A DNA stretch of 64,000 nt, taken from Gammaproteobacteria bacterium (GTDB taxonomy: Bacteria > Pseudomonadota > Gammaproteobacteria > UBA4575). The notes below the pieces were generated by a model. The model searched no databases and was not told the origin of the DNA. It worked only from the letters and a program-made list of their open reading frames with translations. The position numbers were made by a program, and so were the translations under genes. This document shows, in pieces, positions 1 through 64,000 of the stretch. Numbering within the stretch: position 1 is the first letter of the stretch; the number at the start of each line of letters is the position of its first letter. The stretch spans positions 94,360 to 158,359 of the forward strand of contig CBDHFH010000003.1 of the NCBI GenBank assembly GCA_965262455.1. Direction: 5' to 3'.

Positions 1-578
1 TGCGCATCCAGTTTGCTTAATTCTTTTTCGTTAATCCGTCCCACGTAACCTAATGCATGAGCAAAAGTATTTTTTTGCGGATAGTAGCGCGTTGAATGCG
101 CGGTAATTTCCACACCTGGGAAACGATGTTGATTCACTGCAAACTTGGCAACTTCCTGTTCGGTAAGTTTTAACTTCAGCGGTGATTGTTGAAAAGACTG
201 TTGACGTTTGACCGTTTTGTAAAATCGCTCTAGCTCATGATCTTGAATTGAAATGAATTCACTAAGATCATCAATCAACTCAGCCATGTTACTGACTTGT
301 AATGGCGTAATCATAAGCTGATAGTTGGGCGTATTATCCGCAAGTATTTCACCATTACGATCAAGAATCAGCCCGCGTGTTGGTGCAATGGGTAACACAC
401 GCACACGATTATCATCTGACAATGTTTGATAATGTGAAAAGTTAGTAATTTGTAAATCGTATAGCCGTACTATCAGCAGGATAAATGTCCCTGCCACCAA
501 AATGGCAGACAAAATTGCACGTTCCTTGAAAATCAGGGTTTCTAATCTGAGATTTTTAAGGGTTATTCGGCGCGCCAT
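1..578 (-). CDS. mrdA: Penicillin-binding protein 2 (peptidoglycan D,D-transpeptidase), N-terminal part; gene continues past window start
   Basis: Minus-strand translation from ATG at 578 reads MARRITLKNLRLETLIFKERAILSAILVAG...YDLQITNFSHYQTLSDDNRVRVLPIAPTRGLILDRNGEILA...FAVNQHRFPGVEI, collinear with E. coli PBP2 N-terminus. Not in ORF track because it is truncated by the window edge. Confidence 0.8.
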   Translation of the reverse strand, partial: MARRITLKNLRLETLIFKERAILSAILVAGTFILLIVRLYDLQITNFSHYQTLSDDNRVRVLPIAPTRGLILDRNGEILADNTPNYQLMITPLQVSNMAELIDDLSEFISIQDHELERFYKTVKRQQSFQQSPLKLKLTEQEVAKFAVNQHRFPGVEITAHSTRYYPQKNTFAHALGYVGRINEKELSKLDA

Positions 579-750
579 AATGAAGCCATTTTAACAAGCG
601 ATTAATAAATTCAGTTGATTATTAGCTGTGACAGCACAATTGATTATATAATAAACGTTGAGAGCGTAATAAAAATAATAATATGTTGTTTGATCTAATG
701 AGACATGCCGTGACTAGATTCGACAACCATTAACGGGAGTAATACTAACC

Positions 751-2757
751 ATGTCTATCGATCATATTCCAGTTGCACTGGGAATCTTTGGGTTGTTCGC
801 CGCTTTTGTTATTTATCAAATAGTGCTGCGTCATTCACCTGGTGAAGGAAAAGTCCGAGAAATTGCCGACGAGATTCATACCGGCGCGATGACCTTCATG
901 CGTCGCGAATATTCCATACTATTTGCATTTGCTGCGCTGGTGACCATCGCCATTTTCTTTTCCGATCTGGGCCTACCAACTGCTATTGCATTTGTTGTTG
1001 GCGCCTTATGTTCTGCCGGCGCCGGTTATATTGGTATGTATACCGCCACACATGCCAATGTCAGGACTACAGTAGCAGCCAATCAGCATGGATTAGATCG
1101 CGCACTCGATGTGGCATTTTTTGGTGGTTCCATCATGGGCCTAACGGTTGCCGCGATGGGTCTGCTCGGTCTCGGTGGCTTATACTTATTATATGGGTCC
1201 AACCCAGAGAGTGCGCACATTATCCATGGCTTTGGCATGGGTGCATCCACTGTCGCCCTGTTCTCGCGTGTCGGCGGAGGAATATTCACCAAAAGTGCTG
1301 ACGTGGGTGCAGATTTAGTTGGCAAGGTGGAAGCGGGAATCCCGGAGGATGATCCACGTAATCCTGGAGTCATTGCTGACAATGTCGGTGACAATGTCGG
1401 TGACGTTGCAGGCATGGGCTCGGATATTTTCGAATCATATTGTGGCTCCATTATTGCCACAATTGCCATAGCTTCGACTCTAGGCGCAACGTTATTAGCC
1501 GAACTTGGTCCTCAAGACGCGTTAATGTTTCTTCCACTCGGATTAGCTTCTGCTGGCCTGCTATGTTCTTTAGCTGGAATTATTCTTGTTAAAGTTCAAA
1601 CCAATATGGCGCCTGCAAGTGCGCTCCGTTTGGGTACCTTTTCTGCGGCATTGTTGTTTATTGTTGTCTCCTATTTTTGTATTCAGTATTTGGGCATCTC
1701 AACCGGTGTTTGGGCGGCCGTGTTATCCGGTGCTGTCGGCGGCATTATCATTGGCCTGGTGACTGAATATTACACAGGTGGCAGTCCGGTAAGAAAAATT
1801 GCTTCTGGCGGCGAGACAGGGCCAGCAACCGTAATGATCACTGGCCTCGCAACGGGTATGCAATCAGTATTAATTCCGGTACTGAGTATTGCGGCGATTA
1901 TCTTTTTTGCTAATCAATGGGCCAGTTTATACGGGGTAGGCATCGCCGCAGTGGGCATGCTTGCTACGGTGGGCATTACCATGGCCATCGATGCCTATGG
2001 ACCGGTCGCGGATAATGCCGGTGGCATTGCAGAAATGTCTGAGATGGGTGAAACAACTCGCGAAATCACCGATAGCTTAGATGAAGTGGGAAATACTACT
2101 GCAGCCATTGGCAAAGGCTTCGCCATCGGCGCAGCAGCATTGGCTGCATTGGCAATTATCACCGCCTTCATAAGTGAAATCAGTAGTCATGGCAGTGGTG
2201 CGGTAAATCTTGATTTAAGTAATCCAATGGTATTGATTGGTTTGTTTATTGGTGGTGTGTTTCCGTTCCTGGTCGCTTCATTGACGATGACCGCGGTGGG
2301 TGATGCAGCATTCGATATGATTAAAGAGATTCGACGACAATTTAAAGAAATTCCGGGATTACTTGAAGGCACAGCTAAACCTGACACAGTCCGTTGTGTC
2401 GATATCGCAACCACAGCGGCATTAAAAAAGATGGTCTTACCTGGGTTTCTTGCGGTAGTTGCACCGGTCGTTGTCGGGTTTGGCCTGGGACCACAAACCC
2501 TTGGTGGTATGCTTGGCGGTGCACTATTGGGCTGCGTTCTACTTGCACTCATGATGGCGAATGCCGGTGGCGCCTGGGATAACGCAAAGAAATATGTCGA
2601 GAAAGGTAACCTGGGGGGCAAAGGTTCTGATGTACATAAAGCCGTGGTAGTTGGCGACACTGTCGGCGACCCTTTTAAAGATACCTCGGGCCCATCCATG
2701 AATATTTTAATTAATGTGATGGCAATCGTGAGTTTAGTGATTGCGCCATTACTATAA
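751..2757 (+). CDS. hppA: K+-stimulated H+-translocating inorganic pyrophosphatase (membrane-bound V-type PPase)
   Basis: 668 aa polytopic membrane protein with hallmark H+-PPase motifs ([44 protein letters not shown]). Confidence 0.9.
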
Positions 2758-2773
2758 AAAAACCTTACTGCGT

Positions 2774-2799
2774 GGATGATACGGATTCCCGTATCATCC
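2774..2799. terminator. Perfect 11-bp hairpin (ggatgatacgg-attc-ccgtatcatcc) between convergent hppA and a small secreted-protein gene
   Basis: Inverted repeat read directly; sits in the 53-bp gap between two convergent stops. No strong T-run. Confidence 0.5.
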
Positions 2800-2810
2800 G
2801 CATGCTGTAT

Positions 2811-3263
2811 TCATGGCAAATAGTCGCTCGCCTCTAGAGTCTCAGTTTTCTTTCGTTTAATAATATCTGACTGCATAGCATTGAGCTGTTGGCATTTCTT
2901 TACATGCGGACGCAATGCTGCAATAAATTTTTCAACGTCTTCATTTAACTTTAACTGATTGCGATATTCATCAAGATAAGTTGTAAAAATTTCATTCACA
3001 ACTTGTTCTTGGTAGTTCCCTGCTTTAGCAAATTCTAATGCCACAATTCTTGCATCGAGTGAAGCATGATGAAGTTCATGCTGATAAAACGCTTGTTCAG
3101 ACTCGCTTAATATATTTGCCATAACATTCAATACCGCCTCACACTTAGCATATTTATTTACTTGCGCGTAATAGTCAAACCCTTCCGCAGATGCTGGATT
3201 GACAATTAAACACAGCAACACATAACAAATACATGCGCATATATGCGTTTTAATGATGTTCAT
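2811..3263 (-). CDS. Hypothetical small secreted protein
   Basis: ORF with internal start MNIIKTHICACICYVLLCLIVNPASA (signal peptide). No recognisable domain. Confidence 0.45.
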   Translation of the reverse strand: MNIIKTHICACICYVLLCLIVNPASAEGFDYYAQVNKYAKCEAVLNVMANILSESEQAFYQHELHHASLDARIVALEFAKAGNYQEQVVNEIFTTYLDEYRNQLKLNEDVEKFIAALRPHVKKCQQLNAMQSDIIKRKKTETLEASDYLP

Positions 3264-3516
3264 TTTGCAATAACAATAAAGCATGTGTGATGAAAAATTT
3301 TCATTTGCCTGATTAAGCTTAATGTTATCTCGGGAATATTTCCACTTGTCGGGGATAAGCGGTCAAGTGCGTGCAATACGTTAACTCAAGCACATTTTTA
3401 TGAGCGCGGATCACAATAATAACTTTGTAAGCAAAGCTATTAGCCCTCGCTAAATACCGAACATGATGTGCCGATAGTTTTCGTAGCAGAAGAAGAATAA
3501 CAAGGAGGTCCGCATT

Positions 3517-4128
3517 ATGTTTCGACGATTAATACTATGCAGTATTTTGGCAATCACCAGCGTGCATGCAAATGATTGCGATACCAATCTTACTTGCGGC
3601 AAGTGCGACAGGAAGTCTCAATTTGCCTGGAATCCTGATGACGCTTATGTCACTAGTGAGTTGTCTTACTTTTATCAATTGCCTGAGCTCATAGAAAGTC
3701 ATTATCAACATGGTCATTTTAATAAAGCAGCAAAATACGCAAATGACTATCTTAACCTTGCTACCGCTTACCGATGCAACTGGAATCATGGTAACGCCAT
3801 ACATGATGCAAACCGATATTTAGGCTTAATCAGCCTCAGACAAAATAATATAGAAAAAGCAGCCGCACATTTAATTCGCGCGAGTCAAACACCAGGTTCA
3901 ATGCAGCTTGAAGCTTTTGGCCCTGAACTTGATTTAGCTAACGACTTACTAAAAAGGGGCAAGCGTGATGCAGTCATTACATACCTCGAGAATATGGATA
4001 GTATCTGGGATAATGACCAGCAAATTAATAAATGGATTAGCAAGATAGAAGCAGGTCAAAAACCATTCTTACAGCGTCCTAGCGAAGCACAAATACAACA
4101 GCGATTCGCGGCAAAAAATATTTTCTAA
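3517..4128 (+). CDS. Hypothetical secreted protein
   Basis: 203 aa with N-terminal signal peptide (MFRRLILCSILAITSVHA). RBS aaggagg 7 nt upstream. No recognisable domain. Confidence 0.5.
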   Translation: MFRRLILCSILAITSVHANDCDTNLTCGKCDRKSQFAWNPDDAYVTSELSYFYQLPELIESHYQHGHFNKAAKYANDYLNLATAYRCNWNHGNAIHDANRYLGLISLRQNNIEKAAAHLIRASQTPGSMQLEAFGPELDLANDLLKRGKRDAVITYLENMDSIWDNDQQINKWISKIEAGQKPFLQRPSEAQIQQRFAAKNIF

Positions 4129-4282
4129 TTGCGTTAACCCTATCCATCCATGTCACCGCATGCCTTAGTCATGCAGTGACATGACTCACTTAAAGCACTA
4201 CGTGCGCGATTCGCACATGCGACGTTGAAAACTCTTCTAATGACATTACTCTCTTGGCAAATAACTAACGAGAGAGACTGCC

Positions 4283-4981
4283 ATGACAAATACACTCAAA
4301 TCTATCCTATTTTTTACGTTCCTGTTTGCAAGCTCACATAGCTATAGCGCAAATATCAATCCTGGTGATCTACTTGTTAGCGAAGTGATGAGTAACCCTG
4401 CACAAGTCTCGGACACAGCGGGCGAATGGTTTGAGATTTTCAATGCCTCAGCTAACATCATTGACCTTGACGGAATTACTATTAGCGACAATGGTAGCAA
4501 TGCTCATGAAATAGATAATGGTGGAAGTTTGTTGATAGACCCTGGCACTTATCTTGTCCTGGGTAGAAATGCGGACATGAGTCAAAACGGAGGTTACCTG
4601 GCAGATTATGTTTACAGTAACTTCACTCTTGGTAACAGCCAGGATCAAATTATTCTTAGCAGAGACAATATAGAAATAGCTCGCCTAGACTATTCAGGTG
4701 CAGCATTCGGTGTTGCGGGTGTCAGTTCTGAATTAATAGCACAAACTCTCATGCCAACCATTTCTGACTACATGCTCACTGAAAACTTTATTTATGGCTT
4801 AGGGGACATAGGCACACCGGGTGGCCCGGGATCATTTGCTTTGACAAGTGCAAGCCCTGTGCCTATCCCTGGTGCAATTTGGTTTTTAATGTCTGGTGTG
4901 CTGTTACTTGCGCGATCCACAAAGTTTCGTAACAGCTCAGCCTGCAACAAAATCAATCCAATTAGAGAATATAGTTGCTGA
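4283..4981 (+). CDS. Lamin-tail-domain (LTD) protein with PEP-CTERM-like C-terminal sorting signal
   Basis: Signal peptide; LTD-like segment LLVSEVMSNPAQVSDTAGEWFEIFNASANIIDLDGITISDNG. C-terminus PVPIPGAIWFLMSGVLLLARSTKFR resembles PEP-CTERM (Pro-rich motif, TM helix, basic tail). 45-bp convergent overlap with the next gene. Confidence 0.6.
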   Translation: MTNTLKSILFFTFLFASSHSYSANINPGDLLVSEVMSNPAQVSDTAGEWFEIFNASANIIDLDGITISDNGSNAHEIDNGGSLLIDPGTYLVLGRNADMSQNGGYLADYVYSNFTLGNSQDQIILSRDNIEIARLDYSGAAFGVAGVSSELIAQTLMPTISDYMLTENFIYGLGDIGTPGGPGSFALTSASPVPIPGAIWFLMSGVLLLARSTKFRNSSACNKINPIREYSC

Positions 4982-5941
4982 AGAATTTTTCCAGGGATTT
5001 CCAATATACTGTCTGAGTTCTTGTTCAGGAAAATCTTCAAGCAATGAGCGCTTATCAGCTAGCTGATCCAACTGTGTCTGTTCTAATAGTGTTTTATAAT
5101 CAGAAATAAACTTCATTGCATTCTGGTCGAAATAATTGACAGGCACAGGGGGGTAGCTCTCTAACTCACCGAAAATATAACGCATAATTTCACGCTTATA
5201 TTCTTTTAGCAAACTGATGTCATCGTATTCTGGATGACCTTGAAAATATACGATACTCATATCACGCTCGGCGGCTAATTGTACGCCCACCTGGGAACTG
5301 TTAATCAATGTATCAATATTATGCTTAACTAATAACTCTTCAGGAATATCATTAAATCTCGAATGACACATATCTATTTGTTTCTGCACCCGATCAACCA
5401 ATAGATGTTGCTGGCTTACTACTTGGTGCTTGAACACTCCCCAACACTTCTCTCCCAAATGTTGGCGATCAATGTCATAAAAAACCTTTACTGCCGCATG
5501 AGTTGCCAGACATGAACACAGTGTTGAGCGAATATTATTTTTTGCCCATGTAAGTACTTCAACCAACTGTGGCCAGAATAATTCATTCTGCAACACTGGC
5601 TGCGATACATTTGCGCCAGTAATAATTAGCGCATCGACATCATGTGTTTTTAGCGTTGCAAAATCGACATAGTATTCATCAATATAGGTTTGTGCTTGCG
5701 CTGATCGCTCAACACCTTGGATAGTAAATGGGTAAAAAAAACAATTCACATTGTCGTTCGCACCCACCAAACGCAAAAATTGACGCTCTGTTGCAGAAAT
5801 TGCAGCATCAGGCATCATATTTAAAAAGCCTATCTTTATACTCGCAAGCGATGTATCCAATTCACCTGATGCACAGACGTCCACACCTTCTGTGCGAACA
5901 CGCTCAATACTTGGCAGATTATTATGTTGTACTAAAGGCAA
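4937..5941 (-). CDS. metA: Homoserine O-acyltransferase, MetA/HTS family (divergent, ~25 aa longer than E. coli MetA)
   Basis: Aligns along E. coli MetA: FLRLV, IITGANV, catalytic Cys context STLCSCLATHAA, GHPEYD, C-terminal FSNW. Start is 17 nt downstream of the preceding P-loop gene stop. Confidence 0.7.
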   Translation of the reverse strand: MPLVQHNNLPSIERVRTEGVDVCASGELDTSLASIKIGFLNMMPDAAISATERQFLRLVGANDNVNCFFYPFTIQGVERSAQAQTYIDEYYVDFATLKTHDVDALIITGANVSQPVLQNELFWPQLVEVLTWAKNNIRSTLCSCLATHAAVKVFYDIDRQHLGEKCWGVFKHQVVSQQHLLVDRVQKQIDMCHSRFNDIPEELLVKHNIDTLINSSQVGVQLAAERDMSIVYFQGHPEYDDISLLKEYKREIMRYIFGELESYPPVPVNYFDQNAMKFISDYKTLLEQTQLDQLADKRSLLEDFPEQELRQYIGNPWKNSSATIFSNWIDFVAG

Positions 5942-5957
5942 AATAACATTGCAGTAT

Positions 5958-6806
5958 TTAACTGCGATCGAGTGCTTGGCTGATTAAGTCAATAAAGTCT
6001 TTTTCATCACGAACATTTTGCACATCATGCAAACTGACCGTATAACCATACTTATCTGCGATTGATTCGTATAATGGCTTGCGATGCTCCAGCAATCTAG
6101 GAAACACCCAACTACCAAATTCATCTGGTACAATTTCTTCAGCGGATGATATATTTTTTTCTTCAAGAAACATCTGCAAATGCTCATCAAGAAATGCTTC
6201 CTGAAAGTAAAGCGGTTTTGGATGGGTGACTGCACGCTCACACAGGGTTTGCTCATGCTCATCATCAGCACGAATGTATAGTATTAATGTATGCTCCGAT
6301 AGCACTTCATATACTTGCGGCTCATCTAACTCACACAAACTTCCACCTGCGTCATTGAGGAAGTTAGGATAACCGTAAATATTTTTTGCCTTACTAATAA
6401 ACTCTGGCACATCAAGCATGGCATATATTTCTGCCTGGCGATGTAAGAACTGACGACGCTTAAACTCCTGTAACTCCAAGCCTCCCAACTCTTCATTACC
6501 TACCTTGCCAAGAAAAGTTGATACCGGATCCAAATTATTGACAGTAATGTTACTGCAAATATAAATGGAGTCTGTTCTTAACAAGTCTGCCAAAAAATCA
6601 ATTTTCATTGCTTTGGCTTTAATATTATCGAGTATGGGTTCCTCCAAGTACTTAGTGCCTATTCGATAGTCCCCAGAATAATGAAACCATTGTTTTCTAT
6701 CTAATTTATTCGCCAGCGTAGTTTTACCGACACCCGACATGCCCAACAAAGTAATTGCTTTATTTGGCAGCGATTTTAATTGTTTAGATGAGAGTTTCAT
6801 GGTCAT
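5958..6806 (-). CDS. P-loop NTPase of unknown function (Walker A GMSGVGKTT), kinase-like
   Basis: 282 aa; Walker A LLGMSGVGKTTLANKL near N-terminus. Tightly linked upstream of the metA-like gene (same strand, 16-bp gap). Confidence 0.55.
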   Translation of the reverse strand: MTMKLSSKQLKSLPNKAITLLGMSGVGKTTLANKLDRKQWFHYSGDYRIGTKYLEEPILDNIKAKAMKIDFLADLLRTDSIYICSNITVNNLDPVSTFLGKVGNEELGGLELQEFKRRQFLHRQAEIYAMLDVPEFISKAKNIYGYPNFLNDAGGSLCELDEPQVYEVLSEHTLILYIRADDEHEQTLCERAVTHPKPLYFQEAFLDEHLQMFLEEKNISSAEEIVPDEFGSWVFPRLLEHRKPLYESIADKYGYTVSLHDVQNVRDEKDFIDLISQALDRS

Positions 6807-7026
6807 GCCCAGTGTTGATAGCCCGGCAATAGTATCAGTTTAGTTAAGAATTAAAAGAACTAGTTAACTAGCTCTTTTATGCATTCAAATCATTCAAAAG
6901 CATTTAGTCGCGTCAAGCAGTAGTCTCAGCTTTATTTTTGAAACATTTAATACGCAATAAAAAACTACCGAAAAGCTCAGCATATATGCCTACTCTTAAG
7001 CCTTTTGAGATGTATTCAATAAAATG

Positions 7027-10000
7027 TCAGAGCGCATCAGGGCTTGCTTTATTGAAAATTCGATCATATGTAACCCGTCTAACATCATCCAACACCATAT
7101 AGAAACACGGAACCACAATTAATATAAGCACCGTTGCAAATATCAAACCAAATCCCAGACTCACTGCCATCGGTGACAAAAACGCTGTTTGTCCGCTAGC
7201 AAAAAATATTAGTGGCGAAATGCCCAAGAACGTTGTGATGGTGGTGAGTAATATCGGGCGAATTCTAACTCTGCCTGCATCTACTACCGCTTCAAAACAG
7301 GCAAATCCTTGTGCCCGACGTTTTTTAGCAAAATCGACTAATATCAGTGAGTCATTGACTACAATCCCGGTTAATGCCAGAAAGCCAATCATTGACAAAA
7401 ATTGCAGGTTATAGTCAAAAATCATATGCCCTATCACCACGCCGACAATTGCAAAAGGAATGGCTAGCATTATCACAAATGGATCTAACAGAGACTTGAA
7501 TAATGCAGCTAAAATAAAAAATATTATTGCCAGTGATATTATCAACACGTTAAACATATCATTAAAAGAATCATTTGCTTCTTTTTTTTCGCCTAAAAAT
7601 AACAATTGGTTCTCGCTTGACTCATGCATTAAGTCAGAAAATTCTAGTGCGATTAGATCATTCACTTCCAGCGGTGTTGTGGTCTCTAAATTAACCTCAG
7701 CAGTAACGACCGCCAACCTCTGTGCATCTCGCCGTAATATTGTTCCGAGCCCACGGCCCAACACAATATCTGCCACTTCACCTAAATACACTGTTCTACC
7801 ATCCACAAGCGTGATCGGAAGGTTTTCTAAACTACTGCTGTTTTTTCTCAACGCGTCTGGATAAATAACACGAACTGGATAACGATCTTCCACCCAATTA
7901 ACGTGCGTTACCTCCAAGCCAACAAACCCAGTACGCACGGCATTTGACAGTTCTGCTTGCGTGAGTCCTAAATTGCGTCCCCGCTCATTAAGCGTATATT
8001 GATATTCCAGCTTGCCGGGCTCTAAATCTTGTCTAACGTCTCTCACTCCAGGCACGCGCTTTAGAAAATTATTAATTTTCCCGGAATCTTCAATTAAGCT
8101 ATCAATATCCTCACCCACAACACCCACTTCAATATCTGCACCGGAGGGTCCACCTTGAGGGCGCAAAATTGAAAAACGCTGAATGCCAGTGATAGATTCA
8201 ATTTCGCTTCGTATTTCATCAATTATGTCTTCGGTATTACGCGTGCGTGTACCCTCACTACGGAATTTAAGATTTACAATAGGTGATATATATTTTTCAA
8301 TTAATGAGTTAGGCGCGGGCTTCTCTAAATCAATAATAAACTGGATATAATGGCTGCCTAGTTTGAGTCGATTGAAATCTACCAGTATCACACCTACATT
8401 AGTCAACATACTTTTTAATTCATCTTGCTGAATAACATAAGTAATTTTCTGTTCAATTTGCTTGGCCAGCTTAGTGGAGTCTTCAACGCTATAAGTATTG
8501 GGCGTTTCGACATTAATAAGAAATTGACCTATCTCGACGTTGCCAAATTGATTGTAAGGTAGTCGCGTCTGAGCGTAAGTCAAAATAATTGATAACACTG
8601 CAATAGTCATCACCGAGACGATATATCGATTACTCAGCGCCCAACGCAATATCGATACATATTTCTCCAATGCCGGCTTCCAGAACTTGCTTTCTTTACG
8701 CGGTTTTTTATCAATGCGTAAAAATTCTGCTGAATGAGAAGGAAGGATTAAGAAAGCTTCAATCAATGAACCAACCAGAGCAGCACTCACAACCACCGGG
8801 ATGACTTCTATAAATTTTCCTAACGTACCGCTGACTCCAAACATAGGCATAAAGGCAGCCACGGTAGTGCACGTCGATGCAACCACCGGCCAAAAAACTT
8901 CTTTGCCTCCAATCATGGCGGCTTGCTCGCGGGGCACACCCGCTTCCATGTGGCGGTAAACATTTTCCGTCACGATGATTGCATCATCTACAATCATTCC
9001 CAGCGCAATTAAAAACGCAAACAATGAGATCATGTTTATGGTGTAGCCAAGATAATGAATCAATATTATTGCGACCAAAAATGAAACCGGTATGCCTAAT
9101 GCGGTAATAAACGCGACACGAAAATTCAAGAATATATAAAGAGAAATCAGCACTAACACCAGGCCAACAATGCCCGAAGACATAACGGTTTCTAAGCGAT
9201 TTTTTACATACACAGACAAGTCACTAAATAACCCCGCCCGCATACCAACAGGCAATCTATCTTGTAACTTCGCGGTATAGCCTTTGACTTCATCGGCCAC
9301 ATCAATAGTTGAAGCACGTGCTGTTTTCGTGACGGTTAAGTTGACAGAGGGCTGGCCATTAAATCGTCCGATTGTCTCGGCTTCTTCCAAGCGCAAATCT
9401 ACAGTGGCAATTTCAGAGAGTAGTAACTGCCCACCGCCGCTAGTGCCACGCAACACTAACTCGCCCACTGCCTCTACATTCGGTGCGACACCCATACCAC
9501 GCAGGAGAATGTCGCCTTCAGCAGCTTGCAGTGATCCGCCCGGCAAATCTTGCAAGTTTTGCGTCAGCGTTGTTTGCACTTCATTTAGCGATACCTTGCG
9601 TGCGGCCATTTCATGAGGGTCCACTATCACCCAGAGTTCCCACTCTTGATCCCCGGCAATACCGACACTTGCTACACCGGGTAACCCAAGCAAATCTCTA
9701 CGAACATCTTCAGCTGTTTGATATAAAATCCCCGGCTCAGTATCACCATATAAAGTGACACTTATGACTGGGAAGCGCGTCTTTAAACGGCTAATTTCAG
9801 GGGTTTCTGCTTCAAGGGGGAGATCATCAATTGAATCCACTACTGAGCGCACTTCTCTGAGGAAATCATCAACATCGACATCTGTTTTTAATTTTATTTC
9901 TATTTTTGAAATACCCTCCGAGCTCTCAGAGGTTACTACGTCAACATCTGGCAATGTTTCAATTTCTTCTTCTATGATGATTGTGATTTGTTTTTCAATT

Positions 10001-10173
10001 TCTTCTGGCGGCGCCCCTTCATATTCCGTTACAATACGAACTAAATCCAAATCAACAATAGGAAACATTTCTTGGGGCATACTGCGCCATGAAAGAACAC
10101 CGGCAATAATAATCACCAATAGCAGTAGATTAACTATTAACGAATTACGAATTGAAAACTGAACAATACCCAT
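7027..10173 (-). CDS. RND family multidrug efflux transporter, inner-membrane permease (AcrB/HAE1-like)
   Basis: 1048 aa, 12-TM RND architecture, typical AcrB-like N-terminus MGIVQFSIRNSLIVNLLLLVIIIAG and large periplasmic loops. Confidence 0.9.
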   Translation of the reverse strand: MGIVQFSIRNSLIVNLLLLVIIIAGVLSWRSMPQEMFPIVDLDLVRIVTEYEGAPPEEIEKQITIIIEEEIETLPDVDVVTSESSEGISKIEIKLKTDVDVDDFLREVRSVVDSIDDLPLEAETPEISRLKTRFPVISVTLYGDTEPGILYQTAEDVRRDLLGLPGVASVGIAGDQEWELWVIVDPHEMAARKVSLNEVQTTLTQNLQDLPGGSLQAAEGDILLRGMGVAPNVEAVGELVLRGTSGGGQLLLSEIATVDLRLEEAETIGRFNGQPSVNLTVTKTARASTIDVADEVKGYTAKLQDRLPVGMRAGLFSDLSVYVKNRLETVMSSGIVGLVLVLISLYIFLNFRVAFITALGIPVSFLVAIILIHYLGYTINMISLFAFLIALGMIVDDAIIVTENVYRHMEAGVPREQAAMIGGKEVFWPVVASTCTTVAAFMPMFGVSGTLGKFIEVIPVVVSAALVGSLIEAFLILPSHSAEFLRIDKKPRKESKFWKPALEKYVSILRWALSNRYIVSVMTIAVLSIILTYAQTRLPYNQFGNVEIGQFLINVETPNTYSVEDSTKLAKQIEQKITYVIQQDELKSMLTNVGVILVDFNRLKLGSHYIQFIIDLEKPAPNSLIEKYISPIVNLKFRSEGTRTRNTEDIIDEIRSEIESITGIQRFSILRPQGGPSGADIEVGVVGEDIDSLIEDSGKINNFLKRVPGVRDVRQDLEPGKLEYQYTLNERGRNLGLTQAELSNAVRTGFVGLEVTHVNWVEDRYPVRVIYPDALRKNSSSLENLPITLVDGRTVYLGEVADIVLGRGLGTILRRDAQRLAVVTAEVNLETTTPLEVNDLIALEFSDLMHESSENQLLFLGEKKEANDSFNDMFNVLIISLAIIFFILAALFKSLLDPFVIMLAIPFAIVGVVIGHMIFDYNLQFLSMIGFLALTGIVVNDSLILVDFAKKRRAQGFACFEAVVDAGRVRIRPILLTTITTFLGISPLIFFASGQTAFLSPMAVSLGFGLIFATVLILIVVPCFYMVLDDVRRVTYDRIFNKASPDAL

Positions 10174-10181
10174 ATATTTAA

Positions 10182-11375
10182 TTATTCAGTAATGACGCGT
10201 TGCTGATCACTTAATGAGTTAACATCGCGTGCAACAATTTTTTGCCCCTCAATAATTCCATCCAACACAACGACTTCATTATCTATACGCCGACCTAGCT
10301 GGACTGGAATTTTTTTAATCATGTTGGTTTCATAAGCAAATACATATGATTTACCAAACTGATTTAATACAGATGAAATTGGAATAACTGCAGACTGCCC
10401 CTGCACAGCTAATGGCATATATACGCTTGCCAGCATTCCGGACTGCACATGTGCACTTGGCACTCTGACTCTTACTTGGTGAGTATTGGTATCCACATCA
10501 GGATCAAGCTGTATTGCCACGACATCACCTTTGGTTTGTAAGCCATTAATGCCTACATCGACTGTTTGACCGAGTGCTAGGCTGGAAATAACTTCACCCC
10601 TCACATCTAGTTGCACATCAAACTGGCTGGCATCAACCAACGTAAGAGCAATATCGTTAGCATTGACATAATCACCCTCCTCCAAAAACACTTCATTCAC
10701 TACCCCTTGAAATGGAGCACTTAAGGTTGCCCGCTCAAGATTACGTTTTGCCAAATCACGTTGCGCTTGCTTCATTGTCACACGTGCATTATTGGTTGCG
10801 ACAGAATATTCAAGACGCGCCACTTCAGCCTGCAAATCAAATACTCTTTGCCGTGTACTATCTAACTGTGATTGTGCAATAAGGTTACGCTCAACTAATT
10901 TTTCTAAGCGCAAGACTTCTTGCTGTTGTAACTTTAAATTATTTTGTGCATAGCCAAGTAAGCTTTTATCTCGACTCACGCCTTTTTGCTCTATGACTAA
11001 TTCTGCTGCCGCTTGTTGAAACTGATCTTGATAATCTGAATCATCTAGTTTCATCAACATTGCACCCTGATCAACTACAGTTCCAGGCTCTATCTTTCTA
11101 GACACCATAATGCCTGCCACTTCGAAACGAATTTGCGCCGTCTTAATGGGTTGTAATCGACCAGTGACAGTTTCAAAAGGCTGCACCATACGTTTTTCAA
11201 CGCTGACAAGAGCGACTTTAACTGGCGCTAGTTGTTGCAGTGTCGCTTGAGGTTGTGGTTTGGTTGCTATCAGTAACCATACTATTATAGTGGTTATGAC
11301 GGCGATGCCTGCAATAATGACAACAATTGGCAAAACAGCACCTTTGTGCCGTTTATGCTTTATAATCGTATCCAT
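10182..11375 (-). CDS. RND efflux membrane fusion protein (periplasmic adaptor, HlyD/AcrA family)
   Basis: 397 aa; N-terminal TM anchor, coiled-coil region (QQEVLRLEKLVERNLIAQSQLD), beta-barrel/lipoyl-like domains. 8 bp upstream of the RND permease. Confidence 0.85.
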   Translation of the reverse strand: MDTIIKHKRHKGAVLPIVVIIAGIAVITTIIVWLLIATKPQPQATLQQLAPVKVALVSVEKRMVQPFETVTGRLQPIKTAQIRFEVAGIMVSRKIEPGTVVDQGAMLMKLDDSDYQDQFQQAAAELVIEQKGVSRDKSLLGYAQNNLKLQQQEVLRLEKLVERNLIAQSQLDSTRQRVFDLQAEVARLEYSVATNNARVTMKQAQRDLAKRNLERATLSAPFQGVVNEVFLEEGDYVNANDIALTLVDASQFDVQLDVRGEVISSLALGQTVDVGINGLQTKGDVVAIQLDPDVDTNTHQVRVRVPSAHVQSGMLASVYMPLAVQGQSAVIPISSVLNQFGKSYVFAYETNMIKKIPVQLGRRIDNEVVVLDGIIEGQKIVARDVNSLSDQQRVITE

Positions 11376-11520
11376 TGACGTTGTTATGTTCCTTAAGTGA
11401 GCCGTTTCCCATTATTTGAACGTATCAACACGGTTTGACCAGAATTAAGCAGGATAAGTTTTAACCGAACCGTATACGTCACGTTCTATTTTAATAACTA
11501 TAAGAAACTACACAGACTCC

Positions 11521-13683
11521 ATGCACCTGCGCGCACTTATATTTACTTTTCTATGCGTCCACTGTACCAGCCTATTTGCAGATCAAGATTCTGAATGGCG
11601 TCAATGTGGCAGACAACCGAGTCAGTATAAGCCTAGTGAAGCACCATCAACAGCTGAAGATGTCAGTGATGATAGCCGTCGTGTACATCTATTTCGTATC
11701 GAACAGGATGTACATGCCGATCGCGTACAGTACTCTGAGAAAGAAAAGAAAGCGATTGCAACAGGAAATGTATTGTTGCGCGATCCCGATTTAGACATTA
11801 CCTCGGAACGCGTCGACTACTGGACGGAAGATGAAACAGCCAAAGCAGAAAATGTGCGCTATTGGTATCACCCTTCGCACGGCAGTGGCACCGCAGACCA
11901 AGCCGAGCGTGTGTCACAGGATGTCGTAAAATTAAAAAATACCACCTATTCAACATGTGACTTTGAAGACCGCGACTGGGAACTTAAAGCGAAAAAAGCA
12001 ACGTTAGATCGAGACAAAGGCGTGGGTACTGCACGCAACGTCACTGCTAAATTTAAAGGCGTGCCCTTCTTTTACTCACCCTGGATGAGTTTCCCAATCA
12101 ATAATGAAAGAAAAACAGGATTCTTAGCACCGGTGTTTGGACGCAGCAGCAATTCAGGCATTGATATAGAAACGCCATTTTACTGGAATATCGCCCCCCA
12201 TCGTGATGCCTTATTCACGCCACGTTATTTATCAAAACGGGGTGTATTTATGGGCGCGAATGGGCGCTATTTAAATGATAATAATTTTGGAGAAGTTAAT
12301 TTACAGTATTTAGATGATAGAGACTTTGACGATGAGCGTTATTTGGTTTCAATCGACCATGATCATCGATTCACTGATCATCTGCGTGGCGACTTAACTT
12401 ATAACAATGCTTCCGATGATGATTATTTTGAGGATCTTGGCGACTCGATTGGTGTATCAAGCACACGACAATTAGAACGTCGTGGCGATTTAATTTATAA
12501 CAACGCGCATTTCGGAGGCAGTTGGAGTGGTCTTTTGCGCTTGCAACAATTCCAAATTGTGGATGATGAAAGTCTGCCGGTTAACGATCCATACAAACGA
12601 CTGCCACAAGTTGTTATTGGCAATTCATTTTCTAACTTGCCTTTGGGTTTGGAATTTAGTTCTCGCAGCGAATGGGTGACCTTCGATCATGATGATCGCG
12701 TTGATGGAAATCGGCTTGATTTATTCACCGAAGTGACTCGACCCTGGACTGCACCGGGATACTTTTTTATCCCCTCAACACGTTTTCGACACACCAGTTA
12801 TGACTTATCAAGCTCAGAGGGTAACAATGATCCGACCAGAACACTGCCAAGTTTTTCTGTTGATAGCGGGCTGATCTTCGAACGTGAATTATTTACTAAC
12901 AACATAAGACATACACTAGAGCCACGCTTATTTTATTTATATACCCCAGAAAGAAATCAAACAGATATTCCATTATTTGATACAGGTGAATACGAATTTA
13001 GTTTTGCTCAATTGTTCCGTAAAGACCGTTTTTCTAGCGCTGATCGTGTCTCTGATGCCAATCAGTTGACTGCCGCAATCACCACACGTTTTATAAACCA
13101 GGCAAATGGCGATGAGCTTGCGCGCGCCAGCCTCGGTCAAATTTTTTATTTTGAAGATCGAGAAGTAACATTATCCAATAGCGAAGAGGATGATGACGAC
13201 CGATCTTCAAATATTGCTGGAGAATTACAAATTAGCCTGACGGATCGCTGGCAAGCCATTGCTGCTGCATTATGGGACCCTCAAGAAGAAGAATTCAACC
13301 GAACTAATACACGTCTGCAATATCGAAGTGCTAATAACTTTATATTTAATATTGGCCATCGATTCCGCAGAGAGGATTTCTCTCAGTCAGACATCTCGTT
13401 TATCTACCCAATCTCAGAACAATGGCGCGCAGTGGGTAGATGGAATTATGATTTAAAAGACGCTCGAGACCTCGACCTGCTGGGTGGATTAGAATATGAC
13501 ACTTGCTGTTGGAAGCTTAGTGTTGCAGCACGTCGCTTTACTAATGACAGTGCCGGCGATTATAACAACAGCATCGAAATACAATTGACTCTCAAAGGGC
13601 TCACCTCATTAGGCTCGCCACTTACTGAACAATTACAACGCAATATCCGTGGTTATGAAGATAGAAATACTTTTAAATATTAA
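11521..13683 (+). CDS. lptD: LPS-assembly outer-membrane protein LptD (OstA/Imp)
   Basis: 720 aa, signal peptide, OstA-like N-terminal domain (RVQYSEKEKKAIATGNVLLRD, LKAKKATLDRDKG), large C-terminal beta-barrel. Followed by surA-pdxA as in E. coli. Confidence 0.85.
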   Translation: MHLRALIFTFLCVHCTSLFADQDSEWRQCGRQPSQYKPSEAPSTAEDVSDDSRRVHLFRIEQDVHADRVQYSEKEKKAIATGNVLLRDPDLDITSERVDYWTEDETAKAENVRYWYHPSHGSGTADQAERVSQDVVKLKNTTYSTCDFEDRDWELKAKKATLDRDKGVGTARNVTAKFKGVPFFYSPWMSFPINNERKTGFLAPVFGRSSNSGIDIETPFYWNIAPHRDALFTPRYLSKRGVFMGANGRYLNDNNFGEVNLQYLDDRDFDDERYLVSIDHDHRFTDHLRGDLTYNNASDDDYFEDLGDSIGVSSTRQLERRGDLIYNNAHFGGSWSGLLRLQQFQIVDDESLPVNDPYKRLPQVVIGNSFSNLPLGLEFSSRSEWVTFDHDDRVDGNRLDLFTEVTRPWTAPGYFFIPSTRFRHTSYDLSSSEGNNDPTRTLPSFSVDSGLIFERELFTNNIRHTLEPRLFYLYTPERNQTDIPLFDTGEYEFSFAQLFRKDRFSSADRVSDANQLTAAITTRFINQANGDELARASLGQIFYFEDREVTLSNSEEDDDDRSSNIAGELQISLTDRWQAIAAALWDPQEEEFNRTNTRLQYRSANNFIFNIGHRFRREDFSQSDISFIYPISEQWRAVGRWNYDLKDARDLDLLGGLEYDTCCWKLSVAARRFTNDSAGDYNNSIEIQLTLKGLTSLGSPLTEQLQRNIRGYEDRNTFKY

Positions 13684-14977
13684 CAAAGCAATTTTACTCA
13701 CCAGCCTATGCTGCATGGTTGTTTTTGCAACCCAGAGTTCACACGCAAGTTTACTTGTAGACCGAATTGTCGCCGTGGTTGAGAATGATGTGATAACAGA
13801 ATCTGAACTGCTCGAACGAATTAATGTAATTAAGGCTCAGGCAGGTGATAAAGCCAACCTTCCCAATGAAGCCACCCTTGCCGAGCAGGTACTGCAACGC
13901 ATGATTATTGAGAAACTACAAATCGACTGGGGAAAGCGTCGCGGCATCACCATTGATGATATTTCACTTGATCAAGCGATGCGTAACCTGGCACAACGAA
14001 ATCGCATGGGCTTAGATGACTTTAGACAAGCTTTAATCAAACAAGGCATTGACTATATTGCGTTTCGCGACCAAGTGCGCACGGAAATGACAATTAGCCA
14101 AGTGCAACGTCGTGCTATTGAATCAAATATTCAGGTCTCACCTAATGAAATCGATGACTTACTTACTAACCAGTCAGAATCATTAAATGCAAATACTGAA
14201 TACCGCCTGGCACATATTCTTATTCAGCTTCCTCAGGACCCCACACCACAAGATATTGAACAGGGCCAAGCACAAATAAATGAATTGTATGATCAAGCAG
14301 TCAGCGGCAAGGAAAGCTTTACACAACTTGCGATTGCACATTCACAAGCGCAGGATGCTTTAGAGGGCGGCGATCTGGGCTGGCGCAACAGAAGTCAATT
14401 ACCCGGTGTTTTTGCACGTCAGTTAAATAACATGAAACCAGGGGATGTGAGTAAACCACTACGCAGCGGCAGCGGATTTCATATCTTTCGAATTTTAGAC
14501 ATCCGGGGCGAAGAAAAAGTGATGGTCGATCAAGTATTCTCACGCCACATCTTAATCAAAACGACCGCAGTCAAAAGTGATCAGGAAGCGCGTAGCGACT
14601 TAAACTCACTTCGATCACGCATTCTTAGTGGTGAAGATTTTTCCCAACTTGCGCGTGCACATTCAGAAGATCCGGGCAGCGCTTCCAGCGGTGGCGAACT
14701 CGGCTGGCTAGCGCCCAGTGTATTTGCACCTGCATTTAGAGATGTAGCTGAAACCATACCCGTTAATGAAATTAGCGAGCCTTTTAAAAGCCGATTTGGC
14801 TGGCATATCTTGCAAGTTTTGGATAAACGTGAACATGACAATTCATTGGAAGCAAAACGCAATCAAGCACGTGACTTTATTCGCCAACGTAAAGTAAGTG
14901 AAGAAAAAGAATTATGGTTACGCCAGTTACGTGACGAAAGTTATGTAGAAAACAGATTAAATCTCAGTGCCCAATAA
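13649..14977 (+). CDS. surA: Periplasmic chaperone/peptidyl-prolyl isomerase SurA
   Basis: 442 aa; signal peptide; SurA N-domain plus two parvulin domains (GGDLGW..., GGELGWL...). Overlaps lptD end by ~35 nt. Confidence 0.85.
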   Translation: MVMKIEILLNINKAILLTSLCCMVVFATQSSHASLLVDRIVAVVENDVITESELLERINVIKAQAGDKANLPNEATLAEQVLQRMIIEKLQIDWGKRRGITIDDISLDQAMRNLAQRNRMGLDDFRQALIKQGIDYIAFRDQVRTEMTISQVQRRAIESNIQVSPNEIDDLLTNQSESLNANTEYRLAHILIQLPQDPTPQDIEQGQAQINELYDQAVSGKESFTQLAIAHSQAQDALEGGDLGWRNRSQLPGVFARQLNNMKPGDVSKPLRSGSGFHIFRILDIRGEEKVMVDQVFSRHILIKTTAVKSDQEARSDLNSLRSRILSGEDFSQLARAHSEDPGSASSGGELGWLAPSVFAPAFRDVAETIPVNEISEPFKSRFGWHILQVLDKREHDNSLEAKRNQARDFIRQRKVSEEKELWLRQLRDESYVENRLNLSAQ

Positions 14978-14994
14978 ATTCTTACCTTCACTCA

Positions 14995-15966
14995 ATGACT
15001 AACCTGCCTCTAGCGATCACGGCTGGTGAACCGGCCGGGATTGGCTTTGATATCATCTTACAAGCAGCTGATCAGCTTCATGATTGTGTCATTATTGCTG
15101 ACAAACACGAACTATTAAAACGTGCAAAGCAGCTAAACATGACTGATGTTGTCTCCGATAACCCCAGTCGTGGTAGTCAACAGCTACAAGTAAAACATAT
15201 CCCCGTCAAACACCCCGTTGAATGCGGAGTGCTAGATAGCAGAAATGCGCATTACGTTTTAATGTGCCTAGATGAAGCACTAAGAGGCATTCAATCGCAT
15301 GAATACTCTGCAATGGTCACGGCTCCACTGCATAAAGGCATCATTAATGATGCCGGCATTCCTTTTACGGGTCATACCGAATACCTGGCAGAACATGCCA
15401 ACTCAGACGTTGTTATGTTATTGGTTGCCGATAGCGTGAGAGTTGCATTAACGACGACACATTTGCCACTGACCGAAGTGCCTGCTGCGATTACCTCACA
15501 ATTACTAACCAGCGTTATTACTATTTTGCATAACGATCTGGTGAAAAAATTTGGTATCCAACACCCTCGTATCGGAGTATGCGGGTTAAACCCTCATGCG
15601 GGCGAACAAGGACACCTGGGGCATGAGGAAATTGAAGTAATCACGCCTACCCTTGAGACATTAAGATCCAATGGACTTGATCTAACAGGGCCTTATCCTG
15701 CGGATACAATATTCACACCAAAACAGCTACAATTATTTGATGCGGTCCTGGCCATGTATCATGATCAAGGACTCCCTACGCTTAAGCACATCGGTTTCGG
15801 CAACGCTGTGAATACCACACTAGGACTACCAATTATCCGTACTTCCGTGGATCATGGCACAGCAATCGATCTTGCTGGCTCAGGAAACAGTGATGCTGGC
15901 AGCCTTATCGCTGCAGTGAATCTGGCTCGCGAACAAGTAACCGCCATGCAACAACAGGAAGCGTGA
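14995..15966 (+). CDS. pdxA: 4-hydroxythreonine-4-phosphate dehydrogenase
   Basis: 323 aa; PdxA motifs (LAITAGEPAGIG, GHTEYLA, HDQGL), position after surA. Confidence 0.9.
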   Translation: MTNLPLAITAGEPAGIGFDIILQAADQLHDCVIIADKHELLKRAKQLNMTDVVSDNPSRGSQQLQVKHIPVKHPVECGVLDSRNAHYVLMCLDEALRGIQSHEYSAMVTAPLHKGIINDAGIPFTGHTEYLAEHANSDVVMLLVADSVRVALTTTHLPLTEVPAAITSQLLTSVITILHNDLVKKFGIQHPRIGVCGLNPHAGEQGHLGHEEIEVITPTLETLRSNGLDLTGPYPADTIFTPKQLQLFDAVLAMYHDQGLPTLKHIGFGNAVNTTLGLPIIRTSVDHGTAIDLAGSGNSDAGSLIAAVNLAREQVTAMQQQEA

Positions 15967-15970
15967 CATT

Positions 15971-16543
15971 ATGAAGAAAACTATTCCATTTTGCCTCTTA
16001 CTCATATCACTGTGTGCTTGTGCAGATAATTCAATGCAGCAAGAGGAATTTAATCAACACGCTGCAGCTAAAATTAAACAGTTGGCCACAGAACTCAAAC
16101 AAACACTTGTTGCATCTATGCAATCGGGAGGACCAGTGGCCTCAATAGAGACATGTAGCGTTAAAGCACCAGAAATTGCCGATAAATTAAGCGACGATTT
16201 AATTATTAAACGCACCAGCTTGAAACATCGCAACCCAAACAACGCGCCAGATGCCTGGGAACAACAGGTGCTAATTTCTTTTGACAAGCAACTTGCCGAG
16301 GGCACACCCATCGAGCAGTTAGTTCATAGCGAAAAAGTAACTGATGAAAACGGTACCAAATTGAGAATGATGCGTGCCATCCCCACTCAGGGCTTATGTT
16401 TAAGCTGTCACGGCGACAAACAAACAATGAGCGAAGATCTGGTCAATGCATTAGAAAAGACCTACCCTAATGATTTAGCGACTGGCTATCAGGTCGGCCA
16501 GATTCGAGGTGCATTTTCTGTTGAACAGACGCTAGCAAACTAA
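15971..16543 (+). CDS. DUF3365-type (Tll0287-like) periplasmic c-type haem protein
   Basis: 190 aa lipoprotein-like signal (LLLISLCAC); single CXXCH (CLSCH) near C-terminus, typical of Tll0287/DUF3365. Confidence 0.55.
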   Translation: MKKTIPFCLLLISLCACADNSMQQEEFNQHAAAKIKQLATELKQTLVASMQSGGPVASIETCSVKAPEIADKLSDDLIIKRTSLKHRNPNNAPDAWEQQVLISFDKQLAEGTPIEQLVHSEKVTDENGTKLRMMRAIPTQGLCLSCHGDKQTMSEDLVNALEKTYPNDLATGYQVGQIRGAFSVEQTLAN

Positions 16544-16552
16544 AGGCATATT

Positions 16553-16930
16553 ATGAGCACATTACCACAAGCTTTTTTAGACGCGTGGGAAAATAGAGAA
16601 CCGCGCATGATATTTACAACCGTTGACACCTCAGGGGAACCTAATGCGATATGGGTATTATGCGTTAAGCTGCTCGATGAGAAACGCATACTGATTGCAA
16701 ATAATTTCTTTAACAAGACACTGGAAAATATCAATAATAACAGCCGCGGCTCATTACTTATGATTGCGCCCGAGCGAGAAGCTTATCAAATAAAGGGATC
16801 ATTAGATTATTTCACTGAGGGTCCTGTTTATGATGATATGAAAGACTGGCTAGATCCAAAGTTTGCTGGAGTCGGCGCAACTATTCTAAATATTGAATCT
16901 ATCTATTACGGAGCGGAAAAAGTTTTTTAA
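16553..16930 (+). CDS. Pyridoxamine 5'-phosphate oxidase-like FMN-binding split-barrel protein
   Basis: 125 aa; PNPOx-like pattern (PRMIFTTVDTSGEPNAIWV...ILIANNFFNKTLENI). Confidence 0.5.
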   Translation: MSTLPQAFLDAWENREPRMIFTTVDTSGEPNAIWVLCVKLLDEKRILIANNFFNKTLENINNNSRGSLLMIAPEREAYQIKGSLDYFTEGPVYDDMKDWLDPKFAGVGATILNIESIYYGAEKVF

Positions 16931-16933
16931 GTC

Positions 16934-17455
16934 ATGACAAATAAATTAGTTACCTGCTTAGTTTTAAGCATCTGCCTAGCGGCAGTTGTATCGGCTGACG
17001 ATACTCAAACCAATAATGTTAAATCTATCACGCTCAATTCAAGCAATGAATTTCAATTACTCAATGGTGATAGCGAAACCTCAACATTTACAATACGCCC
17101 ACTAAAAGAAAAACTTCGTTCTATTGAGAATTTAAAAGACACGCAAGCGGTAGGAATCACTTACTTAGGAACACTTTCTTTGAATGAAAGTGCCTCGCCT
17201 CTGAGCGCATTACGTCAATTATCAGTACAAATATCACGTGGCTTAAATTTAGACTTGGCGTTGATTACTGACTCCACTACGTCTGAATCATTAAAGCCAC
17301 ATGAAATGCTGTTACTGTACCACCCACAACTTGTAATCACACTTGCACTAACAAAAATAGAAAACAGTGATGACTACACATTAATAGGCACATACGCTAT
17401 ACCTGTTGATAAATCTCAACAGGACCCTGATATTATTGCAGAGTCCTCGCCTTAA
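16934..17455 (+). CDS. Hypothetical secreted protein
   Basis: 173 aa with signal peptide; no recognisable domain. 3 bp after the previous gene. Confidence 0.45.
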   Translation: MTNKLVTCLVLSICLAAVVSADDTQTNNVKSITLNSSNEFQLLNGDSETSTFTIRPLKEKLRSIENLKDTQAVGITYLGTLSLNESASPLSALRQLSVQISRGLNLDLALITDSTTSESLKPHEMLLLYHPQLVITLALTKIENSDDYTLIGTYAIPVDKSQQDPDIIAESSP

Positions 17456-17576
17456 CTCGTCTACTCTATACGCCTCTATAGTTCGTCTCACTAGCTTGGG
17501 GCAACACCAAAGGTCAATCTATAACTAAAACGTGTTAATGTAGTTTCACTCTGTACTCATTACTTCAGTAAGTATT

Positions 17577-18344
17577 ATGCATCGAGCGCGCAAGCGATTT
17601 GGGCAAAACTTTTTGGTTGACGATAATATTATTCAGTCGCTGATGACTGCGATATCTCCTCAGCCAGATGATCAAATTATAGAAATTGGCCCCGGCCTTG
17701 GCGCATTAACACAACCTTTACTGAATAAAGTTAATCATTTAGAAGTCGTTGAATTAGACAGAGATTTAATCCTCGATCTTGAGCAGTTACAAACTAAAAC
17801 CAACAAGCTGACGATACATCAATCAGATGCATTGAAATTCAATTTTTCACAAACAAATAACCCACGCCGCATAGTCGGTAATTTACCTTATAATATTTCA
17901 ACGCCGCTGATATTTCATTTGCTTGAATATATTGATTCCATCGTCGACATGCACTTTATGTTACAGAATGAGGTGGTCGACAGACTATGCGCCAACAGTG
18001 GTGATAGAAACTTCGGGCGTCTTTCAGTAATGGTACAAGCCCAATGTAAAACACAAAAATTAATTCATGTCCCCGCTGAGAGTTTTTCTCCCAAGCCAAA
18101 AGTTGAATCTGCTTTCATTCACTTGACACCTCACAAGCAATCACCCGTCCCTCAGCATTTAACTTCCGAATTCAAGCAAATTGTACAAACCTGTTTTTCA
18201 CAACCAAGAAAAACCGTGAATAATAATCTCAAAAAAATTCTTAGCCAAAGCAATTTGCTGGATGCAGGAATAGATCCAGGTAGTCGACCGCAACAGCTAA
18301 CCTTAGAGAATTTTATTGCTTTGGCAGAAAAAATTCACACATGA
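17577..18344 (+). CDS. rsmA: 16S rRNA (adenine1518/1519-N6)-dimethyltransferase
   Basis: 255 aa; KsgA motifs (GQNFLVD, EIGPGLGALT, NLPYNISTP). Confidence 0.9.
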   Translation: MHRARKRFGQNFLVDDNIIQSLMTAISPQPDDQIIEIGPGLGALTQPLLNKVNHLEVVELDRDLILDLEQLQTKTNKLTIHQSDALKFNFSQTNNPRRIVGNLPYNISTPLIFHLLEYIDSIVDMHFMLQNEVVDRLCANSGDRNFGRLSVMVQAQCKTQKLIHVPAESFSPKPKVESAFIHLTPHKQSPVPQHLTSEFKQIVQTCFSQPRKTVNNNLKKILSQSNLLDAGIDPGSRPQQLTLENFIALAEKIHT

Positions 18345-18414
18345 TGTCTTCTACGCAAAAGGTTTTGCAACTGACATCAAAGATATTTTAATGCGGTTGC
18401 GGCATAATGGCGCT

Positions 18415-18798
18415 ATGAATGAACTCAGCCCCTATAACATTATTGTTAGTGTTGATACAACTTACCTAGAATCACAATCAAGTTCTGATGAAGACCGGTA
18501 TGTTTTCGCATACACCGTGACCATCCAAAATAATGGCGATGTACCAGCGAAGTTACTCACGCGTCATTGGATAATTACTGACTCTAACGGCAAAACGCAG
18601 GAAGTCCGCGGCGATGGTGTGGTTGGAGAACAGCCTCACTTAAAACCGGGTGAAGGTTTCCAATACACCAGTGGCACCATGTTAGAGACACCGGTGGGCA
18701 CCATGCACGGCAGTTATCAAATGCAGGCAGACGACGGAACCGAATTCGATGCGGAAATTGAGCTGTTCACATTATCTGCACCTCGCGTGTTACATTAG
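18415..18798 (+). CDS. apaG: ApaG (DUF525) protein
   Basis: Internal start MNELSPYNIIVSV... gives the 127-aa ApaG form. The 160-aa ORF's extra N-terminus overlaps rsmA. Confidence 0.85.
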   Translation: MNELSPYNIIVSVDTTYLESQSSSDEDRYVFAYTVTIQNNGDVPAKLLTRHWIITDSNGKTQEVRGDGVVGEQPHLKPGEGFQYTSGTMLETPVGTMHGSYQMQADDGTEFDAEIELFTLSAPRVLH

Positions 18799-18822
18799 AG
18801 GTTTGTAACTTACACCACACCG

Positions 18823-19650
18823 ATGGCGACATACGCGATTGGCGACCTGCAAGGTTGTTACAGCGAACTCGAGCAATTACTTACCAAAATAGACTTTGAT
18901 CGACAAAACGATCAGGTATGGTTTGTCGGCGACCTGGTTAATCGAGGCCCGCAATCTATAGAAACTGTGCAATATATTCGCTCTTTAGGTGACGCAGCGA
19001 AATGTGTACTCGGTAACCATGATATTCATTTGATCGCTTGCTACTGTGGGTTACAGAAATGTAAGCCAAACAGCTCGCTGAATGCCATTCTTCAACACCA
19101 GCATGCTACACAGATCATCGACTGGTTACGCCAGCAGCCTTTACTATACATAGATGCAAATATCGACTGGTTAATGGTGCATGCGGGTTTGCTACCTCAA
19201 TGGAGCTTGCCGATTGCACAGCGCTGCGCGCATGAAGTCGAACAACAGTTGCGTTCTGATCAGTATGCAGATTTTTTACAGCACGCATATGGTAATCATC
19301 CCAATCAATGGCATCCTGATCTGAATAACAGAGATCGTTGGCGCCTCATACTCAATGCATTCACACGTTTGCGCTTATGTGACCAACAAGGGCAAATGGA
19401 TTTTGAGTTTAAAGGTCCGCTTGATGCCAAACCTGAGCATCTGCACGCCTGGTTTGATGTACCACGTCAAGCCGATACAGCTAAAATTATTTTTGGTCAC
19501 TGGTCAGCACTTGGATTAGTCAAGCGCGATAATTTACTCGCATTAGATACCGGGTGCTTATGGGGCAATCAACTCACTGCCGCCAGAATTGATATTGACC
19601 CTGTAAAGATCTATCAAATAGAGTGCACAGCCAAACAGAAGATTAGTTAA
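18823..19650 (+). CDS. apaH: Bis(5'-nucleosyl)-tetraphosphatase, symmetrical
   Basis: 275 aa; metallophosphatase motifs (GDLVNRGP, GNHD), MATYAIGDLQGCY start. Confidence 0.9.
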   Translation: MATYAIGDLQGCYSELEQLLTKIDFDRQNDQVWFVGDLVNRGPQSIETVQYIRSLGDAAKCVLGNHDIHLIACYCGLQKCKPNSSLNAILQHQHATQIIDWLRQQPLLYIDANIDWLMVHAGLLPQWSLPIAQRCAHEVEQQLRSDQYADFLQHAYGNHPNQWHPDLNNRDRWRLILNAFTRLRLCDQQGQMDFEFKGPLDAKPEHLHAWFDVPRQADTAKIIFGHWSALGLVKRDNLLALDTGCLWGNQLTAARIDIDPVKIYQIECTAKQKIS

Positions 19651-20140
19651 TGCGTGAATAAACTTTGAAAATCATATTATGTGGATTGTCTTGATCCGCA
19701 GCATAACTATGCTGTTTGGTTAAGGACCAAATCGACTCATCTAATTGCGGAAAGAAACGATCGCCTTCAACTTCAGCGTCCACTTCTGTTAAATATATTT
19801 CTTCTGCAAGCGACAAACATTGTTGATAAATATCGGCACCGCCAATAATAAATAGCTTTTGCGCACTATTCGATTTGGCTAAATTAATTCCTTGATTAAT
19901 ACTGGCAACCTTATCACAGCCCAAAAAACATAATTCTTTGTCCCGTGTGACTACGATATTCTGCCGCCCTGGCAATGGTTTAATATTTAAAGACTGATAG
20001 GTTTTGCGCCCCATTAACACCGGACTACCTAAAGTGGTTTGTTTAAAGTATTTCAAATCTGCGGGGCAATACCAGGGAATATCATTTCCCATTCCAATAA
20101 CATTATTTTTTGCAACGGCAACAATGATCGCAATAATCAT
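19643..20140 (-). CDS. folA: Dihydrofolate reductase
   Basis: 165 aa; IAIIVAVAKNNVIGMGNDIPW...LMGRKTYQSL aligns with E. coli FolA. Convergent 8-nt overlap with apaH. Confidence 0.9.
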   Translation of the reverse strand: MIIAIIVAVAKNNVIGMGNDIPWYCPADLKYFKQTTLGSPVLMGRKTYQSLNIKPLPGRQNIVVTRDKELCFLGCDKVASINQGINLAKSNSAQKLFIIGGADIYQQCLSLAEEIYLTEVDAEVEGDRFFPQLDESIWSLTKQHSYAADQDNPHNMIFKVYSRIN

Positions 20141-20150
20141 ACTGGGCTAT

Positions 20151-20945
20151 TTATACTGCGACCGGCGCAGAGATATGCGGATGAGATTGATAATTTATTA
20201 ATTCAAAGTCTTCATAGACAAAATCAAAAATTGAATCTACTCGCCGTTTAATTCGAAGTGTGGGCAAAGGCATTGGTTCTCTCTGCAACTGGAGACGCGC
20301 CTGATCAAGGTGGTTATTATACAAATGCACATCACCGAATGTATGAATGAATTCGCCTACGCGTAAATCAGTAACATGCGCAACCATCATTAATAACAAA
20401 GCATATGATGCAATATTAAATGGTACACCTAAAAAAACATCAGCACTGCGTTGATATAATTGACAAGAGAGCTTTCCATTAGCCACGTAAAACTGAAACA
20501 TGGTATGGCATGGCGGTAATGCCATACGACTAATTTCACCAACATTCCAGGCACTGATAATATGTCGACGTGAATGTGGATTTTGTTTTAGCTGTTCAAT
20601 TAATCCCTGTAATTGATCAATCGTATCGCCATTAGCCGTGGGCCAAGCGCGCCATTGGGCACCATACACAGGACCTAAATTACCATGCTCATCTGCCCAC
20701 TCATCCCAAATGCTGACACCAGCTTCCTGTAGTGATTTGACATTTGTATCTCCGCGAATGAACCACAGCAGCTCATGAATAATAGATTTAGTATGCAGCT
20801 TTTTGGTTGTGACTAATGGAAAGCCATGAGCTAAATCAAAACGCATTTGATAGCCAAAGGTTGAAAGTGTGCCTGTACCGGTACGGTCTTGCTGCTCAAC
20901 TCCATGTGTTAACACATGATTTAATAACTCTAAATATTGTTTCAT
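20151..20945 (-). CDS. thyA: Thymidylate synthase
   Basis: Internal start [12 protein letters not shown]; active-site region [32 protein letters not shown] overlap with lgt stop. Confidence 0.9.
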
Positions 20946-21751
20946 GATGGACTGAATTGTTTGAATGCGCCTTTGTTGGCTAACCATAATAGTAATGCAC
21001 CCGCCAATATCATTGGCAAACTCAGTAACTGCCCCATCGTTAGCCAATTAAATGCAATAAAGCCAAGATGATCATCGGGTTCACGTGCGAATTCCACAAC
21101 AAAGCGAAATACCCCATATAAAATTAAAAACCACCCAGACACTGACCCTGTTGCTTTGGGTTTAGAAGAATATATCCACAACACGACAAACATGACCAGG
21201 CCCTCTAAGAAGGCTTGATATAGTTGTGAAGGATGACGCGCCAATTGGTCGACCTGGGGAAAAATCATCCCCCATGGCGCATCTGTTTGACGCCCCCAAA
21301 GTTCACCGTTAATGAAGTTGCCAATGCGCCCAAAGCCCAATCCAGGTGGCACCAGAGGGGCAATAAAATCAGCCAGTGTGAAGAAACCCCATTGATGCTT
21401 GCGCTGATAAAGCCAAATGACAATTAATACACCAATAAGCCCACCGTGAAAGCTCATGCCGCCTTCCCAGATCCTAAACAAATAAATGGGATTATTTAAG
21501 AAGTGTTCAAAATTATAGAAAAACACTGAGCCTATACGCCCACCAATAATGACGCCCAACACTGCATAAAATAGAAAGTCACTGACTTGCTCAACCGCGA
21601 TAAAGCTGGTTGATTTTTTTGCGCGTCGTGTCCCCAAATACCAGAAAATGGCAAAGCCACACAAATACATAAACCCATACCAGCGCACAGCGAGTGGGCC
21701 GATTTGAAATATGATGGGATCGAATTCAGGGTGGACTAACATAGCGCGCAT
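20942..21751 (-). CDS. lgt: Prolipoprotein diacylglyceryl transferase
   Basis: 269 aa; Lgt signature ([28 protein letters not shown]). Confidence 0.9.
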
Positions 21752-21877
21752 ATTAACATGCTGATTGAGTTATACAGCATGACAGTAAATGACTAATATA
21801 TAGTCTTACTAGTAGATAGTCTTATAGATTGTCTTAGTAAGATTCTCTACTCACCAGTAAACCACGACCACAGACTT

Positions 21878-23944
21878 ATGGCCAAAAACCAACTCAGTAA
21901 CGAAACCAGCCCATATTTATTGCAGCATGCGACGAACCCAGTGGAATGGTATCCGTGGGGTGAAACAGCACTAACCATGGCGGTACAGGAAAATAAGCCA
22001 ATATTATTATCGATAGGCTATTCAGCCTGTCACTGGTGTCATGTAATGGCACATGAGTCATTTGAGGACCCGCAAACGGCCGAGCTTATGAATAAGCTTT
22101 TCATTAACGTGAAAGTCGACCGAGAAGAACGTCCTGATATCGACAAAATATACCAAACGGCGCAGTTTTTATTAACGCAGCGCAATGGAGGCTGGCCTCT
22201 GACAATGTTTTTAACCCCGCACGACCGTGTGCCTTTTTTTGGTGGCACTTATTTCCCTGATGAAGCGCGCCATGGTCTGCCTGCATTCAAAGATTTGTTA
22301 ATCCATATTTCTAATACATACCAACAAAAAGCTTCAGATATAGAAAAGCAGAATCAATCACTTCAAGCGGTATTAAAAAATTTATATCAATCCAATCAAG
22401 TTACAGCAAATATCGCGCAAGACATTTTGTTACAGGCAAAAACTGAATTGTTAAACGCTTTTGATATGCAACATGGGGGATTTGGTAGCGCACCCAAATT
22501 CCCCCATCCAAGTAATCTAGAGCGCTTACTTCGCGACTGGCTTCGCAGCAAACAGGCAGGTGAAGAAGATAGCAATGCATTACACAGTGCAGTATTCACA
22601 CTAGAAAAAATGGCTGCGGGCGGATTATTTGACCATGTCAGCGGAGGATTTTATCGCTACTCTGTGGATGATTACTGGATGATTCCTCATTTTGAAAAAA
22701 TGCTGTATGACAACGGACCACTATTAAGCTTATATAGCCAGGCATTCCTGGCCACCGGCGAACAACGCTTCAAGTTCACTGCCATGGACACCGCCGAGTG
22801 GGTGATACGAGAGATGCAATCACCCGAGGGAGGGTATTATTCATCGTTAGATGCAGACTCAGAAGGCGAAGAAGGCAAATACTATATCTGGGAGCGTGAG
22901 CAACTAGAAGCATTGTTAGATGCAGACGACTATGCGCTTATTGAAGGTCGTTTTGGAATAGACCGCGGCCCAAATTTCGCCGACAAATTTCACCTGCATG
23001 AATATGTGTCCTTGAGTGAGTATGCCGAGCAGAGGCAGCTCTCTCTTGAACAATGTTATCAGCAGTGGATCGCGATTCGGGATAAACTATATCAACATCG
23101 ATCCAGCAGAGTCGCACCGGGCAGAGACGATAAAGTGCTCACCAGCTGGAATGCATTAATGATTAAGGCGATGTTAATCGCCAGCCGCGTGTTTAAACAG
23201 CAGAAATTTTTCGAGTCCGCATCACAGTCATTAACCTTCATTAAACAAAATATGTTTGTTAATGGCCGTCTTCTTGCCACATATAAAGATGGAACAGCAC
23301 ATTTAAATGCTTACTTAGACGACTATGCATTTTTGTTAGAGGCATTATTAGAAAATCTGCAAACGAAGTGGAACCAGGAATATTTACATTTTGCTATTCA
23401 AATTGCCGAAGTGTTACTCGATCAATTTGAAGATAAACAGCACGGCGGCTTTTACTTTACGTCACATGATCATGAGACTTTAATTCAACGCCCTAAAGTA
23501 TGTTCAGACGAAGCTACGCCTGCAGGTAATGGCATCGCTGCTTATAGCTTATTAAAGTTAGGTTATTTACTTAGCGAACCGAAATATATCCTTGCAGCAG
23601 AGCGCACATTAGAATCTGCAAGTCAAAAGATCAATGACACGCCTATGGTCCATGCTTCACTTCTCAAATGTTATGAGGAGCTTCAACACGCAGCTGAAAC
23701 AATCATCATCAGAGGTGATCTTGAATCAATCACAAACTGGCAACATGCGTGTCAAAAGCATTACATGCCTGGTCGTGAAGTTTATGCAATTCCTGCGAAT
23801 ACTAATGACTTACCTGAGGGACTCAACAGCAAATCATCTAAAGCCAGTGCAACGCTTGCCTACGTTTGTCAAGGCATGCAATGTCTAGCGCCTGTTGACT
23901 CGTTACAACAGCTTGAAGAATTCCTGAATATAAATAATAGGTAA
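21878..23944 (+). CDS. Thioredoxin-domain protein (DUF255/YyaL family; thioredoxin plus six-hairpin glycosidase-like fold)
   Basis: 688 aa; N-terminal thioredoxin-like CHWCH motif ([20 protein letters not shown]). Confidence 0.75.
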
Positions 23945-23951
23945 CGAACAG

Positions 23952-24452
23952 CTAGCCAAGCGCACTTAGTGCTGCATCATAATCAGGTTCTTCCGCAATT
24001 TCTCCTACTAGCTGGGTATAAACAACATCATTTTCAGTATCTAATACAACCACCGCCCTTGCTGTAATACCTGCTAACGGACCATCCTGAATGAGCACAC
24101 CATATTCTTCAGCAAAGCTCTTATCACGCATCATGGATAATGTAATCACGTTATCAACACTTTCACTGGTGCAAAAACGCGACATAGCAAATGGCAGATC
24201 TGCAGCGACGATTAATATCACTACATCATTTCTTTCTGATGCAAAATCGGCAAACTTTTTAGTAGAACTTGCACACACCGGTGTATCCAGACTAGGTACA
24301 ATACTAATCAATTTCTTCTTACCCACATACTCATCTAAACTAACATTTTTTAGGTCTTTATCGACGAGCACGAAGTCTGGCGCTTTCTCACCTATCGCAG
24401 GCAAGTCTCCATTAGTATGAATTTCATTTCCTTGTAACGTTATTGTTGCCAT
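23952..24452 (-). CDS. tpx: Thiol peroxidase (atypical 2-Cys peroxiredoxin)
   Basis: 166 aa; PDFVLVDKDL...VPSLDTPVCASS peroxidatic Cys context. Confidence 0.9.
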   Translation of the reverse strand: MATITLQGNEIHTNGDLPAIGEKAPDFVLVDKDLKNVSLDEYVGKKKLISIVPSLDTPVCASSTKKFADFASERNDVVILIVAADLPFAMSRFCTSESVDNVITLSMMRDKSFAEEYGVLIQDGPLAGITARAVVVLDTENDVVYTQLVGEIAEEPDYDAALSALG

Positions 24453-24482
24453 TTACTCCCCCGGAATTATTTACAATGTCGT

Positions 24483-24866
24483 TTAGTCGGCAGTTTGTGA
24501 AACGTAGCTATTATACTCATCTTGAGTCATTTTACCCTCAATTACATCGTCGTTTAGACACTTGATGCGTATAATCCAGCCTTGATCGTAAGGTGATTCA
24601 TTAATCAGCTCAGGCTCACTCACAAGTGCTTCATTGATTTGTATTATTTCACCTTGCACTGGACAAATAACATCTGATGCAGACTTAACCGATTCCACCA
24701 CCAGACACGCTTCACCAACTTGTGTGTTCGCCCCTACTTCAGGCAAATCAACAAACACAATATCGCCAAGCTGCTCTTGAGCAAACTCAGTGATTCCTAG
24801 CGAACACTGTTGATTTTCGTTCAGCGCTAGCCACACATGATGTTGTGTATAGATAATTTCAGACAT
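24483..24866 (-). CDS. gcvH: Glycine-cleavage H-protein-like lipoyl carrier (stand-alone)
   Basis: 127 aa; lipoyl-lysine context VESVKSASD. gcvT/gcvP are not adjacent. Confidence 0.65.
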   Translation of the reverse strand: MSEIIYTQHHVWLALNENQQCSLGITEFAQEQLGDIVFVDLPEVGANTQVGEACLVVESVKSASDVICPVQGEIIQINEALVSEPELINESPYDQGWIIRIKCLNDDVIEGKMTQDEYNSYVSQTAD

Positions 24867-24944
24867 GTATACTCATCGCACTATAGCTAAAATGTTAGGC
24901 AGCGATGATATAATAGAAACAAATTTCAAAACAGAAGTTAAGAT

Positions 24945-25388
24945 ATGCGCACACTATTATTTATTTGCCTGCCGATTATTTGTCTCTTCAGCTTGACCGC
25001 TTGCAATGAGACGCAGAACTCTCCTGTCACCATTGAAGGTGCTTGGATACGCGAAGCGCCGCCCAATGCAACTGCCATGGCTGGCTATATGACAATTAGC
25101 AACACGACCGATGAACACATCATTTTGCATAGCGCTAGTAGCCCGGCATTTAAAGCCATTGAGTTTCACCGCAGCGTAGAAAAAGATGGGGTATATCGAA
25201 TGATTCCACATTTACACCTGCACATAGCGGCTAACAGTACATTTGTGCTAGAGCCAGGTGATTATCATTTAATGTTATTCAACCCAGTCGAACCTCTAAA
25301 AGATGGAGACCAGGTCTCGCTGGCGTTGACATTTAGCCATGACCAAGTAGTTGAGACCAAGGTACCAGTCAAAAAAGCACAATTCTAG
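24945..25388 (+). CDS. Periplasmic copper chaperone PCu(A)C (DUF461) lipoprotein
   Basis: 147 aa; lipoprotein signal (LFSLTAC); metal-binding pattern H..M...M...GDYHLMLFNPVEPLKDGDQVSLALTF. Confidence 0.7.
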   Translation: MRTLLFICLPIICLFSLTACNETQNSPVTIEGAWIREAPPNATAMAGYMTISNTTDEHIILHSASSPAFKAIEFHRSVEKDGVYRMIPHLHLHIAANSTFVLEPGDYHLMLFNPVEPLKDGDQVSLALTFSHDQVVETKVPVKKAQF

Positions 25389-25424
25389 ATGTAGCATTGA
25401 TAAGGCAGGCAGTATACTCATAGC

Positions 25425-26120
25425 ATGAGTGATGAACCTGGCATTCTTTACACTGCCTTAAAATTAATTATCCAACTAGAGCCTGAGCTAGTTGAGATCG
25501 TGTTGCTATCTTTGAAGGTTAGTATCACCGCGGTAGTGATAGCAACATTTATCTCTATCCCTCTCGGTACTGTGCTGGGCGCATATAAATTTCCTGGACG
25601 CGATTTCATTACCGGTGTACTCAATGCGCTGATGGGACTTCCTCCAGTCGTTGTCGGCTTGGCACTTTATTTGCTGCTTTCACGTTCCGGCCCGCTAGGT
25701 AATTTAGAGCTATTATTTACCTCAGTGGCCATGATAATTGCTCAATGCATTCTCATCACACCCATCATAAGTTCACTGACACAACAAACCATTGAAGATC
25801 TTTTTAAACAGCATGCACTGCAGTTCAAAGCATTGGGGGCACCCACAAAACTGACTTTAATCCCTTTACTCAAAGATGCTAAAACCAGTTTATTCACCGC
25901 TATATTGGCTGGCTTTGGACGTGCTTCGGCTGAAGTCGGCGCAGTATTAATAGTCGGCGGCAATATAAATCATGTCACCCGCGTAATGACCACTACTATT
26001 GCACTGGAAACCAGCAAAGGTAATTTAGAATTAGCCATGGCACTGGGTATTATTTTGTTAACCATATCATTCTCTATCACGAGTCTGATGATTGTGATTC
26101 GCAAAGCCCATACAGAATAA
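25425..26120 (+). CDS. ABC transporter permease, ModB/TupB/CysTW-like anion-importer fold
   Basis: 231 aa, ~6 TM; conserved EAA-type segment GRASAEVGAVLIVGGNINHVTRVMTTTIALETSKGNLELAMALG resembling ModB/TupB. Confidence 0.7.
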   Translation: MSDEPGILYTALKLIIQLEPELVEIVLLSLKVSITAVVIATFISIPLGTVLGAYKFPGRDFITGVLNALMGLPPVVVGLALYLLLSRSGPLGNLELLFTSVAMIIAQCILITPIISSLTQQTIEDLFKQHALQFKALGAPTKLTLIPLLKDAKTSLFTAILAGFGRASAEVGAVLIVGGNINHVTRVMTTTIALETSKGNLELAMALGIILLTISFSITSLMIVIRKAHTE

Positions 26121-26124
26121 GTTA

Positions 26125-26853
26125 ATGAGCATTCAGCGTGATCATCAATTCTTACCTTTGAGCGTGAAAAACGTTTCATACTCAACACATGGCTTTCGCT
26201 TAATTAACGATTTCACTCTAGACATTAATGGCCCCGGTGTAAGTATTGTGCTCGGTCATAATGGCTCAGGAAAAAGTTTATTATTAAAACTGCTGCATGG
26301 CGTAATAAGCCCAAGTGCCGGTGCCATCCACTGGAATTCGCACAAACCTAATATTTATCAATACTGGCGGACATTTTTATTACAAAAACCAACATTCTTT
26401 AATCAATCAATTGCATTTAATATTGAATTTGTGTTGCGCATAGCGGGTATTGATAAAAGTGAACACCAGGCACGTTGCCAACAAGCACTGGACGTGTGTG
26501 GCTTAGCTGAGCTAGGCGAGCGTAATATAAAAACGTTATCAGGGGGAGAATTACAAAAAGCCTCTCTGGCTCGCGCATGGGTGCTTCAGCCCAGCGTAAT
26601 ACTACTGGATGAACCTACCGTCGCGCTTGATCCACCTTCAGTGATTAGCTTTGAAAAAATTATTCAGCAGTTTGCAGCCTCAGGCACAAAAATAATTATG
26701 ACCACACATGACCTCGCTCAAGCAAATCGCCTGGCAAACGAAATTATTTTTATCGACCAAGGGCAAATGATCGAACAGTCAGAAGCGGCAAAATTTTTTG
26801 CCGGCCCTGTGTCTGTTCAAGCGCAAAAGTTTATCAGTGGCGAACTCAGCTAA
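26125..26853 (+). CDS. ABC transporter ATP-binding protein
   Basis: 242 aa; Walker A GHNGSGKS, signature LSGGELQKASLAR, Walker B ILLLDEP. 4-bp gap after the permease. Confidence 0.8.
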   Translation: MSIQRDHQFLPLSVKNVSYSTHGFRLINDFTLDINGPGVSIVLGHNGSGKSLLLKLLHGVISPSAGAIHWNSHKPNIYQYWRTFLLQKPTFFNQSIAFNIEFVLRIAGIDKSEHQARCQQALDVCGLAELGERNIKTLSGGELQKASLARAWVLQPSVILLDEPTVALDPPSVISFEKIIQQFAASGTKIIMTTHDLAQANRLANEIIFIDQGQMIEQSEAAKFFAGPVSVQAQKFISGELS

Positions 26854-26910
26854 TGCCAAAACATGTCAGGAAAACAATCTTCAACTGTTTTTCCTGCTCA
26901 CATTAGCTGA

Positions 26911-27192
26911 CTAATCAGTGCGTGCAGTTACTTCTAGTAAATGGTACCCAAATTGAGTTTTCACTGGTCCTTGAACTTCATTGATTGGGGCACTGAATAC
27001 GACTTCATCAAACTCTTTAACCATCATGCCAGGACCGAATTCACCCAAATCTCCCCCCGAGGCGCCAGATGGGCACTTAGAATGTTGTTTTGCTACGTCG
27101 CCAAAATCGGTTCCATTGGCGATTTGATCTTTTAGTTCATTACATTGTTGCTCGCTTTCAACGAGAATATGTCTGGCGGTAGCCTTTGCCAT
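26911..27192 (-). CDS. ppiC: Peptidyl-prolyl cis-trans isomerase C (parvulin)
   Basis: Internal start MAKATARHILV...; parvulin motif SGGDLGEFGPGMMVKEFD, FGYHLLEV. Confidence 0.85.
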   Translation of the reverse strand: MAKATARHILVESEQQCNELKDQIANGTDFGDVAKQHSKCPSGASGGDLGEFGPGMMVKEFDEVVFSAPINEVQGPVKTQFGYHLLEVTARTD

Positions 27193-27251
27193 GTTGCTCT
27201 CCTGTGTATTAACTATCGATATATAGAACACTCTGAACCATCAGAGTTTCA

Positions 27252-27491
27252 TTATTCTTCTGCAGCTTCTTCACTGCTAGCCGCTTCATCGGCAGACGCT
27301 TCGTTGTTTTCTTCTGCTGCTTCTTCGACTGGTGCCGCTTTAGGCTCTGGGATAGTCACCAAGCCTGCTTGAGCAAGAATCTTGGCCTTGTCGTCACCAT
27401 TGATATATTTTTTATTCGCATCTCTAACAGCATAGCGACCTGAGCGTTTTTCAAAAATGGTATTGTCGCCGATAGACTTTACTTCTTTCAT
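27252..27491 (-). CDS. Hypothetical small protein with acidic Ala/Glu-rich tail
   Basis: ~80 aa; RBS aagga precedes the second ATG (MKEVKSIG...). C-terminal EEAAEENNEASADEAASSEEAAEE. No recognisable domain. Confidence 0.4.
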   Translation of the reverse strand: MKEVKSIGDNTIFEKRSGRYAVRDANKKYINGDDKAKILAQAGLVTIPEPKAAPVEEAAEENNEASADEAASSEEAAEE

Positions 27492-27642
27492 TTTCATTCC
27501 TTAATCGAAACTTTATTGGTTTAAAAAATTTACCTATACCTACTGAATATTTTGGCCGTCGATTCTAACTGATATTTACACACGAGAAATGTTTATGTAG
27601 TAATTGACGGTAAAAAAAGTGCTTATTGCTCATCAAATTTAA

Positions 27643-28839
27643 CTAGATTGGCACACCTAGCGCATGGCGCATAAATAGTAGTTTTAACGGCAGCACTTTA
27701 TCTGTCATGTTGACACCCACAGAACGCGCATGTTTAACCAAGCCACGTTGCTCCCTGAATAATGTATCAATTATCTCTAATGACTTCTGCATAATAATAT
27801 TTTCACTTTTACGCGCACGTTCATACTGACGCAACACGCGTCTGCTGCCTAGGGGCCTTTCAGAGGACTGTAGTAAATTGAATAGATGGTGCACATCAGC
27901 AAAGCCAAGATTCAACCCTAGGCCGGCCAAAGGGTGGACCACATGGGCTGCATCACCCAATAACACTACTCGGTGATCGATATACTGACTTGCTTGGGCA
28001 CCCTGCAACGGAAATGACTTTCGCACTGAGCACACAGACAGTTGTCCTAATTTATTCTCAAACGCCTGCGTGAGTTCAAGATTAAATTCTTGTTCGGTTA
28101 ATGCCATCAACTGCTGGCATTGTTGTTCGGGGACACTCCATACAACAGAGCACACATGATCATCCAATGGTAACAGCGCTAATGGTCCGACAGGCGTAAA
28201 ACATTGCCACGCTGTTTGCTGATGATCTTGCTCGGTATTGACGGTACATACCAAGCCTAATTGTTGATAGCGGGTTGTTACGCGGCTGGCACCTATACAT
28301 TCACGCACCATGGATTGTTGCCCATCTGCGCCCAAGACTAATTCAGCGCTTAAACGCTCACCTTCAGCTAATTCCATCAACATCGCTGTATCGGATATCG
28401 CTGATAGATGCTGCAAACCCTGCCGATCAAAGCGCTTAATGTTGTTACATTGATCGACTTTGTTATTCAACGCCGTCAACAGCACCTGATTTTCAACAAT
28501 CACGCCCAGCATAGGGTGCGTTGTATCCTGGCAATTGAAATTAATCAACGTCTCGGCTTGCTGTTCCCATACATGCATAGATTGATAAGGACAGACACGC
28601 ATGGCACGTATATCCCGCCAAACACCAATATGTGTTAATAATTCTATGCTCGCTAAATTAAGTGCACTTACACGCAAGCCATAATCATCCCCAGCTTGCC
28701 ACGGGGTGAAAGGCGTATGGTCGATCAGGGCCACACGTGTATATTGTTGCGCCAATAGCGTGGCTGCAGCCAATCCCACTGCACCAGCACCAACAATAGC
28801 CACATCGAATGGAGCAACGCTATTGACCAAACTGATCAC
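27643..28839 (-). CDS. ubiI: FAD-dependent ubiquinone-biosynthesis monooxygenase (UbiI/VisC-like)
   Basis: 398 aa; FAD fingerprint DVAIVGAGAVGLAAA, GDAAH..HPLAGLGLNLG. Follows ubiH as in E. coli. Confidence 0.8.
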   Translation of the reverse strand: MISLVNSVAPFDVAIVGAGAVGLAAATLLAQQYTRVALIDHTPFTPWQAGDDYGLRVSALNLASIELLTHIGVWRDIRAMRVCPYQSMHVWEQQAETLINFNCQDTTHPMLGVIVENQVLLTALNNKVDQCNNIKRFDRQGLQHLSAISDTAMLMELAEGERLSAELVLGADGQQSMVRECIGASRVTTRYQQLGLVCTVNTEQDHQQTAWQCFTPVGPLALLPLDDHVCSVVWSVPEQQCQQLMALTEQEFNLELTQAFENKLGQLSVCSVRKSFPLQGAQASQYIDHRVVLLGDAAHVVHPLAGLGLNLGFADVHHLFNLLQSSERPLGSRRVLRQYERARKSENIIMQKSLEIIDTLFREQRGLVKHARSVGVNMTDKVLPLKLLFMRHALGVPI

Positions 28840-30043
28840 CTTCCGGGCTTAGTAAATGGCGGGTTCCCATATTACGTCTCAACACGCTGCGTTGTGCCGC
28901 AGGAAGACTGCCTATCATGCGCACGCCTAGACCTCGCAGCAATTTTAACGGCCAAACCTGCGGGGCGAATAAACGTGTTAAGCCATCCGTTAAGCGCATA
29001 ACATGTTGCCGATCTGGCGTACGCTGTTGTTGATATTCAGCTAACATGTGTGGGTATTGTGCGGGATCAAACTTAAACTTTGTGAGCATATGTACCAATG
29101 TATGCACATCACGTAAGCCGAGGTTAAATCCTTGGGCCGCCACGGGATGCACAGTCTGGGCGGCATTACCTATCAGCACAGCTTGCTGACGTGTTAACTC
29201 ATCGCTGCTGGTCATTGCCAAAGGATAAGACGCTCGACGTCCCACAGCGATAAACTTACCTAAGCGATAGCCAAAGGCCTTCTGTAAGGCCTGTAAAAAT
29301 CGCGCATCATTCATTTGCATATAGTCGTCAACATGATTTTCATGCTGCGTCCAAATCAACGCGCAATGATTATCGTGGATCGGCAATACCGCTAATGGTC
29401 CATGCTGAGTGAAACGTTCATATGCCACATTATTGTGCGGCTTTTGCGTTTGCACATTAGTGATGATTGCGTTTTGATGATATTTCTTATGTGTCGCATA
29501 GATATTCAATAATTCACGTACTTTTGAATGTGTTCCATCTGCACCCACTAACAAACCTGCGGAAATATGTTTTGTTACGCCTTGATGTTGAATTTCTATT
29601 TGGTAGCCATTTGCCTGAGAGTGAATAACGTCGCACGTGGCAGGAGAGAGCACTGTAAGGTTATTTATTTGTGCGACTTCATCACTGAGTACTTTCATCA
29701 AATGATGATTAGGCACCATGTAGCCGATTGGTGCTATGCCATGATGATTCGCATCAATACGAGCACCTCCAAAATTACCTTGTTCAGAAATATCCAGGCG
29801 CTCAATCGCATTTGCCAATGTTGCTATTTTTGGCCAAACGCCGACTTGAGAAAACATTTTTTCAGAGCTACGTGTTAATCCCGTGGTCCTTAAATCGAGG
29901 ATATTATCGTGCAAGGCAGCGGATTCACTTTGCTCAAGCAGCAGCACCTTACACGGTGTGTTTGCCAACCCAACAGCCAGCGACATGCCCACCAGTCCAC
30001 CACCGACAATGACAATATCAAAATTTAATTCGGGGTTATGCAT
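28820..30043 (-). CDS. ubiH: 2-octaprenyl-6-methoxyphenol hydroxylase (FAD monooxygenase)
   Basis: 407 aa; FDIVIVGGGLVG, GNAAQTVHPVAAQGFNLG. Position between pepP and ubiI. Confidence 0.85.
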   Translation of the reverse strand: MHNPELNFDIVIVGGGLVGMSLAVGLANTPCKVLLLEQSESAALHDNILDLRTTGLTRSSEKMFSQVGVWPKIATLANAIERLDISEQGNFGGARIDANHHGIAPIGYMVPNHHLMKVLSDEVAQINNLTVLSPATCDVIHSQANGYQIEIQHQGVTKHISAGLLVGADGTHSKVRELLNIYATHKKYHQNAIITNVQTQKPHNNVAYERFTQHGPLAVLPIHDNHCALIWTQHENHVDDYMQMNDARFLQALQKAFGYRLGKFIAVGRRASYPLAMTSSDELTRQQAVLIGNAAQTVHPVAAQGFNLGLRDVHTLVHMLTKFKFDPAQYPHMLAEYQQQRTPDRQHVMRLTDGLTRLFAPQVWPLKLLRGLGVRMIGSLPAAQRSVLRRNMGTRHLLSPEGDQFGQ

Positions 30044-30061
30044 ATAGTGACAAGAGCTCTA

Positions 30062-31372
30062 CTAGTGTTGCGAGGACGCCATCCAATGTTCTATGTCATG
30101 CGCTTCTTTAATGAGCGCTTGCGTCAGCACTTCATTGCCATTGCGCGTTACACGCACATCATCTTCAATACGAATGCCGGTATCCCAGTAACGCTTAGGC
30201 ACACCTTTGGATTTTGCAGGAATATATATTCCCGGCTCAACCGTCAGGACCATACCTGGCTCAAACAAGCGCCATTGTTCTTCGATTTTATAATCCCCCA
30301 CATCATGCACATCCAGACCTAACCAATGTCCAGTACGGTGCATATAAAAACGTCGATACTCACCATCTTTAATCAATTGTGCAGGACGCCCTTTCAAAAT
30401 GCCTAACTTAACCATACCCCTGGTTAATACTTTTACCGCCGCATCATGTGGGTCATTCCAATGGTTACCCGGCTGCACTGCTTCTATGGCAGCATGTTGC
30501 GCCTTCAACACCAGGTTATACAGCTCTAATTGTGGCTCACTGAATTCGCCGCTCACCGGGAAAGTACGTGTAATATCACTGGCATAGCCGTGGTACTCTG
30601 CGCCTGCATCAATCAGCAGTAAATCGCCTTCGTTAAGTACACAGTTATTATCGGTATAGTGCAAAATACATCCGTTTTCACCGCCGCCTACAATTGAAGG
30701 ATAAGCAGTGTCACAGCCTGCTTTATTAAACTCGTACAATAACTCAGCTTCGACCTGATATTCATACATGCCAGGCTGACAGCTTTGCATCGCACGTCGA
30801 TGTCCCGCCATGGCGGCTTTGGCCGCTTTCTTCATGTAAGTAATTTCTACACCTGATTTAAACAGGCGCAATTCATGTAACAAATGCTCTAGGGCGATAA
30901 ATTCGTGCGGCGTATGAGAGCCTCCACGCCCTTTTTCGCGAATTTGGTTGACCCAACCAATGACGCGGTGATCGAACTCGGTATTAACACCCATGGTGTA
31001 AAATACACGTGCGCGTTGCTCTAGAATACCGGGAAGAATTTCATCAATGTCTCCGATTGGAAATGCATCGTCAGCACCATAGACTTCCATTGCACCCTTT
31101 TGACCAGCACGTCGTCCATTCCAGGTTTCCATTTCCATGTCACGTTCGCGACAAAACAATATGAATTGCGCCTGTTCTCGACCAGGCACCATAACGGCAA
31201 CTGATTCTGGTTCATGGAAACCTGTTAAGTACATAAAATCACTGTCTTGACGATAATCGAACTCAACATCTCGATTACGAACTTTTACAGTCGAGGCAGG
31301 CACAATCGCGATAGCATCTTGCCCCATCATGCGCATCAAATTTTTCCTGCGTTTAGCAAATTCTTTTTCCAA
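30062..31372 (-). CDS. pepP: Xaa-Pro aminopeptidase (aminopeptidase P)
   Basis: 436 aa; M24 metallopeptidase motifs (DAGAEYHGYASDITRT, HGTGHWLGLDVHD). Confidence 0.9.
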   Translation of the reverse strand: MEKEFAKRRKNLMRMMGQDAIAIVPASTVKVRNRDVEFDYRQDSDFMYLTGFHEPESVAVMVPGREQAQFILFCRERDMEMETWNGRRAGQKGAMEVYGADDAFPIGDIDEILPGILEQRARVFYTMGVNTEFDHRVIGWVNQIREKGRGGSHTPHEFIALEHLLHELRLFKSGVEITYMKKAAKAAMAGHRRAMQSCQPGMYEYQVEAELLYEFNKAGCDTAYPSIVGGGENGCILHYTDNNCVLNEGDLLLIDAGAEYHGYASDITRTFPVSGEFSEPQLELYNLVLKAQHAAIEAVQPGNHWNDPHDAAVKVLTRGMVKLGILKGRPAQLIKDGEYRRFYMHRTGHWLGLDVHDVGDYKIEEQWRLFEPGMVLTVEPGIYIPAKSKGVPKRYWDTGIRIEDDVRVTRNGNEVLTQALIKEAHDIEHWMASSQH

Positions 31373-31921
31373 TTATTGAATCTCCGCCGTCATTTTGATT
31401 GGCTGTAACTCTTCTGCAACAAGCAAGGCTGACATACGCACATATTCGAGCAGCTCGTTGTAGGAGACTTCTTCATCTTCTTGACCCGTGTCAGCACCAT
31501 GCAACTGCGAGATGCGAGTAAGGTCGACTAATATCTCTGCTGTGTCATGAGGAAGCTCTGCATGCGCCTGTAAGCCAGCATTCGCTAAGCCAAATAAAAA
31601 CCCGTCGCACCATGCTGCTAATGCTGTCACACGTGTACTCAAATCCATATCATCATCAGGCACCAGCACGTCTAACTGCAAGACCGGATCTGTCATTTGC
31701 TGTCGTACTGTCCCATACAAACTCGTGAGCATGTCATCCAGTTCTGCATTGATTTTAATATGACTGAGATCAGGTGCCAGCGTGTTCATACAACTATCGA
31801 GTGGATAGGAAACATCTAGTGCCACGGCCCCACATAAGAAGCCATGTAATTCTGAAGCGCGCTCACCGAAGTCCAATGACTTCAATGCATTATTTAATTC
31901 TTGGCAAGAAAGTTGTTGCAT
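31373..31921 (-). CDS. ygfB: YgfB/UPF0149 family protein
   Basis: 182 aa; position upstream of pepP and divergent from zapA, as in E. coli. Confidence 0.75.
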   Translation of the reverse strand: MQQLSCQELNNALKSLDFGERASELHGFLCGAVALDVSYPLDSCMNTLAPDLSHIKINAELDDMLTSLYGTVRQQMTDPVLQLDVLVPDDDMDLSTRVTALAAWCDGFLFGLANAGLQAHAELPHDTAEILVDLTRISQLHGADTGQEDEEVSYNELLEYVRMSALLVAEELQPIKMTAEIQ

Positions 31922-32080
31922 TTTTCCAGTCTACCACCATTATTTTCAAATATTTATATCCAGGCATGGTTAAATAATCCTGTTCATTCAAGGAATTATA
32001 GGGTTTTTCACTCTGTCGTATTGACCCCTGCTGTGGTAATATCTAATATCTATTTGCAGCCATAATAATAAAAACGTCAT

Positions 32081-32296
32081 ATGAATATTTCAGAAGAAGA
32101 ATTTAAGCGACTTGAAATTCGTATTGATGAGCTAATTCAAACATGCGATCAACTCAAAGAAGAGAATCGATTGTTAAAAGCTCAACAACAATCTTACAGT
32201 AGTGAACGAGCTAAACTTCTTGACAAGCAAGAAGAAGCGCGTCACCGAGTTGAATCTATGATTAATCGCTTAAAGGCATTAGAAACGAGCAGCTAA
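32081..32296 (+). CDS. Small coiled-coil protein (TIGR02449/ZapB-like) upstream of zapA
   Basis: 71 aa, all heptad coiled coil (EENRLLKAQQQSYSSERAKLLDKQEEARHRVESMINRLKALE). Conserved position immediately 5' of zapA in many gammaproteobacteria. Confidence 0.6.
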   Translation: MNISEEEFKRLEIRIDELIQTCDQLKEENRLLKAQQQSYSSERAKLLDKQEEARHRVESMINRLKALETSS

Positions 32297-32306
32297 CAGA
32301 TAATTT

Positions 32307-32615
32307 ATGAGTTCCAATCCTATCACTGTACAAATTCTTGATAAGGAATATCGCATTGCTTGCCCCGAAGGACAAGAACAAGCCTTGCGTGAATCAGCGA
32401 ATTACCTAAACAAACGTATTCTGGAAGTAAGAGAAAGCGGCAAAGTAATAGGCCCTGATAGAATCACGGTAATGGCCGCATTAAATCTTGCACATGAGTT
32501 CCTATCTGAGCGATCAGAACACGAAACAGTCGCTTCTAACATCAACCAACGTGTACGTAGCCTGCATGAGCGGATAGATAGTGCCATTCGTTCTTCTAAT
32601 CAGTTGGAATTATAA
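32307..32615 (+). CDS. zapA: Cell-division protein ZapA
   Basis: 102 aa; VQILDKEYRIACPEGQEQALRESANYLNKRI...AALNLAHEF aligns with E. coli ZapA. Confidence 0.85.
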   Translation: MSSNPITVQILDKEYRIACPEGQEQALRESANYLNKRILEVRESGKVIGPDRITVMAALNLAHEFLSERSEHETVASNINQRVRSLHERIDSAIRSSNQLEL

Positions 32616-32629
32616 GAAAACCCATCGTA

Positions 32630-32838
32630 AACTAATCTCTAGCGCCTCTGCGATATGCGTGAGCTTGTCGTTAAATCCCTTGAGCCTATTTACAAACCCC
32701 GGGATTGCTCGTTAAAAGATAGTGTGCATACCTGCTTCGACAGGGAGCCTTAAATCTCTTACAGTGAACCCACTTGAACCTTTGGTTCAAGGTCAACGGC
32801 TCATGCCACGGTACTCATGGAGTGCGCTTTTCCCATCT
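32630..32838 (+). ncRNA. ssrS: 6S RNA (SsrS), RNA-polymerase sigma70-holoenzyme-binding regulatory RNA
   Basis: Starts just after the zapA stop. Strong primary-sequence similarity to E. coli 6S: CCCUUGAGCCUAUUUACAAACC matches CCCUGAGCCGAUAUUUCAUACC, and GGAGCCUUAAAUCUCUUACAGUGAACCCACUUGAACCUUUGGUUCAAGG matches GAAGCCUUAAAACUGCGACGACACAUUCACCUUGAACCAAGGGUUCAAGG. The terminal segments (CUCUAGCGCC... / ...CUCAUGGAGUGCGC) can pair to close the central-bubble structure. Confidence 0.8.
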
Positions 32839-32925
32839 TATTTACTCCCCCACACTCAGGTAGCAGTTGTTTATCCATATGCTAGGATAAATGCTTACTT
32901 TGAATTCATAAAAGAGATTTTTGCA

Positions 32926-33378
32926 ATGCACTATTGGCTAATGAAGACCGAACCTAGTGAATACAGTATTGACGACCTAAAAAAAGATAAAACTGAACCC
33001 TGGGATGGCGTGCGCAACTATCAAGCACGCAATATGATGCGTGATGAAATGAAAAAAGGCGATTTAGCTTTTATGTACCACTCAAATTGCGATGACATAG
33101 GCATTGTCGGAATCATGACAATACATCGCGAAGGCTATCCTGATCACACTGCGTTTGATAAAAAAGACAAACACTATGATCCTAAAAGTGACCCTGATAA
33201 TCCACGTTGGATGATGGTTGATGTTAAATACAAACGTAAACTTAAGCGCACCATTACTCTGCAAGAACTAAAACAGCATAAAATTTTGCAAGATATGCAG
33301 CTGTTACGCAAAGGAAATCGTCTTTCTGTCATGCCTGTTAGCGAAAAACATTGGCAATATATTCTTTCACTTGAATAA
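32926..33378 (+). CDS. EVE (PUA-like) domain protein
   Basis: Internal start MHYWLMKTEPSEYSIDDLKKDKTEPWDGVRNYQARNMMRDEMKKGDLAFMYHS... matches EVE-domain N-terminal signature. The longer 218-aa ORF upstream overlaps the 6S RNA and is rejected. Confidence 0.7.
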   Translation: MHYWLMKTEPSEYSIDDLKKDKTEPWDGVRNYQARNMMRDEMKKGDLAFMYHSNCDDIGIVGIMTIHREGYPDHTAFDKKDKHYDPKSDPDNPRWMMVDVKYKRKLKRTITLQELKQHKILQDMQLLRKGNRLSVMPVSEKHWQYILSLE

Positions 33379-33695
33379 ATTTAAATAATTTCTTTATAAA
33401 TGCTAAAAAATGGATTCATTATTAAGATTTTTATAAACAAAAGGCATTTAAATCCGATTTAATGGTTGTTATGTTAAAAAATAAAACAGATTTGCATGTT
33501 TTGCGAATAATATTTTATGTTTTTTTCATGCAATTGCTTTGTAAAAACACTAAAAATCTTTTTTAAAAACTTATAAAAGTAAAAAAACACAGACGAAAAG
33601 TTTAAAAAACAATATAAAAAAACTAGTAATTTTTAGACTATTGTTTATACTCACGTCGTCAAAAAACGTTAACGTTAAAGTTTGGAGGAACACCA
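33379..33695. promoter_or_regulatory. ~320-bp highly AT-rich (A/T-tract) intergenic region upstream of the H1-like gene; probable curved promoter/UP-element DNA
   Basis: Long A-tracts and T-tracts spaced roughly helically (aaaaaa, tttttt runs). Ends in RBS tggagga 7 nt before the ATG at 33696. Confidence 0.4.
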
Positions 33696-34034
33696 ATGGC
33701 CGTCAAACGCAAAACTGCGAAACGAAAGACTGCAAAACGTAAAGCACCTGCTAAGCGTAAAGCAGTAAGAAAGACTGCGAAGCGTAAAACAGCTAAGCGT
33801 AAAACAGTTAAGAAAAAAACTGCGAAGCGTAAAACTGCAAAGCGCAAAACAGCCAAGAAGAAAACCGCTAAGCGTAAAACTGCGAAGCGTAAAACAGCAA
33901 AAAGAAAAACTGCTAAACGTAAAACTGCCAAGCGCAAAACAGCAAAAAGAAAAACTGCTAAGCGCAAGACAGCTAAGCGTAAAACAGCAAAAAGAAAAAC
34001 TGCTAAACGCAAAACAGCTAAGAAAAAGCGTTAA
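33696..34034 (+). CDS. Histone H1-like / AlgP-like basic repeat protein, (KRKTA)n pentapeptide repeats
   Basis: 112 aa, ~20 tandem copies of [KR]-[KR]-K-T-A, no other sequence. Good RBS; strong rho-independent terminator immediately downstream. The antisense ORF 33659..34012 (Leu/Ala-rich) is its mirror image. Confidence 0.7.
   Translation: MAVKRKTAKRKTAKRKAPAKRKAVRKTAKRKTAKRKTVKKKTAKRKTAKRKTAKKKTAKRKTAKRKTAKRKTAKRKTAKRKTAKRKTAKRKTAKRKTAKRKTAKRKTAKKKR
33705..34025 (+). repeat. Tandem 15-bp coding repeat (aag cgt aaa act gcN; encodes KRKTA), ~20 imperfect copies
   Basis: Direct inspection: repeating aagcgtaaaactgcg / aaacgtaaaacagca units. Confidence 0.85.
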
Positions 34035-34052
34035 TCAAATAGCATTTGAATT

Positions 34053-34082
34053 AAAAAGGGTCCTTAACGGACCCTTTTTTTT
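34053..34082. terminator. Rho-independent terminator, bidirectional (aaaaagggtcc-ttaa-cggaccctttttttt)
   Basis: GC stem flanked by an A-run and a T-run, between convergent H1-like gene and ilvA. Confidence 0.8.
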
Positions 34083-34086
34083 ACCC

Positions 34087-35640
34087 TCATTTTAGAAACA
34101 AACGATAAATGGGATTGTCTGTTTCATCATAGTAAGCATAGCCAAGTTTATCCAAAAATCCTTTAAATTCATGCACTTCTGATGCCGGTACTTGTGCGCC
34201 AATTAATACTCTGCCATATGCCGCGCCGTGATTTCGGTAATGAAATAATGAGATATTCCATTGCGAACCCATCACGGATAAAAACTTTAACAATGCTCCC
34301 GGTCTCTCGGGAAATTCAAAGCGATAAATCAGCTCATCGTCTAACTGAGGTGAACGCCCACCCACCATATGTCTCACATGCAGCTTGGCCATTTCATTGT
34401 CAGACAAATCTGTCACGGGATAATTATTTGCTGATAACAAATCTATAATCATTGGCTTTTGTTGTTCTGCATCTTCGAATTTAATGCCAACAAAAATATG
34501 CGCCGCGTCATCACTCGCATAGCGATAATTAAATTCGCTGATACTGTGACTACCGATTAAGGTGCAAAATTTTAAAAAACTGCCTTTTTGCTCTGGTATG
34601 GTCACAGCCAATAATGCCTCACGGCCTTCACCAAGCTCAGTTCGTTCTGTTACATGCCTTAATCGATCAAAGTTGATATTGGCGCCACTATTGATCGCGA
34701 CTAAGTTCAAATCCTCACATTTTTGCCGTTGAACATATTTTTTCGCCCCCGCAACGGCTAACGCACCGGCAGGCTCTGAAACAACACGAGTATCATCAAA
34801 AATATCTTTTATCCCTGCACATAACTCATCAATACTCACCAATACCACTTCATCAACATACTGTTTGGCCAATTCAAACGTATTCTCGCCAATTTTTTTT
34901 ACTGCCACGCCATCTGCAAAAATACCTACCTGTGGTAATTCAACGCGTTCGCCCGCCTGCATTGCAGAATAAAGCGTTGCTGCATCCTCAGGTTCCACTC
35001 CAACGATTTTAGTATGTGGTGAGTGTTGCTTAACCCAGGCCGAGACACCGGCAATTAAACCTCCACCGCCGACAGGGACGAAAATTACATCAATCTGACC
35101 GTCAAATTGTTCTAATATCTCTTTACCTATGGTGCCCTGACCCGCGATGACTTCCACATCATCATAAGGATGAATAAATACTTTATTTGTCTCATCTGCT
35201 ACTTGATAAGCATGTGTGCATGCTTCGTCGTAGTTATCGCCTTGCAATACTACATTGGCGCCCATCGCACGGACGGAATCTACCTTAATACTGGGTGTTG
35301 TCACGGGCATGACGATGGTTGCATCAATATTTAATCGCTGTGCGGCCAGTGCCACACCCTGTGCATGATTGCCCGCAGAGGCAGCAATGATACCTGCACG
35401 TTTATGCGCTTCACTCAGATGGGAGATTTTGTTATACGCTCCTCGCAACTTAAACGAGAAGACACTTTGCTGATCTTCACGCTTAAGCCATACATTATTC
35501 GCTAGCCGCTTGGATAACAGCTTGGCAAAGTTCAATGCACTCACCTGCGCGACATCATAAACTGATGCATTAGAAATCATCTCATTCACCTGAGTTACAT
35601 CGTATTCGGTGATATGATTAGACAATTTTGTATTTTTCAC
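34087..35640 (-). CDS. ilvA: Threonine dehydratase, biosynthetic (two C-terminal ACT-like regulatory domains)
   Basis: 517 aa; PLP-fold motifs (SFKLRGAYN, SAGNHAQGVALAA) plus a ~180-aa C-terminal regulatory region. Confidence 0.9.
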   Translation of the reverse strand: MKNTKLSNHITEYDVTQVNEMISNASVYDVAQVSALNFAKLLSKRLANNVWLKREDQQSVFSFKLRGAYNKISHLSEAHKRAGIIAASAGNHAQGVALAAQRLNIDATIVMPVTTPSIKVDSVRAMGANVVLQGDNYDEACTHAYQVADETNKVFIHPYDDVEVIAGQGTIGKEILEQFDGQIDVIFVPVGGGGLIAGVSAWVKQHSPHTKIVGVEPEDAATLYSAMQAGERVELPQVGIFADGVAVKKIGENTFELAKQYVDEVVLVSIDELCAGIKDIFDDTRVVSEPAGALAVAGAKKYVQRQKCEDLNLVAINSGANINFDRLRHVTERTELGEGREALLAVTIPEQKGSFLKFCTLIGSHSISEFNYRYASDDAAHIFVGIKFEDAEQQKPMIIDLLSANNYPVTDLSDNEMAKLHVRHMVGGRSPQLDDELIYRFEFPERPGALLKFLSVMGSQWNISLFHYRNHGAAYGRVLIGAQVPASEVHEFKGFLDKLGYAYYDETDNPIYRLFLK

Positions 35641-35847
35641 GATTTAAATTCGCCTATATTTATATATTATGATGGGGTCTCTGATTTTTAAGCACAACGT
35701 CTCAATGATGACGCTGGACCAGACAAAACACCCTAAACATGCAGTGTATACCGCTACACATGAGCATATGAAATGTTTTCAAGCATGTTTATAAATAATA
35801 AGCCAAATAACACTGTACTGACGTTATATTTTCAACGGACATAGTCT

Positions 35848-36501
35848 ATGGATATAAATGACAAAAAGAAATTAGCCGCTGAAGCTGCGATAGATTATAT
35901 ACAAATTGGCGATATTGTCGGGGTCGGCACTGGCTCAACTGCAAACTACTTTATCGACGCACTCGCCGGCATTAAAGGCAAAATTGATGGCGCTGTTGCT
36001 AGTTCTGAAGCAAGCGCTGAGTTATTACAGTCACATGGTATTCGGGTACTTGACCTCAATGCCACCGGACAATTACCTATCTATGTCGATGGTGCCGATG
36101 AAGCGACACAGCAAAAATCCCTAATTAAAGGCGGCGGCGGCGCGCATACACGTGAAAAAATTGTTGCCAATGCGAGTGATAAATTTGTTTGTATTGCAGA
36201 TGACTCAAAACTAGTCGATGTACTGGGCAAATTTCCTTTGCCTGTTGAAGTGATCCCGATGGCTCGCAGCTCAGTCGCAAGAGAAATGGTGCGCTTGGGG
36301 GGTGTTCCCGAGTTACGTGAGGGCTTTGCGACTGATAATGGCAATATTATTTTAGATGTCCATAATCTGGAAATTCTTGCGCCGGCAAAAATGGAAAGCG
36401 ATATCAGTGTCATGGCTGGTGTTGTGACGGTAGGGATATTTGCCCACCGCCCTGCTGATGTTCTTTTACTTGGCGGTGATTCAGGGCTCACCACACTCTA
36501 A
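35848..36501 (+). CDS. rpiA: Ribose-5-phosphate isomerase A
   Basis: 217 aa; [37 protein letters not shown] motifs. Confidence 0.9.
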
Positions 36502-36503
36502 CC

Positions 36504-37256
36504 ATGCAAACCTCCTTCAGAAACAGATTACTCGCCAACGAAACACTTATTGGTACATTAATCGCTACACCAAGTGCCGAAGTGGTTGAGTCGCTTGCTG
36601 CGTTGAACTTTGATTGGTTATTTATCGATGCTGAGCATGGCGCATTTGGCCCACAACAGGTGATCTCACTTCTGCAAGCTGCACATGATTGTCCCTGCTT
36701 AGTGCGCGTTCCTGGTCCCGATGAAAGCTGGATTAAAAAAGTCTTAGATGCGGGCGCACAAGGAATTATCGTGCCACAAATCAACACTCTGGCACAGGCA
36801 CAAGCGGTGATTAACTATGCGAAGTATCCACCGCTAGGCAAACGTGGCGTTGGTTTGGGCCGCGCACATGGATATGGCAAAGACTTTGCAAATTATCTTG
36901 ATACAGCCAATCAAGAAACTGTCATTGTATTACAGGCAGAAACCCAAGCGGTGCTTGACTGCATTGACGACATTGCTGCTTTAGATGCAGTGGATGCAAT
37001 TCTTATTGGCCCGTATGATTTATCTGCCAGCCTCGGTCACATGGGCGACATTACTCACCCTAAAGTGCAAGCAGCGATTCAGCATGTCAAACAAGCCTGT
37101 GATAACCAAACAACTCAGCTTGGTATCTTTGGTGTTTCAGCAGAAAATGTTACGCCTTATAAAGCGTTGGGGTTCACTTTACTCACTGTGGGTGTCGACA
37201 CTATATTTTTACAAACTGCAGCCAGCAATGAGCTACAGATATTGCGTGAAGCTTAG
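36504..37256 (+). CDS. HpcH/HpaI family aldolase (2-keto-3-deoxy-sugar-acid / 2,4-dihydroxyhept-2-enedioate aldolase-like)
   Basis: 250 aa TIM-barrel aldolase pattern (LIGTLIATPSAEVVESLAALNFDWLFIDAEHG...VRVPG). 2 bp after rpiA. Confidence 0.75.
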   Translation: MQTSFRNRLLANETLIGTLIATPSAEVVESLAALNFDWLFIDAEHGAFGPQQVISLLQAAHDCPCLVRVPGPDESWIKKVLDAGAQGIIVPQINTLAQAQAVINYAKYPPLGKRGVGLGRAHGYGKDFANYLDTANQETVIVLQAETQAVLDCIDDIAALDAVDAILIGPYDLSASLGHMGDITHPKVQAAIQHVKQACDNQTTQLGIFGVSAENVTPYKALGFTLLTVGVDTIFLQTAASNELQILREA

Positions 37257-37267
37257 TTGCAAAATTT

Positions 37268-37645
37268 ATGCAGCAGCATCGAATTAAATTTACATTTGGC
37301 GATATCACAATTAATGCCATCGTGTGCAATACACCAACTGGAGAGGCAATTCTTGCTGCATTGCCGATACATTCAAGCGTGCAAACGTGGGGAGAAGAAG
37401 TATATTTTTCAGTGCCTGTTGAATCGCATTTAGAGGATGATGCCAGAGCTGTTGTTAAAGCGGGTGAAATTGCATTTTGGGTGGAAGGTAACTGCATCGC
37501 CATAGGATTTGGCCCAACACCAATCTCACAGGGTGATGAAATACGATTAGCAGCAGCAACTAATATATGGGCAGATGCAGAAGATGATGTACTCCAACTG
37601 AACTCAGTTCAGTCACAAGATACTGTATTAATAGAACGCGCGTAA
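37268..37645 (+). CDS. Cyclophilin-like fold protein (PF04126-like, function unknown)
   Basis: 125 aa; IKFTFGDITINAIVCNTPTGEAILAALP...WGEEVYF...GEIAFWVEGNCIAIGFG typical of the cyclophilin-like family. Confidence 0.55.
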   Translation: MQQHRIKFTFGDITINAIVCNTPTGEAILAALPIHSSVQTWGEEVYFSVPVESHLEDDARAVVKAGEIAFWVEGNCIAIGFGPTPISQGDEIRLAAATNIWADAEDDVLQLNSVQSQDTVLIERA

Positions 37646-38194
37646 TTACTTATTTATTCTTGTATATTTGGTGCCTGCTAACGACACATTAATCATTAAT
37701 CCCTTATTGCCAAAAACAAACGCGATAATAGGGTCTGATATGTTAGTTGTATCAATTGAGCCACCTGCACCGGTATCGGCAATAGCGATAGATCCATCCA
37801 CACCGACCTGCCAACCTGAGCTATTTCTAAATTTGCGTAGTGCTTCGTCATCCAGAAAAACAATTATAATTGACTTTGTTTGGGCGCCAAACTGAAGGCC
37901 AAATGAAGCGCCTGTTGTACGATAATAATCAACATGTTTGTTATTCATTAGTAATGAACCTTCACCAAATTCACCGCCGACAAAAAAGCCTGCCTTGACA
38001 ATATTAGGGAAAACCAACACACCTTTTGCACTTTCTAAAAATTCCTTACCCTCTTTGACACGCTCATTGAATATTTCAATGGCAGCGTTCACACGGATAT
38101 CAATCTCATCAGCGCTGGCAGCATGGCTGGGTGGGATCAGCACTAACGCAACCAAAGCAAACATTACGTATAAGAAGGTGTGTTGTTTTTTCAT
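37646..38194 (-). CDS. Lipid-binding SYLF (Ysc84/DUF500) domain periplasmic protein
   Basis: 182 aa, signal peptide; SYLF pattern (GVLVFPNIVKAGFFVGGEFGEGSLL...GASFGLQFGAQ...QVGVDGSIA). Confidence 0.7.
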   Translation of the reverse strand: MKKQHTFLYVMFALVALVLIPPSHAASADEIDIRVNAAIEIFNERVKEGKEFLESAKGVLVFPNIVKAGFFVGGEFGEGSLLMNNKHVDYYRTTGASFGLQFGAQTKSIIIVFLDDEALRKFRNSSGWQVGVDGSIAIADTGAGGSIDTTNISDPIIAFVFGNKGLMINVSLAGTKYTRINK

Positions 38195-38326
38195 GGCAAA
38201 AATGACTTGTTTCTAATGTAATACGCTCAAGTTATCAGAATAAATTGACGCTCGCTTTAACAAATATCAAGCATAGAACCCTATTGTAATAACAAACTGT
38301 GGTCCTAGTCATAAAAAAGTCACTGA

Positions 38327-38354
38327 TAAAAAAATGGGCTGCAATTGCAGCCCA
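38327..38354 (-). terminator. Rho-independent terminator downstream of rpsI (gggctgcaattgcagccc plus T-run on the minus strand)
   Basis: Perfect GC-rich hairpin ggctgcaattgcagcc preceded on the plus strand by aaaaaaat (a U-run on the minus-strand transcript). Confidence 0.7.
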
Positions 38355-38379
38355 TTCAGATTGATCGATATTGCGTAAT

Positions 38380-38772
38380 TTAGCGCTTAGAGAACTGCTC
38401 TTTCTTACGTGCTTTACGCAGACCTACTTTCTTGCGCTCCACTTCACGCGCGTCGCGTGTCAGGAAACCACCTTGTCTTAGCGGCGAACGTAACTCTTGA
38501 TCGTATTCAAGTAATGCGCGCGCTATGCCAAGTTGTATGGCACCTGCTTGACCATTCATGCCACCACCTTTGACCATAATATTAAGGTCAAATTTTGACA
38601 ATAATTCGGTTGCCTCTAGTGGCTGACGTATTATGCGCCGAGATGTTTCACGCCCAAAATATTGGCTGTCTGAACGCGAGTTAATGGTGATATCACCATT
38701 ACCAGGCTTTAAATAAACGCGTGCTGATGAACTTTTTCTGCGGCCAGTGCCGTAATATTGTGTAATTGCCAT
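38380..38772 (-). CDS. rpsI: 30S ribosomal protein S9
   Basis: 130 aa; [19 protein letters not shown]...[12 protein letters not shown]. Confidence 0.95.
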
Positions 38773-38796
38773 AATAACTCTTCTATTTTGTTCGGC

Positions 38797-39225
38797 TTAT
38801 ATGTCTAGCGGCTCAGGCTGCTGTGATTGATGGATATGATCAGGGCCGGCATAAACTTTCAATTTTTTGAACATGGCACGACCAAGCGGATTCTTTGGCA
38901 ACATGCCCTTCACAGCTGTCTCTATCACTCTTTCAGGGTGCGAACCTATAAGGTCGTTAAAATTGGTCTCTTTTAGATTGCCTACATAACCAGTGTGTCG
39001 GTAATACATTTTATCCTGGGATTTATTTCCAGTAACACGCACTTTTTCTGCATTGACAACGACAATATAGTCACCGGTATCAACATGCGGTGTGTATTCA
39101 GGCTTATGTTTACCACGCAATCTGCGGGCTATTTCGGTTGATAATCGACCCAATGTTTTGTCAGTCGCATCAATAAGGAACCACTGACGACTAACCTCGG
39201 CCGGTTTTGCGCTAAACGTTTTCAT
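38797..39225 (-). CDS. rplM: 50S ribosomal protein L13
   Basis: Internal start [28 protein letters not shown]... gives the canonical 142 aa. The ORF's 20-aa N-terminal extension is rejected. Confidence 0.95.
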
Positions 39226-39465
39226 TTTAAATTCAAGACCATAACAAAGGCGCGCAATACTACTAGAGTCGGTCTTTGCAGACAAGCACTCTGGCGGGAG
39301 TAGTGAGGTTGCGAGCTAAAAAACGCGGCCTACTTAATAGAGACCGCGTTAAACATACTACCAGGGGTAGATGGAGGAGTAAAAACAAATATACAATAAT
39401 ATTTGAATATGCGCATTTTCTAATATAGGTATCAGATTGTCAACCTTCGCGCCATGAATTTATTG

Positions 39466-39771
39466 TTAAATCTGTAATCTCTTGACCACGACCCCATTTT
39501 CTAGATGGTCATGGACAATCTGCTTGAGGTCCTCTACTGATTCATAGTGATACCAGACATTATCCGGATAAACCACGGCCACCGGCCCTTCGTCACATCG
39601 GTCAAGGCAGCCGGCAGTGTTGATGCGCAATTTACCCTGGCCGGTTAAGCCCAGTTCTTTGGCATGTGCTTTTACTTCCTTACGCTTTTCAAGTGCATCA
39701 TGTTGTTGGCAGCACACGCCATCTTCACGTTGGTTTGTACATATAAACAAATGGCGTTTGTAATAACTCAT
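39466..39771 (-). CDS. Thioredoxin-like [2Fe-2S] ferredoxin family protein
   Basis: 101 aa; Cys pattern HLFICTNQR...C..Q...AGCLDRCDEGPVAVVYPDNVWY, typical of the thioredoxin-like ferredoxin fold. Confidence 0.65.
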   Translation of the reverse strand: MSYYKRHLFICTNQREDGVCCQQHDALEKRKEVKAHAKELGLTGQGKLRINTAGCLDRCDEGPVAVVYPDNVWYHYESVEDLKQIVHDHLENGVVVKRLQI

Positions 39772-39873
39772 TTCATATCCAATGTATTTAATCGGTTAGA
39801 GAGACTGTTTGCAACTATCCCGCTATTATAATTATTTATTGCACACTGCCTACATTTAGAAATTTAGCATTAC

Positions 39874-41055
39874 ATGTCGACACAGCTTGATTCAATAAAA
39901 TTGAATATCACTAACGCATCGGACCAATGCGTCATGTGTGGCATGTGTTTACCTCACTGCCCAACATATCAGGTTAGCCGACATGAAGCAGAATCACCGC
40001 GTGGACGTATATCATTAATTAAAGCATTTGCCGAGGGCAGCCTGGATGCAAGTGATCACCTTGAAGCGCATATGCAAAGTTGTACAGGTTGCTTGACGTG
40101 CCAACATGTCTGTCCAGCCAATGTCGATTTCCAAACAATTATCGATACCGGTAAACAACTTTATCGCCACAAACAAAGTCGTTCTGCACGCATCCTGCAA
40201 AACTTAACCATCAATGTAATGACTCAACAATGGGGTCATACAGTCATTAAATTAGCCAGTCGATTTGTAAAATATATACCTAATACACATCGACATATGC
40301 AGCTGCTCAGGCATGTAACCAATGAACCACAACTTAGAGCTAATCAGACTGAAACAAGTATTACTGTTTTCCCAGGATGTACAGGCAACTTATTTGACCA
40401 ACAATCATTGAATAGCCTAATCACCATATTGAATGCCATTGGTGTCAGCGCTCAGTTTCCCGACAAACTATATTGTTGTGGCGCACTTTCTCAACATAGT
40501 GGTCGACTTCAACAAGCCGAAAAAGACATACACAACATAAAACATTATTTTAAAAAAAATACATCGACTACTTTGCTTTCATTTGCAAATGGCTGCGGCC
40601 GCCAGCTCGATGAGCAATTCACTGATAGTAATGTCACGCATTATGATGCACTTGAGTGGTTTAACACACAACAGGCAGCAAAAGAGCTTAAATTTTCAAG
40701 TACCAACAAGTGTGTGCTTATACACACTCCCTGTAGTGTTGCACCAACAAAGCAAGCAATTACTTATCAATTATTAAAAAACATTCCCGGCATTAAGCTG
40801 ATCGAATTTGATGATAACCTTGCATGTTGTGGTGCAGGCGGTATGCAGTTGACCTCACCAGAAGAAAGTAATCAGCGTTTGTTAGATAGCAAAGTCAACA
40901 CAATAAACAATCTTAAACCTGATGTTATTGTTTCATCCAATATTGGATGCTCACTGAATTTTAAACTGGGCTTGGATAAGACAGCTTTAGACATTGAGGT
41001 CATTCATCCGTTAACATTACTGGCAAGGCAATTGATAACTCACACTAATGAATAA
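39874..41055 (+). CDS. GlcF-like (Fe-S)-binding oxidoreductase subunit: two 4Fe-4S ferredoxin motifs plus two CCG (Cys-rich) domains
   Basis: 393 aa; CxxCxxCxxxCP twice (CVMCGMCLPHCP, CTGCLTCQHVCP) then CCG motifs (YCCGALSQHSG, ACCGAGGMQ). Stop overlaps the coq7 start by 8 nt. Confidence 0.75.
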   Translation: MSTQLDSIKLNITNASDQCVMCGMCLPHCPTYQVSRHEAESPRGRISLIKAFAEGSLDASDHLEAHMQSCTGCLTCQHVCPANVDFQTIIDTGKQLYRHKQSRSARILQNLTINVMTQQWGHTVIKLASRFVKYIPNTHRHMQLLRHVTNEPQLRANQTETSITVFPGCTGNLFDQQSLNSLITILNAIGVSAQFPDKLYCCGALSQHSGRLQQAEKDIHNIKHYFKKNTSTTLLSFANGCGRQLDEQFTDSNVTHYDALEWFNTQQAAKELKFSSTNKCVLIHTPCSVAPTKQAITYQLLKNIPGIKLIEFDDNLACCGAGGMQLTSPEESNQRLLDSKVNTINNLKPDVIVSSNIGCSLNFKLGLDKTALDIEVIHPLTLLARQLITHTNE

Positions 41056-41686
41056 ACGAAACTTTTGTGACACTCTTATAGAAGAATTTGATCGTGGCTT
41101 AAGGACATTGACCAAAGCCTCACGTAGCGCATCACGCGACAATCCCGCGGATGACATTCCTGAAGCTGACCTAAATGACCAAGAAGCAACCCTTAGCGGC
41201 AGACTCATGCGTGTCAATCATGCAGGCGAAATTGCTGCACAAGGGCTCTATCATGGTCAGGCGCTTACTGCACGCAATCAAGCTACGCTTGAGCAGATGC
41301 GTGTGTCTGCCAAGGAAGAAGAAGATCATCTTGCCTGGTGTGAACAACGCCTCAATGAATTACAAACTCCAACCAGCATGATTACCCCGTTGTGGTATGC
41401 TGGGTCTTATGCCATCGGTGCTACCGCAGGATTGTTTGGTGATAAATGGAGTTTAGGTTTTGTTGCGGAAACAGAAAACCAAGTAGAACAACATTTACAA
41501 AGTCACCTGGAAAAACTTCCCGCTCAAGATGAAAAAAGTAAATCTATTATCGACTTAATGCAGCAAGATGAACGCAGGCATGGTGATGCGGCAAGAAATT
41601 TAGGTGGTGTTGATCTTCCCAAACCTGTGCAAAAAGCGATGCAAGCTGTATCTAAAGTCATGACAACAGGTGCTTTCTGGATTTAA
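41048..41686 (+). CDS. coq7: Demethoxyubiquinone hydroxylase, di-iron carboxylate type (Coq7)
   Basis: 212 aa; di-iron ligand motifs (RVNHAGEIAAQGLYHGQ, EEEDHLAWCEQRL, QDERRHGD). Confidence 0.85.
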   Translation: MNKRNFCDTLIEEFDRGLRTLTKASRSASRDNPADDIPEADLNDQEATLSGRLMRVNHAGEIAAQGLYHGQALTARNQATLEQMRVSAKEEEDHLAWCEQRLNELQTPTSMITPLWYAGSYAIGATAGLFGDKWSLGFVAETENQVEQHLQSHLEKLPAQDEKSKSIIDLMQQDERRHGDAARNLGGVDLPKPVQKAMQAVSKVMTTGAFWI

Positions 41687-41701
41687 CAACGGCCAAATAA
41701 A

Positions 41702-42097
41702 ATGAACCCATATAGAATATTTACAGGTTTGATAACTACATTTGTATTGCTATTTACTAACAGTGCATTTGCTGATGAAGCTAGCGCAACTAAAGAGCTA
41801 GAACAAATTATTGTGTTTGATCAAACCTGCATAATAATGCACACAGAAGGCAGAAAGTATTTAGAAAACAAAGAAAAAATTGCTCAGTCTTATGGTGCAA
41901 GCGCACTCATCGAAAAACATCTGGAAATGCGCTTGAAAGAGTATTCAGAATTAACCGGCAACAATATTGACGCGACCCGCGACGCAACATTTGACAAAGG
42001 CGTTGTATTATTCAAAGAACTTTCCAAATACCAACCCAGAGATCTGGTAATGCAATGCAAAGGATTAGTTGAAGAAATAGTAAAGACTAATATCTAG
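41702..42097 (+). CDS. Hypothetical secreted protein
   Basis: 131 aa with signal peptide (LLFTNSAFA); no recognisable domain. Confidence 0.45.
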   Translation: MNPYRIFTGLITTFVLLFTNSAFADEASATKELEQIIVFDQTCIIMHTEGRKYLENKEKIAQSYGASALIEKHLEMRLKEYSELTGNNIDATRDATFDKGVVLFKELSKYQPRDLVMQCKGLVEEIVKTNI

Positions 42098-42149
42098 TGA
42101 GTGCGAACTTAAATATTTAATCAAACGTCATATTTCGTAGCGATAGCGG

Positions 42150-42488
42150 TCATTCAATTTCGTTACCGTATTCGTCGAGAGGCGCCCTTCTAAGCTCAAC
42201 GACTTTCGTCTTCTTATGGAACACCCAATTATCATTTGTGCCGGTACAGCGACACCCTTTTAAATCACCTTTAAAACCAGTCATCCATACATGCTCACCA
42301 GAGCATAAAGGGATGCAATGATTACCATGATCTACACACCCAATAGGCCTTGAATCATCTGCGCAAGGCACGCAAAAAGTACATGCCTGGATGAATTGTT
42401 CATAATTTTGAATGTAGCTGACATCAGGTTGCGAATCACATGCTGTCATAATTAGCGTTATTAAACCGCAAGCAAATAGCTTTTTCAT
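42150..42488 (-). CDS. Hypothetical Cys-rich lipoprotein
   Basis: Start MKKLFACGLITLIMTAC (lipobox) with strong RBS aaggagg 8 nt upstream; 12 Cys in ~95 mature residues. The longer 123-aa ORF start is rejected. Confidence 0.5.
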   Translation of the reverse strand: MKKLFACGLITLIMTACDSQPDVSYIQNYEQFIQACTFCVPCADDSRPIGCVDHGNHCIPLCSGEHVWMTGFKGDLKGCRCTGTNDNWVFHKKTKVVELRRAPLDEYGNEIE

Positions 42489-42739
42489 AACAAGAACCTC
42501 CTTAGAGTTTCTATTCTTCACCTATCAGCGCAAATGCAATCAGACACTTTTATTTAGTTTTCTAAAACAGTTTCACCCTTGAAACTGACCTACATCAAAA
42601 AGCTAGATTAATCAAATATTAGAATGTCATTATACACTTAAGTTGTTGATTCTTTGTCGTTATTAAGAATTTGCAACACATTTAAGTCAATCAATTGCGT
42701 GCAACACAAATTTTTTGCACCTTATGCAAGGAGAACGAC

Positions 42740-43171
42740 ATGAAAAAAATACTACCTATTTTGTTAGTAATATCGATCACACTAATGGGAGCTGTGAATG
42801 CTTCAGACCACAGTGACGATCAAAATATTTTAATTCACCTCAGTAACTATACCAACGACCTTCATTCAGTAAACATGGCCTTAAAGCTAGGGCATATGCT
42901 CTCTGAACAAGGATCATCAGTTACTTTATTTGTTGATTTAGAGGGCGTTAGATTGGTCGATAAACATCAGCCGCAAAACTTAACATGGGGCGCTGGGAAA
43001 TCGATTGAAACTTTATACAATCAATTTATTAGCGCAGGAGGCAACGTTTTAGTATGCCCACATTGTGCAGAAGCAGCAGGCGTTACAGAAGTAAGAAAAG
43101 GTGCTGTCATTGCAGATAAAGATAGCTTAACGAAAGCGATAATGTCTGCTGACAAAATCTTAGACTACTAA
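42740..43171 (+). CDS. DsrE/DsrF-like family periplasmic protein
   Basis: Start MKKILPILLVISITLMGAVNA (signal) with RBS aggaga; DsrE-like fold pattern (ILIHLSNYTN...LFVDLEGVRLV...VCPHCAEAAGV). Confidence 0.55.
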   Translation: MKKILPILLVISITLMGAVNASDHSDDQNILIHLSNYTNDLHSVNMALKLGHMLSEQGSSVTLFVDLEGVRLVDKHQPQNLTWGAGKSIETLYNQFISAGGNVLVCPHCAEAAGVTEVRKGAVIADKDSLTKAIMSADKILDY

Positions 43172-43402
43172 GTAATACATCAAATTACATGGAAGATTGT
43201 TGCATCAAGGACGATGCAAATTATAAACATTCAATGTCAGCTTTCGGCACAAAAGCGGACATAAACTTAACTGCGAAGAATAGTAAAAAAATAACGGCCT
43301 CAATAAAGAATTAGTTATTGTTCATATAAAATTGAATGTTTACTTAAACTGTTTTGCGACATCAACTCTACACTTTTGAGCAACCGATGTATCTGACCTA
43401 GG

Positions 43403-44620
43403 TTATCCCGCAAATCCAAGCAATGCTGAGCCAAACAACCACACAGCTGCAGGCAATGGAATGGGTGCAATCGTTGCAGCCCAAGCTTCAATATTACCGT
43501 TATGAGTACCATACCCAACAAGGGTTGACCCATCTTCGGAACCAAGATTAAAGATATTATGGCAAAGGCAGTAGTGAGTCCAGTCCATCCCATCGCTGAA
43601 ATATCAATACCGTCTGCAGCCAATTCATCTTCAACGCTCAACATCAGTGCCAAGGCTTCTGACCAAATGAACGCTTCATTGCCATTCGCGGAATTGCTTT
43701 GCCCCACAATCTGTGTTATAGGGCGGGTGCCATCGCCGGACACGCCAAGAGCTTCACTAGAAAAATCACCGCCAGGTAAATCCCCAAGGCCCGTCATCAT
43801 CCCGTTTTCATATTTAAACGCTTCTCTGCCATTCGCGGAACTGCCTCTTCCCACAATCACGGTGCCATCACTGGATACGTCAAAAGCAATACTTATAAGT
43901 GTAATATTACACCGCCAGGTAAATCCCCAAGGCCCGTCATCATCCCGTTTTCATATTTAAATGCTTCAGTGCCATTCGCAGAACGGCCTTGCCCCACAAT
44001 CACGGTGCCATCGCTGGACACGCCATAAGCTAAACTTTGAAAAATACGTAGAACACTTTATTCTTACGCCAGGTAAATCCCCAAGGCCCGTCATCATCCC
44101 GTTTTCATATTTAAACGCTTCTCCGCCATTCGCGGACACAAAAAGCCTTGCCCCACAATCACAGTGCCGTCACTGGACACGCCACGAGCTTCACTAAAAA
44201 AACCACCGCCGGGTAAATCCCCAAGGCCCGTCATCATCCCGTTTTCATATTTAAATGCTTCATTGCCATTCGCGGAATTGCTTCTGCCCAGAATCACGGT
44301 GCCATCGCTGGACACGCCAAGAGCAACACTTGAAGAACCACCGCCAGGTAAATCCAGCAGACGTCGTCCAAGGCCCGTCATCATCCCGTTTTCATATTTA
44401 AACGCTTCTAATAGTTAAAGCCATTCGCGGAACTCCCTCGCCCCACAATCACGTTGCCATCACTGGATACGTCAAAAGCAATACTATTAAGACTACAATG
44501 GATGTATTTGCTGCCAGGTAAATCCCCAAGGCCGGTAAAACTGGTGAATTGCACTGCATGTGCTGGACTGAGGAATAAAAAGTATAACAACGCTGGTGTC
44601 AGTAATTTATAGAATGGCAT
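43403..44620 (-). pseudogene. Disrupted HAF-repeat extracellular protein with N-terminal signal peptide and PEP-CTERM-like C-terminus; multiple frameshifts and in-frame stops
   Basis: Minus strand starts with MPFYKLLTPALLYFLFLSPAHA (signal). It then has ~6 copies of the HAF-type repeat ...SSDGTVIVG.SNSANGNEAFKYENGMMTGLGDLPGG..., and ends ...IEAWAATIAPIPLPAAVWLFGSALLGFAG-stop (PEP-CTERM-like hydrophobic anchor without the basic tail). The reading frame switches at least four times (ORFs 44408..44620, 44094..44384, 43315..43860, 43403..43588 are all pieces). There is an ~9-bp insertion (tttaactat) at 44411-44419 and a 12-bp in-frame insertion (agcagacgtcgt) at 44357-44368. Confidence 0.6.
43772..44525. 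repeat. Imperfect tandem DNA repeats, ~132-169 bp period (6 copies of ccaggtaaatccccaaggcccgtcatcatcccgttttcatatttaaaYgcttc...gccattcgcggaa...ccccacaatcacggtgccatcRctgga), underlying the HAF protein repeats
   Basis: Copies of ccRggtaaatcc at 43772, 43914, 44069, 44211, 44343, 44512. Confidence 0.85.
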
Positions 44621-44968
44621 TTACTTGGTCCCCAACTTAAATAAAGCAATAGATGATAAAACTAACTTTAATTTTTATAATAAAAATCGAACAAGCCCAA
44701 CATATGGCTGCAAAGAGATTAGGTTACGGTATGATTAACAATTACCATCATAAAAGTAATAAATAATGCCTATTTATAACTGAAAAATTACAAGTCAAAT
44801 GTTTATTATTAACTAATTTATTCAAATAATTGATTTCATGTTTATGCTTGAATGAGAGATTGATGAGTTAGAACAAACTCATCAGATAAATTGATAAATA
44901 ATATTTCAATCAATAAAATAAATGTCCGCTATGGGTCGAAAGCAGTCATTCACTCTCTAGCTAGACCT

Positions 44969-45766
44969 TTAATTCAAATTCATTCCATAAAATATTTCCG
45001 TCATCTCGTTGCGTAACTGGTTCTCTATATACTCAATTTCTTTTTGATGCATGGTGTTGTCATCATTACCAAATAGGTAATCGTCTAACTCAAACTCTTT
45101 AAGCATCATTTTGGTGTGAAATATGTTTTCCGGATACACATTCACATCGATCATTTGATATTGCTGACGTGTTTTATCTGACATGAATTCCTGGATAGAA
45201 GAAATGCTATGGTCTTTATAATATTTCTGCCCTGTGACATCGCGCGTGAAGCCGCGGATACGATAGTCCAATACAACAATGTCTTCCTCAAAACTATCAA
45301 TTAAAAAGTTAAGCGCTTTTAATGGCGATATTTTTCCACAGGTAGAAATATCCAAATCTGCACGGAAGGTACAAATGCCGCTATCTGGATGTGACTCGGG
45401 GTAAGTGTGAGCTGTGAGATGGCTTTTATCCAAATGCGCCACCACGCTGGGCGCTTCGATAGACGCATTCAAGTCATCAGGTTCTTCTGCGTAGGCATTC
45501 TCTTCAGAGATCAACATGGTGACGCTTGCACCACTGGGATCATAGTCTTGCGTGGCCACATTCAATATGGTGGCACCAATAATGTTAGCAACTTCGGCTA
45601 GCACATCAGATAAGCGCTGTGCACTATAGGTTTGATCAATATACTCTATGTACTCATGCCGTTGCTGGCTGGTCTTGGCATAACAAATATCATAGAAGTT
45701 AAAGCTGAGCGTCTTGGTGAGATTATTAAATCCATACAGGGTGATTTTTGCGTCATCTAGCGCCAT
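44969..45766 (-). CDS. speD: S-adenosylmethionine decarboxylase proenzyme (class I, E. coli SpeD type)
   Basis: 265 aa; near-collinear with E. coli SpeD ([23 protein letters not shown], self-cleavage region ENAYAEE...[10 protein letters not shown]). Confidence 0.9.
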
Positions 45767-45783
45767 ATTGGTAAGTGTTATTG

Positions 45784-46212
45784 TTAGTTATTATTAGCAG
45801 TATCGACGATTTCGTAATCGTAGCTTATGTCCACACTAGGCTTGAGCATCATGGAGACCGAACAGTATTTTTCAGAGGTCAAATCAACTGCACGTTTAAC
45901 GTGCTTGTCTTGTAGTGCCGCGCCTTTAACAATATAGTGAACATGTATTTTGGTGAATACCGCGGGAATTGCGTCAGCCCGTTCAGCACTGATTTCCACA
46001 ATACAGTCTTCTATGGCCACACGTGATTTTTGCAATATGCTGACAATATCGAACGATGTACAACCGCCTAATCCGAGCAAGATCATCTCCATTGGGCGCG
46101 CGCCGAGATTCCGTCCACCATGCTCCGGTGAACCGTCCATGACCACAGAATGCCCGCTGGCACTCTCGCCGACGAAGCTCATATGGTCTAACCATTTTAT
46201 TCGTACGTTCAT
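45784..46212 (-). CDS. yhfA: OsmC/Ohr-family protein (YhfA-like)
   Basis: 142 aa aligns with E. coli YhfA ([24 protein letters not shown]...[23 protein letters not shown]). Divergent from crp, as in E. coli. Confidence 0.8.
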
Positions 46213-46302
46213 TTACTACCTTTCATTCTTCATTAAATCGACATGGGGAACTTCCTACCCTAGACTTCATCAAAATAAACCAGAAGTCAGAGGTTCCTTG
46301 TT

Positions 46303-46941
46303 GTGTCAAGCTTACAAATAAAAATGCCTACAGTTGATCCTACAGTTGCTCGCTTGCTCGAAAATTGCCATACCAAGCGCTACAGCAATGGCAGTCGTAT
46401 TATCCACGCCGGAGATCCTTCCACCACTCTTTATTATATAACTGGTGGTTCAGTCAGTGTCATGATTGAAGATGAAACTGGTCACGAAATGGTCCTTGCT
46501 TACCTAAACCAAGGTGACTTTTTCGGCGAAATGGGATTATTCGAAGAAGACGAGCGCAGTGCACTAATTATTGCGCGTGGTGAATGTGAAGTGGCTGAAA
46601 TCAGTTACACCAAGTTTCGCGACCTTGCCCACCAAGACCCGGATATCTTAATGCTACTCGCCGGTCAAATGACTCGACGTCTGCGTGCGACCAGTCGTAA
46701 GGTGATCAATTTAGCTTTCTTGGATGTCGCGGGCCGTGTTGCACGTACTTTATTAGATCTTGCTCACCAACCTGATGCGATGACTCATCCTGACGGCATG
46801 CAGATACGCATCACTCGTCAAGAGATTGCAAAAATTGTTGGTTGCTCACGTGAAATGGCTGGCCGCGTGTTAAAAGAACTCGAAGAACAAGGGCTGATTA
46901 CAGCACACGGTAAGACGATTGTAGTTTTTGGTACTCGCTAA
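46303..46941 (+). CDS. crp: cAMP receptor protein (CRP/Vfr global regulator)
   Basis: 212 aa, ~70% identical by eye to E. coli CRP across cNMP-binding and HTH regions ([16 protein letters not shown]...[52 protein letters not shown]). Confidence 0.9.
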
Positions 46942-46963
46942 ACTATTACAGTTAAATGTATTT

Positions 46964-47005
46964 AAAAATAGCACGCAACGCTCCGGCTTGTGCGCTATTT
47001 TTTGC
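46964..47005. terminator. Bidirectional rho-independent terminator between convergent crp and trpC (aaaaatagc...gctattttttg)
   Basis: 9-bp outer stem aaaaatagc/gctattttt with a GC-rich interior and flanking A-run and T-run. Confidence 0.55.
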
Positions 47006-47035
47006 ATGGGCACTAAGCGCCGAATCTGCTATCAA

Positions 47036-47851
47036 TCAATAGGCCCTGTTGGGGAAAAACAATTCTTTTAACTTAGCACCGGGATCAGGTGCACGCATAA
47101 ATGCTTCTCCTACCAAGAAAGAATTCACCCCATTAGACTGCATCATGGCAACATCCTCAGGTGTATGAATTCCACTTTCAGTCACTATTAAGCACTCAGT
47201 TGGAATTTTCTCTTTTAGCCGCAATGTGGTATCGAGATCTACATCAAAGGTGTTTAAGTTACGATTATTAATACCCAGCATGGTGGGCTGTAATGCAAGT
47301 GCACGTGCTAATTCCGCTTCATCATGCACCTCAACAAGTACATCCAAGTTGTTTTCTTTTGCTAATGCGTAAAGCGAGTGAAGTTTTTCATCATCAAGCG
47401 CAGCAACAATAAGCAACATGCAGTCTGCACCTAACACCCTGGATTCATATACCTGAAAGGGGTCGATAATAAAATCTTTTCTTAGCGCAGGTAACGAACA
47501 CGCTTTACGCGCCAACTCAAGTACCGGTCCACCTCCTTTAAAAAACTCATTGTCTGTTAACACAGACATGCAGGTGGCACCGCCAAACTGATAACTGCGT
47601 GCAATTGCCATTGGGTCAAAATCTTCACGAATAATCCCCTGACTTGGAGATGCGCGTTTAATTTCTGCAATTACACCCGCCTTATTGGCACTCGCCGCAC
47701 CACGTAACATCATTTCAAACGGTCGTTTGGCATCACTGTCTTTTGCCCACTCTTTCATTTGCTCAAACGTGACGCGAGTTTGCTTTTCTGCAATTTCTTT
47801 TTCTTTATGCGCAAGAATTTTGCTAAGTATTTCTGGAGTATCCTGAGCCAT
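47036..47851 (-). CDS. trpC: Indole-3-glycerol-phosphate synthase (monofunctional)
   Basis: 271 aa; IAEIKRASPSQG, LTDNEFF, CLPALRKDFIIDPFQ motifs; no fused TrpF domain. Confidence 0.9.
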   Translation of the reverse strand: MAQDTPEILSKILAHKEKEIAEKQTRVTFEQMKEWAKDSDAKRPFEMMLRGAASANKAGVIAEIKRASPSQGIIREDFDPMAIARSYQFGGATCMSVLTDNEFFKGGGPVLELARKACSLPALRKDFIIDPFQVYESRVLGADCMLLIVAALDDEKLHSLYALAKENNLDVLVEVHDEAELARALALQPTMLGINNRNLNTFDVDLDTTLRLKEKIPTECLIVTESGIHTPEDVAMMQSNGVNSFLVGEAFMRAPDPGAKLKELFFPNRAY

Positions 47852-47861
47852 GATTAAACTT

Positions 47862-48887
47862 CTAGTGAGTGTTGTTGGTAAACTTGATTAAGTCATCTAG
47901 TGTTTGCTGTGCAGCATTGGATATCAATTGTTTTGCCGCTAATTGCACGCCGGCAGTTAATGAGTCTGCTTTACCTGCGACATAAATAGCAGCACCCGCA
48001 TTTAGACAAACAATATCTGTGGCCGCGCCTGTCTCAGCATTTAACACTGATTTAATCATAGTGACGCTATCTGCGACATCATTCACTTTTATTGTATCTA
48101 GCGTATAGCGATCAATATCAAAGTCTTCTGGCTTAATCTGATAACTCTCAATCTGACCGTTACGTAACTCACATACATTGGTGGCACTAGAGATACTAAT
48201 TTCATCAAGCCCATCCTCTGCATGCACAATCAATGCGTGTTCTGTTCCCAGTGATTGCAATACCTGGGCAAGCGGCTGCAACCACTGATCATCAAACACG
48301 CCTAGCACCTGCCGACGCGCATTAGCCGGGTTAGTTAATGGACCCAACAAATTAAATAATGTACGTACGCCTAATTCTTTGCGTGGGCCAATGGCATGCT
48401 TCATACAACTATGATGCAGTGGAGCGAACATAAACCCGATACCCACTTGCTCAATACATTCAGCAATTTGTGCGGGGCTTAGTTCTAACTTAACACCCAA
48501 TGCTTCAAGTACATCGGCACTGCCTGACTGACTTGAAACTGATCGATTGCCATGTTTTGCAATCTTGACACCCGCGCTGGCGGCCACAATTGATGATGCG
48601 GTAGAAATATTAAAGGTTTTTTGTCCATCCCCGCCGGTGCCACAGGTATCAACGAGTGGATCAGCATTGACAGTCACTTTGGTAGACAGATTGCGCATCA
48701 CATGTGCAGCAGCAGTCAGTTCATCAACACTTTCACCTTTCATACGCAAGGCAATAATAAAGCCGGCAATTTGTGCAGGCGTCGCTTCACCTTGCATGAT
48801 GCAATTCATTGCAGCTTCCATTTGCTGGCGAGATAAGTCCTGCCTATCTAACACTGCAGTTAATGCTTGTTGAATAATGTCACTCAT
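47862..48887 (-). CDS. trpD: Anthranilate phosphoribosyltransferase
   Basis: 341 aa; [52 protein letters not shown]. Confidence 0.9.
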
Positions 48888-49468
48888 GCGTTTTGTTGAA
48901 TAAAATTCTTTAATAAGTGATGGCCAAAATCAGTCAATATCGATTCTGGATGAAATTGAACACCCTCTACAGGAAGTTCTTTATGCCGCACACCCATGAT
49001 TTCGTCAATCTCTCCGTTATCTTGCTGTGTCCATGCCGTCACTGATAAACAGTCTGGCAACGATTGTTTCTCGATAACCAGAGAGTGATAACGGGTCGCA
49101 GTAAACGGTTGATCACAGCCTGCGAATACGTGTTGGTTGTGATGATACACCGGTGAGGTCTTGCCATGCATGATGTCATTTGCACGTACTATATTGCCAC
49201 CAAATGCTTGGCCAATGGTTTGGTGACCCAAGCATACACCTAAGATTGGAAATTGCCCCGCGAGACTTTCCACTATATCCAACGACACACCAGCCTCATT
49301 TGGTGTGCACGGCCCGGGAGACAATACTATATGATCTGGTTTTAACTCAGTAATTTCTGACACACCAATTTGATCATTGCGCACTACTTTAACTTGCTCA
49401 CCTAACTCACCAAAGTACTGCACTAAGTTGTACGTAAACGAATCATAATTATCAATCATTAAAATCAT
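48884..49468 (-). CDS. trpG: Anthranilate synthase component II (glutamine amidotransferase)
   Basis: 194 aa; [22 protein letters not shown], catalytic triad context. 4-nt overlap with trpD. Confidence 0.9.
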
Positions 49469-49470
49469 TG

Positions 49471-50940
49471 TTATGTCACCTGCTCAGCCATGGCCGCTGC
49501 ACGTAATACGGCTTTGGCTTTATTCAATGTTTCAACCCATTCGTTGTCGGGCACTGAGTCATACACAATGCCAGCACCTGCCTGGACGGAGATGGTGCCA
49601 TTTTTAATTAATGCGGTGCGAATGGCGATGGCAGTGTCCATATCCCCTTGCCATGAGATATAACCAATTGCACCCGAATATACCCCGCGTTTGATCGGCT
49701 CTAGTTCGTCGATAATTTCCATGGCGCGAATCTTCGGCGCGCCGGATACAGTGCCGGCGGGGAAAGTGGCTTTAAGTACATCCATGCACGATTGGCCTGA
49801 CGCGAGTATACCTTTAACGTTGGATACGATATGCATAACATGAGAGTAACGCTCGACAATCATTTTATCAGTTAACTCTACACTGCCTACCTCTGCAATA
49901 CGGCCAATATCATTACGCCCCAAATCAATTAACATTAAGTGTTCAGCGAGTTCTTTAGGATCGGCCAGCAATTCCTGTTCTAATTCCAGATCATGCTGCT
50001 CATCTTTGCCGCGTGGACGTGTGCCTGCGATGGGACGTACAGTCACCTCATCACCTTCTTGTCGGACAAGAATCTCAGGTGAAGAACCAACAATTTCAAA
50101 AGATCCCAAATTCATGTAGTACATATAAGGCGAGGGATTTAAGCGTCGCAAATGACGATACACATCAATCGCCTGTCCTTTGAAATTGGCATTTAAACGT
50201 TGTGACAACACTACTTGCATCACATCGCCTGCGGTAATGTACTGCTTGGCTTTTTCAACAGCCTGTTTAAATCCTGCTTCACTAAATCCAGATACAAAAT
50301 CTAATTCGCGAATAGACTCATGACTGACATCCAACGGCTGTGAGGACGACGATGATTGCAACGCTGAAGCCAGCTCATCAATACGTGCCTGCGCTTGATT
50401 GTACTCACTCTCTTGTGCAGATACTAACACGACAATATAGGCAGTACCTTTTAAGCTATCGAACACTAAAATTTCACGTGACAACATAAATAATATGTCA
50501 GGTGTTGCGAATTCATCAGGGTTAGTACATGCACCTAATTTAGGCTCAATGTAACGAATGGTGTCGTAACCAAAGTAACCCACCAGACCACCGACAAAAC
50601 GCGGCAATGCATCAAGCTCTGGCACATTAAAGCGTGCGCGATACTCATCAAGCCATTGCAGAGGTTCATTATGTGTTAACTGCTCAATACAAGTATCATC
50701 TCGAAATACTTCGATAGTATTGCCTCGCACCTGGATATGCTCATGACATTGCAAGCCAATAATGGAATATCTGCCCCATCTTTCCCCTCCCTGAACAGAT
50801 TCAAACAGGAAGCTATAACTGCAATTAGCCAGTTTTAAATAAGCGCTTAAAGGTGTATCCAAGTCAGTCGCGACTTCGCGATAGACAGGAATGTGGGTGT
50901 AGCCTTGTCGGACTAGATCAGAGAATTGTTGTTTGTTCAT
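49471..50940 (-). CDS. trpE: Anthranilate synthase component I
   Basis: 489 aa; chorismate-binding motifs ([41 protein letters not shown]). Confidence 0.9.
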
Positions 50941-50977
50941 GTGTGTTTAAGTTCATAGTTGTTAAAGCGTCGAAGAA

Positions 50978-51040
50978 TTATTTGGCATACCTTTGCCAAC
51001 TAACTCGCCATCGCCAACTGTTACTATGACATGTAAACAT
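50978..51040 (-). CDS. trpL: Candidate trp operon leader peptide (MFTCHSNSWRWRVSWQRYAK; 3 Trp in 20 aa)
   Basis: Small minus-strand ORF 38 nt upstream of the trpE ATG containing tggcgatggcga (W-R-W-R) and a third Trp. A weak hairpin uuggcaaagguaugccaa plus U-rich tail overlaps its stop. Not in the ORF track because it is under 60 aa. Confidence 0.35.
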   Translation of the reverse strand: MFTCHSNSWRWRVSWQRYAK

Positions 51041-51095
51041 GGTCTGAACTCTATTTGATGTTGTTTTATTAATTTATGAATGACTCTTACCAAGC

Positions 51096-51761
51096 TTATA
51101 GCATAAGCATTAATTCATTTAAGCTATGCACTTGGATGGGTTGATACTTTTCAATACAAACGCCGCGATTATAGCCATAGGACACATAAATTGCACCCGT
51201 TCCAGCCGCATTCGCGGCCGCCATGTCGGTTTGCGAGTCACCAATCATATAACCTCCTGTGGGATCGCCACCCAACAATCGGACCGCCTCTAACACCATT
51301 GCAGGATCAGGTTTCTGTGTGGGCATATCATCGCCACAAACGAGCGCATTAAAATACTGTGCCATAGATAATTTTTCTAACAAGGGCGGTGTGAATTTTC
51401 TAGGCTTATTCGTTACACATGCAATAGGAATATTTTTGCTAGACACATGTTGTAATAACTCAATACAACCAGGATAAACAATCGTTTTTACTGCGATATT
51501 TTTTTCATACGCAGCAAAAAAAAGCTGTTTAGCTTGCGCAAATTGTTTCTCACTTGGCGCTGCTTGCATGGCATAGGTGAGTGCTCTGTCTATTAATTTT
51601 GCCGCGCCATTGCCTATCCATGTTCTTGCGACAGCCTCGTCAACACTATCAAGCGTTAACGCCACTAACATTTCATTCAAGCTATATGTAATATCAGGCA
51701 CACTATCAACTAAAGTGCCATCTAAATCGAAACACAGCCAATCAGGATTAAGTGTTTGCAC
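51096..51761 (-). CDS. gph: Phosphoglycolate phosphatase (HAD superfamily)
   Basis: 221 aa; HAD motifs (FDLDGTLVDS, VTNKP, GDSQTD). Between rpe and trpE, as in Pseudomonas. Confidence 0.8.
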   Translation of the reverse strand: MQTLNPDWLCFDLDGTLVDSVPDITYSLNEMLVALTLDSVDEAVARTWIGNGAAKLIDRALTYAMQAAPSEKQFAQAKQLFFAAYEKNIAVKTIVYPGCIELLQHVSSKNIPIACVTNKPRKFTPPLLEKLSMAQYFNALVCGDDMPTQKPDPAMVLEAVRLLGGDPTGGYMIGDSQTDMAAANAAGTGAIYVSYGYNRGVCIEKYQPIQVHSLNELMLML

Positions 51762-51812
51762 GTATGCTTGCCTGCCATATTAAACAGCACATCAAAATAA
51801 AGTGTCGCTTTG

Positions 51813-52502
51813 CTAACTGGCTTTAGACAGTTCTGCGCGCATTGCAGCAATCGTCTGCGCGTAATTGTCTGCATTAAAAATTGCCGACCCTGCAACGAAG
51901 GTATCTGCACCCGCGGCTTTAATACGCCCAATGTTATCGACTTTAACCCCACCGTCGACTTCCAAACGAATCGGGAAGCCTGATTGATCAATTAAGGCAC
52001 GTGCAGCAGTTAATTTTGCAATAGTTGATTCAATAAAAGCTTGCCCGCCAAAGCCAGGATTGACTGACATGAGTAACACCATATCTACTTTATCAAGCAC
52101 ATAATCCAGGTAATGCAATGGCGTTGCAGGATTAAACACCAATCCACTTTTGCAGCCAGCATCACGCACTAGCTGAAGACTGCGATCAATATGCTCACTA
52201 GCCTCGGGATGAAACGTGATGTAACTGGCACCCGCTTGGGCAAAGTCCTCAATCAAACGATCCACTGGTGACACCATTAAATGCACATCAATGGGCGCTG
52301 TCACACCATGTTTTCTTAATGCGTCACAGACTAATGGCCCAATAGTTAAATTTGGCACATAGTGGTTATCCATTACATCAAAGTGGACAATATCAGCACC
52401 AGCAGCCAATACATTGTCCACCTCTTCACCTAGACGCGCGAAATCTGCAGACAGTATTGAAGGTGCAATCCAGTTTTCCATATTGCTCATGCCAGTGCCC
52501 AT
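51813..52502 (-). CDS. rpe: Ribulose-phosphate 3-epimerase
   Basis: 229 aa; [44 protein letters not shown]. Confidence 0.9.
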
Positions 52503-52692
52503 AATTCATCAAAGAGGTTACTTTAACGTAGGCCTCACGCTTTTGCATGTGTAAAAGCAATTGGCATTCAGTTTTACTCTGCGAAAATAATATAAACCAA
52601 GTTACATAAGTAATTTCGGTGATATAGCCATCTAATCTGATCTATAATTAACGGCTATTCAATCAGGTCTCAACAAAACCAAACATGTAATT

Positions 52693-53175
52693 ATGGATAT
52701 AGAACCCTATTATTTTTCTATTGCGATCACATTACACTCACTCGCCGCCGTTGTATGGGTGGGCGGCATGTTTTTCGCTTATATGGCTTTACGCCCGGTG
52801 GCGGCTAAATTACTAGAACCTGCAGTAAGACTGTCATTATGGTCTCGTACTTTATCGCGTTTTTTCATTTGGGTCTGGCTGACTGTCATTATCATTCCTG
52901 TTACCGGGTATTGGATGATCTTTTCAGCGTTTAATGGCTTTGCTGGCGTTTCATGGTATGTGCATGTAATGCAAGCACTCGGGATTGTTATGATTTTAAT
53001 TTTCTTGCATGTGTTTTTCGCGCCATTTAAAAGACTTCGTCAGGCCGTGAATGAAGAAAATTATCAAGAAGGTGGGAAAAGCCTGGCACAGATAAGAAAA
53101 CTTGTCGGCATTAATTTGTTAATCGGCTTAATTACAATCTTCACCGCAGTCGGGCTGGAACATATACCCCTGTAA
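52693..53175 (+). CDS. CopD/HemJ-superfamily 4-TM membrane protein (possible copper-resistance-D-like or HemJ-like protoporphyrinogen oxidase)
   Basis: 160 aa, 4 predicted TM; conserved His in TM1 context HSLAAVVWVGGMFFAYMALRP, shared by the CopD and HemJ families. Cannot be resolved without a profile search. Confidence 0.45.
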   Translation: MDIEPYYFSIAITLHSLAAVVWVGGMFFAYMALRPVAAKLLEPAVRLSLWSRTLSRFFIWVWLTVIIIPVTGYWMIFSAFNGFAGVSWYVHVMQALGIVMILIFLHVFFAPFKRLRQAVNEENYQEGGKSLAQIRKLVGINLLIGLITIFTAVGLEHIPL

Positions 53176-53284
53176 ACTGATTGCATTGTAATCTGACCAG
53201 ATTAAAAAGCCGCCGCTAGTTCCCCAGGACGGCTTTGATGTAAGTAAGTTAAATTTGCTGTCTAGCGCTAATCAGTAGGTTGAT

Positions 53285-53593
53285 TTACTGACAAGCGAGG
53301 CTTGCATAGTAAGCCGATAGATTTGCAATATCATCATCACTAAGCCCCGCTACCATTGGTGCCATTTGCGCATTTTTACGGGTTCCATCTCTAAATGCTG
53401 TGATTTGCGCAACCAGATATTGCTCTTTCTGACCCGCTAAGTTTGGCCAAATTGGAGTAGGACTGATTCCAGTACTACCATGACATGCGGCACATACCGC
53501 TGATTTTGCTTTACCAGCCTCGATATCGCCCGCATGTGCTGTAGCTGCAACGAGTGCCGCAGCCGCCACTAATCCTTTCAATAACAACTTCAT
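53285..53593 (-). CDS. Class I c-type cytochrome (c5/c552-like), periplasmic
   Basis: 102 aa; signal peptide, haem motif CAACHG, distal Met region (QMAPMVAGL). Confidence 0.75.
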
Positions 53594-53780
53594 TATCCAT
53601 GACTCCTTAAGTTAAAAATATGAATCCTAAAAAAAGCGCATGCATTGTACAATTAACCGCTTAATTCACAAACCTTATAGTCATTTTGTATGATATACAT
53701 CATGTTGTCATGCAACATAAACACATCAAGTTTGTTCATTCGCTCTGTTACAATAAGGTTTTGCTTAAATTCACCTCTAT

Positions 53781-54098
53781 ATGACTCTGTTTCATCAGCT
53801 AGGTTTCTTACGTATTTCATTATTGCTGCTGGGTATTTTAGATACACTGATCGCGCCTGAGCCCGGCACCTATGCTGTTAAACATGGCATAGAGGTCATT
53901 CCTACACTAGTTGCTCCCGCCGCGGCACCGATAATATTGATGGTCATTTTATTTGATGCGCTAATGTCTAAAATACGTGCTAGCGATGCGCAAGGAGTAG
54001 AACGCAAAAAATTCAGACACATCATGTGGACTGAGTTGGCTGTGGTAGCGTTTATGCTGATGGGTTGGTTGCCGTATTATTTAGCATTGGGCCAGTAA
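53781..54098 (+). CDS. Hypothetical small membrane protein
   Basis: 105 aa, 2-3 hydrophobic helices; ends 6 bp before the Gate-domain gene. Start uncertain. Confidence 0.3.
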   Translation: MTLFHQLGFLRISLLLLGILDTLIAPEPGTYAVKHGIEVIPTLVAPAAAPIILMVILFDALMSKIRASDAQGVERKKFRHIMWTELAVVAFMLMGWLPYYLALGQ

Positions 54099-54104
54099 AT
54101 ACAT

Positions 54105-55337
54105 ATGCTCGGCTGGTTTTGGTCAGGTTGTATTGTCTTATCATTTTTCGCATGTATTATTCAGCTAACAATTTTTGGCAATCAAGAAATCTTTTCTCAA
54201 GTTACCACCACTTTATTTAACACCGCCAAACTCAGCGTAGAAATTGCCATCGGCTTAATTGGTCTTATGGCCATCTGGCTAGGTTTTTTTAAAATCGCAG
54301 AACGCGCAGGGTTAGCAAATTTAATTGCACGTTTACTTGACCCACTGTTTCGCAAACTAATGCCAGAAGTGCCAAGTAATCATGCAAGTATCGCTGCAAT
54401 TACCATGAACATGGGAGCGAATGTGTTAGGTTTAGATAACGCTGCCACTCCGTTGGGCATTCAGGCAATGAAAGACTTGCAGTCTATTAACCATCACAAA
54501 GATACTTTATCTAATGCACAAATTTTATTTTTAGTTCTCAACACCTCGTCGGTGACAGTCATTCCAATAACTGTGTTTTTATTTCGCGCCCAGCAGGGGG
54601 CTGCACATCCAACGGAAGTATTTATACCGATTTTAGTTGCTACCTTTACTTCAACAATTGCCGGCCTATTAAGTGTTGCTTTCGTACAAAAACTGCCACT
54701 ATTAAATAAAACCGTTATCAGTTATTTGCTGTTGTTCAGCGCTATTCCGCTGTTACTCACAATGTATTTTCTTTCTTTGCCCAAAGATCAAATGAGTACA
54801 CAGGCACAACTGATTGCCAACTTTGTATTATTTAGCATTATTACGCTATTTTTAATCAGTGGCTGGACCAAAAAAGTTAATGTCTATGACGCCTTTATCC
54901 AAGGCGCTAAACAAGGGTTTGGCACAGCCATCAAGCTAATACCTTACTTGGTGGCCATGTTGCTAGCGATTGCATTATTAAGAGCCAGTGGCATTTTAAG
55001 TGCATTAATGACTCTCGTAAGCAGTCTATTGACACACTTGAATATTGACGACTCCTTTATAGAAGCATTGCCAACTGCACTCATGAAACCCTTTAGTGGT
55101 AGCGGCGCTCGAGCGGCCATGTTAGAAGTAATGCAAGCTGAAGGAGTAGACTCTTTTCCGGCCAAAGTCGCCGCTGTGATGCAAGGCAGCACGGAAACAA
55201 CATTTTATGTACTAGCTGTCTATTGCGGTGCAGTAGGCATCACAAAAATTCGTTATGCAATGACGTGCAGTTTATTTGCCGATGCGGCAGGTATTTCAAT
55301 GGCAATATATATTTCGTATGTGTTTTTTGCCAGCTAA
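54105..55337 (+). CDS. Nucleoside-recognition (Gate) domain membrane protein, two Gate domains (SpmA/SpmB-like fusion)
   Basis: 410 aa polytopic membrane protein with duplicated Gate-like segments (VEIAIGLIGLMAIWLGFFKIAERAG... and ...LIPYLVAMLLAIALLRASG). Confidence 0.65.
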   Translation: MLGWFWSGCIVLSFFACIIQLTIFGNQEIFSQVTTTLFNTAKLSVEIAIGLIGLMAIWLGFFKIAERAGLANLIARLLDPLFRKLMPEVPSNHASIAAITMNMGANVLGLDNAATPLGIQAMKDLQSINHHKDTLSNAQILFLVLNTSSVTVIPITVFLFRAQQGAAHPTEVFIPILVATFTSTIAGLLSVAFVQKLPLLNKTVISYLLLFSAIPLLLTMYFLSLPKDQMSTQAQLIANFVLFSIITLFLISGWTKKVNVYDAFIQGAKQGFGTAIKLIPYLVAMLLAIALLRASGILSALMTLVSSLLTHLNIDDSFIEALPTALMKPFSGSGARAAMLEVMQAEGVDSFPAKVAAVMQGSTETTFYVLAVYCGAVGITKIRYAMTCSLFADAAGISMAIYISYVFFAS

Positions 55338-55352
55338 TAGTGTTCAATGCAC

Positions 55353-56342
55353 TCAGATAGCAACGATTTGACGACCTTCGACATGACCTTGTAACAGGCG
55401 CTCAAATGCTTCGGTGAGATTGTCTAGTGTCACCTCAGCAAAACAGACTCTTTCAATGTCTTTGGGTTTAAATTCGTTAGCAAGTTTATTCCAAATTTGT
55501 TTGCGCAAGGCATGTGGACACGCTGCCGAGGTCACGCCAATTAAACTGATGCCACGCAGAATAAAGGGCATCGTGGAGGTTTCGATGTTGACCCCTCCCG
55601 CCATACCAACACTAACAATATTTCCCCAAGGCTTGATACATTTGGTTAACCACGCAAGTGTCTCACCTCCTAAATTATCAATCGCGCCCGCCCAACGCCC
55701 CTTATGCATGGGCGATTTATCAATTTTTACTTGCTCTGGAGAAATAATCTCGTTGGCACCAAGCATAGACAAATAATCATGCGCCGATTGTTTTCTAGTC
55801 ATAGCGACAACGCTATAGCCGAGCTGACTGAGTAATTGCACGGCGAAACTACCGACTCCTCCGGTTGCACCTGTAACTAGTATTGGCCCTTGCTCGGGTG
55901 TTTGATGGTTGTCTTGCAACCGCTGAATAGCTAATGCTGCGGTAAATCCCGCTGTCCCAATAATCATAGCCGTTCTGGTATTTAAGCCTTCAGGCATGCT
56001 GATTATCCAATCAGCCGGAACACGCACATATTCGCTGTAGCCACCATCATGTACTTCACTTAAGCCACTACCATTCACTAATACTGTTTGACCTTGCTTA
56101 AATAGATTGCTGTCAGAAGACACCACTTGACCAGCTAAATCAATGCCACCATTTAATGGCGATGCACGTAAAATTTTGCCTTTGCCTGTCCCGGCAAGTG
56201 CGTCTTTGTAATTGACACTGGAATACTCGACTTTAATTACTACGTCACCTGCCGAGAGATCGTCGAGTGTGAGTGTTTCTATGCCGGCGCGCTCAAATTC
56301 ATTTTGCGCGTGAATACGAAATGCTTTAAATGATGCGTGCAT
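55353..56342 (-). CDS. YhdH/AcuI-family MDR NADPH-dependent oxidoreductase (putative acrylyl-CoA reductase / quinone oxidoreductase)
   Basis: 329 aa; MDR-family Rossmann motif (VTGATGGVGSFAVQLLSQLGY), N-terminal MHASFKAFRIH...LTLDDLSAGDVVIKV typical of YhdH/AcuI. ATG overlaps the purK stop (TAATG). Confidence 0.75.
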   Translation of the reverse strand: MHASFKAFRIHAQNEFERAGIETLTLDDLSAGDVVIKVEYSSVNYKDALAGTGKGKILRASPLNGGIDLAGQVVSSDSNLFKQGQTVLVNGSGLSEVHDGGYSEYVRVPADWIISMPEGLNTRTAMIIGTAGFTAALAIQRLQDNHQTPEQGPILVTGATGGVGSFAVQLLSQLGYSVVAMTRKQSAHDYLSMLGANEIISPEQVKIDKSPMHKGRWAGAIDNLGGETLAWLTKCIKPWGNIVSVGMAGGVNIETSTMPFILRGISLIGVTSAACPHALRKQIWNKLANEFKPKDIERVCFAEVTLDNLTEAFERLLQGHVEGRQIVAI

Positions 56343-57475
56343 TATGCGTCTGGGTTCATCATGCGATTATAAACGCGTTGAGCATGTGTTAGCGCGTCGG
56401 TAGTATTATCGGCCATAACATTGAAATGCCCCATCTTACGTCCGGGCTTGGCGCCTGACTTACCATACAAATGAACTTTTATATTCACATCGTCAAACAA
56501 GCTTGCGGATGGAAACACATTATCTTTCCAAGCATCACCTAATATATTCACCATCGCGACGCTACAATAGTTTTGTGTATCTGCTGGTACCCAGCCACAA
56601 ATCATACGTACCTGTTGTTCAAATTGAGACACTGGGCATGCATCCATCGTGTAGTGACCGCTATTGTGTACACGTGGCGCAATTTCATTAACTAATAGGC
56701 GATCATCTTGATCAACAAAATATTCCACTGCCAGAATGCCTACGTAATCAAGTTCTTCTGCAATTCGCTGGGCAATTTCACAGGCGTAGGTTTGAAGTTC
56801 TATCGATACTTTTGCAGGCACTGAACTGATATGCAAAATACCATTTTTATGTTCATTGCGTGCAACCGGAAAGAAACAAACTTCGCCTTGGTCGTTACGC
56901 CCAAACACGACAGAAATTTCGCATTGAAGCTGAATCCGTTCCTCAAGAATACAAGACACTTCTCCGAATGAAGCAAACGCCTCAAGCGCCTCTTGTGCAT
57001 TGTTCACGACTTGCTGTCCCTTACCATCGTAGCCAAATTCTGCGGTCTTAATAATACACGGCCAATTCATATGTTGCGTCTGATTTAAATCTTCTTGTGA
57101 ATTGACTGCAACAAACTTAGAGGTGGGAATACCTAAATCATTGACAAAGGTTTTTTCGCGAATGCGATTTTGTGCGACATACACCGCATTAGGATTGGGA
57201 CACACGGTGCAATAGCTTTGCAAGTATTCCAATGTTTTAGCCGGAATGTTTTCAAATTCTGTCGTGACCACGGCACACGCCTGACCAAATTCCTTAAGCG
57301 CTTCGTAATCGTCATAGGGGGCTTGTATATGCCGCGCAGATACTTCTCCGGCAGGACTCTCTTCATTGGGATCAAACACCCATACTTGATATCCCATATC
57401 GGCCGCCGCAAGCGCAAACATTCTGCCCAGCTGACCGCCGCCGAGCATGCCTAGTATTGAGTCAGGCCCAATCAT
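56342..57475 (-). CDS. purK: N5-carboxyaminoimidazole ribonucleotide synthase
   Basis: 377 aa ATP-grasp; ILGMLGGGQLGRMF, PCIIKT..GYDGKGQ. Confidence 0.9.
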   Translation of the reverse strand: MIGPDSILGMLGGGQLGRMFALAAADMGYQVWVFDPNEESPAGEVSARHIQAPYDDYEALKEFGQACAVVTTEFENIPAKTLEYLQSYCTVCPNPNAVYVAQNRIREKTFVNDLGIPTSKFVAVNSQEDLNQTQHMNWPCIIKTAEFGYDGKGQQVVNNAQEALEAFASFGEVSCILEERIQLQCEISVVFGRNDQGEVCFFPVARNEHKNGILHISSVPAKVSIELQTYACEIAQRIAEELDYVGILAVEYFVDQDDRLLVNEIAPRVHNSGHYTMDACPVSQFEQQVRMICGWVPADTQNYCSVAMVNILGDAWKDNVFPSASLFDDVNIKVHLYGKSGAKPGRKMGHFNVMADNTTDALTHAQRVYNRMMNPDA

Positions 57476-57575
57476 GTAAAAATACTTTAGGTGAGAGGTT
57501 ATAGATTTCTTTACTGGACATCATGTGACTTGAAAACAAAGTGTTACACAACAATGATTAATCATTACTTGTGTA

Positions 57576-58061
57576 TTATTTTGGCGGCAATACTTTTGCC
57601 ATTACTTGAGAACGCTGGTTGTCTCTAAAAGCACTAAGTTGCTTATCAAGTTCGACGTCATTATTCGCTAACATGGCCACGGCAAATAGCGCTGCATTGC
57701 TTGCCCCCGCTTCACCAATGGCAAAGGTTGCTACCGGTACGCCTTTAGGCATTTGCACAATCGATAATAGTGAATCCTGACCTTGTAAATGTTTGCTTGG
57801 CACCGGCACACCCAATACAGGCACCGTGCTAATCGCTGCTGCCATACCCGGCAAGTGAGCTGCGCCTCCGGCACCCGCGATAATGCAGGCTAATCCACGC
57901 TGTTTCGCACTACTGGCATATTCGTATAGATAGTCGGGTGTACGATGCGCGGACACCACTTTGCATTCATACTCTACGCCAAATTGCGTAAGTACATTGG
58001 CAGCGTTTTGCATGACATTCCAGTCACTGTCGCTGCCCATTATAATTCCCACTTTAGCCAT
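57576..58061 (-). CDS. purE: N5-carboxyaminoimidazole ribonucleotide mutase
   Basis: 161 aa; [28 protein letters not shown]. Confidence 0.95.
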
Positions 58062-58217
58062 TGATTATGCGGTTCCGCCGAGAAAAAACGCGCATTTTCC
58101 TCTTTTTGACCCTTGAACGCCAGTAATAATGGCCTAAAAATGGCTTTAAAATGCAAATCAAGCGTATGCATTTGGCATTAATCACTCTACAATTCGCGTC
58201 TTTTTTTAGGAAAAATC

Positions 58218-59114
58218 ATGTCATCAACGCTCTTCGAAACGGAATTCACCTCATTACCGCTGCTGCATAGAGGCAAAGTGAGGGATATCTATGAAATTGA
58301 TGACCACCATATGCTTATTGTGGCAACCGACCGTATTTCAGCCTTTGATGTCATCATGCCTAATCCGATACCTAACAAAGGCGCTTTACTTACCCAGGTA
58401 TCCAATTTTTGGTTTGAACGTTTTGCAGATTTGATCCCCAACCAGGTCAGCAGTATGACAGTTGAAGACTTAACGCTTACAGATCAGGAGCGCGAACAGG
58501 TAACTGGCCGCTCGGTGATTGTAAAACGTTTACAGGCATTACCCATTGAAGCAATCGTGCGCGGGTATTTAATTGGCTCTGGCTGGAAAGAATACCAGCA
58601 CAAACAATCCGTATGCGGTATTGCATTACCCGCTGGCATTCCACTGGCAGGCAAATTACCACACACTATGTTTACCCCTTCCACTAAAGCGGCAGCAGGT
58701 GAACACGATGAAAATATTTCCTTCGCACAGGCGTGTGAACTAGTTGGTGAAGAGATCGCTACCCAAGTGCGTGATGTGAGTATTCAGTTATACGAAAATG
58801 CGGCCGAGTATGCACTAACTAAAGGGATTGTGATTGCGGACACAAAATTTGAATTTGGTTTAGACGATCAAGGCAGACTGACGTTAATAGATGAGGTCCT
58901 TACTCCAGACTCGTCGCGCTTTTGGCCGGCGGATGAATACATCCCAGGTAAAAACCCGAGTAGTTTCGATAAACAATACATCCGAGATTATCTAGAGACA
59001 TTAGATTGGAATAAAAAAGCGCCAGGGCCAGAACTACCGGAGGAAATAATTCGCAACACACAACTGAAGTACCAGGAAGCCACAAGCAAACTATTGGGAT
59101 CAGATTCCACCTAG
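58218..59114 (+). CDS. purC: Phosphoribosylaminoimidazole-succinocarboxamide (SAICAR) synthase, long form
   Basis: 298 aa; GKVRDIY, LIVATDRISAFD, ADTKFEFG motifs. Confidence 0.9.
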   Translation: MSSTLFETEFTSLPLLHRGKVRDIYEIDDHHMLIVATDRISAFDVIMPNPIPNKGALLTQVSNFWFERFADLIPNQVSSMTVEDLTLTDQEREQVTGRSVIVKRLQALPIEAIVRGYLIGSGWKEYQHKQSVCGIALPAGIPLAGKLPHTMFTPSTKAAAGEHDENISFAQACELVGEEIATQVRDVSIQLYENAAEYALTKGIVIADTKFEFGLDDQGRLTLIDEVLTPDSSRFWPADEYIPGKNPSSFDKQYIRDYLETLDWNKKAPGPELPEEIIRNTQLKYQEATSKLLGSDST

Positions 59115-59243
59115 CCCCTCTGTAACCCCTCTGTAGTCCCGCTATAGTCACGCTATACAATTATTGCCCAGAAACTGGATTAGACCTCAGTTTAAGCGCT
59201 ATCTGTTCGCTACAATAGCGCCAATTTTAAACACTCATCTCGT

Positions 59244-60401
59244 ATGCTTACACCGACTATATATAAAAGCTTTGCCGAGCTACCGGATCACTGTTTGTCA
59301 TTTTTAACAGAAATTGAAAAGTCTAATTTTTACCTTGGTAAAGGTTGGTTCGAAAATTTCTCTTCCAATACTGTCACGACAGACAGTCATATCCGCATCT
59401 ATAGCGTTGAAGAAACCGATGACCAGCAAATGACGCGTGGCATTATTTTCATGCGTTCGCCAGGTGGGCAGAATGGTTCCTTATCAGAAAAATTGTTTTC
59501 TGGCAGCAAAACAATTGCCAGCATGACCGCACATCAGTCAATATATTTTGCACCAGTCATTGATGAGTCGGGCTCTGATCAAGAACAAATTATTCATACA
59601 CTTATCAAAGCGATCTGCAATGATAAGCAAGCATGGAATTTGATTGACATCAATTTCATGAATAAAGACTCAAGTGTATATCGCTATGTATCAGACGCTC
59701 TCAAGCAATCTGGTATGAGTGTGCATCATTATGATTATCGTCCAAATATGTATGAAGATCTCACTAATACGACGTTCAAAGATTATATTGCCTCGCGACC
59801 TTCTATGGTGCGCAAAACATATATGCGCAAAGCACGGAAATTAGAAAAATCAGGCGACGTTAAATTTGAATTAATTACTTCAGGTGACCTGACTAAAGCG
59901 ATTGCCGATTATAAAATTATTCATGATCGCTCATGGAAAGAGGAAGAATTATTTCCCGAGCACGACCCCGGCGTCATCCAAAAAGCGGCCCAAGCTGGTT
60001 GTTTGCGTTTGGGCTTGCTCTATCTTGACGACAAACCAGTCGCGGTACAAATCTGGCTGGTCTCATCTGGCCGCGCAACCATTTACAAACTGCATTACGA
60101 TTCAGACTATCATCAGCAATCTGTAGGCGCAGTATTAATGTTGCGTATGTTTGAGCACATGATCGATGTAGAACATATTGATGAAGTTGATTTTGGTGTA
60201 GGCGATGAAACTGCAAAAAGCCTCTGGCTGAAAGACCAACGCCCACTGTGTGGAATCGTGGCCTTTAACACAAAAAAAGTGGGCGGTTTACTAGCTCTAT
60301 CAAAATTCAAATCTGCTGAGATTCTCGATACCACCAAGCAACATATCAAACCGATGTTGTTACCGATCAAACAAAAATTAGCAACAGCTAAAACAGACTA
60401 G
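59244..60401 (+). CDS. GNAT-superfamily acyltransferase of the FemAB/CelD (BioF2-like, PF13480-type) kind
   Basis: 385 aa; domain layout and length typical of CelD/FemAB-like acetyltransferases. Family assignment by pattern only. Confidence 0.5.
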   Translation: MLTPTIYKSFAELPDHCLSFLTEIEKSNFYLGKGWFENFSSNTVTTDSHIRIYSVEETDDQQMTRGIIFMRSPGGQNGSLSEKLFSGSKTIASMTAHQSIYFAPVIDESGSDQEQIIHTLIKAICNDKQAWNLIDINFMNKDSSVYRYVSDALKQSGMSVHHYDYRPNMYEDLTNTTFKDYIASRPSMVRKTYMRKARKLEKSGDVKFELITSGDLTKAIADYKIIHDRSWKEEELFPEHDPGVIQKAAQAGCLRLGLLYLDDKPVAVQIWLVSSGRATIYKLHYDSDYHQQSVGAVLMLRMFEHMIDVEHIDEVDFGVGDETAKSLWLKDQRPLCGIVAFNTKKVGGLLALSKFKSAEILDTTKQHIKPMLLPIKQKLATAKTD

Positions 60402-60410
60402 TAATTATTA

Positions 60411-60881
60411 TTAATGTACGTGCCCGTGAGAAATCTCTTCTTGCGTGGCATCTCTTATGCTGGCAACTTTGACATCAAAATTAAGCGTCACCCCTGCTAA
60501 CGGATGATTACCATCAACTGTGACTTGATCCCCTTCTATACTGGCAATCACCACTCGTTGAATTTGACCATTTTCGCCTTGGGCTTCAAAGGCCATACCC
60601 GGTTGTAAACTTTCCACACCTTCAAACGCTGCGCGATCCACAGTTTGAATGAGCTCTGGGGCTTTTTCTCCATAAGCGTCTGCGGGTTCCACTTTTACTA
60701 GCAAGGCATCATCCACCACTTTGCCAATTAACGCTTTTTCCAAGCCGGGAATAATATTGCCGGCTCCATGTAAATAAGATAACGGCTCATTTTCCTCTGA
60801 AGCATCAAGCACATTGCCATCGTTATCTGTCAGCGTGTAATGAATACTGACTACCATATTATCGCCAATCATCAAGGACAT
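60411..60881 (-). CDS. slyD: FKBP-type peptidyl-prolyl isomerase SlyD (without His-rich tail)
   Basis: 156 aa; aligns with E. coli SlyD (YLHGAGNIIPGLE, IF-domain insert, VDGNHPLAGVTLNFDVKVASIRDATQEEISHGHVH). Confidence 0.85.
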   Translation of the reverse strand: MSLMIGDNMVVSIHYTLTDNDGNVLDASEENEPLSYLHGAGNIIPGLEKALIGKVVDDALLVKVEPADAYGEKAPELIQTVDRAAFEGVESLQPGMAFEAQGENGQIQRVVIASIEGDQVTVDGNHPLAGVTLNFDVKVASIRDATQEEISHGHVH

Positions 60882-61024
60882 CGTCTCTCCATTGATACAT
60901 TTTTATAAATGAACTCATGCTTCGACATTAATTATTCTCCAAGCATAAGATTGCCTAGTGCGCACCATACAGGAATCAACCTTGACTGGCGAATATTTCA
61001 ACAAATTGTGTGTTTAACCATTGG

Positions 61025-61483
61025 CTATTTACTATTAGCTAAATAGCGACTAATAATTTTATCCAGTTGGTTAGCAAACGCTTTGCGGTCTGATTGGCTA
61101 TAGGGCGCTAGCCCACCTGTCTGTACGCCACTTGCACGTAATGTGTCCATAAGGTCGCGCATGCTGAGTAGTGATTTTATAGTATTTTTAGAATACAACT
61201 CACCGCGTGTATTTAATGCCAATGCGTTCATTACCAACACTTCTGCGGCCAGCGGTATATCGCTGGTAATTACTAAATCGCCAGCTTGCGCACGTTGCGC
61301 TATTTCATTATCGGCCACATCAAAGCCACTGTGCACTTGCAGCATGCGTATGTTATCAGCACGCGGTATACGTAGAGCTTGATTGGCCACTAAAGTCAAT
61401 TCTAACCCTGTGCGTTGTGCTGCACGAAATAAAATCTCACGCGCCGGCACGGGGCAGGCATCAGCGTCGACCCAAATTTTCAT
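61025..61483 (-). CDS. yaiI: YaiI/UPF0178 (DUF188) family protein
   Basis: 152 aa; [18 protein letters not shown]...[14 protein letters not shown]...[17 protein letters not shown] aligns with E. coli YaiI. Confidence 0.8.
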
Positions 61484-61534
61484 ACATGTTTCTTAATTGG
61501 CATCTTAGAGGTGTGCAGTTTACACTTTCGCGTT

Positions 61535-62230
61535 ATGAAAACACTTTTTATTACTGGCACCGATACTGGTGTAGGCAAAACTTATATCGGGCGTATCTTA
61601 GTTAAAGCACTAAATAAATCCGGCTACTCATGCGAACCTAGAAAACCGATTGAAACCGGTTGCAATCTCGTAAATGGCGAACTGATTCCAGAAGATGCCT
61701 CATTATATGAACAGGCTACTCAAGGCAAATCCACATTAGCAGAAATCTGCCCATATCGATATGTACCTCCTATCTCACCTGAACGCGCTATCCGATTAGT
61801 CAATGAGACTGTTAACGTTAAAGATTTAATCGCAGTGTGCCAACCACAACACAATCCAAAAATGTTACTCGTAGAAGGTGCAGGTGGGTTTTATTCGCCA
61901 TTATGTAGCAATGGCTTGAATGCCGATTTAGCACAAAAGCTTAAAGGCGATGTTATCCTCGTCAGCAAAGATCGCTTGGGTTGTATCAATCAAACTTTGT
62001 TAGCCATGGAAGCAATCAACAACAGAAAACTCAACTTGATAGCGATAGTGCTCAATCAAACTCGCGCACATGAGGAATCATCCATGGACAACTTAGAGGA
62101 TCTGCGCATGCGTCTCAATATTCCGGTCATTGGCGTGCCCAATATGATTGATGCCAACCAAGATTTATTAGATGAGCACTACAAAGCAATAGACGAGTTA
62201 CTTGCCATAGTCAAATACCCAGCTTACTGA
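61535..62230 (+). CDS. bioD: ATP-dependent dethiobiotin synthetase (stand-alone BioD paralogue type)
   Basis: Start MKTLFITGTDTGVGKT (P-loop), EGAGG, GCIN motifs. No other bio genes adjacent. Confidence 0.75.
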   Translation: MKTLFITGTDTGVGKTYIGRILVKALNKSGYSCEPRKPIETGCNLVNGELIPEDASLYEQATQGKSTLAEICPYRYVPPISPERAIRLVNETVNVKDLIAVCQPQHNPKMLLVEGAGGFYSPLCSNGLNADLAQKLKGDVILVSKDRLGCINQTLLAMEAINNRKLNLIAIVLNQTRAHEESSMDNLEDLRMRLNIPVIGVPNMIDANQDLLDEHYKAIDELLAIVKYPAY

Positions 62231-62392
62231 AAACGTATTATCTCAACTTAGCTCTGTTGTTTGATGTCAATTTTATTTTGATATTATGCTTTTACATTAG
62301 AACTGGTTTGCAATGATGTATGCATGTTTATAAAACGAATATACTACTTAACAAATCTGTGACTCTAATAGCAGTTATGCATAAGGAACAAA

Positions 62393-62845
62393 TTGATGAC
62401 GGATACCTTTGAAGCAATGGGTAGTTGCCTCTGTGGCACTATCAATATTAAAGTCAAAAACATGAGTAACGAGATGGGCGCTTGCCACTGTGACATGTGT
62501 CAAAAGTGGACTGGCGGCCCATTGTTAGCTGTAGACTGTGGGTCGGATGTTACCTTAGAAGGCAAAGAATATATTTCTGTATATGACTCTTCTGACTGGG
62601 CTGAACGCGGCTTTTGTAACAAATGTGGCAACCACTTGTTCTATCGATTAAAAGCAAGTCAACAATATATGATGCCGGTTGGATTATTTGATACTGACAT
62701 TGAATTCGTATTTGACCACCAGATATTTATTGAATCCAAACCAAATTACTATCATTTTGGTAATCAAACAAAAGAAATGACCGGCGAAGAAGTGTTTGCT
62801 CTGTATACGCGATCAGAGAATCAATCGTTTATTTATATAGAATAA
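62393..62845 (+). CDS. GFA (glutathione-dependent formaldehyde-activating / CENP-V-like) zinc-finger family protein
   Basis: 150 aa; Cys ligand pattern CLCGT...CHCDMCQKW...CNKCGNHLFY. Confidence 0.75.
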   Translation: MMTDTFEAMGSCLCGTINIKVKNMSNEMGACHCDMCQKWTGGPLLAVDCGSDVTLEGKEYISVYDSSDWAERGFCNKCGNHLFYRLKASQQYMMPVGLFDTDIEFVFDHQIFIESKPNYYHFGNQTKEMTGEEVFALYTRSENQSFIYIE

Positions 62846-62850
62846 AAAAC

Positions 62851-62868
62851 GCCCTGCATGTGCAGGGC
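62851..62868 (+). terminator. Hairpin gccctgca-tg-tgcagggc after the GFA gene (possible terminator)
   Basis: Perfect 8-bp GC-rich inverted repeat right after the stop; weak T-tail. Also occludes the upstream alternative start of the next ORF. Confidence 0.45.
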
Positions 62869-62887
62869 ATGTTCATCAAACTTCATT

Positions 62888-63199
62888 ATGAGTACTCAGC
62901 TCAAGTTAGAAGAAATAATTTGGCAAATCGTAGCTGCCATTCCAAAAGGCAAAGTCTCAACGTATGGCCAGATAGCAAAAATAGCTGGCTATCCTGGCCA
63001 TGCACGTTACGTGGGTTACACATTAAGAAAGTTACCTAAAGATACTACGCTGCCTTGGCACCGCGTAGTAAATGCGCAAGGGAAACTATCTTTCCCTGTT
63101 GGAAGTAATGCTTATAAAAAGCAACGCGCATTACTTGAAGAAGAAGGAATTGTATTTATCAATATGAAGTTGTCTTTAAAAGACTATCAGCATCACTGA
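62888..63199 (+). CDS. atl: Alkyltransferase-like (ATL) protein: MGMT-family DNA-binding domain lacking the acceptor Cys (PWHRV)
   Basis: Start MSTQLKLEEIIWQIVAAIPKGKVSTYGQIAK...; motif TLPWHRVVNAQG where O6-alkylguanine transferases have PCHRV. Confidence 0.7.
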   Translation: MSTQLKLEEIIWQIVAAIPKGKVSTYGQIAKIAGYPGHARYVGYTLRKLPKDTTLPWHRVVNAQGKLSFPVGSNAYKKQRALLEEEGIVFINMKLSLKDYQHH

Positions 63200-63204
63200 A
63201 TCGA

Positions 63205-63235
63205 TAAAAAAAGCCCGCATAAGCGGGCTTTTTTA
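63205..63235. terminator. Bidirectional rho-independent terminator (aaaaaaagcccgc-ataa-gcgggcttttttt)
   Basis: GC stem with an A-run and a T-run on either side, between convergent atl and fba. Confidence 0.85.
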
Positions 63236-63253
63236 CTTTTATCAAGAAAGATA

Positions 63254-64000
63254 TTAAGCAGCTTTATCTGCTCCAGGAGTGTATTGCCCAAGGGCAGCTT
63301 TGCCGTTACTGCGCGCACGACCAAGTAACACTTCTTGCGCCGCTTTTACATTGGCTGCATCGCCACCCCATGCTGTCATAGAGGCATGTTGTAACGCGCG
63401 ACCATAAGAGAAAGTTAATCCCCATGGCAAGTCGATACCTAAGTTATGCATGGCATTTAAGTGTGCACTGGCTTCCTCATCAGATTGCCCACCTGATAAG
63501 AATGCAATGCCCGGTACCGCAGCAGGTACGGTATTTAGTAAGCAGCGCACTGTTTCTTTGGCAACGGTTTCCACATCAGCTCGGTTGCTGGCACTGGCAC
63601 CTGAAATTACCATACTTGGCTTTAACACCATCCCTTCAAGTAGCACGCCTTGGTTACGTAAATGTTGAAATGTGATTCGTTGGGCTAATTCAGTGACTTC
63701 GTAGCTGCGTTCAATGGAGTGGTCGCCATCCATTAATACTTCTGGTTCGACAATCGGCACAATGCCGGCCTCTTGACTGAGCTTTGCATAACGAGCGAGT
63801 GCGTGAGCGTTGGCCTCAATACATGCCCAGCTTGGAATTTCCTCGCCAATGGTAATAACTGCACGCCACTTAGAGAAACGTGCACCTAATTTGTAGTATT
63901 CCTCGAAACGGTCTCGTAAGCCGTCTAAGCCTTCCGTGACTTTTTCATCCAGATGGCCTGCAAGTGGCTTAGCTCCAGCATCTACTTTAATGCCAGGTAT
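63254..64000 (-). CDS. fba: Fructose-bisphosphate aldolase, class I (eukaryote-type, PF00274), C-terminal ~250 aa; gene continues past window end
   Basis: Minus-strand frame open to the window edge: ...IPGIKVDAGAKPLAGHLDEKVTEGLDGLRDRFEEYYKLGARFSKWRAVITIGEEIPSWACIEANAHALARYAKLSQEAGIVPIVEPEVLMDGDHSIERS...SGGQSDEEASAHLNAMH...PWGLTFSYGRALQ. Confidence 0.85.
   Translation of the reverse strand: MPGIKVDAGAKPLAGHLDEKVTEGLDGLRDRFEEYYKLGARFSKWRAVITIGEEIPSWACIEANAHALARYAKLSQEAGIVPIVEPEVLMDGDHSIERSYEVTELAQRITFQHLRNQGVLLEGMVLKPSMVISGASASNRADVETVAKETVRCLLNTVPAAVPGIAFLSGGQSDEEASAHLNAMHNLGIDLPWGLTFSYGRALQHASMTAWGGDAANVKAAQEVLLGRARSNGKAALGQYTPGADKAA

Follow-up and report, generated by a model that had tools for sequence, protein, structure and literature searches.

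A shikimate-kinase-like P-loop protein encoded next to metA in Gammaproteobacteria as a candidate homoserine kinase

A two-gene operon at the homoserine branch point was identified in a 64,000-nt stretch of gammaproteobacterial DNA (the window), in which metA is preceded by the gene of an enlarged P-loop protein with a shikimate kinase fold. The novelty of the locus lies in this upstream gene and not in MetA. We give roughly an even chance to the reading that it represents a new, larger family of homoserine kinases that replaces ThrB, with homoserine most likely the substrate and threonine synthesis most likely the role. No prior description of the family was found in literature searches, and its members are currently labelled "ATPase", "hypothetical" or, in IMG and UniProt, "shikimate kinase".

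Layout of the locus, metA and the upstream region

The two ORFs are co-oriented on the minus strand, and their coordinates and the 16-bp gap between them are those given in the first-pass annotation of this DNA. The features of the locus are as follows.

5958..6806, minus strand: candidate homoserine kinase gene, ATG start; shikimate-kinase-like P-loop protein of an unnamed family, 282 aa, probably 280
5942..5957, minus strand: 16-bp spacer from the kinase stop to the metA TTG, from the sequence and the short gaps in orthologous pairs
4937..5941, minus strand: metA, long-subtype homoserine O-succinyltransferase, 334 aa, TTG start; from PF04204, NF003776 and the aligned triad
6828..6841, minus strand: conserved block AAACTGATACTATT with the look of an extended -10 element (TG-n-TACTAT), some 23 nt before the first ATG
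6860..6871, no strand: 12-bp perfect palindrome CTAGTTAACTAG ahead of the kinase gene, from the sequence

Since database orthologues of the kinase measure 280 aa, the second ATG (6800) is probably the true start codon. For MetA, the TTG start is backed by an N-terminus (MPLVQHNNLPS) that agrees with that of the family and by an identical 334-aa protein on record. No clear Shine-Dalgarno sequence was found in the 5942-5957 spacer, the length of which is consistent with co-transcription, and gaps in orthologous pairs are similarly short at about 4-60 bp. An intergenic hairpin at 5951-5965 was rejected as an attenuator or terminator, as it is weak and 2 hairpins were found against 1.9 expected by chance. 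The neighbours of the locus are housekeeping genes, and no biosynthetic cluster is present.

MetA had been described as a divergent enzyme, possibly acting on another hydroxy-amino acid for a secondary metabolite or cofactor. It proved to be an ordinary MetA, scoring 371.4 bits against the curated NCBIfam equivalog NF003776 (cutoff 358) and 240 bits against Pfam PF04204 (cutoff 27, E 3e-71). The catalytic Cys context, STLCSC, aligns with STLFVC of E. coli and the His/Glu context, GHPEYD, is identical to that of E. coli MetA (phmmer, structures 7cbe and 6mtg); the Cys-His-Glu triad (E. coli C142, H235, E237) is thus retained, as the first-pass annotation had read it. The insertion it reported is real but measures about 40 rather than ~25 aa and lies near the C-terminus (275-315); it is a hallmark of the 353-position NF003776, and so a subfamily trait rather than a peculiarity of this protein. 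Database relatives are named homoserine O-succinyltransferase, and in free-living prototrophs such as Methylococcus capsulatus (Bath AAU91863.1) the orthologues are annotated as MetA, which together with the housekeeping surroundings argues against the more exotic roles. Serine is aligned with G111 of E. coli MetA, a position at which glutamate marks acetyl-type MetA. By homology, the protein is a homoserine O-succinyltransferase with succinyl-CoA as predicted acyl donor and homoserine as predicted acceptor, and it is encoded by the only metA copy within the window.

In a comparison of the upstream region in the window with those of 6 related genomes, AAACTGATACTATT was the sole conserved block, and it is likely the promoter of the operon, judged from its resemblance to an extended -10 element. 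A generic promoter scan proposed another site (TTGACG/AATGAT at 6916-6889). The palindrome CTAGTTAACTAG was rejected as an operator because it is not kept in relatives, and it is probably without function. No SAM riboswitch or other Rfam family was detected upstream (gathering threshold for the window, E<=1 for 6700-7150) and no tandem MetJ box in the whole window at up to 3 mismatches, in agreement with the earlier remark that both elements are absent.

Fold and family of the upstream protein

The Walker A motif GMSGVGKTT occupies residues 22-30 of the kinase, and no Pfam or NCBIfam model passed its cutoff outside this region; the first-pass annotation had likewise recognised no feature but this motif. 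The best structural match was the shikimate kinase fold, one of the folds named for checking in the first-pass annotation, whose suggestion of a small-molecule-kinase-like P-loop partner is thereby borne out. In addition to fold and Walker A, the protein has the Asp34, GGG loop, lid and C-terminal Arg of shikimate kinases. The fold is enlarged by about 110 residues, with a rebuilt substrate-binding domain (about 60 extra residues) and a C-terminal extension. The full catalytic residue set is invariant across the family, E126 and D152 are family-specific invariant acidic residues, and residues 79-95 are strictly conserved and of low confidence in the AF2 model. A C-terminal HTH domain is present in two divergent members. 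Two apparent kinase-HTS fusions (P0228, P0275) were rejected as frameshifted read-throughs of adjacent genes with GC-rich out-of-frame junk between the parts, and an 863-aa "fusion" ORF (L020) as an out-of-frame ORF-calling artefact in GC-rich DNA.

The sequence is remote from known shikimate kinases. No Pfam match to SKI was obtained at E<=1, and the NCBIfam shikimate kinase models (NF010552, NF003456 and others) scored at most 13.5 bits (NF010552, cutoff 186; AroK gave 12 bits, cutoff 195), with just 2 of 40 diverse family members touched by a shikimate kinase model. The family was not detected by tblastn with E. coli AroK at E<=1e-4. Identity to AroK/AroL amounts to 16-22%, and the window kinase differs from them in the extra residues, in having Ser in place of AroK Asp32 and Lys in place of the lid Arg, and in the absence of an aro context.

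The most frequent and best NCBIfam match of the family was NF040667 (hom_kin_desulfo), hit far below its cutoff by 24 of 40 diverse members; the best E-value among the 40 was 3.4e-6. The window kinase itself scored 23.5 bits (cutoff 197) over model positions 2-55 only and is not a member. The comparison with the Desulfovibrio homoserine kinase DvMF_0971 rests on this model, which was built from its group: both are P-loop proteins of the shikimate kinase lineage with the same proposed reaction, while the model has 163 positions and the window family about 280 aa. The two also differ in distribution, the window family being found in Gammaproteobacteria, and in gene context, which here is metA or thrA-thrC. 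DvMF_0971 complemented an E. coli thrB mutant, which provides a precedent for a shikimate kinase fold replacing ThrB (PMC5764234). With canonical ThrB, the window kinase shares the proposed reaction and pathway position. Its fold is of the P-loop NMP-kinase type and not GHMP, and both canonical ThrB (GHMP) and the Pseudomonas/Neisseria type (phosphotransferase family) are unrelated to it in fold and sequence.

Gene neighbourhoods of the kinase family

Conservation of the gene pair was assessed in 160 sampled loci, 80 from species and 80 from metagenomes; the metagenome scan used a tighter subset of the kinase alignment as query. MetA was encoded directly downstream of the kinase in 54 and 51 of the 80 loci, respectively. 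It was by far the dominant neighbour, with constant kinase-metA order and very short gaps, and the paired loci span many orders with differing, unrelated flanks. The kinase pairs with two MetA subtypes, the long succinyl type and a short canonical O-acetyl-type. Many Gammaproteobacteria carry the family, among them Methylococcales, Chromatiales and Thiotrichales-like lineages. The M. capsulatus orthologue of the kinase is WP_017365453, and we infer from its species cluster and from Bath MetA (AAU91863.1) that the Bath strain also carries the pair.

MetA was missing within 6 kb in about a quarter of the loci with room for it. At 12 loci that lack MetA, the kinase gene adjoins a thrA-thrC operon that lacks thrB and is transcribed divergently from it, whereas in E. 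coli thrB lies between thrA and thrC. A search with E. coli ThrB found no thrB in the window or in 175 loci, and no aro genes occurred among the recurrent neighbours in the 160 loci. One divergent family member follows metK and metG (metK-metG-kinase), an arrangement that points to methionine and not to threonine.

Proposed reaction, alternatives and the missing homoserine kinase

MetA would catalyse the first step towards methionine as homoserine O-succinyltransferase, while the kinase would use ATP to phosphorylate the gamma-hydroxyl of L-homoserine, yielding the threonine synthase substrate O-phospho-L-homoserine. In many Gammaproteobacteria the kinase would thus take the place of ThrB without being its orthologue. 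By analogy with shikimate kinase, K28 and T29 of Walker A would hold ATP-Mg, D46 would contact or activate the hydroxyl of the substrate, whose carboxylate would be held by the G154-G155-S156 loop and R242 (possibly also R118), and the lid residue K197 (PKPLY) would close over the phosphates. More speculatively, E126 and D152 might serve to bind the alpha-amino group, which is present in homoserine and absent from shikimate. Since shikimate too has a carboxylate and a hydroxyl, the conserved residues do not by themselves tell one substrate from the other. Among earlier proposals, an alternative activated-homoserine route comes closest to this reading; the predicted product, O-phosphohomoserine, is the other activated form of homoserine, probably made for threonine.

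In most genomes the kinase gene is coupled to metA rather than thrC or hom, which counts against a homoserine kinase, as does the weakness of the NF040667 match, which covers only about 55 residues at the N-terminus; it is also unusual for enzymes of the threonine and methionine branches to be tightly co-expressed. The dominance of MetA as neighbour, the constant order and the very short gaps would suit stoichiometric co-expression, and it is a possible, though less than probable, alternative that the protein serves the homoserine acyltransferase step or the methionine branch as a dedicated partner. It might then be an accessory or regulatory subunit or a metabolite sensor controlling MetA activity or stability, with any kinase chemistry aimed elsewhere than at O-phosphohomoserine for threonine. 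MetX-MetW offers a parallel, as it consists of a homoserine O-acetyltransferase and a small co-transcribed accessory protein, and the window acyltransferase likewise has a smaller protein encoded in its probable transcript. MetX, however, is no homologue of MetA, and MetW is methyltransferase-like rather than a P-loop kinase; unlike MetW, the window partner is encoded upstream and keeps a full catalytic site. A partner role would also fit the pairing across two MetA subfamilies, the metK-metG neighbourhood, the stronger conservation of the kinase than of MetA (91 vs 70%, and about 62 vs 44%), the segment 79-95, whose low AF2 confidence is often seen in interface or lid segments, and the HTH domains, which suggest ligand sensing in some lineages. 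It fits poorly with the loci that lack MetA, in which the orthologue adjoins thrA-thrC, and with the invariant catalytic set, which speaks for a working enzyme rather than a scaffold; nor is a phosphorylated intermediate known on the MetA route. A variant in which kinase and acyltransferase form a physically coupled branch-point module, rather than a mere ThrB substitute, would account for the neighbourhoods with metA and metK-metG better than an enzyme of threonine synthesis alone, and we regard it as doubtful. Such a module would split homoserine between threonine and methionine, or feed O-phosphohomoserine to methionine synthesis as in plants, with segment 79-95 as the MetA interface; if true, it would be a new regulatory architecture of the aspartate-family pathway.

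It is unlikely that the kinase acts on another carboxylate-bearing alcohol, either as a shikimate kinase isozyme or on some other metabolite, with the metA linkage reflecting co-regulation. Shikimate kinases are its closest structures, it keeps the carboxylate-binding Arg and the GGG-like loop, and the names in IMG and UniProt agree, but the family stays far below the shikimate kinase cutoffs, is missed by AroK tblastn, has Ser at the AroK Mg-site Asp32 and a substrate-binding domain enlarged beyond that of AroK, and lacks recurrent aro neighbours. In addition, the GapMind chorismate steps of M. capsulatus are all of high confidence (0 medium, 1 low), so a canonical shikimate kinase is already present there. 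Fortuitous adjacency of functionally unrelated genes is highly improbable: all that favours it is that genes lying side by side need not be related, and chance is excluded because the pair is kept in about 105 of the 160 loci, which are independent, span many orders with unrelated flanks and include both MetA subtypes.

The homoserine kinase reading bears on a long-standing gap. In GapMind, homoserine kinase was of low confidence in 29 of 148 prototrophs, 14 of which had no candidate at all (PMC7311316), and vesicomyid clam symbiont genomes were reported without thrB (PMC2642828). A lack of thrB is also reported for Ruthia, Vesicomyosocius, Phaeobacter inhibens and Dinoroseobacter shibae. The homoserine kinase step of M. 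capsulatus has had no assigned gene since its genome was published in 2004, and the metabolic model still relies on gap-filling there. Methylomicrobium alcaliphilum 20Z is listed by GapMind without a low-confidence step; a genus that carries the pair may therefore also have some thrB candidate. The window family may well be the homoserine kinase missed in genome studies of methane-oxidising bacteria since 2004. If so, several hundred species, industrial methanotrophs included, would receive a correct gene assignment, proteins now called "ATPase", "hypothetical" or "shikimate kinase" would gain a function, and threonine auxotrophy would no longer be falsely predicted. The kinase would also be an engineering target in the methanotroph aspartate-family pathway (threonine, methionine, ectoine, lysine), and the shikimate kinase fold would prove to have been recruited for homoserine a second time, independently.

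Layout of the kinase-metA locus and the identity of MetA

Two ORFs of the same orientation, separated by a spacer of 16 bp, were confirmed as described in the first-pass annotation, the upstream one encoding a P-loop protein (here termed the kinase) and the downstream one MetA. The features of this region and the 6S RNA gene are as follows.

Features of the window
4283-4981, plus strand: convergent ORF of 232 aa, sharing 45 bp with the 3' end of metA
4937-5941, minus strand: metA, ORF of 334 aa with a TTG start
5958-6806, minus strand: kinase gene, ORF of 282 aa
6828-6841, minus strand: block AAACTGnTACTATT, the only conserved block upstream of the kinase gene
7027-11375, minus strand: RND efflux pair, pump (1048 aa) and membrane-fusion partner (397 aa), directly upstream of the kinase-metA operon
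32642-32828, plus strand: 6S/SsrS RNA, full-length match to Rfam RF00013 (77.4 bits against a gathering score of 46.4)

The kinase probably starts at the second ATG, since its orthologues are 280 aa long. The TTG start of metA is right, because the N-terminus MPLVQHNNLPS is that of the family and an identical 334-aa protein is on record. Synteny with the upstream RND pair extends throughout the window's own clade (also at the sampled loci L010, L013, and L089-L093) and is lost outside it. The C-terminus of the convergent ORF, VPIPGAIWFLMSGVLLLARSTKFR, resembles a PEP-CTERM-type sorting signal by eye, no model being applied. The other genes of the window are housekeeping genes, namely H+-pyrophosphatase-like, LptD-SurA-PdxA, ThyA, TrpD, PurC, PurK, a UbiH-family hydroxylase, and the 6S RNA, which is the sole Rfam family at gathering threshold. 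Searches upstream of the kinase gene found neither an Rfam family nor a MetJ box, and the block AAACTGnTACTATT could be read from its sequence as an extended -10 element.

The suspicion that this MetA is a divergent enzyme with a different role did not hold. It matched the Pfam family HTS with an E-value of 3e-71 and exceeded the cutoff of the NCBIfam equivalog NF003776, “homoserine O-succinyltransferase MetA” (371.4 against 358 bits), and its nucleophile Cys context and GHPEYD His/Glu motif are kept in the alignment to E. coli MetA structures. The extra segment noted earlier as about 25 aa is real; it is, however, about 40 aa long, lies near the C-terminus, and is part of the 353-position NF003776 model and therefore a subfamily trait. 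At 334 aa the protein is shorter than its methanotroph orthologues (354-358 aa). In free-living prototrophs, among them M. capsulatus Bath (AAU91863.1), its orthologues bear the annotation MetA, and no indication of a secondary-metabolite role was found. The window MetA is ordinary.

The kinase family and its catalytic residues

Against Pfam and NCBIfam (18,950 models), no model passed for the kinase, with matches at the level of the Walker A motif only. Though large, the family is compact. Homologues number over 8000 and all lack a Pfam domain, and at least 582 species genomes contain a member. Clustering at 50% left 800 representatives, 205 of them with E<=1e-30. Existing labels of its members are “ATPase”, “hypothetical protein”, and “shikimate kinase”, and a literature search found no description of the family. 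The best NCBIfam match of the window kinase was NF040667 (hom_kin_desulfo), a shikimate-kinase-like homoserine kinase of Desulfovibrio, although this weak match scored 23.5 bits where the cutoff is 197, and covered the N-terminal ~55 residues only. It recurred systematically, the model being matched by 24 of 40 diverse family members, and apart from it no family was matched by more than six. Judged by these matches, the kinase family is not a member of NF040667, which is its nearest described relative.

The kinase-like character proposed for the partner of MetA was borne out as shikimate-kinase-like, with catalytic residues intact. Equivalent residues were taken from a profile alignment of the family to E. 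coli AroK.

Residue equivalences, kinase to E. coli AroK
K28/T29: K15/S16
S44: D32
D46: D34
EFKxRQ: GFRDRE region
NDAGGS: GGG loop
PKPLY: lid KRPLL
R242xPxY: RNPLY

In a 40-sequence alignment reaching down to 29% identity, S24, G27, K28, D46, E126, D152, G155, S156, K197, P198, R242, and G254 were invariant, which amounts to the full catalytic set and two family-specific acidic residues. On sequence grounds, the kinase is a predicted enzyme phosphorylating the hydroxyl of a carboxylate-bearing small molecule. The AF2 model, built with 33 sequences as input, was confident (pLDDT 84.5, pTM 0.83). Residues 79-95, DSIYICSNITVNNLDPV, are near-invariant in the close family, yet form the sole long stretch with pLDDT below 50, and may be a lid or interface ordering upon binding.

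A C-terminal extension of ~80 aa occurs in two divergent members, P0192 (363 aa) and P0218 (365 aa), and in P0218 it matches the Xre-type HTH models HTH_3 and HTH_31. Their architecture recalls regulators combining an HTH with a shikimate-kinase domain (NF006015 was matched by 4 of 40 family members), and they are listed among the misfits to a homoserine kinase role. Two apparent fusions of kinase and HTS, P0228 and P0275, were rejected as frameshifted gene calls across adjacent kinase and metA genes on GC-rich metagenome contigs; such false fusions are a trap for Rosetta-stone inference.

Genomic association with homoserine metabolism

The operon described in the first-pass annotation proved to be conserved: in 54 of 80 species-representative genome loci, a MetA on the same strand comes immediately after the kinase gene. 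In an independent set of metagenome loci seeded with divergent family members, MetA was downstream in 51 of 80, or in 51 of the 65 that offer 1 kb or more of room. Flanks differed wholly between lineages, MetA being the sole strongly recurrent neighbour, and the reverse route from MetA relatives led to the same upstream kinase gene. The kinase is the more strongly conserved of the pair, being 91% identical to that of the closest species and ~62% to those of Methylococcales, against 70 and ~44% for MetA, respectively. Among the most divergent pairs are nine whose MetA shares no more than 23-29% identity with that of the window. Three of these MetA were scanned and found to be short and nearest the O-acetyl type (NF047918, cutoff 460.5), two above the cutoff with 472 and 461 bits and the third just below it with 442. 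The kinase pairs with both MetA subtypes, and the link therefore tracks the acylation of homoserine and not a particular structural subtype.

In 12 loci without MetA, an orthologue with 55-62% identity to the window kinase adjoins the bifunctional aspartokinase-homoserine dehydrogenase ThrA. In nine of the 12, ThrA is followed after ~0-25 bp by threonine synthase (TIGR00260, 225-237 bits, cutoff 167) without an intervening thrB, whereas in the E. coli thr operon thrB sits exactly between thrA and thrC. The distance from the start of the kinase gene to a divergently transcribed thrA is just 132-138 bp at loci L166 and L168; since the ThrA of these two shares 41-42% identity with that of the other loci, more than one lineage has this arrangement. 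Taken with metA, these contexts thus link the kinase to a homoserine maker, one homoserine consumer, and a prospective O-phosphohomoserine user.

A block of thrC-thrA divergent to the kinase gene recurs at L028, L033, L046, L098, L127, L149, L159, L166, and L168, in high-GC and low-GC lineages alike. There the kinase gene is followed by a small methyltransferase or alpha/beta-hydrolase (read from the N-terminal sequence) and then by a family III CoA-transferase (PF02515). In several genomes (L017, 4864-5934; L033, 4972-5979; and relatives) a 335-383-aa gene, matching HNH_2 and weakly like a phosphorothioated-DNA-binding restriction endonuclease, lies between thrA and the kinase gene and looks like an insertion into their divergent intergenic region.

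Candidate functions of the kinase

The leading reading, to which we give about an even chance, is that the kinase represents a new family of homoserine kinases, enlarged and shikimate-kinase-like, that would replace ThrB in many Gammaproteobacteria. DvMF_0971, the founding member of the NF040667 family, complemented a thrB mutation in E. coli (PMC5764234). The kinase-metA pair is present in M. capsulatus, whose homoserine kinase step has no assigned gene; in that genome GapMind scores a single confirmed step as low-confidence and none as medium, and in the iMcBath model threonine synthesis runs via the reaction HSK_GAPFILLING (PMC11594979). Less in keeping with this reading, GapMind found no low-confidence step in M. 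alcaliphilum 20Z, whose genus also carries the pair. More broadly, GapMind gave thrB low confidence for 29 of 148 prototrophs (PMC7311316), and vesicomyid symbiont genomes were reported without thrB (PMC2642828).

That the kinase is instead a partner of MetA or of the methionine branch, as an accessory, regulator, or coupled module, is rather unlikely. In its favour are the dominance of metA as neighbour and P0141, a divergent member sharing 47% identity with the window kinase, which lies 2 bp after metG in a metK-metG-kinase order (L096, 3196-6927; ENA ERZ25039470 contig_38365), a context seen once only. Action on another substrate appears less probable still; the conserved residues would suit shikimate too, but family models and BLAST as well as gene context count against a true shikimate kinase, only two shikimate kinase models being matched, by one of 40 members each. 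Were the homoserine kinase reading right, a gap of long standing in genome annotation would be filled.

Follow-up and report, generated by a model that had tools for sequence, protein, structure and literature searches.

6S RNA binds the sigma70-RNA polymerase and templates pRNA, and EVE domains, which belong to the PUA-like superfamily, bind modified bases in DNA or RNA. Bell, Wolf and Koonin (2020, BMC Biol 18:159, PMC7641849) described a "ZapAB->SsrS->(FAU1)->EVE" unit in beta- and gamma-proteobacteria, an array ZapB->ZapA->EVE in which ssrS lies between ZapA and EVE and FAU1 (YgfA) is optional. They proposed polycistronic expression for the unit and reported a head-to-head YgfB->PepP->UbiH->UbiI array, with RpiA and IlvA as frequent neighbours (PMC7641849). 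Their hypothesis was that a modified base in 6S RNA is recognised by EVE, no such modification having been reported (PMC7641849). A 2026 study of the beta-proteobacterium Cupriavidus metallidurans (PMC13492112) placed ssrS between zapA (Rmet_2791) and an "RNA-binding protein" gene (Rmet_2792), mapped the main, strong transcription start to a position within zapA, 248 bp upstream of where 6S begins, and showed that ssrS is dispensable in this organism. From the statement on Burkholderiales in PMC7641849 we infer that Rmet_2792 is an EVE protein. Our literature search turned up no experimental study after 2020 that deals with standalone bacterial EVE proteins and 6S.

The locus studied here lies in a 64-kb stretch of DNA, analysed as a whole and called the window below. 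It has the zapB, zapA, 6S and EVE genes of the Bell et al. unit in the same order and on the same strand (all +, co-directional, 32081-33378), a highly conserved, slow-evolving EVE, no FAU1, the head-to-head ygfB-pepP-ubiH array, and ilvA and rpiA nearby; nothing essential differs. The arrangement, including its ygfA-less form, has been known since 2020 (PMC7641849), and the window is an ordinary example of it. Compared with E. coli K-12 (zapA-ssrS-fau), the window shares ygfB-pepP-ubiH divergent from zapA, 6S right after zapA, rpiA nearby and a short C-rich spacer before the next gene (75 nt in E. coli); it differs in that E. coli has fau (ygfA) but neither EVE at the locus nor a zapB-like gene before zapA. 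With C. metallidurans it shares an ssrS followed by the next gene without ygfA between them, although that organism is a beta-proteobacterium. We consider it very probable that the locus is a standard ygfA-less copy of the ZapB->ZapA->ssrS->(YgfA/FAU1)->EVE unit with mixed expression of EVE. As a discovery this matters little: arrangement and ygfA-less form were published in 2020, and the window adds one more instance. What is new is modest, namely an annotation artefact, counts of the two forms of the cluster, a rut-like tract and a promoter-like motif specific to one subclade.

The 6S RNA gene and its neighbours

6S RNA (RF00013) was the sole Rfam family above threshold in the 64-kb window. 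The match, at 32642..32828 (+), covered model positions 1-187 of 187 and scored 77.4 bits (gathering score 46.4, E 1.6e-13). A covariance model of our own, trained on 12 Rfam-confirmed sequences, placed the gene at 32642..32827 with 157.6 bits. The first-pass annotation had called 6S RNA here; the full-length covariance match bears the call out, and re-scoring did not overturn it. Across 65 distinct homologues 92.1% of cells were paired, versus 28-44% in slid controls, and 19 of 31 pairs showed compensatory changes, in an alignment that was fitted to the model and so favours the structure. Covariance models confirmed 6S in 121 related loci, and in every 6S-bearing locus of the set it was found on the EVE strand. 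The 6S sequence of the window had no blastn match in E. coli genomes because the sequences are too diverged. A permissive Rfam re-scan of 32560-34100 gave nothing credible beyond 6S; a match to JA04, with 24 bits against a cut-off of 81, sits on the terminator described below and was set aside as noise.

Upstream of 6S, zapA occupies 32307..32615 (+; Pfam PF05164, 95.9 bits) and is preceded by a zapB-like coiled-coil gene at 32081..32296 (+; Pfam ZapB, 35.2 bits with a cut-off of 31.5; NCBIfam TIGR02449, 79.1 bits). A promoter-like sequence 5' of zapB, TTGACC-17-TAATAT at 32021..32049 (+), matches the consensus at 9/12 positions and is a candidate operon promoter; it is weak evidence, because the region holds no more of these sites than chance would give. 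A second candidate, the proximal ssrS promoter TTGGAA-18-TAAACT at 32604..32633 (+), runs across the zapA stop codon to a point 8 nt ahead of the 6S 5' end. It is kept in the window's subclade as TA(A/C)ACT; the corresponding position reads TGCTACAGT or TGCTAAACT in sister subclades and TGGTAGAGT in E. coli. The promoters and the Rho site discussed for the window are all predictions made from its sequence. 6S would be transcribed from the proximal promoter (about 32604-32633) and probably by read-through from zapBA as well.

The ygfB-pepP-ubiH array stands head-to-head with the zapB-zapA unit. It comprises ygfB (UPF0149; 31373..31921, -; Pfam PF03695, 106.9 bits), which is divergent from zapB, pepP for Xaa-Pro aminopeptidase (30062..31372, -; Pfam AMP_N, 136.2 bits, and Peptidase_M24, 227.8 bits) and a ubiH-like gene for a FAD-dependent hydroxylase (28820..30043, -; Pfam FAD_binding_3, 109.9 bits), placed as in relatives and as E. 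coli ubiH. On the far side of EVE lie two usual neighbours of the cluster, ilvA for threonine dehydratase (34087..35640, -; Pfam PALP, 271.5 bits, and Thr_dehydrat_C, 172.8 bits) and rpiA for ribose-5-phosphate isomerase A (35848..36501, +; Pfam PF06026, 192.4 bits).

Two forms of the cluster, with and without ygfA

A tblastn search of the 64-kb window with E. coli Fau (YgfA; sequence from the MG1655 annotation) gave no match. A YgfA profile of 34 sequences from related loci reached at best E = 0.44 (5.5 bits) against the six-frame translation of the 64 kb, with positive controls at 226-302 bits. The absence of ygfA from the locus, as first described, is therefore upheld for the whole window. 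The first-pass annotation had gone further and described EVE as standing behind 6S instead of ygfA. We gathered 80 species-representative genome loci and 80 metagenome loci and scanned each for 6S and YgfA; in total, 166 EVE loci were compared, 86 genome-derived and 80 from metagenomes. The direct order zapA-6S-EVE was found in 34/86 genome loci with gaps of 21-247 nt, in one more with a gap of 423 nt, and in 29/80 metagenome loci. The longer order zapA-6S-ygfA-EVE was found in 30/86 and 27/80. A further 4/86 and 10/80 showed ygfA-EVE with the contig cut or 6S undetected, 17/86 and 5/80 had neither 6S nor ygfA, and 9/80 metagenome loci had too little upstream sequence, a class not scored among the genome loci. 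Combined, 63/166 loci have the direct form without ygfA and 57/166 have ygfA, so that the co-directional order holds in 120/166. Six contigs with close EVE homologues (77-93% identity) carry zapB-zapA, a gap of about 290 bp and then EVE.

EVE is thus not taking the place of ygfA: 57 related loci have both in the order 6S-ygfA-EVE, which makes EVE the following member of one conserved cluster. It is a resident gene, usually found behind ygfA, and directly behind 6S where ygfA has dropped out. A functional replacement, in which EVE would have taken over the role of YgfA behind 6S by non-orthologous displacement, is extremely improbable in our judgement. The positional coincidence in the window is all that speaks for it, while EVE and YgfA stand in tandem in the 57 loci and in 14 more on cut contigs or without detected 6S, the PUA-like binding domain of EVE is unrelated to the cyclo-ligase fold, and the spacers hold no remnant of ygfA. 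A search of the long 6S-EVE spacers (those of L014, L022, L063, L031, L057 and the window) for such remnants gave none, all with E > 1.

The distribution of the two forms points to repeated loss of ygfA from the cluster. All relatives whose EVE is at least about 74% identical to that of the window have the direct form, and the same form occurs in unrelated lineages, namely Methylobacter sp. (L084, 21-nt gap), Ectothiorhodospiraceae MAGs (L029, L054) and a Thiotrichaceae MAG (L030). A neighbour-joining tree of 100 distinct EVE proteins, which is built on 150 aa and indicative only, required at least 7 changes of form, versus a mean of 34 with shuffled states. The tree has ygfA present at its root, and it places the window inside a 40-leaf clade that is uniformly ygfA-less. 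On this tree ygfA would have dropped out several times, with at least 7 changes, and EVE would have come to lie next to 6S once ygfA had been lost or moved, in the ancestor of the window's marine gammaproteobacterial clade.

The EVE gene and the reading frame that runs into 6S

The ORF at 32926..33378 (+) encodes a standalone protein of 150 aa. It matches Pfam PF01878 (EVE) with 213.5 bits against a cut-off of 23, over residues 3-148 and positions 2-144 of the 145 in the profile; the match spans nearly the whole domain, and the EVE call and the 150-aa length first given both hold. No NCBIfam model matches the protein. It is homologous over its full length (residues 1-150, E about 1e-38 to 1e-41) to solved standalone EVE structures, with Leishmania 2ar1 at 2e-41, human THYN1 3eop at 4e-41 and PSPTO5229 2eve at 7e-38; THYN1 5j3e and Pseudomonas PP5205 2g2x are further full-length matches. 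We know of none of the solved standalone EVE proteins with an established ligand linked to 6S RNA. There are at least 8000 homologues, the closest of them 77-93% identical and from uncultured marine Gammaproteobacteria. Among 29 homologues M1, Y3 and W4 are invariant, as are the core residues WDGVRNYQARN, YHSN and others. The window protein is a member of the slow-evolving, housekeeping-type class of standalone EVE proteins, and it would act as a putative PUA-like reader of a modified base.

The start codon follows from the same comparison. The ribosome-binding region AAGAGATTTT (32912..32921, +) holds the block AAGAGAT, conserved 5-14 nt before the ATG, and together with the invariant M1, Y3 and W4 it shows that the start at ATG 32926, as first proposed, is right. 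A six-frame ORF of 218 aa opens further upstream, at GTG 32722 (32722..33378). Its 68-aa N-terminal extension (32722..32925, +) is spurious and non-coding: it overlaps the 6S gene and matches no Pfam family, in line with the earlier warning that the longer ORF would be a mis-annotation. The extension peptide NPLEPLVQGQRLMPRY is the 3' arm of 6S (CCCACTTGAACC...GGTTCAAGG...CCACGGTA) in translation. The same 6S-arm peptide recurs in database entries that are too long (P0003, P0010, P0016, P0052), and database homologues annotated at 199-222 aa carry extensions with "PLEPLVQGQ(R/W)LPRY". The extension looks conserved only because 6S RNA is conserved. For annotation this is a recurrent artefact, in which gene callers repeatedly run the EVE ORF into the 6S gene.

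The 6S-EVE spacer and the expression of EVE

By the Rfam ends, the spacer between 6S and EVE is 97 nt long (32829..32925), rather than the 88 nt first given. The earlier statement that no terminator intervenes is borne out: a pattern scan found no intrinsic terminator between 6S and EVE, the spacer folded no better than shuffled sequence (z = 0.10), and RNAalifold on nine relatives returned a consensus with 0 pairs. The first strong intrinsic terminator 3' of ssrS and EVE lies at about 34053..34082; it is bidirectional (GGGUCC-UUAAC-GGACCC followed by U8, -17.7 kcal/mol, z = -4.84) and is common to the EVE side and the convergent ilvA. With no intrinsic terminator between 6S and EVE, read-through from ssrS is possible, and the 6S-EVE dicistron proposed by the first-pass annotation is plausible but unproven. 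EVE is not the last gene ahead of this terminator. A Lys-rich (TAKRK)n repeat gene of 112 aa follows at 33696..34034 on the same strand (+), before the terminator; this ORF, with a tandem repeat of period 15 in 20.8 copies and no Pfam or NCBIfam match, may or may not share the EVE transcript.

The first half of the spacer (32829..32878, +) is C-rich and G-poor (16 C, 5 G) and ranks in the top 2.2% among 50-nt windows of the same strand. It is rut-like and could serve as a loading site for Rho. A bias of C over G after 6S recurs in 40/47 direct loci and 53/54 loci of the 6S-ygfA form, and E. coli shows it between ssrS and fau (27 C, 10 G); such a bias is a loose indicator, composition alone being no proof of a rut site. 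Chae et al. 2011, to go by its title, reportedly deals with Rho-dependent termination after E. coli ssrS. Transcription past the 6S 3' end of the window would meet this tract, where Rho may be loaded as in E. coli.

The second feature of the spacer is an extended -10-like motif, TATGCTAGGAT, at 32878..32888 (+), a candidate EVE promoter with the hexamer TAGGAT at 32883-32888. In the window's subclade the spacers (10 sequences of 94-108 nt, related to each other and amounting to roughly 7 independent lineages) are unalignable except for CTTT right after 6S, the ribosome-binding site and the island T(G/A)TG(C/G)TA(G/C)GAT. This island fits TRTGnTATAAT, the consensus of the extended -10, with variation confined to the degenerate positions. 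The distance from the end of its hexamer to the EVE ATG is 35-47 nt in 10/10 subclade sequences and 37 nt in the window; TAGGAT matches the -10 at 4/6 positions and is not accompanied by a good -35. The conservation of the motif suggests a separate EVE promoter in the window's subclade, which would give a 5' UTR of about 30 nt. All other direct-form lineages, including those with spacers of 21-68 nt, lack the motif, and it is therefore not a general feature of ssrS-EVE. We also considered the island as an RNA hairpin, terminator or processing element and rejected these on the fold and consensus results already given (z = 0.10; 0 pairs in 9 relatives). A 7-bp palindrome, TTTATCC-N8-GGATAAA, is present in the window but missing from relatives, and was likewise dropped as an element.

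These features bear on how EVE is expressed. One reading is that EVE has no promoter of its own and is translated only from ssrS read-through, with 6S cut from the 5' part of the transcript. The spacer without intrinsic terminator or stable hairpin agrees with it, as do the case of ssrS-ygfA in E. coli and the polycistronic expression proposed in PMC7641849. Spacers of only 21-25 nt in L084, L065, L160, L111 and L113 also favour it: they are too short to house a promoter beyond the 6S gene, and EVE in these lineages must, judging by spacer length, use read-through or a promoter within 6S itself. In the window's subclade, however, the spacer keeps the -10-like motif at a fixed distance from the ATG while the rest is unalignable, and the rut-like C-rich tract right after 6S suggests that much transcription stops there. 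We regard this reading as doubtful for the window.

The opposite reading, that 6S ends Rho-dependently in the spacer, EVE is transcribed only from its own promoter and the adjacency is inherited synteny of two uncoupled genes, draws on the same conserved motif and the same C-rich, G-poor tract, and on the 57 loci in which EVE lies one whole gene away from 6S. Against it, in 120/166 loci, spread over many orders, EVE shares the strand of 6S or ygfA and follows it immediately, which argues for selection on co-orientation, and the very short spacers elsewhere call for read-through or for a promoter that lies within 6S. Complete independence thus also seems unlikely to us. The best reading is a mixed one, inferred from these sequence features, in which EVE would be expressed from residual, attenuated read-through and, in the subclade, also from an extended -10 promoter of its own (32878-32888). 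The candidate promoter and the rut-like tract are concrete targets for work on the expression of the gene behind ssrS.

Beyond expression, EVE might be a dedicated partner of 6S that reads a modified base in 6S or its precursor, its gene standing under a 6S-sensitive extended -10 promoter in a feedback loop. Promoters with an extended -10 and a weak -35 are especially sensitive to inhibition by 6S RNA (PMC13492112, citing Cavanagh 2008). We hold such a partnership to be very improbable. If true, it would make 6S and its EVE reader a feedback loop in the window's subclade, and the staying of EVE by 6S after repeated loss of ygfA would reflect partnership and not inertia of gene order. That EVE stays behind 6S in 63 ygfA-less loci mildly favours a link of EVE to 6S/ZapAB over one to folate metabolism.

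Proximal promoter-like element of ssrS and the 6S-derived extension of EVE annotations

Immediately ahead of ssrS lies a conserved proximal promoter-like element (32604-32633, + strand) that overlaps the zapA stop codon. In the window's subclade it reads TTGGAA-18-TA(A/C)ACT, whereas sister subclades carry TGCTACAGT or TGCTAAACT (extended -10) in its place, and the counterpart in E. coli ssrS is TGGTAGAGT. The element also recurs in the related EVE loci L010-L019 and L102-L109, approximately 13 nt upstream of the 6S 5' end.

In public databases, EVE proteins are often annotated at 199-222 aa because the ORF has been prolonged into the 6S gene. The extension in over-long database homologues (P0003, P0010, P0016, P0052) contains PLEPLVQGQ(R/W)LPRY every time, which is the 6S 3' arm in translation; the window equivalent of the extension is 32722-32925. 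It thus has the appearance of a conserved N-terminal domain.

A Lys-rich repeat gene and a terminator before ilvA

Downstream of EVE, following an AT-rich spacer (33379-33695), an ORF on the + strand (33696-34034) encodes a 112-aa Lys-rich protein made up almost entirely of T-A-K-R-K pentapeptides, about 20 in tandem. Its DNA comprises 20.8 copies at period 15, with super-periods of 45 and 90 nt. The protein, which had no match in Pfam or NCBIfam, may be a histone-H1-like nucleoid protein. Relatives have an ORF without a Pfam match at the same place, and its very variable length (31-104 aa) suggests that the gene varies in repeat copy number between relatives.

Between this gene and the convergent ilvA sits a strong bidirectional intrinsic terminator (34053-34082, both strands; A5-GGGUCC-UUAAC-GGACCC-U8), with a folding energy of -17.7 kcal/mol (z = -4.84). 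A simple terminator scan overlooked it, probably because the A/U tracts lengthen the stem.

Arrangements of the EVE gene in related loci

In 17 genome loci the EVE gene lies away from zapA, 6S and ygfA, including L042, L047, L073, L074, L080 (Methylococcales) and L079 (Solemya symbiont), and these EVE genes are highly similar, at 66-71% identity. Methylococcales have both contexts, Methylobacter L084 showing the direct form (zapA-6S-EVE without ygfA between). Desulfuromonadales-labelled MAGs (L044/L053/L078) carry an EVE 67-68% identical with no 6S or ygfA nearby.

In one MAG locus, L034 (4111-5001), ygfA begins about 85 nt downstream of zapA and EVE comes next; the covariance model detected no 6S there, making it the only uncut locus with ygfA-EVE lacking 6S. 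The spacer between 6S and EVE is unusually long in three loci of the direct form, at 423 nt (L022, 4578-5000), 247 nt (L014, 4754-5000) and 198 nt (L063, 4803-5000); in these spacers neither a ygfA remnant nor a called gene was found.

MAGs bearing the labels Opitutaceae, Acidimicrobiales and 'Halobacteria archaeon' also contain contigs with the gammaproteobacterial-type EVE locus (accompanied by zapA and 6S in L008, L040 and L068); these contigs are probably mis-binned.

Follow-up and report, generated by a model that had tools for sequence, protein, structure and literature searches.

A paralog of GlcF encoded in a conserved arrangement with coq7 in gammaproteobacteria

The window analysed here, a stretch of gammaproteobacterial DNA of 64,000 nt, includes three adjacent genes arranged around a short divergent intergenic region. 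On the minus strand lies an ORF of 101 aa (39466..39771) that encodes a thioredoxin-like [2Fe-2S] ferredoxin. Across an intergenic region of 102 nt (39772..39873), an ORF of 393 aa is read divergently from the plus strand (39874..41055), and profile and fold matches assign its product to the GlcF/HdrD-like Fe-S proteins. The end of this GlcF-like gene runs into coq7 (41048..41686, plus strand), which encodes a di-iron demethoxyubiquinone (C6) hydroxylase of 212 aa recognized by the NF033656 and PF03232 profiles. The initial annotation had described an overlap of 8 nt between the GlcF-like stop and the coq7 start, and the overlap is indeed there, reading ATGAATAA at 41048..41055; the three ORFs, their divergent arrangement and every other feature that it named were likewise found where they had been placed. 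Judged by their strong HMM matches, the three genes are not chance ORFs. Elsewhere in the window, ubiH (28820-30043) passes the UbiH equivalog cut-offs, and a gene at 27643-28839 matches the UbiH/UbiF/VisC-subfamily hydroxylases by profile.

The whole block is deeply syntenic, in the order rpsI-rplM, ferredoxin gene (fdx), GlcF-like-coq7, speD-osmC-crp-trp, and the flanking genes on both sides (rplM-rpsI upstream, speD-osmC-crp-trp downstream) are also conserved in position across relatives, even though they are functionally unrelated to the GlcF-like gene and coq7. A first clustering of ORFs had suggested that the Lysobacteraceae pair sits in a different context. Direct tblastn finds rplM-rpsI and speD there as well, so the argument from a different context was withdrawn.

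The GlcF-like protein has the domain content of the CCG-domain/HdrD-like superfamily. Its N-terminal 2x[4Fe-4S] ferredoxin domain (Fer4_8, E 4e-13) bears two CxxCxxCxxxCP motifs (C19/22/25/29 and C70/73/76/80), and the Pfam CCG profile (PF02754, E 7e-23) matches two further stretches, each a CCG domain with four cysteines (C169/201/202/241 and C287/318/319/359). These cluster cysteines are invariant across an alignment of 34 sequences. An AF2 model of the protein (pLDDT 89.6) matches the folds of LutA (9a6l, TMt 0.81), mycobacterial EtfD (9ojn, TMq 0.65) and HdrB, and by both profile and fold these CCG-domain proteins are the nearest solved relatives. The description of the protein as membrane-associated was not borne out, there being no hydrophobic or transmembrane segment along its length (maximum Kyte-Doolittle 19-residue mean, 1.05). 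It is predicted to hold two cubane [4Fe-4S] clusters and two CCG-domain cluster sites, with no membrane anchor. Because the CCG motifs close with one Cys instead of CxxC, their clusters cannot be typed as noncubane 4Fe-4S or linear 3Fe-4S.

Among the relatives of known function, EtfD, HdrD/HdrBC, GlpC and LutA are CCG-domain Fe-S proteins that join soluble redox partners to quinones or disulfides; EtfD, for example, carries electrons from ETF to menaquinone through its CCG-domain clusters (PMC13083937). The GlcF-like protein shares with EtfD-type proteins the combination of a ferredoxin-type dicluster domain and two CCG domains, but unlike the EtfD/HdrD-type systems it has no transmembrane or haem b domain.

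The closest resemblance by profile is to GlcF itself. E. coli GlcF (b4467, GlcDEF; NF008434) has a similar length and the same succession of two CxxCxxCxxxCP motifs and two four-Cys CCG domains, and NF008434 is the best NCBIfam match of the GlcF-like protein, at 155 bits. This score falls short of the equivalog cut-off of 333 bits, and other clade members score 190-224 bits. The cut-off was nonetheless dropped as a membership test, since a true GlcF from another phylum, the glcE-adjacent protein of a Fimbriimonadaceae genome, also fails it at 214 bits; paralogy is therefore argued from the tree and from gene context. The GlcF-like protein shares 26% identity with E. coli GlcF. For P. aeruginosa GlcF, identity reaches 66% with the E. 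coli protein, 43% with other canonical GlcFs and 30% with the Coq7-linked type. In an NJ tree (381 columns, with a Parageobacillus homolog as outgroup), seven canonical GlcFs (E. coli, P. aeruginosa, Cupriavidus, Methylorubrum, Deinococcus, Rhodococcus and the Fimbriimonadaceae MAG) group together with a bootstrap of 87, excluding all 44 sampled members of the Coq7-linked type, which as a monophyletic group has poor support (bootstrap 27). All of the sampled canonical GlcF genes and the outgroup homolog adjoin genes for FAD-linked oxidases. Neighbouring glcD or glcE genes, which would have marked the GlcF-like protein as a genuine glycolate oxidase subunit, were found beside it in none of 79 subfamily loci and were adjacent in none of 80 Coq7-centred loci (about 10 kb of context per locus), nor does the 64-kb window hold any GlcD or GlcE homolog. 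By tree and gene context, the gene is a previously undescribed paralog, distinct from the gammaproteobacterial GlcF ortholog, and its product represents an uncharacterised lineage of the GlcF/GlpC/HdrD/EtfD-type Fe-S oxidoreductases.

The divergently encoded protein is homologous to a structurally solved ferredoxin, the thioredoxin-like [2Fe-2S] ferredoxin Fd4 of Aquifex aeolicus (1F37; E 2e-12, residues 6-100). Its C11, C55 and C59 align to cluster-ligand cysteines of 1F37; C20/C21 lie in the loop of the expected fourth ligand, Cys22 of Fd4, though the printed alignment does not put C20/C21 on that ligand. The PF01257 score (20.8 bits) is under the gathering score of 24.8, and the protein stays well below the cut-offs of the Clostridium pasteurianum-type (67.8 vs 150) and Azotobacter (39.2 vs 195) ferredoxin equivalogs; it belongs to a separate gamma/betaproteobacterial family. 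Of the three genes, that for the ferredoxin is the best conserved (88% identity in locus L001), and in 66 of the 77 loci that could be assessed it lies next to the GlcF-like gene in divergent orientation. Across the loci compared it is also separable from the GlcF-like gene. In contigs from Burkholderiales and elsewhere, members of the family stand first in a cluster with genes for an alpha/beta hydrolase and an ABC transporter, where no coq7 lies within 6 kb, and the same hydrolase and ABC genes come after the ferredoxin in several gammaproteobacterial loci.

The identity of Coq7 is clear from its score on NF033656 (287 bits vs a cut-off of 180), its match to PF03232 (E 1.6e-42) and its series of E, ExxH, E, ExxH ligands, of which E91xxH94 and E175xxH178 were located by pattern search and the single glutamates E61 and E143 were read by eye from the printed sequence. 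Family and reaction are shared with eukaryotic COQ7, which works with COQ9 and NADH; bacteria are without COQ9, and the animal system has no counterpart of the GlcF-like protein or the ferredoxin. Turnover requires two electrons, and the literature searched assigns no source of them to bacterial Coq7. The only characterised route is that of animal COQ7, where NADH reduces the iron centre through the quinone substrate, with a kcat of 1.2 per min and no need of a protein donor (PMC7615680). In E. coli ubiF mutants, 15 of 20 Coq7s from bacteria were sufficient on their own for complementation (PMC10597321).

How general is the pairing of the GlcF-like gene with coq7? In a survey of 79 species-level genomes with the GlcF-like subfamily, 71 of them assessable for downstream sequence, coq7 follows in 65 (59 directly, 6 with an insertion), so the co-occurrence check proposed in the initial annotation is positive as far as adjacency goes. 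The gap, measured in 65 loci, has a median of 25 nt; in 36 of them the genes either overlap or stand no more than 30 nt apart, and the overlaps number six. Besides the 8-nt overlap in the window, overlaps of 4 to 32 nt are seen in L011, L027, L038, L067 and L074. Adjacency spans several gammaproteobacterial families, with start/stop overlaps in distant lineages. The tight same-strand pair is retained although the GlcF-like protein drifts to 25-30% identity, and such retention in spite of divergence is a pattern classically read as a sign of functional coupling, which counts against the reading that we favour below. ORFs in L015, L016 and L079 that seemed to fuse the GlcF-like protein with Coq7 were rejected because translation reveals an in-frame stop between the genes; in L079 the GlcF-like gene is truncated to 98 aa. 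No paper in the literature searched connects the GlcF-like gene with coq7, and gene context goes unmentioned in the major studies that surveyed how ubiquinone hydroxylases evolved; the paralogy and the conserved operon with coq7 are what is new here.

The strict co-occurrence expected of a dedicated reductase was seen in neither direction. Four species of Methylococcales, those with enough flanking sequence, retain an intact GlcF-like gene with all cluster cysteines at the same site, with neither coq7 nor the ferredoxin beside it, and at two more loci of this order the ferredoxin is missing and the downstream sequence is too short to judge coq7. These copies nest within the clade, beside a Methylococcaceae genome carrying all three genes, and the order as a whole is without Coq7 (PMC10597321). 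Locus L041 has the ferredoxin and the GlcF-like gene, with coq7 absent from the 7 kb downstream. Conversely, among the 65 assessable loci of the Coq7-centred sample, the GlcF-like gene lies upstream of coq7 in only 22, and 41 have coq7 without it. Eight Coq7-centred loci from metagenomes show a direct divergent fdx|coq7 pair with no GlcF-like gene, as do L087 and L088; in seven others rplM lies directly upstream of coq7 and there is no ferredoxin. Lysobacteraceae and Thiohalomonadaceae have GlcF-like-coq7 with no adjacent ferredoxin. The GlcF-like gene and coq7 have been lost independently of each other.

Nor did a search for co-evolution or an interface between GlcF-like and Coq7 proteins, by mirror-tree and by residue comparison, yield a signal. 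The mirror-tree partial correlation of the pair (0.71) is not above that of the control pair speD-Coq7 (0.80), no Coq7 residue was found to separate GlcF-linked from unlinked copies, and for 15 of 36 unlinked Coq7s the nearest neighbour is a linked one. The initial annotation had proposed the GlcF-like protein as a dedicated partner of Coq7. Conserved adjacency upholds the association, but the word "dedicated" is not supported, in view of the Methylococcales copies, the linkage of only 22 of 65 coq7 loci, the activity of bacterial Coq7s alone (PMC10597321) and of animal COQ7 without a protein donor (PMC7615680), and the likewise conserved position of unrelated flanking genes.

The reading that we favour, with a probability of roughly 0.45, is that the GlcF-like protein is a peripheral Fe-S electron-transfer protein linked to the quinone pool, with a function of its own, and co-transcribed with coq7. 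Since each gene is found without the other, the protein is probably a quinone-linked carrier and not an indispensable partner of Coq7. All characterised relatives suggest by analogy that its most likely task would be to pass electrons between the quinone pool of the membrane and a donor that is soluble or peripheral, for which the thioredoxin-like ferredoxin next to it and some flavoprotein whose gene lies elsewhere are candidates; the connection with quinone, the way in which electrons flow and the nature of the donor are inferences. The arrangement with coq7, translationally coupled in this genome, would have been inherited from an ancestral gammaproteobacterial gene block, and neither protein would require the other. 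The intact Methylococcales copies count for an own function of the GlcF-like protein, and the activity of Coq7 alone in E. coli, together with the 22 of 65 linkage, argues that it is dispensable for Coq7. What the analysis itself shows is the domain content and fold of the protein, its status as a paralog, the lack of glcD/glcE neighbours, the conserved operon and the independent losses.

The main rival is a weakened form of the idea in the initial annotation, namely that the GlcF-like protein is an accessory electron supply for Coq7, which we consider somewhat doubtful. Electrons would pass from the ferredoxin through the GlcF-like Fe-S chain to DMQ, with DMQH2 then reducing the di-iron centre, or from the same chain to the di-iron centre directly, and C6 hydroxylation would thereby become more efficient without depending on the supply. 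A co-directional operon with so short a gap, coq7 adjacency in 59 plus 6 of 71 loci and a ferredoxin adjacent in 66 of 77 would all fit, as would the fdx|coq7 pairs that survive where the GlcF-like gene has been lost; moreover, a quinone-reducing Fe-S module would suit the substrate-mediated route of COQ7 (PMC7615680). Against this stand the Methylococcales that keep the gene without Coq7 and the complementation of ubiF mutants by Coq7 alone (both PMC10597321), the roughly two-thirds of related coq7 loci without a GlcF-like gene, the unexceptional mirror-tree value, the lack of residues marking linked Coq7s and the resolution of the apparent fusions into separate ORFs. Rather doubtful, too, is the fuller proposal that in a large gammaproteobacterial group Coq7 and the GlcF-like CCG protein work together with the ferredoxin as a three-part system delivering electrons to the last hydroxylation of ubiquinone biosynthesis. 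If true, a protein reductant would for the first time be assigned to a bacterial Coq7, and CCG-domain proteins would gain a role in biosynthesis that is new to them.

Two other explanations seem improbable. The ferredoxin could be the Coq7-related component, with the GlcF-like gene merely inserted between the two, as the direct fdx|coq7 pairs, the strong conservation of the ferredoxin and the joint absence in Methylococcales of ferredoxin and coq7, which lie on opposite sides of the GlcF-like gene, might suggest. A precedent exists in YfaE, a small [2Fe-2S] ferredoxin that acts as reductant of the NrdB di-iron centre in E. coli. This explanation is at odds with the ferredoxin-hydrolase-ABC clusters of Burkholderiales and other contigs, with the Lysobacteraceae and Thiohalomonadaceae loci, and with the seven coq7 loci that have rplM in its place. 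Equally hard to credit is a role of the GlcF-like protein as a genuine Fe-S subunit of a dehydrogenase acting on glycolate or a D-2-hydroxyacid, with GlcD/GlcE-like flavoprotein subunits encoded at other places in the genome and coq7 a neighbour by coincidence. GlcF is the best profile match, clade members score like a true GlcF on a model whose cut-off does not discriminate, sources annotate relatives as 'glycolate oxidase iron-sulfur subunit', and in L066 and L068 a distance of 5-7 kb separates the GlcF-like gene from glcD-like genes that have a CCG partner of their own. Many carriers, moreover, belong to lineages known for fixing CO2, and these would need glycolate salvage. Yet none of about 100 loci has an adjacent glcD or glcE, the window included, where all sampled canonical homologs have FAD-oxidase neighbours, and canonical GlcFs, gammaproteobacterial ones among them, group separately.

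Whatever its partner, a GlcF paralog family has been defined that automated labels call 'glycolate oxidase iron-sulfur subunit' or '(Fe-S)-binding protein', and that lies outside GlcDEF and in an operon with coq7 in dozens of species. A likely mis-annotation is thereby corrected, as the label would wrongly imply glycolate oxidation in the genomes that carry the gene. The protein is also a concrete candidate for the question of how Coq7 is supplied with electrons, although natural losses of the GlcF-like gene or coq7 imply that any role in ubiquinone synthesis is accessory and not essential.

When the divergent intergenic region was scanned for promoters and terminators, sites were no more numerous than in shuffled sequence. 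Ten related intergenic regions were aligned, and close relatives share a motif consisting of GAGAGACTGT (about 39798-39808) and CGCTATTATAATTATTTA (about 39821-39838). The second element includes TATAAT, readable on both strands, and a minus-strand promoter-like site, in a region where such sites do not outnumber those in shuffles, uses this TATAAT.

All three open reading frames proposed in the initial annotation are present, in the positions and orientations it assigned. On the minus strand, 39466-39771 encodes a 101-aa thioredoxin-like [2Fe-2S] ferredoxin that falls under the Pfam and NCBIfam cut-offs and matches PDB 1F37 (Aquifex aeolicus Fd4, of the same ferredoxin type; E 2e-12); C11, C55 and C59 fall on cluster-ligand cysteines in the alignment, and C20/C21 lie in the loop expected to hold the fourth ligand. 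On the plus strand, a 393-aa GlcF-like Fe-S protein (39874-41055) carries two CxxCxxCxxxCP motifs and two CCG domains with four cysteines each, all of these cysteines being unchanged across 34 aligned homologs. Its stop overlaps the start of coq7 (ATGAATAA; coq7 at 41048-41686, plus strand), whose 212-aa product scores 287 bits on the curated Coq7 equivalog model (cut-off 180) and contains both ExxH motifs expected at the di-iron site. A hydrophobicity scan found no stretch long enough for a transmembrane helix in any of the three proteins. By family assignment, 27643-30043 holds ubiH and a second UbiH/UbiF/VisC-type hydroxylase gene, which together with coq7 fit the UbiH/UbiI/Coq7 set described for many Gammaproteobacteria (PMC10597321).

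A public record of the GlcF-like protein (P0001, 373 aa; identity 100% at 95% coverage) seems to begin at M21 (window 39874-39936), which would drop Cys19, the ligand that opens the first CxxCxxCxxxCP motif; the longer frame from 39874 is favoured because homologs measure 385-390 aa. Between the divergent ferredoxin and GlcF-like genes, 39798-39838 contains GAGAGACTGT, a spacer of about 12 nt and CGCTATTATAATTATTTA, conserved among close relatives; this putative element probably serves both genes as promoter or operator.

The co-localisation of the GlcF-like gene and coq7 is real. Searching a set with a single genome for each GTDB species, the GlcF-like alignment gave 80 loci, nearly all from uncultured Gammaproteobacteria, with labels including Thiotrichales, Chromatiaceae, Ectothiorhodospiraceae, Tenderia, Thiohalomonas, Sedimenticolaceae, Lysobacteraceae, Tahibacter and Methylococcales. 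Leaving out one true GlcF (L080), coq7 lies at most 500 nt downstream on the same strand in 59 of 79 loci and downstream beyond inserted genes in 6; it is absent from 5 with at least 1.5 kb visible, and its position is not assessable in 8. The remaining locus, L079 (4822-5781), has a GlcF-like gene shortened to 98 aa immediately before coq7. Over 65 measured junctions (species loci, the window and three look-up loci), the median gap from GlcF-like stop to coq7 start is 25 nt, with 6 overlaps and 30 gaps of 0-30 nt. The ferredoxin gene adjoins the GlcF-like gene divergently in 66 of 77 assessable loci; in one relative (L092, 3826-4755) a Rieske/KshA-type oxygenase gene sits between them.

For the GlcF-like protein, GlcF is the top named family (155 bits, cut-off 333), and other members of the coq7-linked group reach 190-224 bits; this cut-off is a poor judge, since a Fimbriimonadaceae GlcF directly 3' of glcE scores just 214. 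Canonical relatives of E. coli GlcF were therefore gathered from plasmid records (Pseudomonas aeruginosa, Cupriavidus, Methylorubrum, Deinococcus, Rhodococcus and Parageobacillus) for gene context and a tree. FAD-linked oxidase genes adjoin every one of them, as in E. coli. With E. coli GlcD and GlcE as queries, no match was found within the 64-kb window or adjoining the GlcF-like gene in any species locus, so the glcD/glcE neighbourhood that the initial annotation named as counter-evidence does not occur there; the sole matches near these loci are separate FAD-oxidase/CCG gene pairs 5-7 kb off (L066 and L068). In a bootstrapped neighbour-joining tree, seven canonical GlcFs cluster (87%) apart from all 44 sampled coq7-linked-type members, the monophyly of which has a bootstrap of just 27%. 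P. aeruginosa GlcF averages 43% identity to other canonical GlcFs versus 30% to the coq7-linked type, and identity between the window protein and E. coli GlcF is 26%. On this tree and these identities, the GlcF-like gene is a paralog lineage separate from gammaproteobacterial GlcF; a true GlcF served by GlcDE from an unlinked site, for which the top family match might speak, is improbable. The AlphaFold model (34-sequence alignment as input; pLDDT 89.6, confident) resembles the CCG proteins LutA (9a6l), mycobacterial EtfD (9ojn) and HdrB, relatives that a profile search against PDB sequences also recovered. The corresponding chain of clusters in EtfD links ETF, a flavoprotein, with menaquinone (PMC13083937).

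The region as a whole is an old block of conserved synteny, ordered rpsI-rplM, (ABC transporter, alpha/beta hydrolase) ferredoxin, GlcF-like-coq7, speD-(glyoxalase)-osmC-crp-trpCDGE, and a tblastn check found it kept in Lysobacteraceae as well. Pseudomonas aeruginosa presumably has trpGDC-vfr-osmC-speD-coq7 without the Fe-S gene. Given this conserved order, unrelated neighbours are almost as stable as the GlcF-like/coq7 pair itself. All combinations of gene presence and absence occur. Among 65 assessable loci in a Coq7-centred scan of metagenome contigs, coq7 is preceded by the GlcF-like gene in 22, by an inverted copy in 1 and by a remnant in 1; the ferredoxin gene directly precedes it in 8, rplM directly in 7, rplM and about 1 kb of other sequence in 7, and other contexts in 19. 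In L150 (5768-6007) a 48-bit remnant lies between rplM and coq7, and an inversion of coq7 and speD in L148 (920-3318) leaves coq7 and the GlcF-like gene convergent. Methylococcales lack Coq7 and use UbiF instead (PMC10597321). Four adequately flanked Methylococcales loci retain an intact GlcF-like gene, with all its cysteines, at the same site and followed by speD or osmC, coq7 and the ferredoxin both being missing; two shorter loci also lack the ferredoxin and end before the coq7 position. In the tree these copies nest beside a Methylococcaceae genome with all three genes.

The initial annotation proposed the GlcF-like protein as a plausible dedicated partner of Coq7, and such a partnership is not established: neighbours unrelated to it are almost as stable, each gene occurs without the other, and a search for sequence-level marks of a specific interaction found none. 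The mirror-tree correlation between GlcF-like protein and Coq7 is no greater than for the control pair speD-Coq7, no Coq7 positions were found that separate linked from unlinked copies, and unlinked Coq7s are interspersed among linked ones. Apparent GlcF-like/Coq7 gene fusions proved to be artefacts. Published experiments show no need of Coq7 for a partner: 15 of 20 bacterial Coq7s restore UQ8 alone in an E. coli ubiF mutant (PMC10597321), and in animal COQ7 NADH acts via the quinone substrate, with no protein donor (PMC7615680). The comparative evidence speaks against a role that is essential or exclusive. The main alternative, less likely than not, is that the protein supplies Coq7 with electrons in an accessory and dispensable way, most plausibly by keeping DMQ reduced or, via the ferredoxin, by reducing the di-iron centre; it keeps its weight because the operon is tight and long conserved. 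That the ferredoxin alone is the component linked to Coq7 seems a long shot; it directly precedes coq7 in a clean form within the same block (L087/L088), and the same family leads another cluster with no coq7 nearby.

Characterised proteins of this architecture include GlcF, GlpC, HdrD, EtfD and the LutA/LutB pair, and to our knowledge all of them pass electrons between a donor, such as a flavoprotein, and either a quinone in the membrane or a disulfide. By analogy, we tentatively favour (probability about 0.45) a peripheral Fe-S electron carrier linked to the ubiquinone pool and having its own function, the simplest reading to accommodate the observed gene losses. As input partner, the adjacent ferredoxin would be a candidate in most lineages and a flavoprotein encoded at an unlinked site another, and co-transcription with coq7 would be historical or regulatory. 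Full-text searches found no literature link of Coq7 to GlcF, CCG, heterodisulfide reductase, ferredoxin or an electron donor, and gene context is not taken up in the two large phylogenomic surveys of these hydroxylases of the ubiquinone pathway. The GlcF-like gene has in coq7 a conserved operon partner that the literature searched does not report, and the finding merits a simple genetic test.

The other cluster of this ferredoxin family is found in Burkholderiales-labelled and other contigs, as in L085 (6001-8905) and L089 (6001-6961), where genes for an alpha/beta hydrolase (Hydrolase_4) and an ABC transporter of the NodI/NodJ type follow the ferredoxin on the same strand. This conserved ferredoxin-hydrolase-ABC cluster recurs in several gammaproteobacterial genome loci (clusters c39, c32 and c35). 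In L085, UbiB is encoded about 5 kb upstream.

Downstream of coq7 in the window, a 131-aa frame with a signal-peptide-like N-terminus (41702-42097, plus strand) starts 15 nt past coq7 and may share its transcript in this genome; it matches no family, and it is not kept in related loci. Next comes a small protein that combines a signal-peptide-like N-terminus with a DsrE/DsrF-like domain (42695-43171, plus strand; PF02635, E 3.6e-07); it may be related to sulfur transfer and has no relation to the GlcF-like/coq7 finding. On the minus strand, 43315-44620 has no Pfam match and contains a 143-nt tandem repeat (4.9 copies at 43767-44485) coding for repeats of about 48 aa (…ANGNEAFKYENGMMTGLGDLPGG…). 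The frame is split into at least four ORFs, one fragment ending in a PEP-CTERM-like tail (IPLPAAVWLFGSALLGFAG), and the region represents a decayed gene for a repeat protein or else a problem of the assembly.

Follow-up and report, generated by a model that had tools for sequence, protein, structure and literature searches.

Between coq7 and speD, a gammaproteobacterial contig carries what is very probably a genuine pseudogene of a HAF-repeat surface-protein gene, inactivated several times over by lesions that appear to be biological. The window (the whole stretch of DNA analyzed here, 64 kb in length) contains a start codon and an apparent signal peptide, both intact, followed on the minus strand by six HAF repeats, a seventh and degenerate unit, and a sorting tail that ends early. 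Several independent disabling lesions separate this locus from intact homologues, and the region around it is otherwise well assembled. The ancestral gene would have encoded a Sec-exported protein of about 390 to 400 aa. Its six HAF repeats, together with the seventh C-terminal unit, would form the blades of a beta-propeller, and its VPLPA/PEP-CTERM-type tail (PxP motif, transmembrane helix, and basic cluster) would make it a substrate for an exosortase, which by this putative route would release it to the cell surface or the matrix. Having probably arrived by horizontal transfer in a 3.3-kb accessory insertion, the gene would later have decayed as it accumulated no fewer than five independent indels that break the frame and several that preserve it, and its sorting signal would have lost its basic end. 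What the analyses described here establish is the family of the repeats, the lesions and the truncation of the tail, the setting of the gene within an insertion, and, for an intact homologue, a propeller fold. Features and their coordinates are collected in Table 1.

Table 1. Coordinates of the HAF remnant, its component parts, and the neighboring and related features discussed in the text
Feature	Position in window	Strand	Basis or description
LTD (lamin-tail-domain) protein	4283-4981		PF00932, 54.6 bits
coq7	41048-41686		Coq7, NF033656 E 5e-86
Lineage-specific 3.3-kb insertion, coq7-speD	41687-44968		Synteny with related genomes
Small secreted-type ORF in insertion	41702-42097		
Small secreted-type ORF in insertion	42150-42521		
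Small secreted-type DsrE-like ORF in insertion	42695-43171		PF02635
Whole remnant, HAF-repeat / VPLPA(PEP)-CTERM surface-protein gene	43403-44620	minus	ATG to premature TAA
Truncated sorting tail PIPLPAAVWLFGSALLGFAG, then TAA; without basic cluster	43403-43465	minus	Profile searches
Seventh, degenerate C-terminal unit (EAFIW...GW...EDGSTLVGYGTHNGNIEAW)	43466-43690	minus	Three-frame translation, tblastn
HAF unit 6 (about 142 nt), runs into EAFIW transition	43650-43791	minus	Unit alignment
HAF unit 5 (143 nt)	43792-43934	minus	Unit alignment
HAF unit 4 (154 nt)	43935-44088	minus	Unit alignment
HAF unit 3 (140 nt)	44089-44228	minus	Unit alignment
HAF unit 2 (147 nt)	44229-44375	minus	Unit alignment
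HAF unit 1 (158 nt)	44376-44533	minus	Unit alignment
N-terminal signal peptide MPFYKLLTPALLYFLFLSPAHA, AHA/VQ cleavage-type site	44555-44620	minus	By inspection
speD	44969-45766		SpeD, TIGR03331 E 2e-126

Repeat array, family, and fold

The conceptual, frame-corrected product of the remnant begins at the ATG at 44620 and is 406 aa long. The NCBIfam HAF-repeat model TIGR02913 matches it in six stretches with 142.1 bits (E 3.4e-42; curated cut-off, 22.65), a similarity that is far beyond chance and that bears out the proposal, made in an earlier note on this DNA, of a minus-strand HAF-repeat gene with about six repeats. The lower bound of 43315 given there corresponds to the point where an out-of-frame ORF stops, and the remnant itself occupies 43403-44620. 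By inspection, the N-terminal MPFYKLLTPALLYFLFLSPAHA, followed by VQ, looks like a Sec signal. Tandem Repeats Finder placed the array at 43767-44492, with a period of 143 (4.9 copies, score 658) and a period of 294 (2.4 copies, score 822). Units were anchored on the GGCCTTGG motif, whose minus-strand starts are the upper coordinates of the six units in Table 1, and the canonical unit is 135 nt, or 45 codons. Conservation is uneven along the array: the 70-nt core, which encodes ...ANG.EAFKYENGMMTGLGDLPGG, is 94-99% identical among four units, compared with 63-92% for the inter-core loops. The G+C content of the remnant is 47.8% versus 42.6% for the window. A promoter and terminator scan of the locus gave results at or below shuffle expectation, and an Rfam search of the locus matched no RNA family.

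A search of 5.8 billion proteins with the conceptual product recovered thousands of HAF-repeat proteins with differing C-terminal modules, including PEP-CTERM, autotransporter, T9SS tail, and dockerin. The best match, P0001 (399 aa, 52% identity), has a PEP-CTERM tail. Intact homologues with a tail of this type (P0001, P0003, and P0011) have the same architecture as the remnant, in which a signal peptide precedes six repeats, each about 45 aa long, and a longer seventh unit on the C-terminal side leads into a PxP-hydrophobic tail. Homologues and remnant also have in common the repeat signature (E/H)AF...G.M..LGDLPGG...S.A.GVS.DG..VG, and the seventh unit of the homologues carries the signature AFIW...GW...DG..VG.G.N..G..EAW. 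In contrast to these proteins, to which it is at most 52% identical overall, the remnant has five frame breaks and a tail without its basic end, and it therefore cannot make a HAF protein. In a metagenome scan, a degenerate DNA pattern representing FKYENGMMTGLGDLPG gave no match.

A model of P0001 built from a 40-sequence alignment shows an all-beta fold of high confidence (pLDDT, 92.5; pTM, 0.86) that Foldseek aligned to TolB and WD40 propellers with a probability of 1.0, TM-scores of about 0.42-0.53, and 10-17% sequence identity. The likeness to the TolB C-terminal domain and WD40 proteins is one of generic fold only, not of family, and it was obtained for a modelled homologue, not for the product of the window. 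Since the P0001 model is a beta-propeller, the HAF repeats can be read as propeller blades, all of which would be needed in frame; thus, any single frame break would be expected to destroy the fold.

Frame breaks and the truncated sorting tail

Three-frame translation showed that reading the remnant as one protein requires the frame path 1>0>2>0>2>1, which amounts to five changes, in agreement with the "at least four" breaks counted previously. The underlying net length changes are 5, 8, 8, 17, and 19 nt. Searches by tblastn with intact P0011 and P0001 gave matches spanning 44563-43406 in frames -1, -3, -2, and -1 (three different frames), and no single ORF holds the repeats, the longest repeat-bearing ORFs being 70, 96, and 181 aa.

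The first break lies in unit 1, where the 12 nt TTTAACTATTAG (44408-44419) stand in place of the variable codon that precedes GAAGC, with a net gain of 8 nt and an in-frame TAG. The second, in unit 3, is produced by the segment CTTTTTGTGT (44136-44145; net +5 nt) and the third, in unit 4, by the loop insertion TAAGAATAAAGTGTTCTAC (44048-44066; net +19 nt). In unit 5, the fourth break (43892-43912) consists of a unit-1-like loop that is 7 nt shorter, with a net change of +8 nt and a TAA; the unit-5 and unit-1 segments are 92% identical (repeat family D3). The fifth break is in the seventh unit, which contains about 17 extra nt, ATATCTTTAATCTTGGT (43541-43557). Here the frame -2 HSPs stop at 43558 and the frame -1 HSP begins at 43540, and the latter is 68% identical to residues 296-342 of P0011, the last 47 residues of that protein. 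In addition, three insertions preserve the frame: 15 nt in a loop of unit 1, 12 nt in unit 2 (ACGACGTCTGCT, 44356-44367), which turns GLGDLPGG into GLGRRLLDLPGG, and 12 nt in unit 6 (CGCCCTATAACA, 43714-43725). Of the 9-bp and 12-bp indels described earlier, those of 12 nt were thus found, together with one of 15 nt, and the 9-nt indel was not reproduced. All of these lesions are defined relative to sister repeats and distant homologues rather than to an ancestor, because there is no close intact orthologue (best match, 52% identity).

The frame-breaking lesions consist of unique, mostly AT-rich sequence, and every one of them falls in a unit-specific stretch. The inserted segments have no copies in other parts of the window and do not duplicate the adjacent sequence in tandem. 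The earlier note had offered repeat-mediated slippage as the force eroding the gene; slips of 135 bp stay in register, whereas the observed lesions are not duplications, and their position in unit-specific loops and their out-of-register lengths lead us to reject slippage as the cause of the frame breaks. Programmed frameshifting or recoding was likewise considered and ruled out, given five shifts in mixed directions, in-frame stops, and no slippery motifs; we know of no precedent for programmed frameshifting through five mixed-direction shifts with in-frame stops.

A further lesion affects the C-terminal end. PEP-CTERM signals comprise three elements, namely, a motif, a transmembrane helix, and a basic cluster (Haft et al. 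2006, PMC1569441). The HAF anchor PIPLPAAVWLFGSALLGFAG carries a PxP-type motif, with PIPLPAA aligning to profile positions 1-7, followed by the hydrophobic transmembrane stretch AAVWLFGSALLGFAG, aligned up to profile position 19-20. It then ends directly (...GFAG) at the TAA at 43405-43403, and profile positions 20-25, where basic residues would stand at the extreme C terminus, are without a match, as anticipated by the description of an anchor cut by a stop at its basic tail. Accordingly placed partial matches were obtained with TIGR03370 (VPLPA-CTERM; 16.6-18.2 bits over profile positions 1-19 of 25, cut-off 25.35) and PF07589 (13.7 bits over positions 1-20 of 24, cut-off 20.7), and TIGR02595 did not match the tail. 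The PEP-CTERM-like character attributed to the anchor is supported. The homologous tail of P0011, PVPVPAAVWLMGSALLGLVGFKRKKVG, passes TIGR03370 with 26.7 bits in context and 31.9 bits alone, and adding P0011's FKRKKVG to the HAF tail in silico raised its TIGR03370 score from 18.2 to 30.1 bits. Because this in silico basic end lifts the score over the cut-off, the missing basic cluster explains why the HAF tail falls below threshold. Since 22 codons past the TAA remain open (PRSDTSVAQKCRVDVAKQFK, then a stop), the TAA may be a nonsense mutation within a longer tail, although an open run of this length is not unusual by chance. The HAF tail resembles VPLPA-CTERM, a flavor of the PEP-CTERM/exosortase signals, in its PxP motif and its hydrophobic stretch rich in W, L, F, G, and S, and it differs in having lost the basic cluster to the TAA and in its subthreshold scores. 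The anchor is thus of the widespread VPLPA/PEP-CTERM type in its canonical form and is not lineage specific.

Decay weighed against other readings

That the gene is really intact, and that its breaks are errors in the consensus of a repetitive metagenome region, is unlikely, although several circumstances would favor such an artefact. The sequence occurs in one assembly and on one NCBI/ENA contig of 533,853 bp, from which all of the lesions are read, and no second assembly contains it, which is the chief caveat to the pseudogene reading. This assembly is probably a MAG, since all close relatives are MAGs, and several of those relatives are whole chromosomes, suggesting long reads. Moreover, repeat cores that are 94-99% identical make the array hard for assemblers. 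Typical long-read errors are changes of +/-1 in homopolymers. The lesions, however, alter the length by a net 5-19 nt, involve unique sequence, and lie in unit-specific loops, whereas mis-joins at shared cores would keep the frame. For the same reason, the assembly collapse raised in the earlier note does not account for the locus: a mis-join at identical cores of 57-70 nt alters the copy number in frame and creates no loop lesions. The truncated tail is also a separate lesion that lies outside the repeats. ORFs of at least 100 aa cover 86% of the window; outside its initial 750 bases and a 6S RNA / lysine-repeat stretch (32616-34086), only the interval 43172-44968 forms a gap of more than 500 bp, and nine syntenic genes at 39874-50940 are full length relative to their orthologues. 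Set against about 55 kb of ORFs for which zero breaks are assumed, the five breaks within 1.2 kb correspond to a Fisher p of 5e-9, where the zero-break figure rests on ORF coverage and the orthologue check covers only those nine genes.

Readings in which the broken array remains useful to the cell fare worse than the artefact. The locus could be imagined as a phase-variable contingency locus, as the earlier note allowed, with slippage switching expression on and off, and repetitive surface-protein genes are a class in which such loci often occur. The probability of this reading is close to nil, as no short-unit repeats were found at the HAF locus; its sole homopolymer of at least 6 bases, an A7 tract at 44196 (plus strand) in unit 3 that could serve as a switch, is currently in frame with its neighbors; and five independent breaks, in-frame stops, and a truncated tail could not be reversed by any single slip. 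It is highly improbable, too, that the array is a set of silent donor cassettes feeding gene conversion into an intact HAF gene elsewhere and so generating antigenic variation. Near-identical cores around variable loops do resemble a cassette layout, and the search for HAF sequence covered the 64-kb window. Yet the window holds no second HAF-like sequence, neither the metagenome scan nor the protein search produced a relative of the FKYENGMMTGLGDLPG subfamily, and the array comes with a start codon, a signal peptide, and a sorting tail of its own, which argues for a complete gene that broke rather than promoterless cassettes. Finally, either of two ORFs, the 70-aa one at the N terminus, which covers the signal peptide and one repeat, or the 181-aa one, might be expressed as a useful residual product, given the intact start codon and signal peptide and the fact that the source record calls both fragments as separate proteins. 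We consider this just as improbable as donor cassettes, since neither one blade by itself nor a tail read out of frame can build the propeller of the intact homologue, the 181-aa ORF is out of frame over its last ~95 codons, and both ORFs are singleton clusters without conserved relatives. A decayed gene, the first of the three options put forward in the earlier note, is the reading that fits the five frame breaks together with the truncated tail.

The HAF remnant is best explained as an ordinary pseudogene from a known family, neither novel nor able to switch, and its importance extends little beyond annotation: in the public record, its 70-aa and 181-aa "proteins" ought to be joined under a single pseudogene annotation. 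The case also suggests a rule for repeat genes in general, whereby lesions that are not multiples of three and lie in unit-specific sequence point to real decay, and copy-number changes that stay in register are a sign of slippage or assembly collapse.

Insertion context and the LTD protein tail

Synteny was anchored on SpeD, using 76 loci from GTDB species representatives. The nearest SpeD loci (74-87% identity) belong to MAGs of uncultured Gammaproteobacteria or "Thiotrichales" of about 2.1-2.7 Mb. In 12 related uncultured gammaproteobacterial genomes, the coq7 orthologue is convergent to speD across a gap of about 10-80 bp, mostly about 24 bp, and the order of the upstream genes, from trpE to crp, is common to these genomes and the window. 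HAF-like sequence was found beside speD at none of the 76 loci. Since the 3.3-kb accessory insertion is absent from relatives, the HAF gene was probably acquired horizontally and would then have decayed. The closest relative (L002) carries a different gene, GST-like by inspection, at the same junction, so that the coq7-speD junction is a minor site of variation within this uncultured lineage of Gammaproteobacteria. A search for flanking repeats or mobile-element marks around the insertion yielded only weak pairs at chance level.

Only two ORFs in the window have a PxP-type sorting tail, those of the HAF remnant and the LTD protein. The suggestion that both carry one unusual, lineage-specific anchor did not hold, as the HAF tail is a widespread VPLPA-CTERM tail and the LTD tail is a different, clade-derived one. 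The LTD tail, VPIPGAIWFLMSGVLLLARSTKFRNSSACNKINPIREYSC, was detected by no sorting-signal model, and only a PxPxAxW (PxP-[GA]-A-x-W) core is common to the two tails. Within the LTD family, 101 of 115 homologues have VP[ILV]P..xW[LFIVM] near the C terminus, and the distant homologues P0234, P0180, and P0216 have canonical tails that pass TIGR03370 with 30.1, 26.6, and 26.1 bits, the P0234 tail, VPIPAAVWLFGSGLLGLAGVARKSKAA, being nearly identical to the HAF anchor. Judging by these tails, the LTD and HAF proteins of the window are of the same ancestral signal class, which is widespread and not lineage specific. In the LTD clade nearest to the window (P0122, P0131, P0136, P0148, and P0150), all sorting-signal models failed. 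Unlike the HAF anchor, tails of the window's LTD clade read VPIPGA[IV]W... and have a weak basic cluster and a 10- to 20-aa extension that often ends in PIRKYS[LV]C.

The cognate exosortase of such signals is EpsH/Xrt, which has at least 8 transmembrane helices. By a crude hydropathy measure, four ORFs in the window have at least 5 predicted transmembrane segments, at 751-2757 (15 segments), 7027-10173 (11), 54105-55337 (8), and 25425-26120 (5). A profile search assigned a Pfam Gate (nucleoside recognition) domain to 54105-55337, and with the other three judged by length and transmembrane count, no exosortase candidate was evident within the 64 kb. The decay of the HAF gene might be imagined to mark a clade-wide remodelling of exosortase-type sorting, in which the clade's conserved LTD cargo has a derived tail and the horizontally acquired HAF gene, with its canonical tail, was unusable by the host enzyme and left to decay; we regard this as unlikely. 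If it were true, the LTD tail would define a variant of the sorting signal that is new and is handled by a dedicated processing enzyme. The clade-specific LTD tail is one slightly unusual thread in this window, outside the HAF finding itself.

The coq7–speD junction

Genomic comparison places the decayed HAF-repeat pseudogene at a junction whose content differs between related genomes. In twelve relatives (among L002–L015 and L032, loci of related uncultured gammaproteobacterial genomes fetched via SpeD), coq7 and speD are separated by approximately 10–80 bp; in the window, the same junction holds a 3.3-kb insertion (41687–44968). The closest relative, L002, carries another gene at this position, which on inspection resembles a GST/glutathionyl-hydroquinone reductase. 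These arrangements mark the interval between coq7 and speD as a site of variable gene content. Family matches were weak or absent for the three small secreted ORFs of the window's insertion, and its 131-aa ORF was a singleton among 15 billion proteins.

In L003, another of the related loci, the crp orthologue (4825–5465) aligned to the window CRP in two pieces (4825–5070 and 5073–5465). The split points to a disrupted reading frame or a misassembly in the L003 metagenome-assembled genome, not in the window.

Sorting signals and associated genes

Comparison with homologues P0121–P0235 showed that the C-terminal tail of the lamin-tail-domain (LTD) protein is a clade-specific form derived from the VPLPA/PEP-CTERM signal. 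It consists of VPIPGA[IV]WLF..., followed by a weak basic cluster and then a 10–20-aa extension, for which PIRKYS[LV]C is a frequent ending. No sorting-signal model among those of NCBIfam and Pfam matched this form. In contrast, distant members of the LTD family passed the VPLPA-CTERM model TIGR03370. The tail form of this clade may represent an undescribed sorting-signal variant.

FemAB-like acyltransferases are associated with PEP-CTERM systems. The 385-aa GNAT-domain protein was considered as a candidate for such an enzyme, but NCBIfam gave only a weak BspF-like match. On metagenome contig L001 (3834–9679), the HAF/PEP-CTERM gene encoding P0001, the best intact homologue, adjoins three tandem FGE-sulfatase-domain genes and a gene for bAvd, a diversity-generating retroelement accessory protein; several GerE regulators are also present on L001.

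6S RNA and a lysine-rich repeat

Additional features of the window
Feature	Coordinates	Strand	Match or context
LTD protein	4283–4981	+	Homologues P0121–P0235
6S RNA	32642–32828	+	RF00013, 77.4 bits
Second tandem array	33711–34022		Within + strand ORF 33696–34034
385-aa protein with GNAT Acetyltransf_6 domain	59244–60401	+	PF13480, 89 bits

An ORF at 32307–32615, ZapA-like by inspection, lies upstream of the 6S RNA. Since the listed ORF 32722–33378 overlaps this RNA, its true start must be further downstream. The second tandem array comprises 20.8 copies of a 15-nt unit and also shows higher-order periodicity at 45 and 90; its product is a KTAKR-type repeat rich in Lys, Arg, and Ala that resembles a histone H1-like or nucleoid-associated tail. 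An ORF on the opposite strand (33659–34012) is the mirror image of the array-containing ORF.
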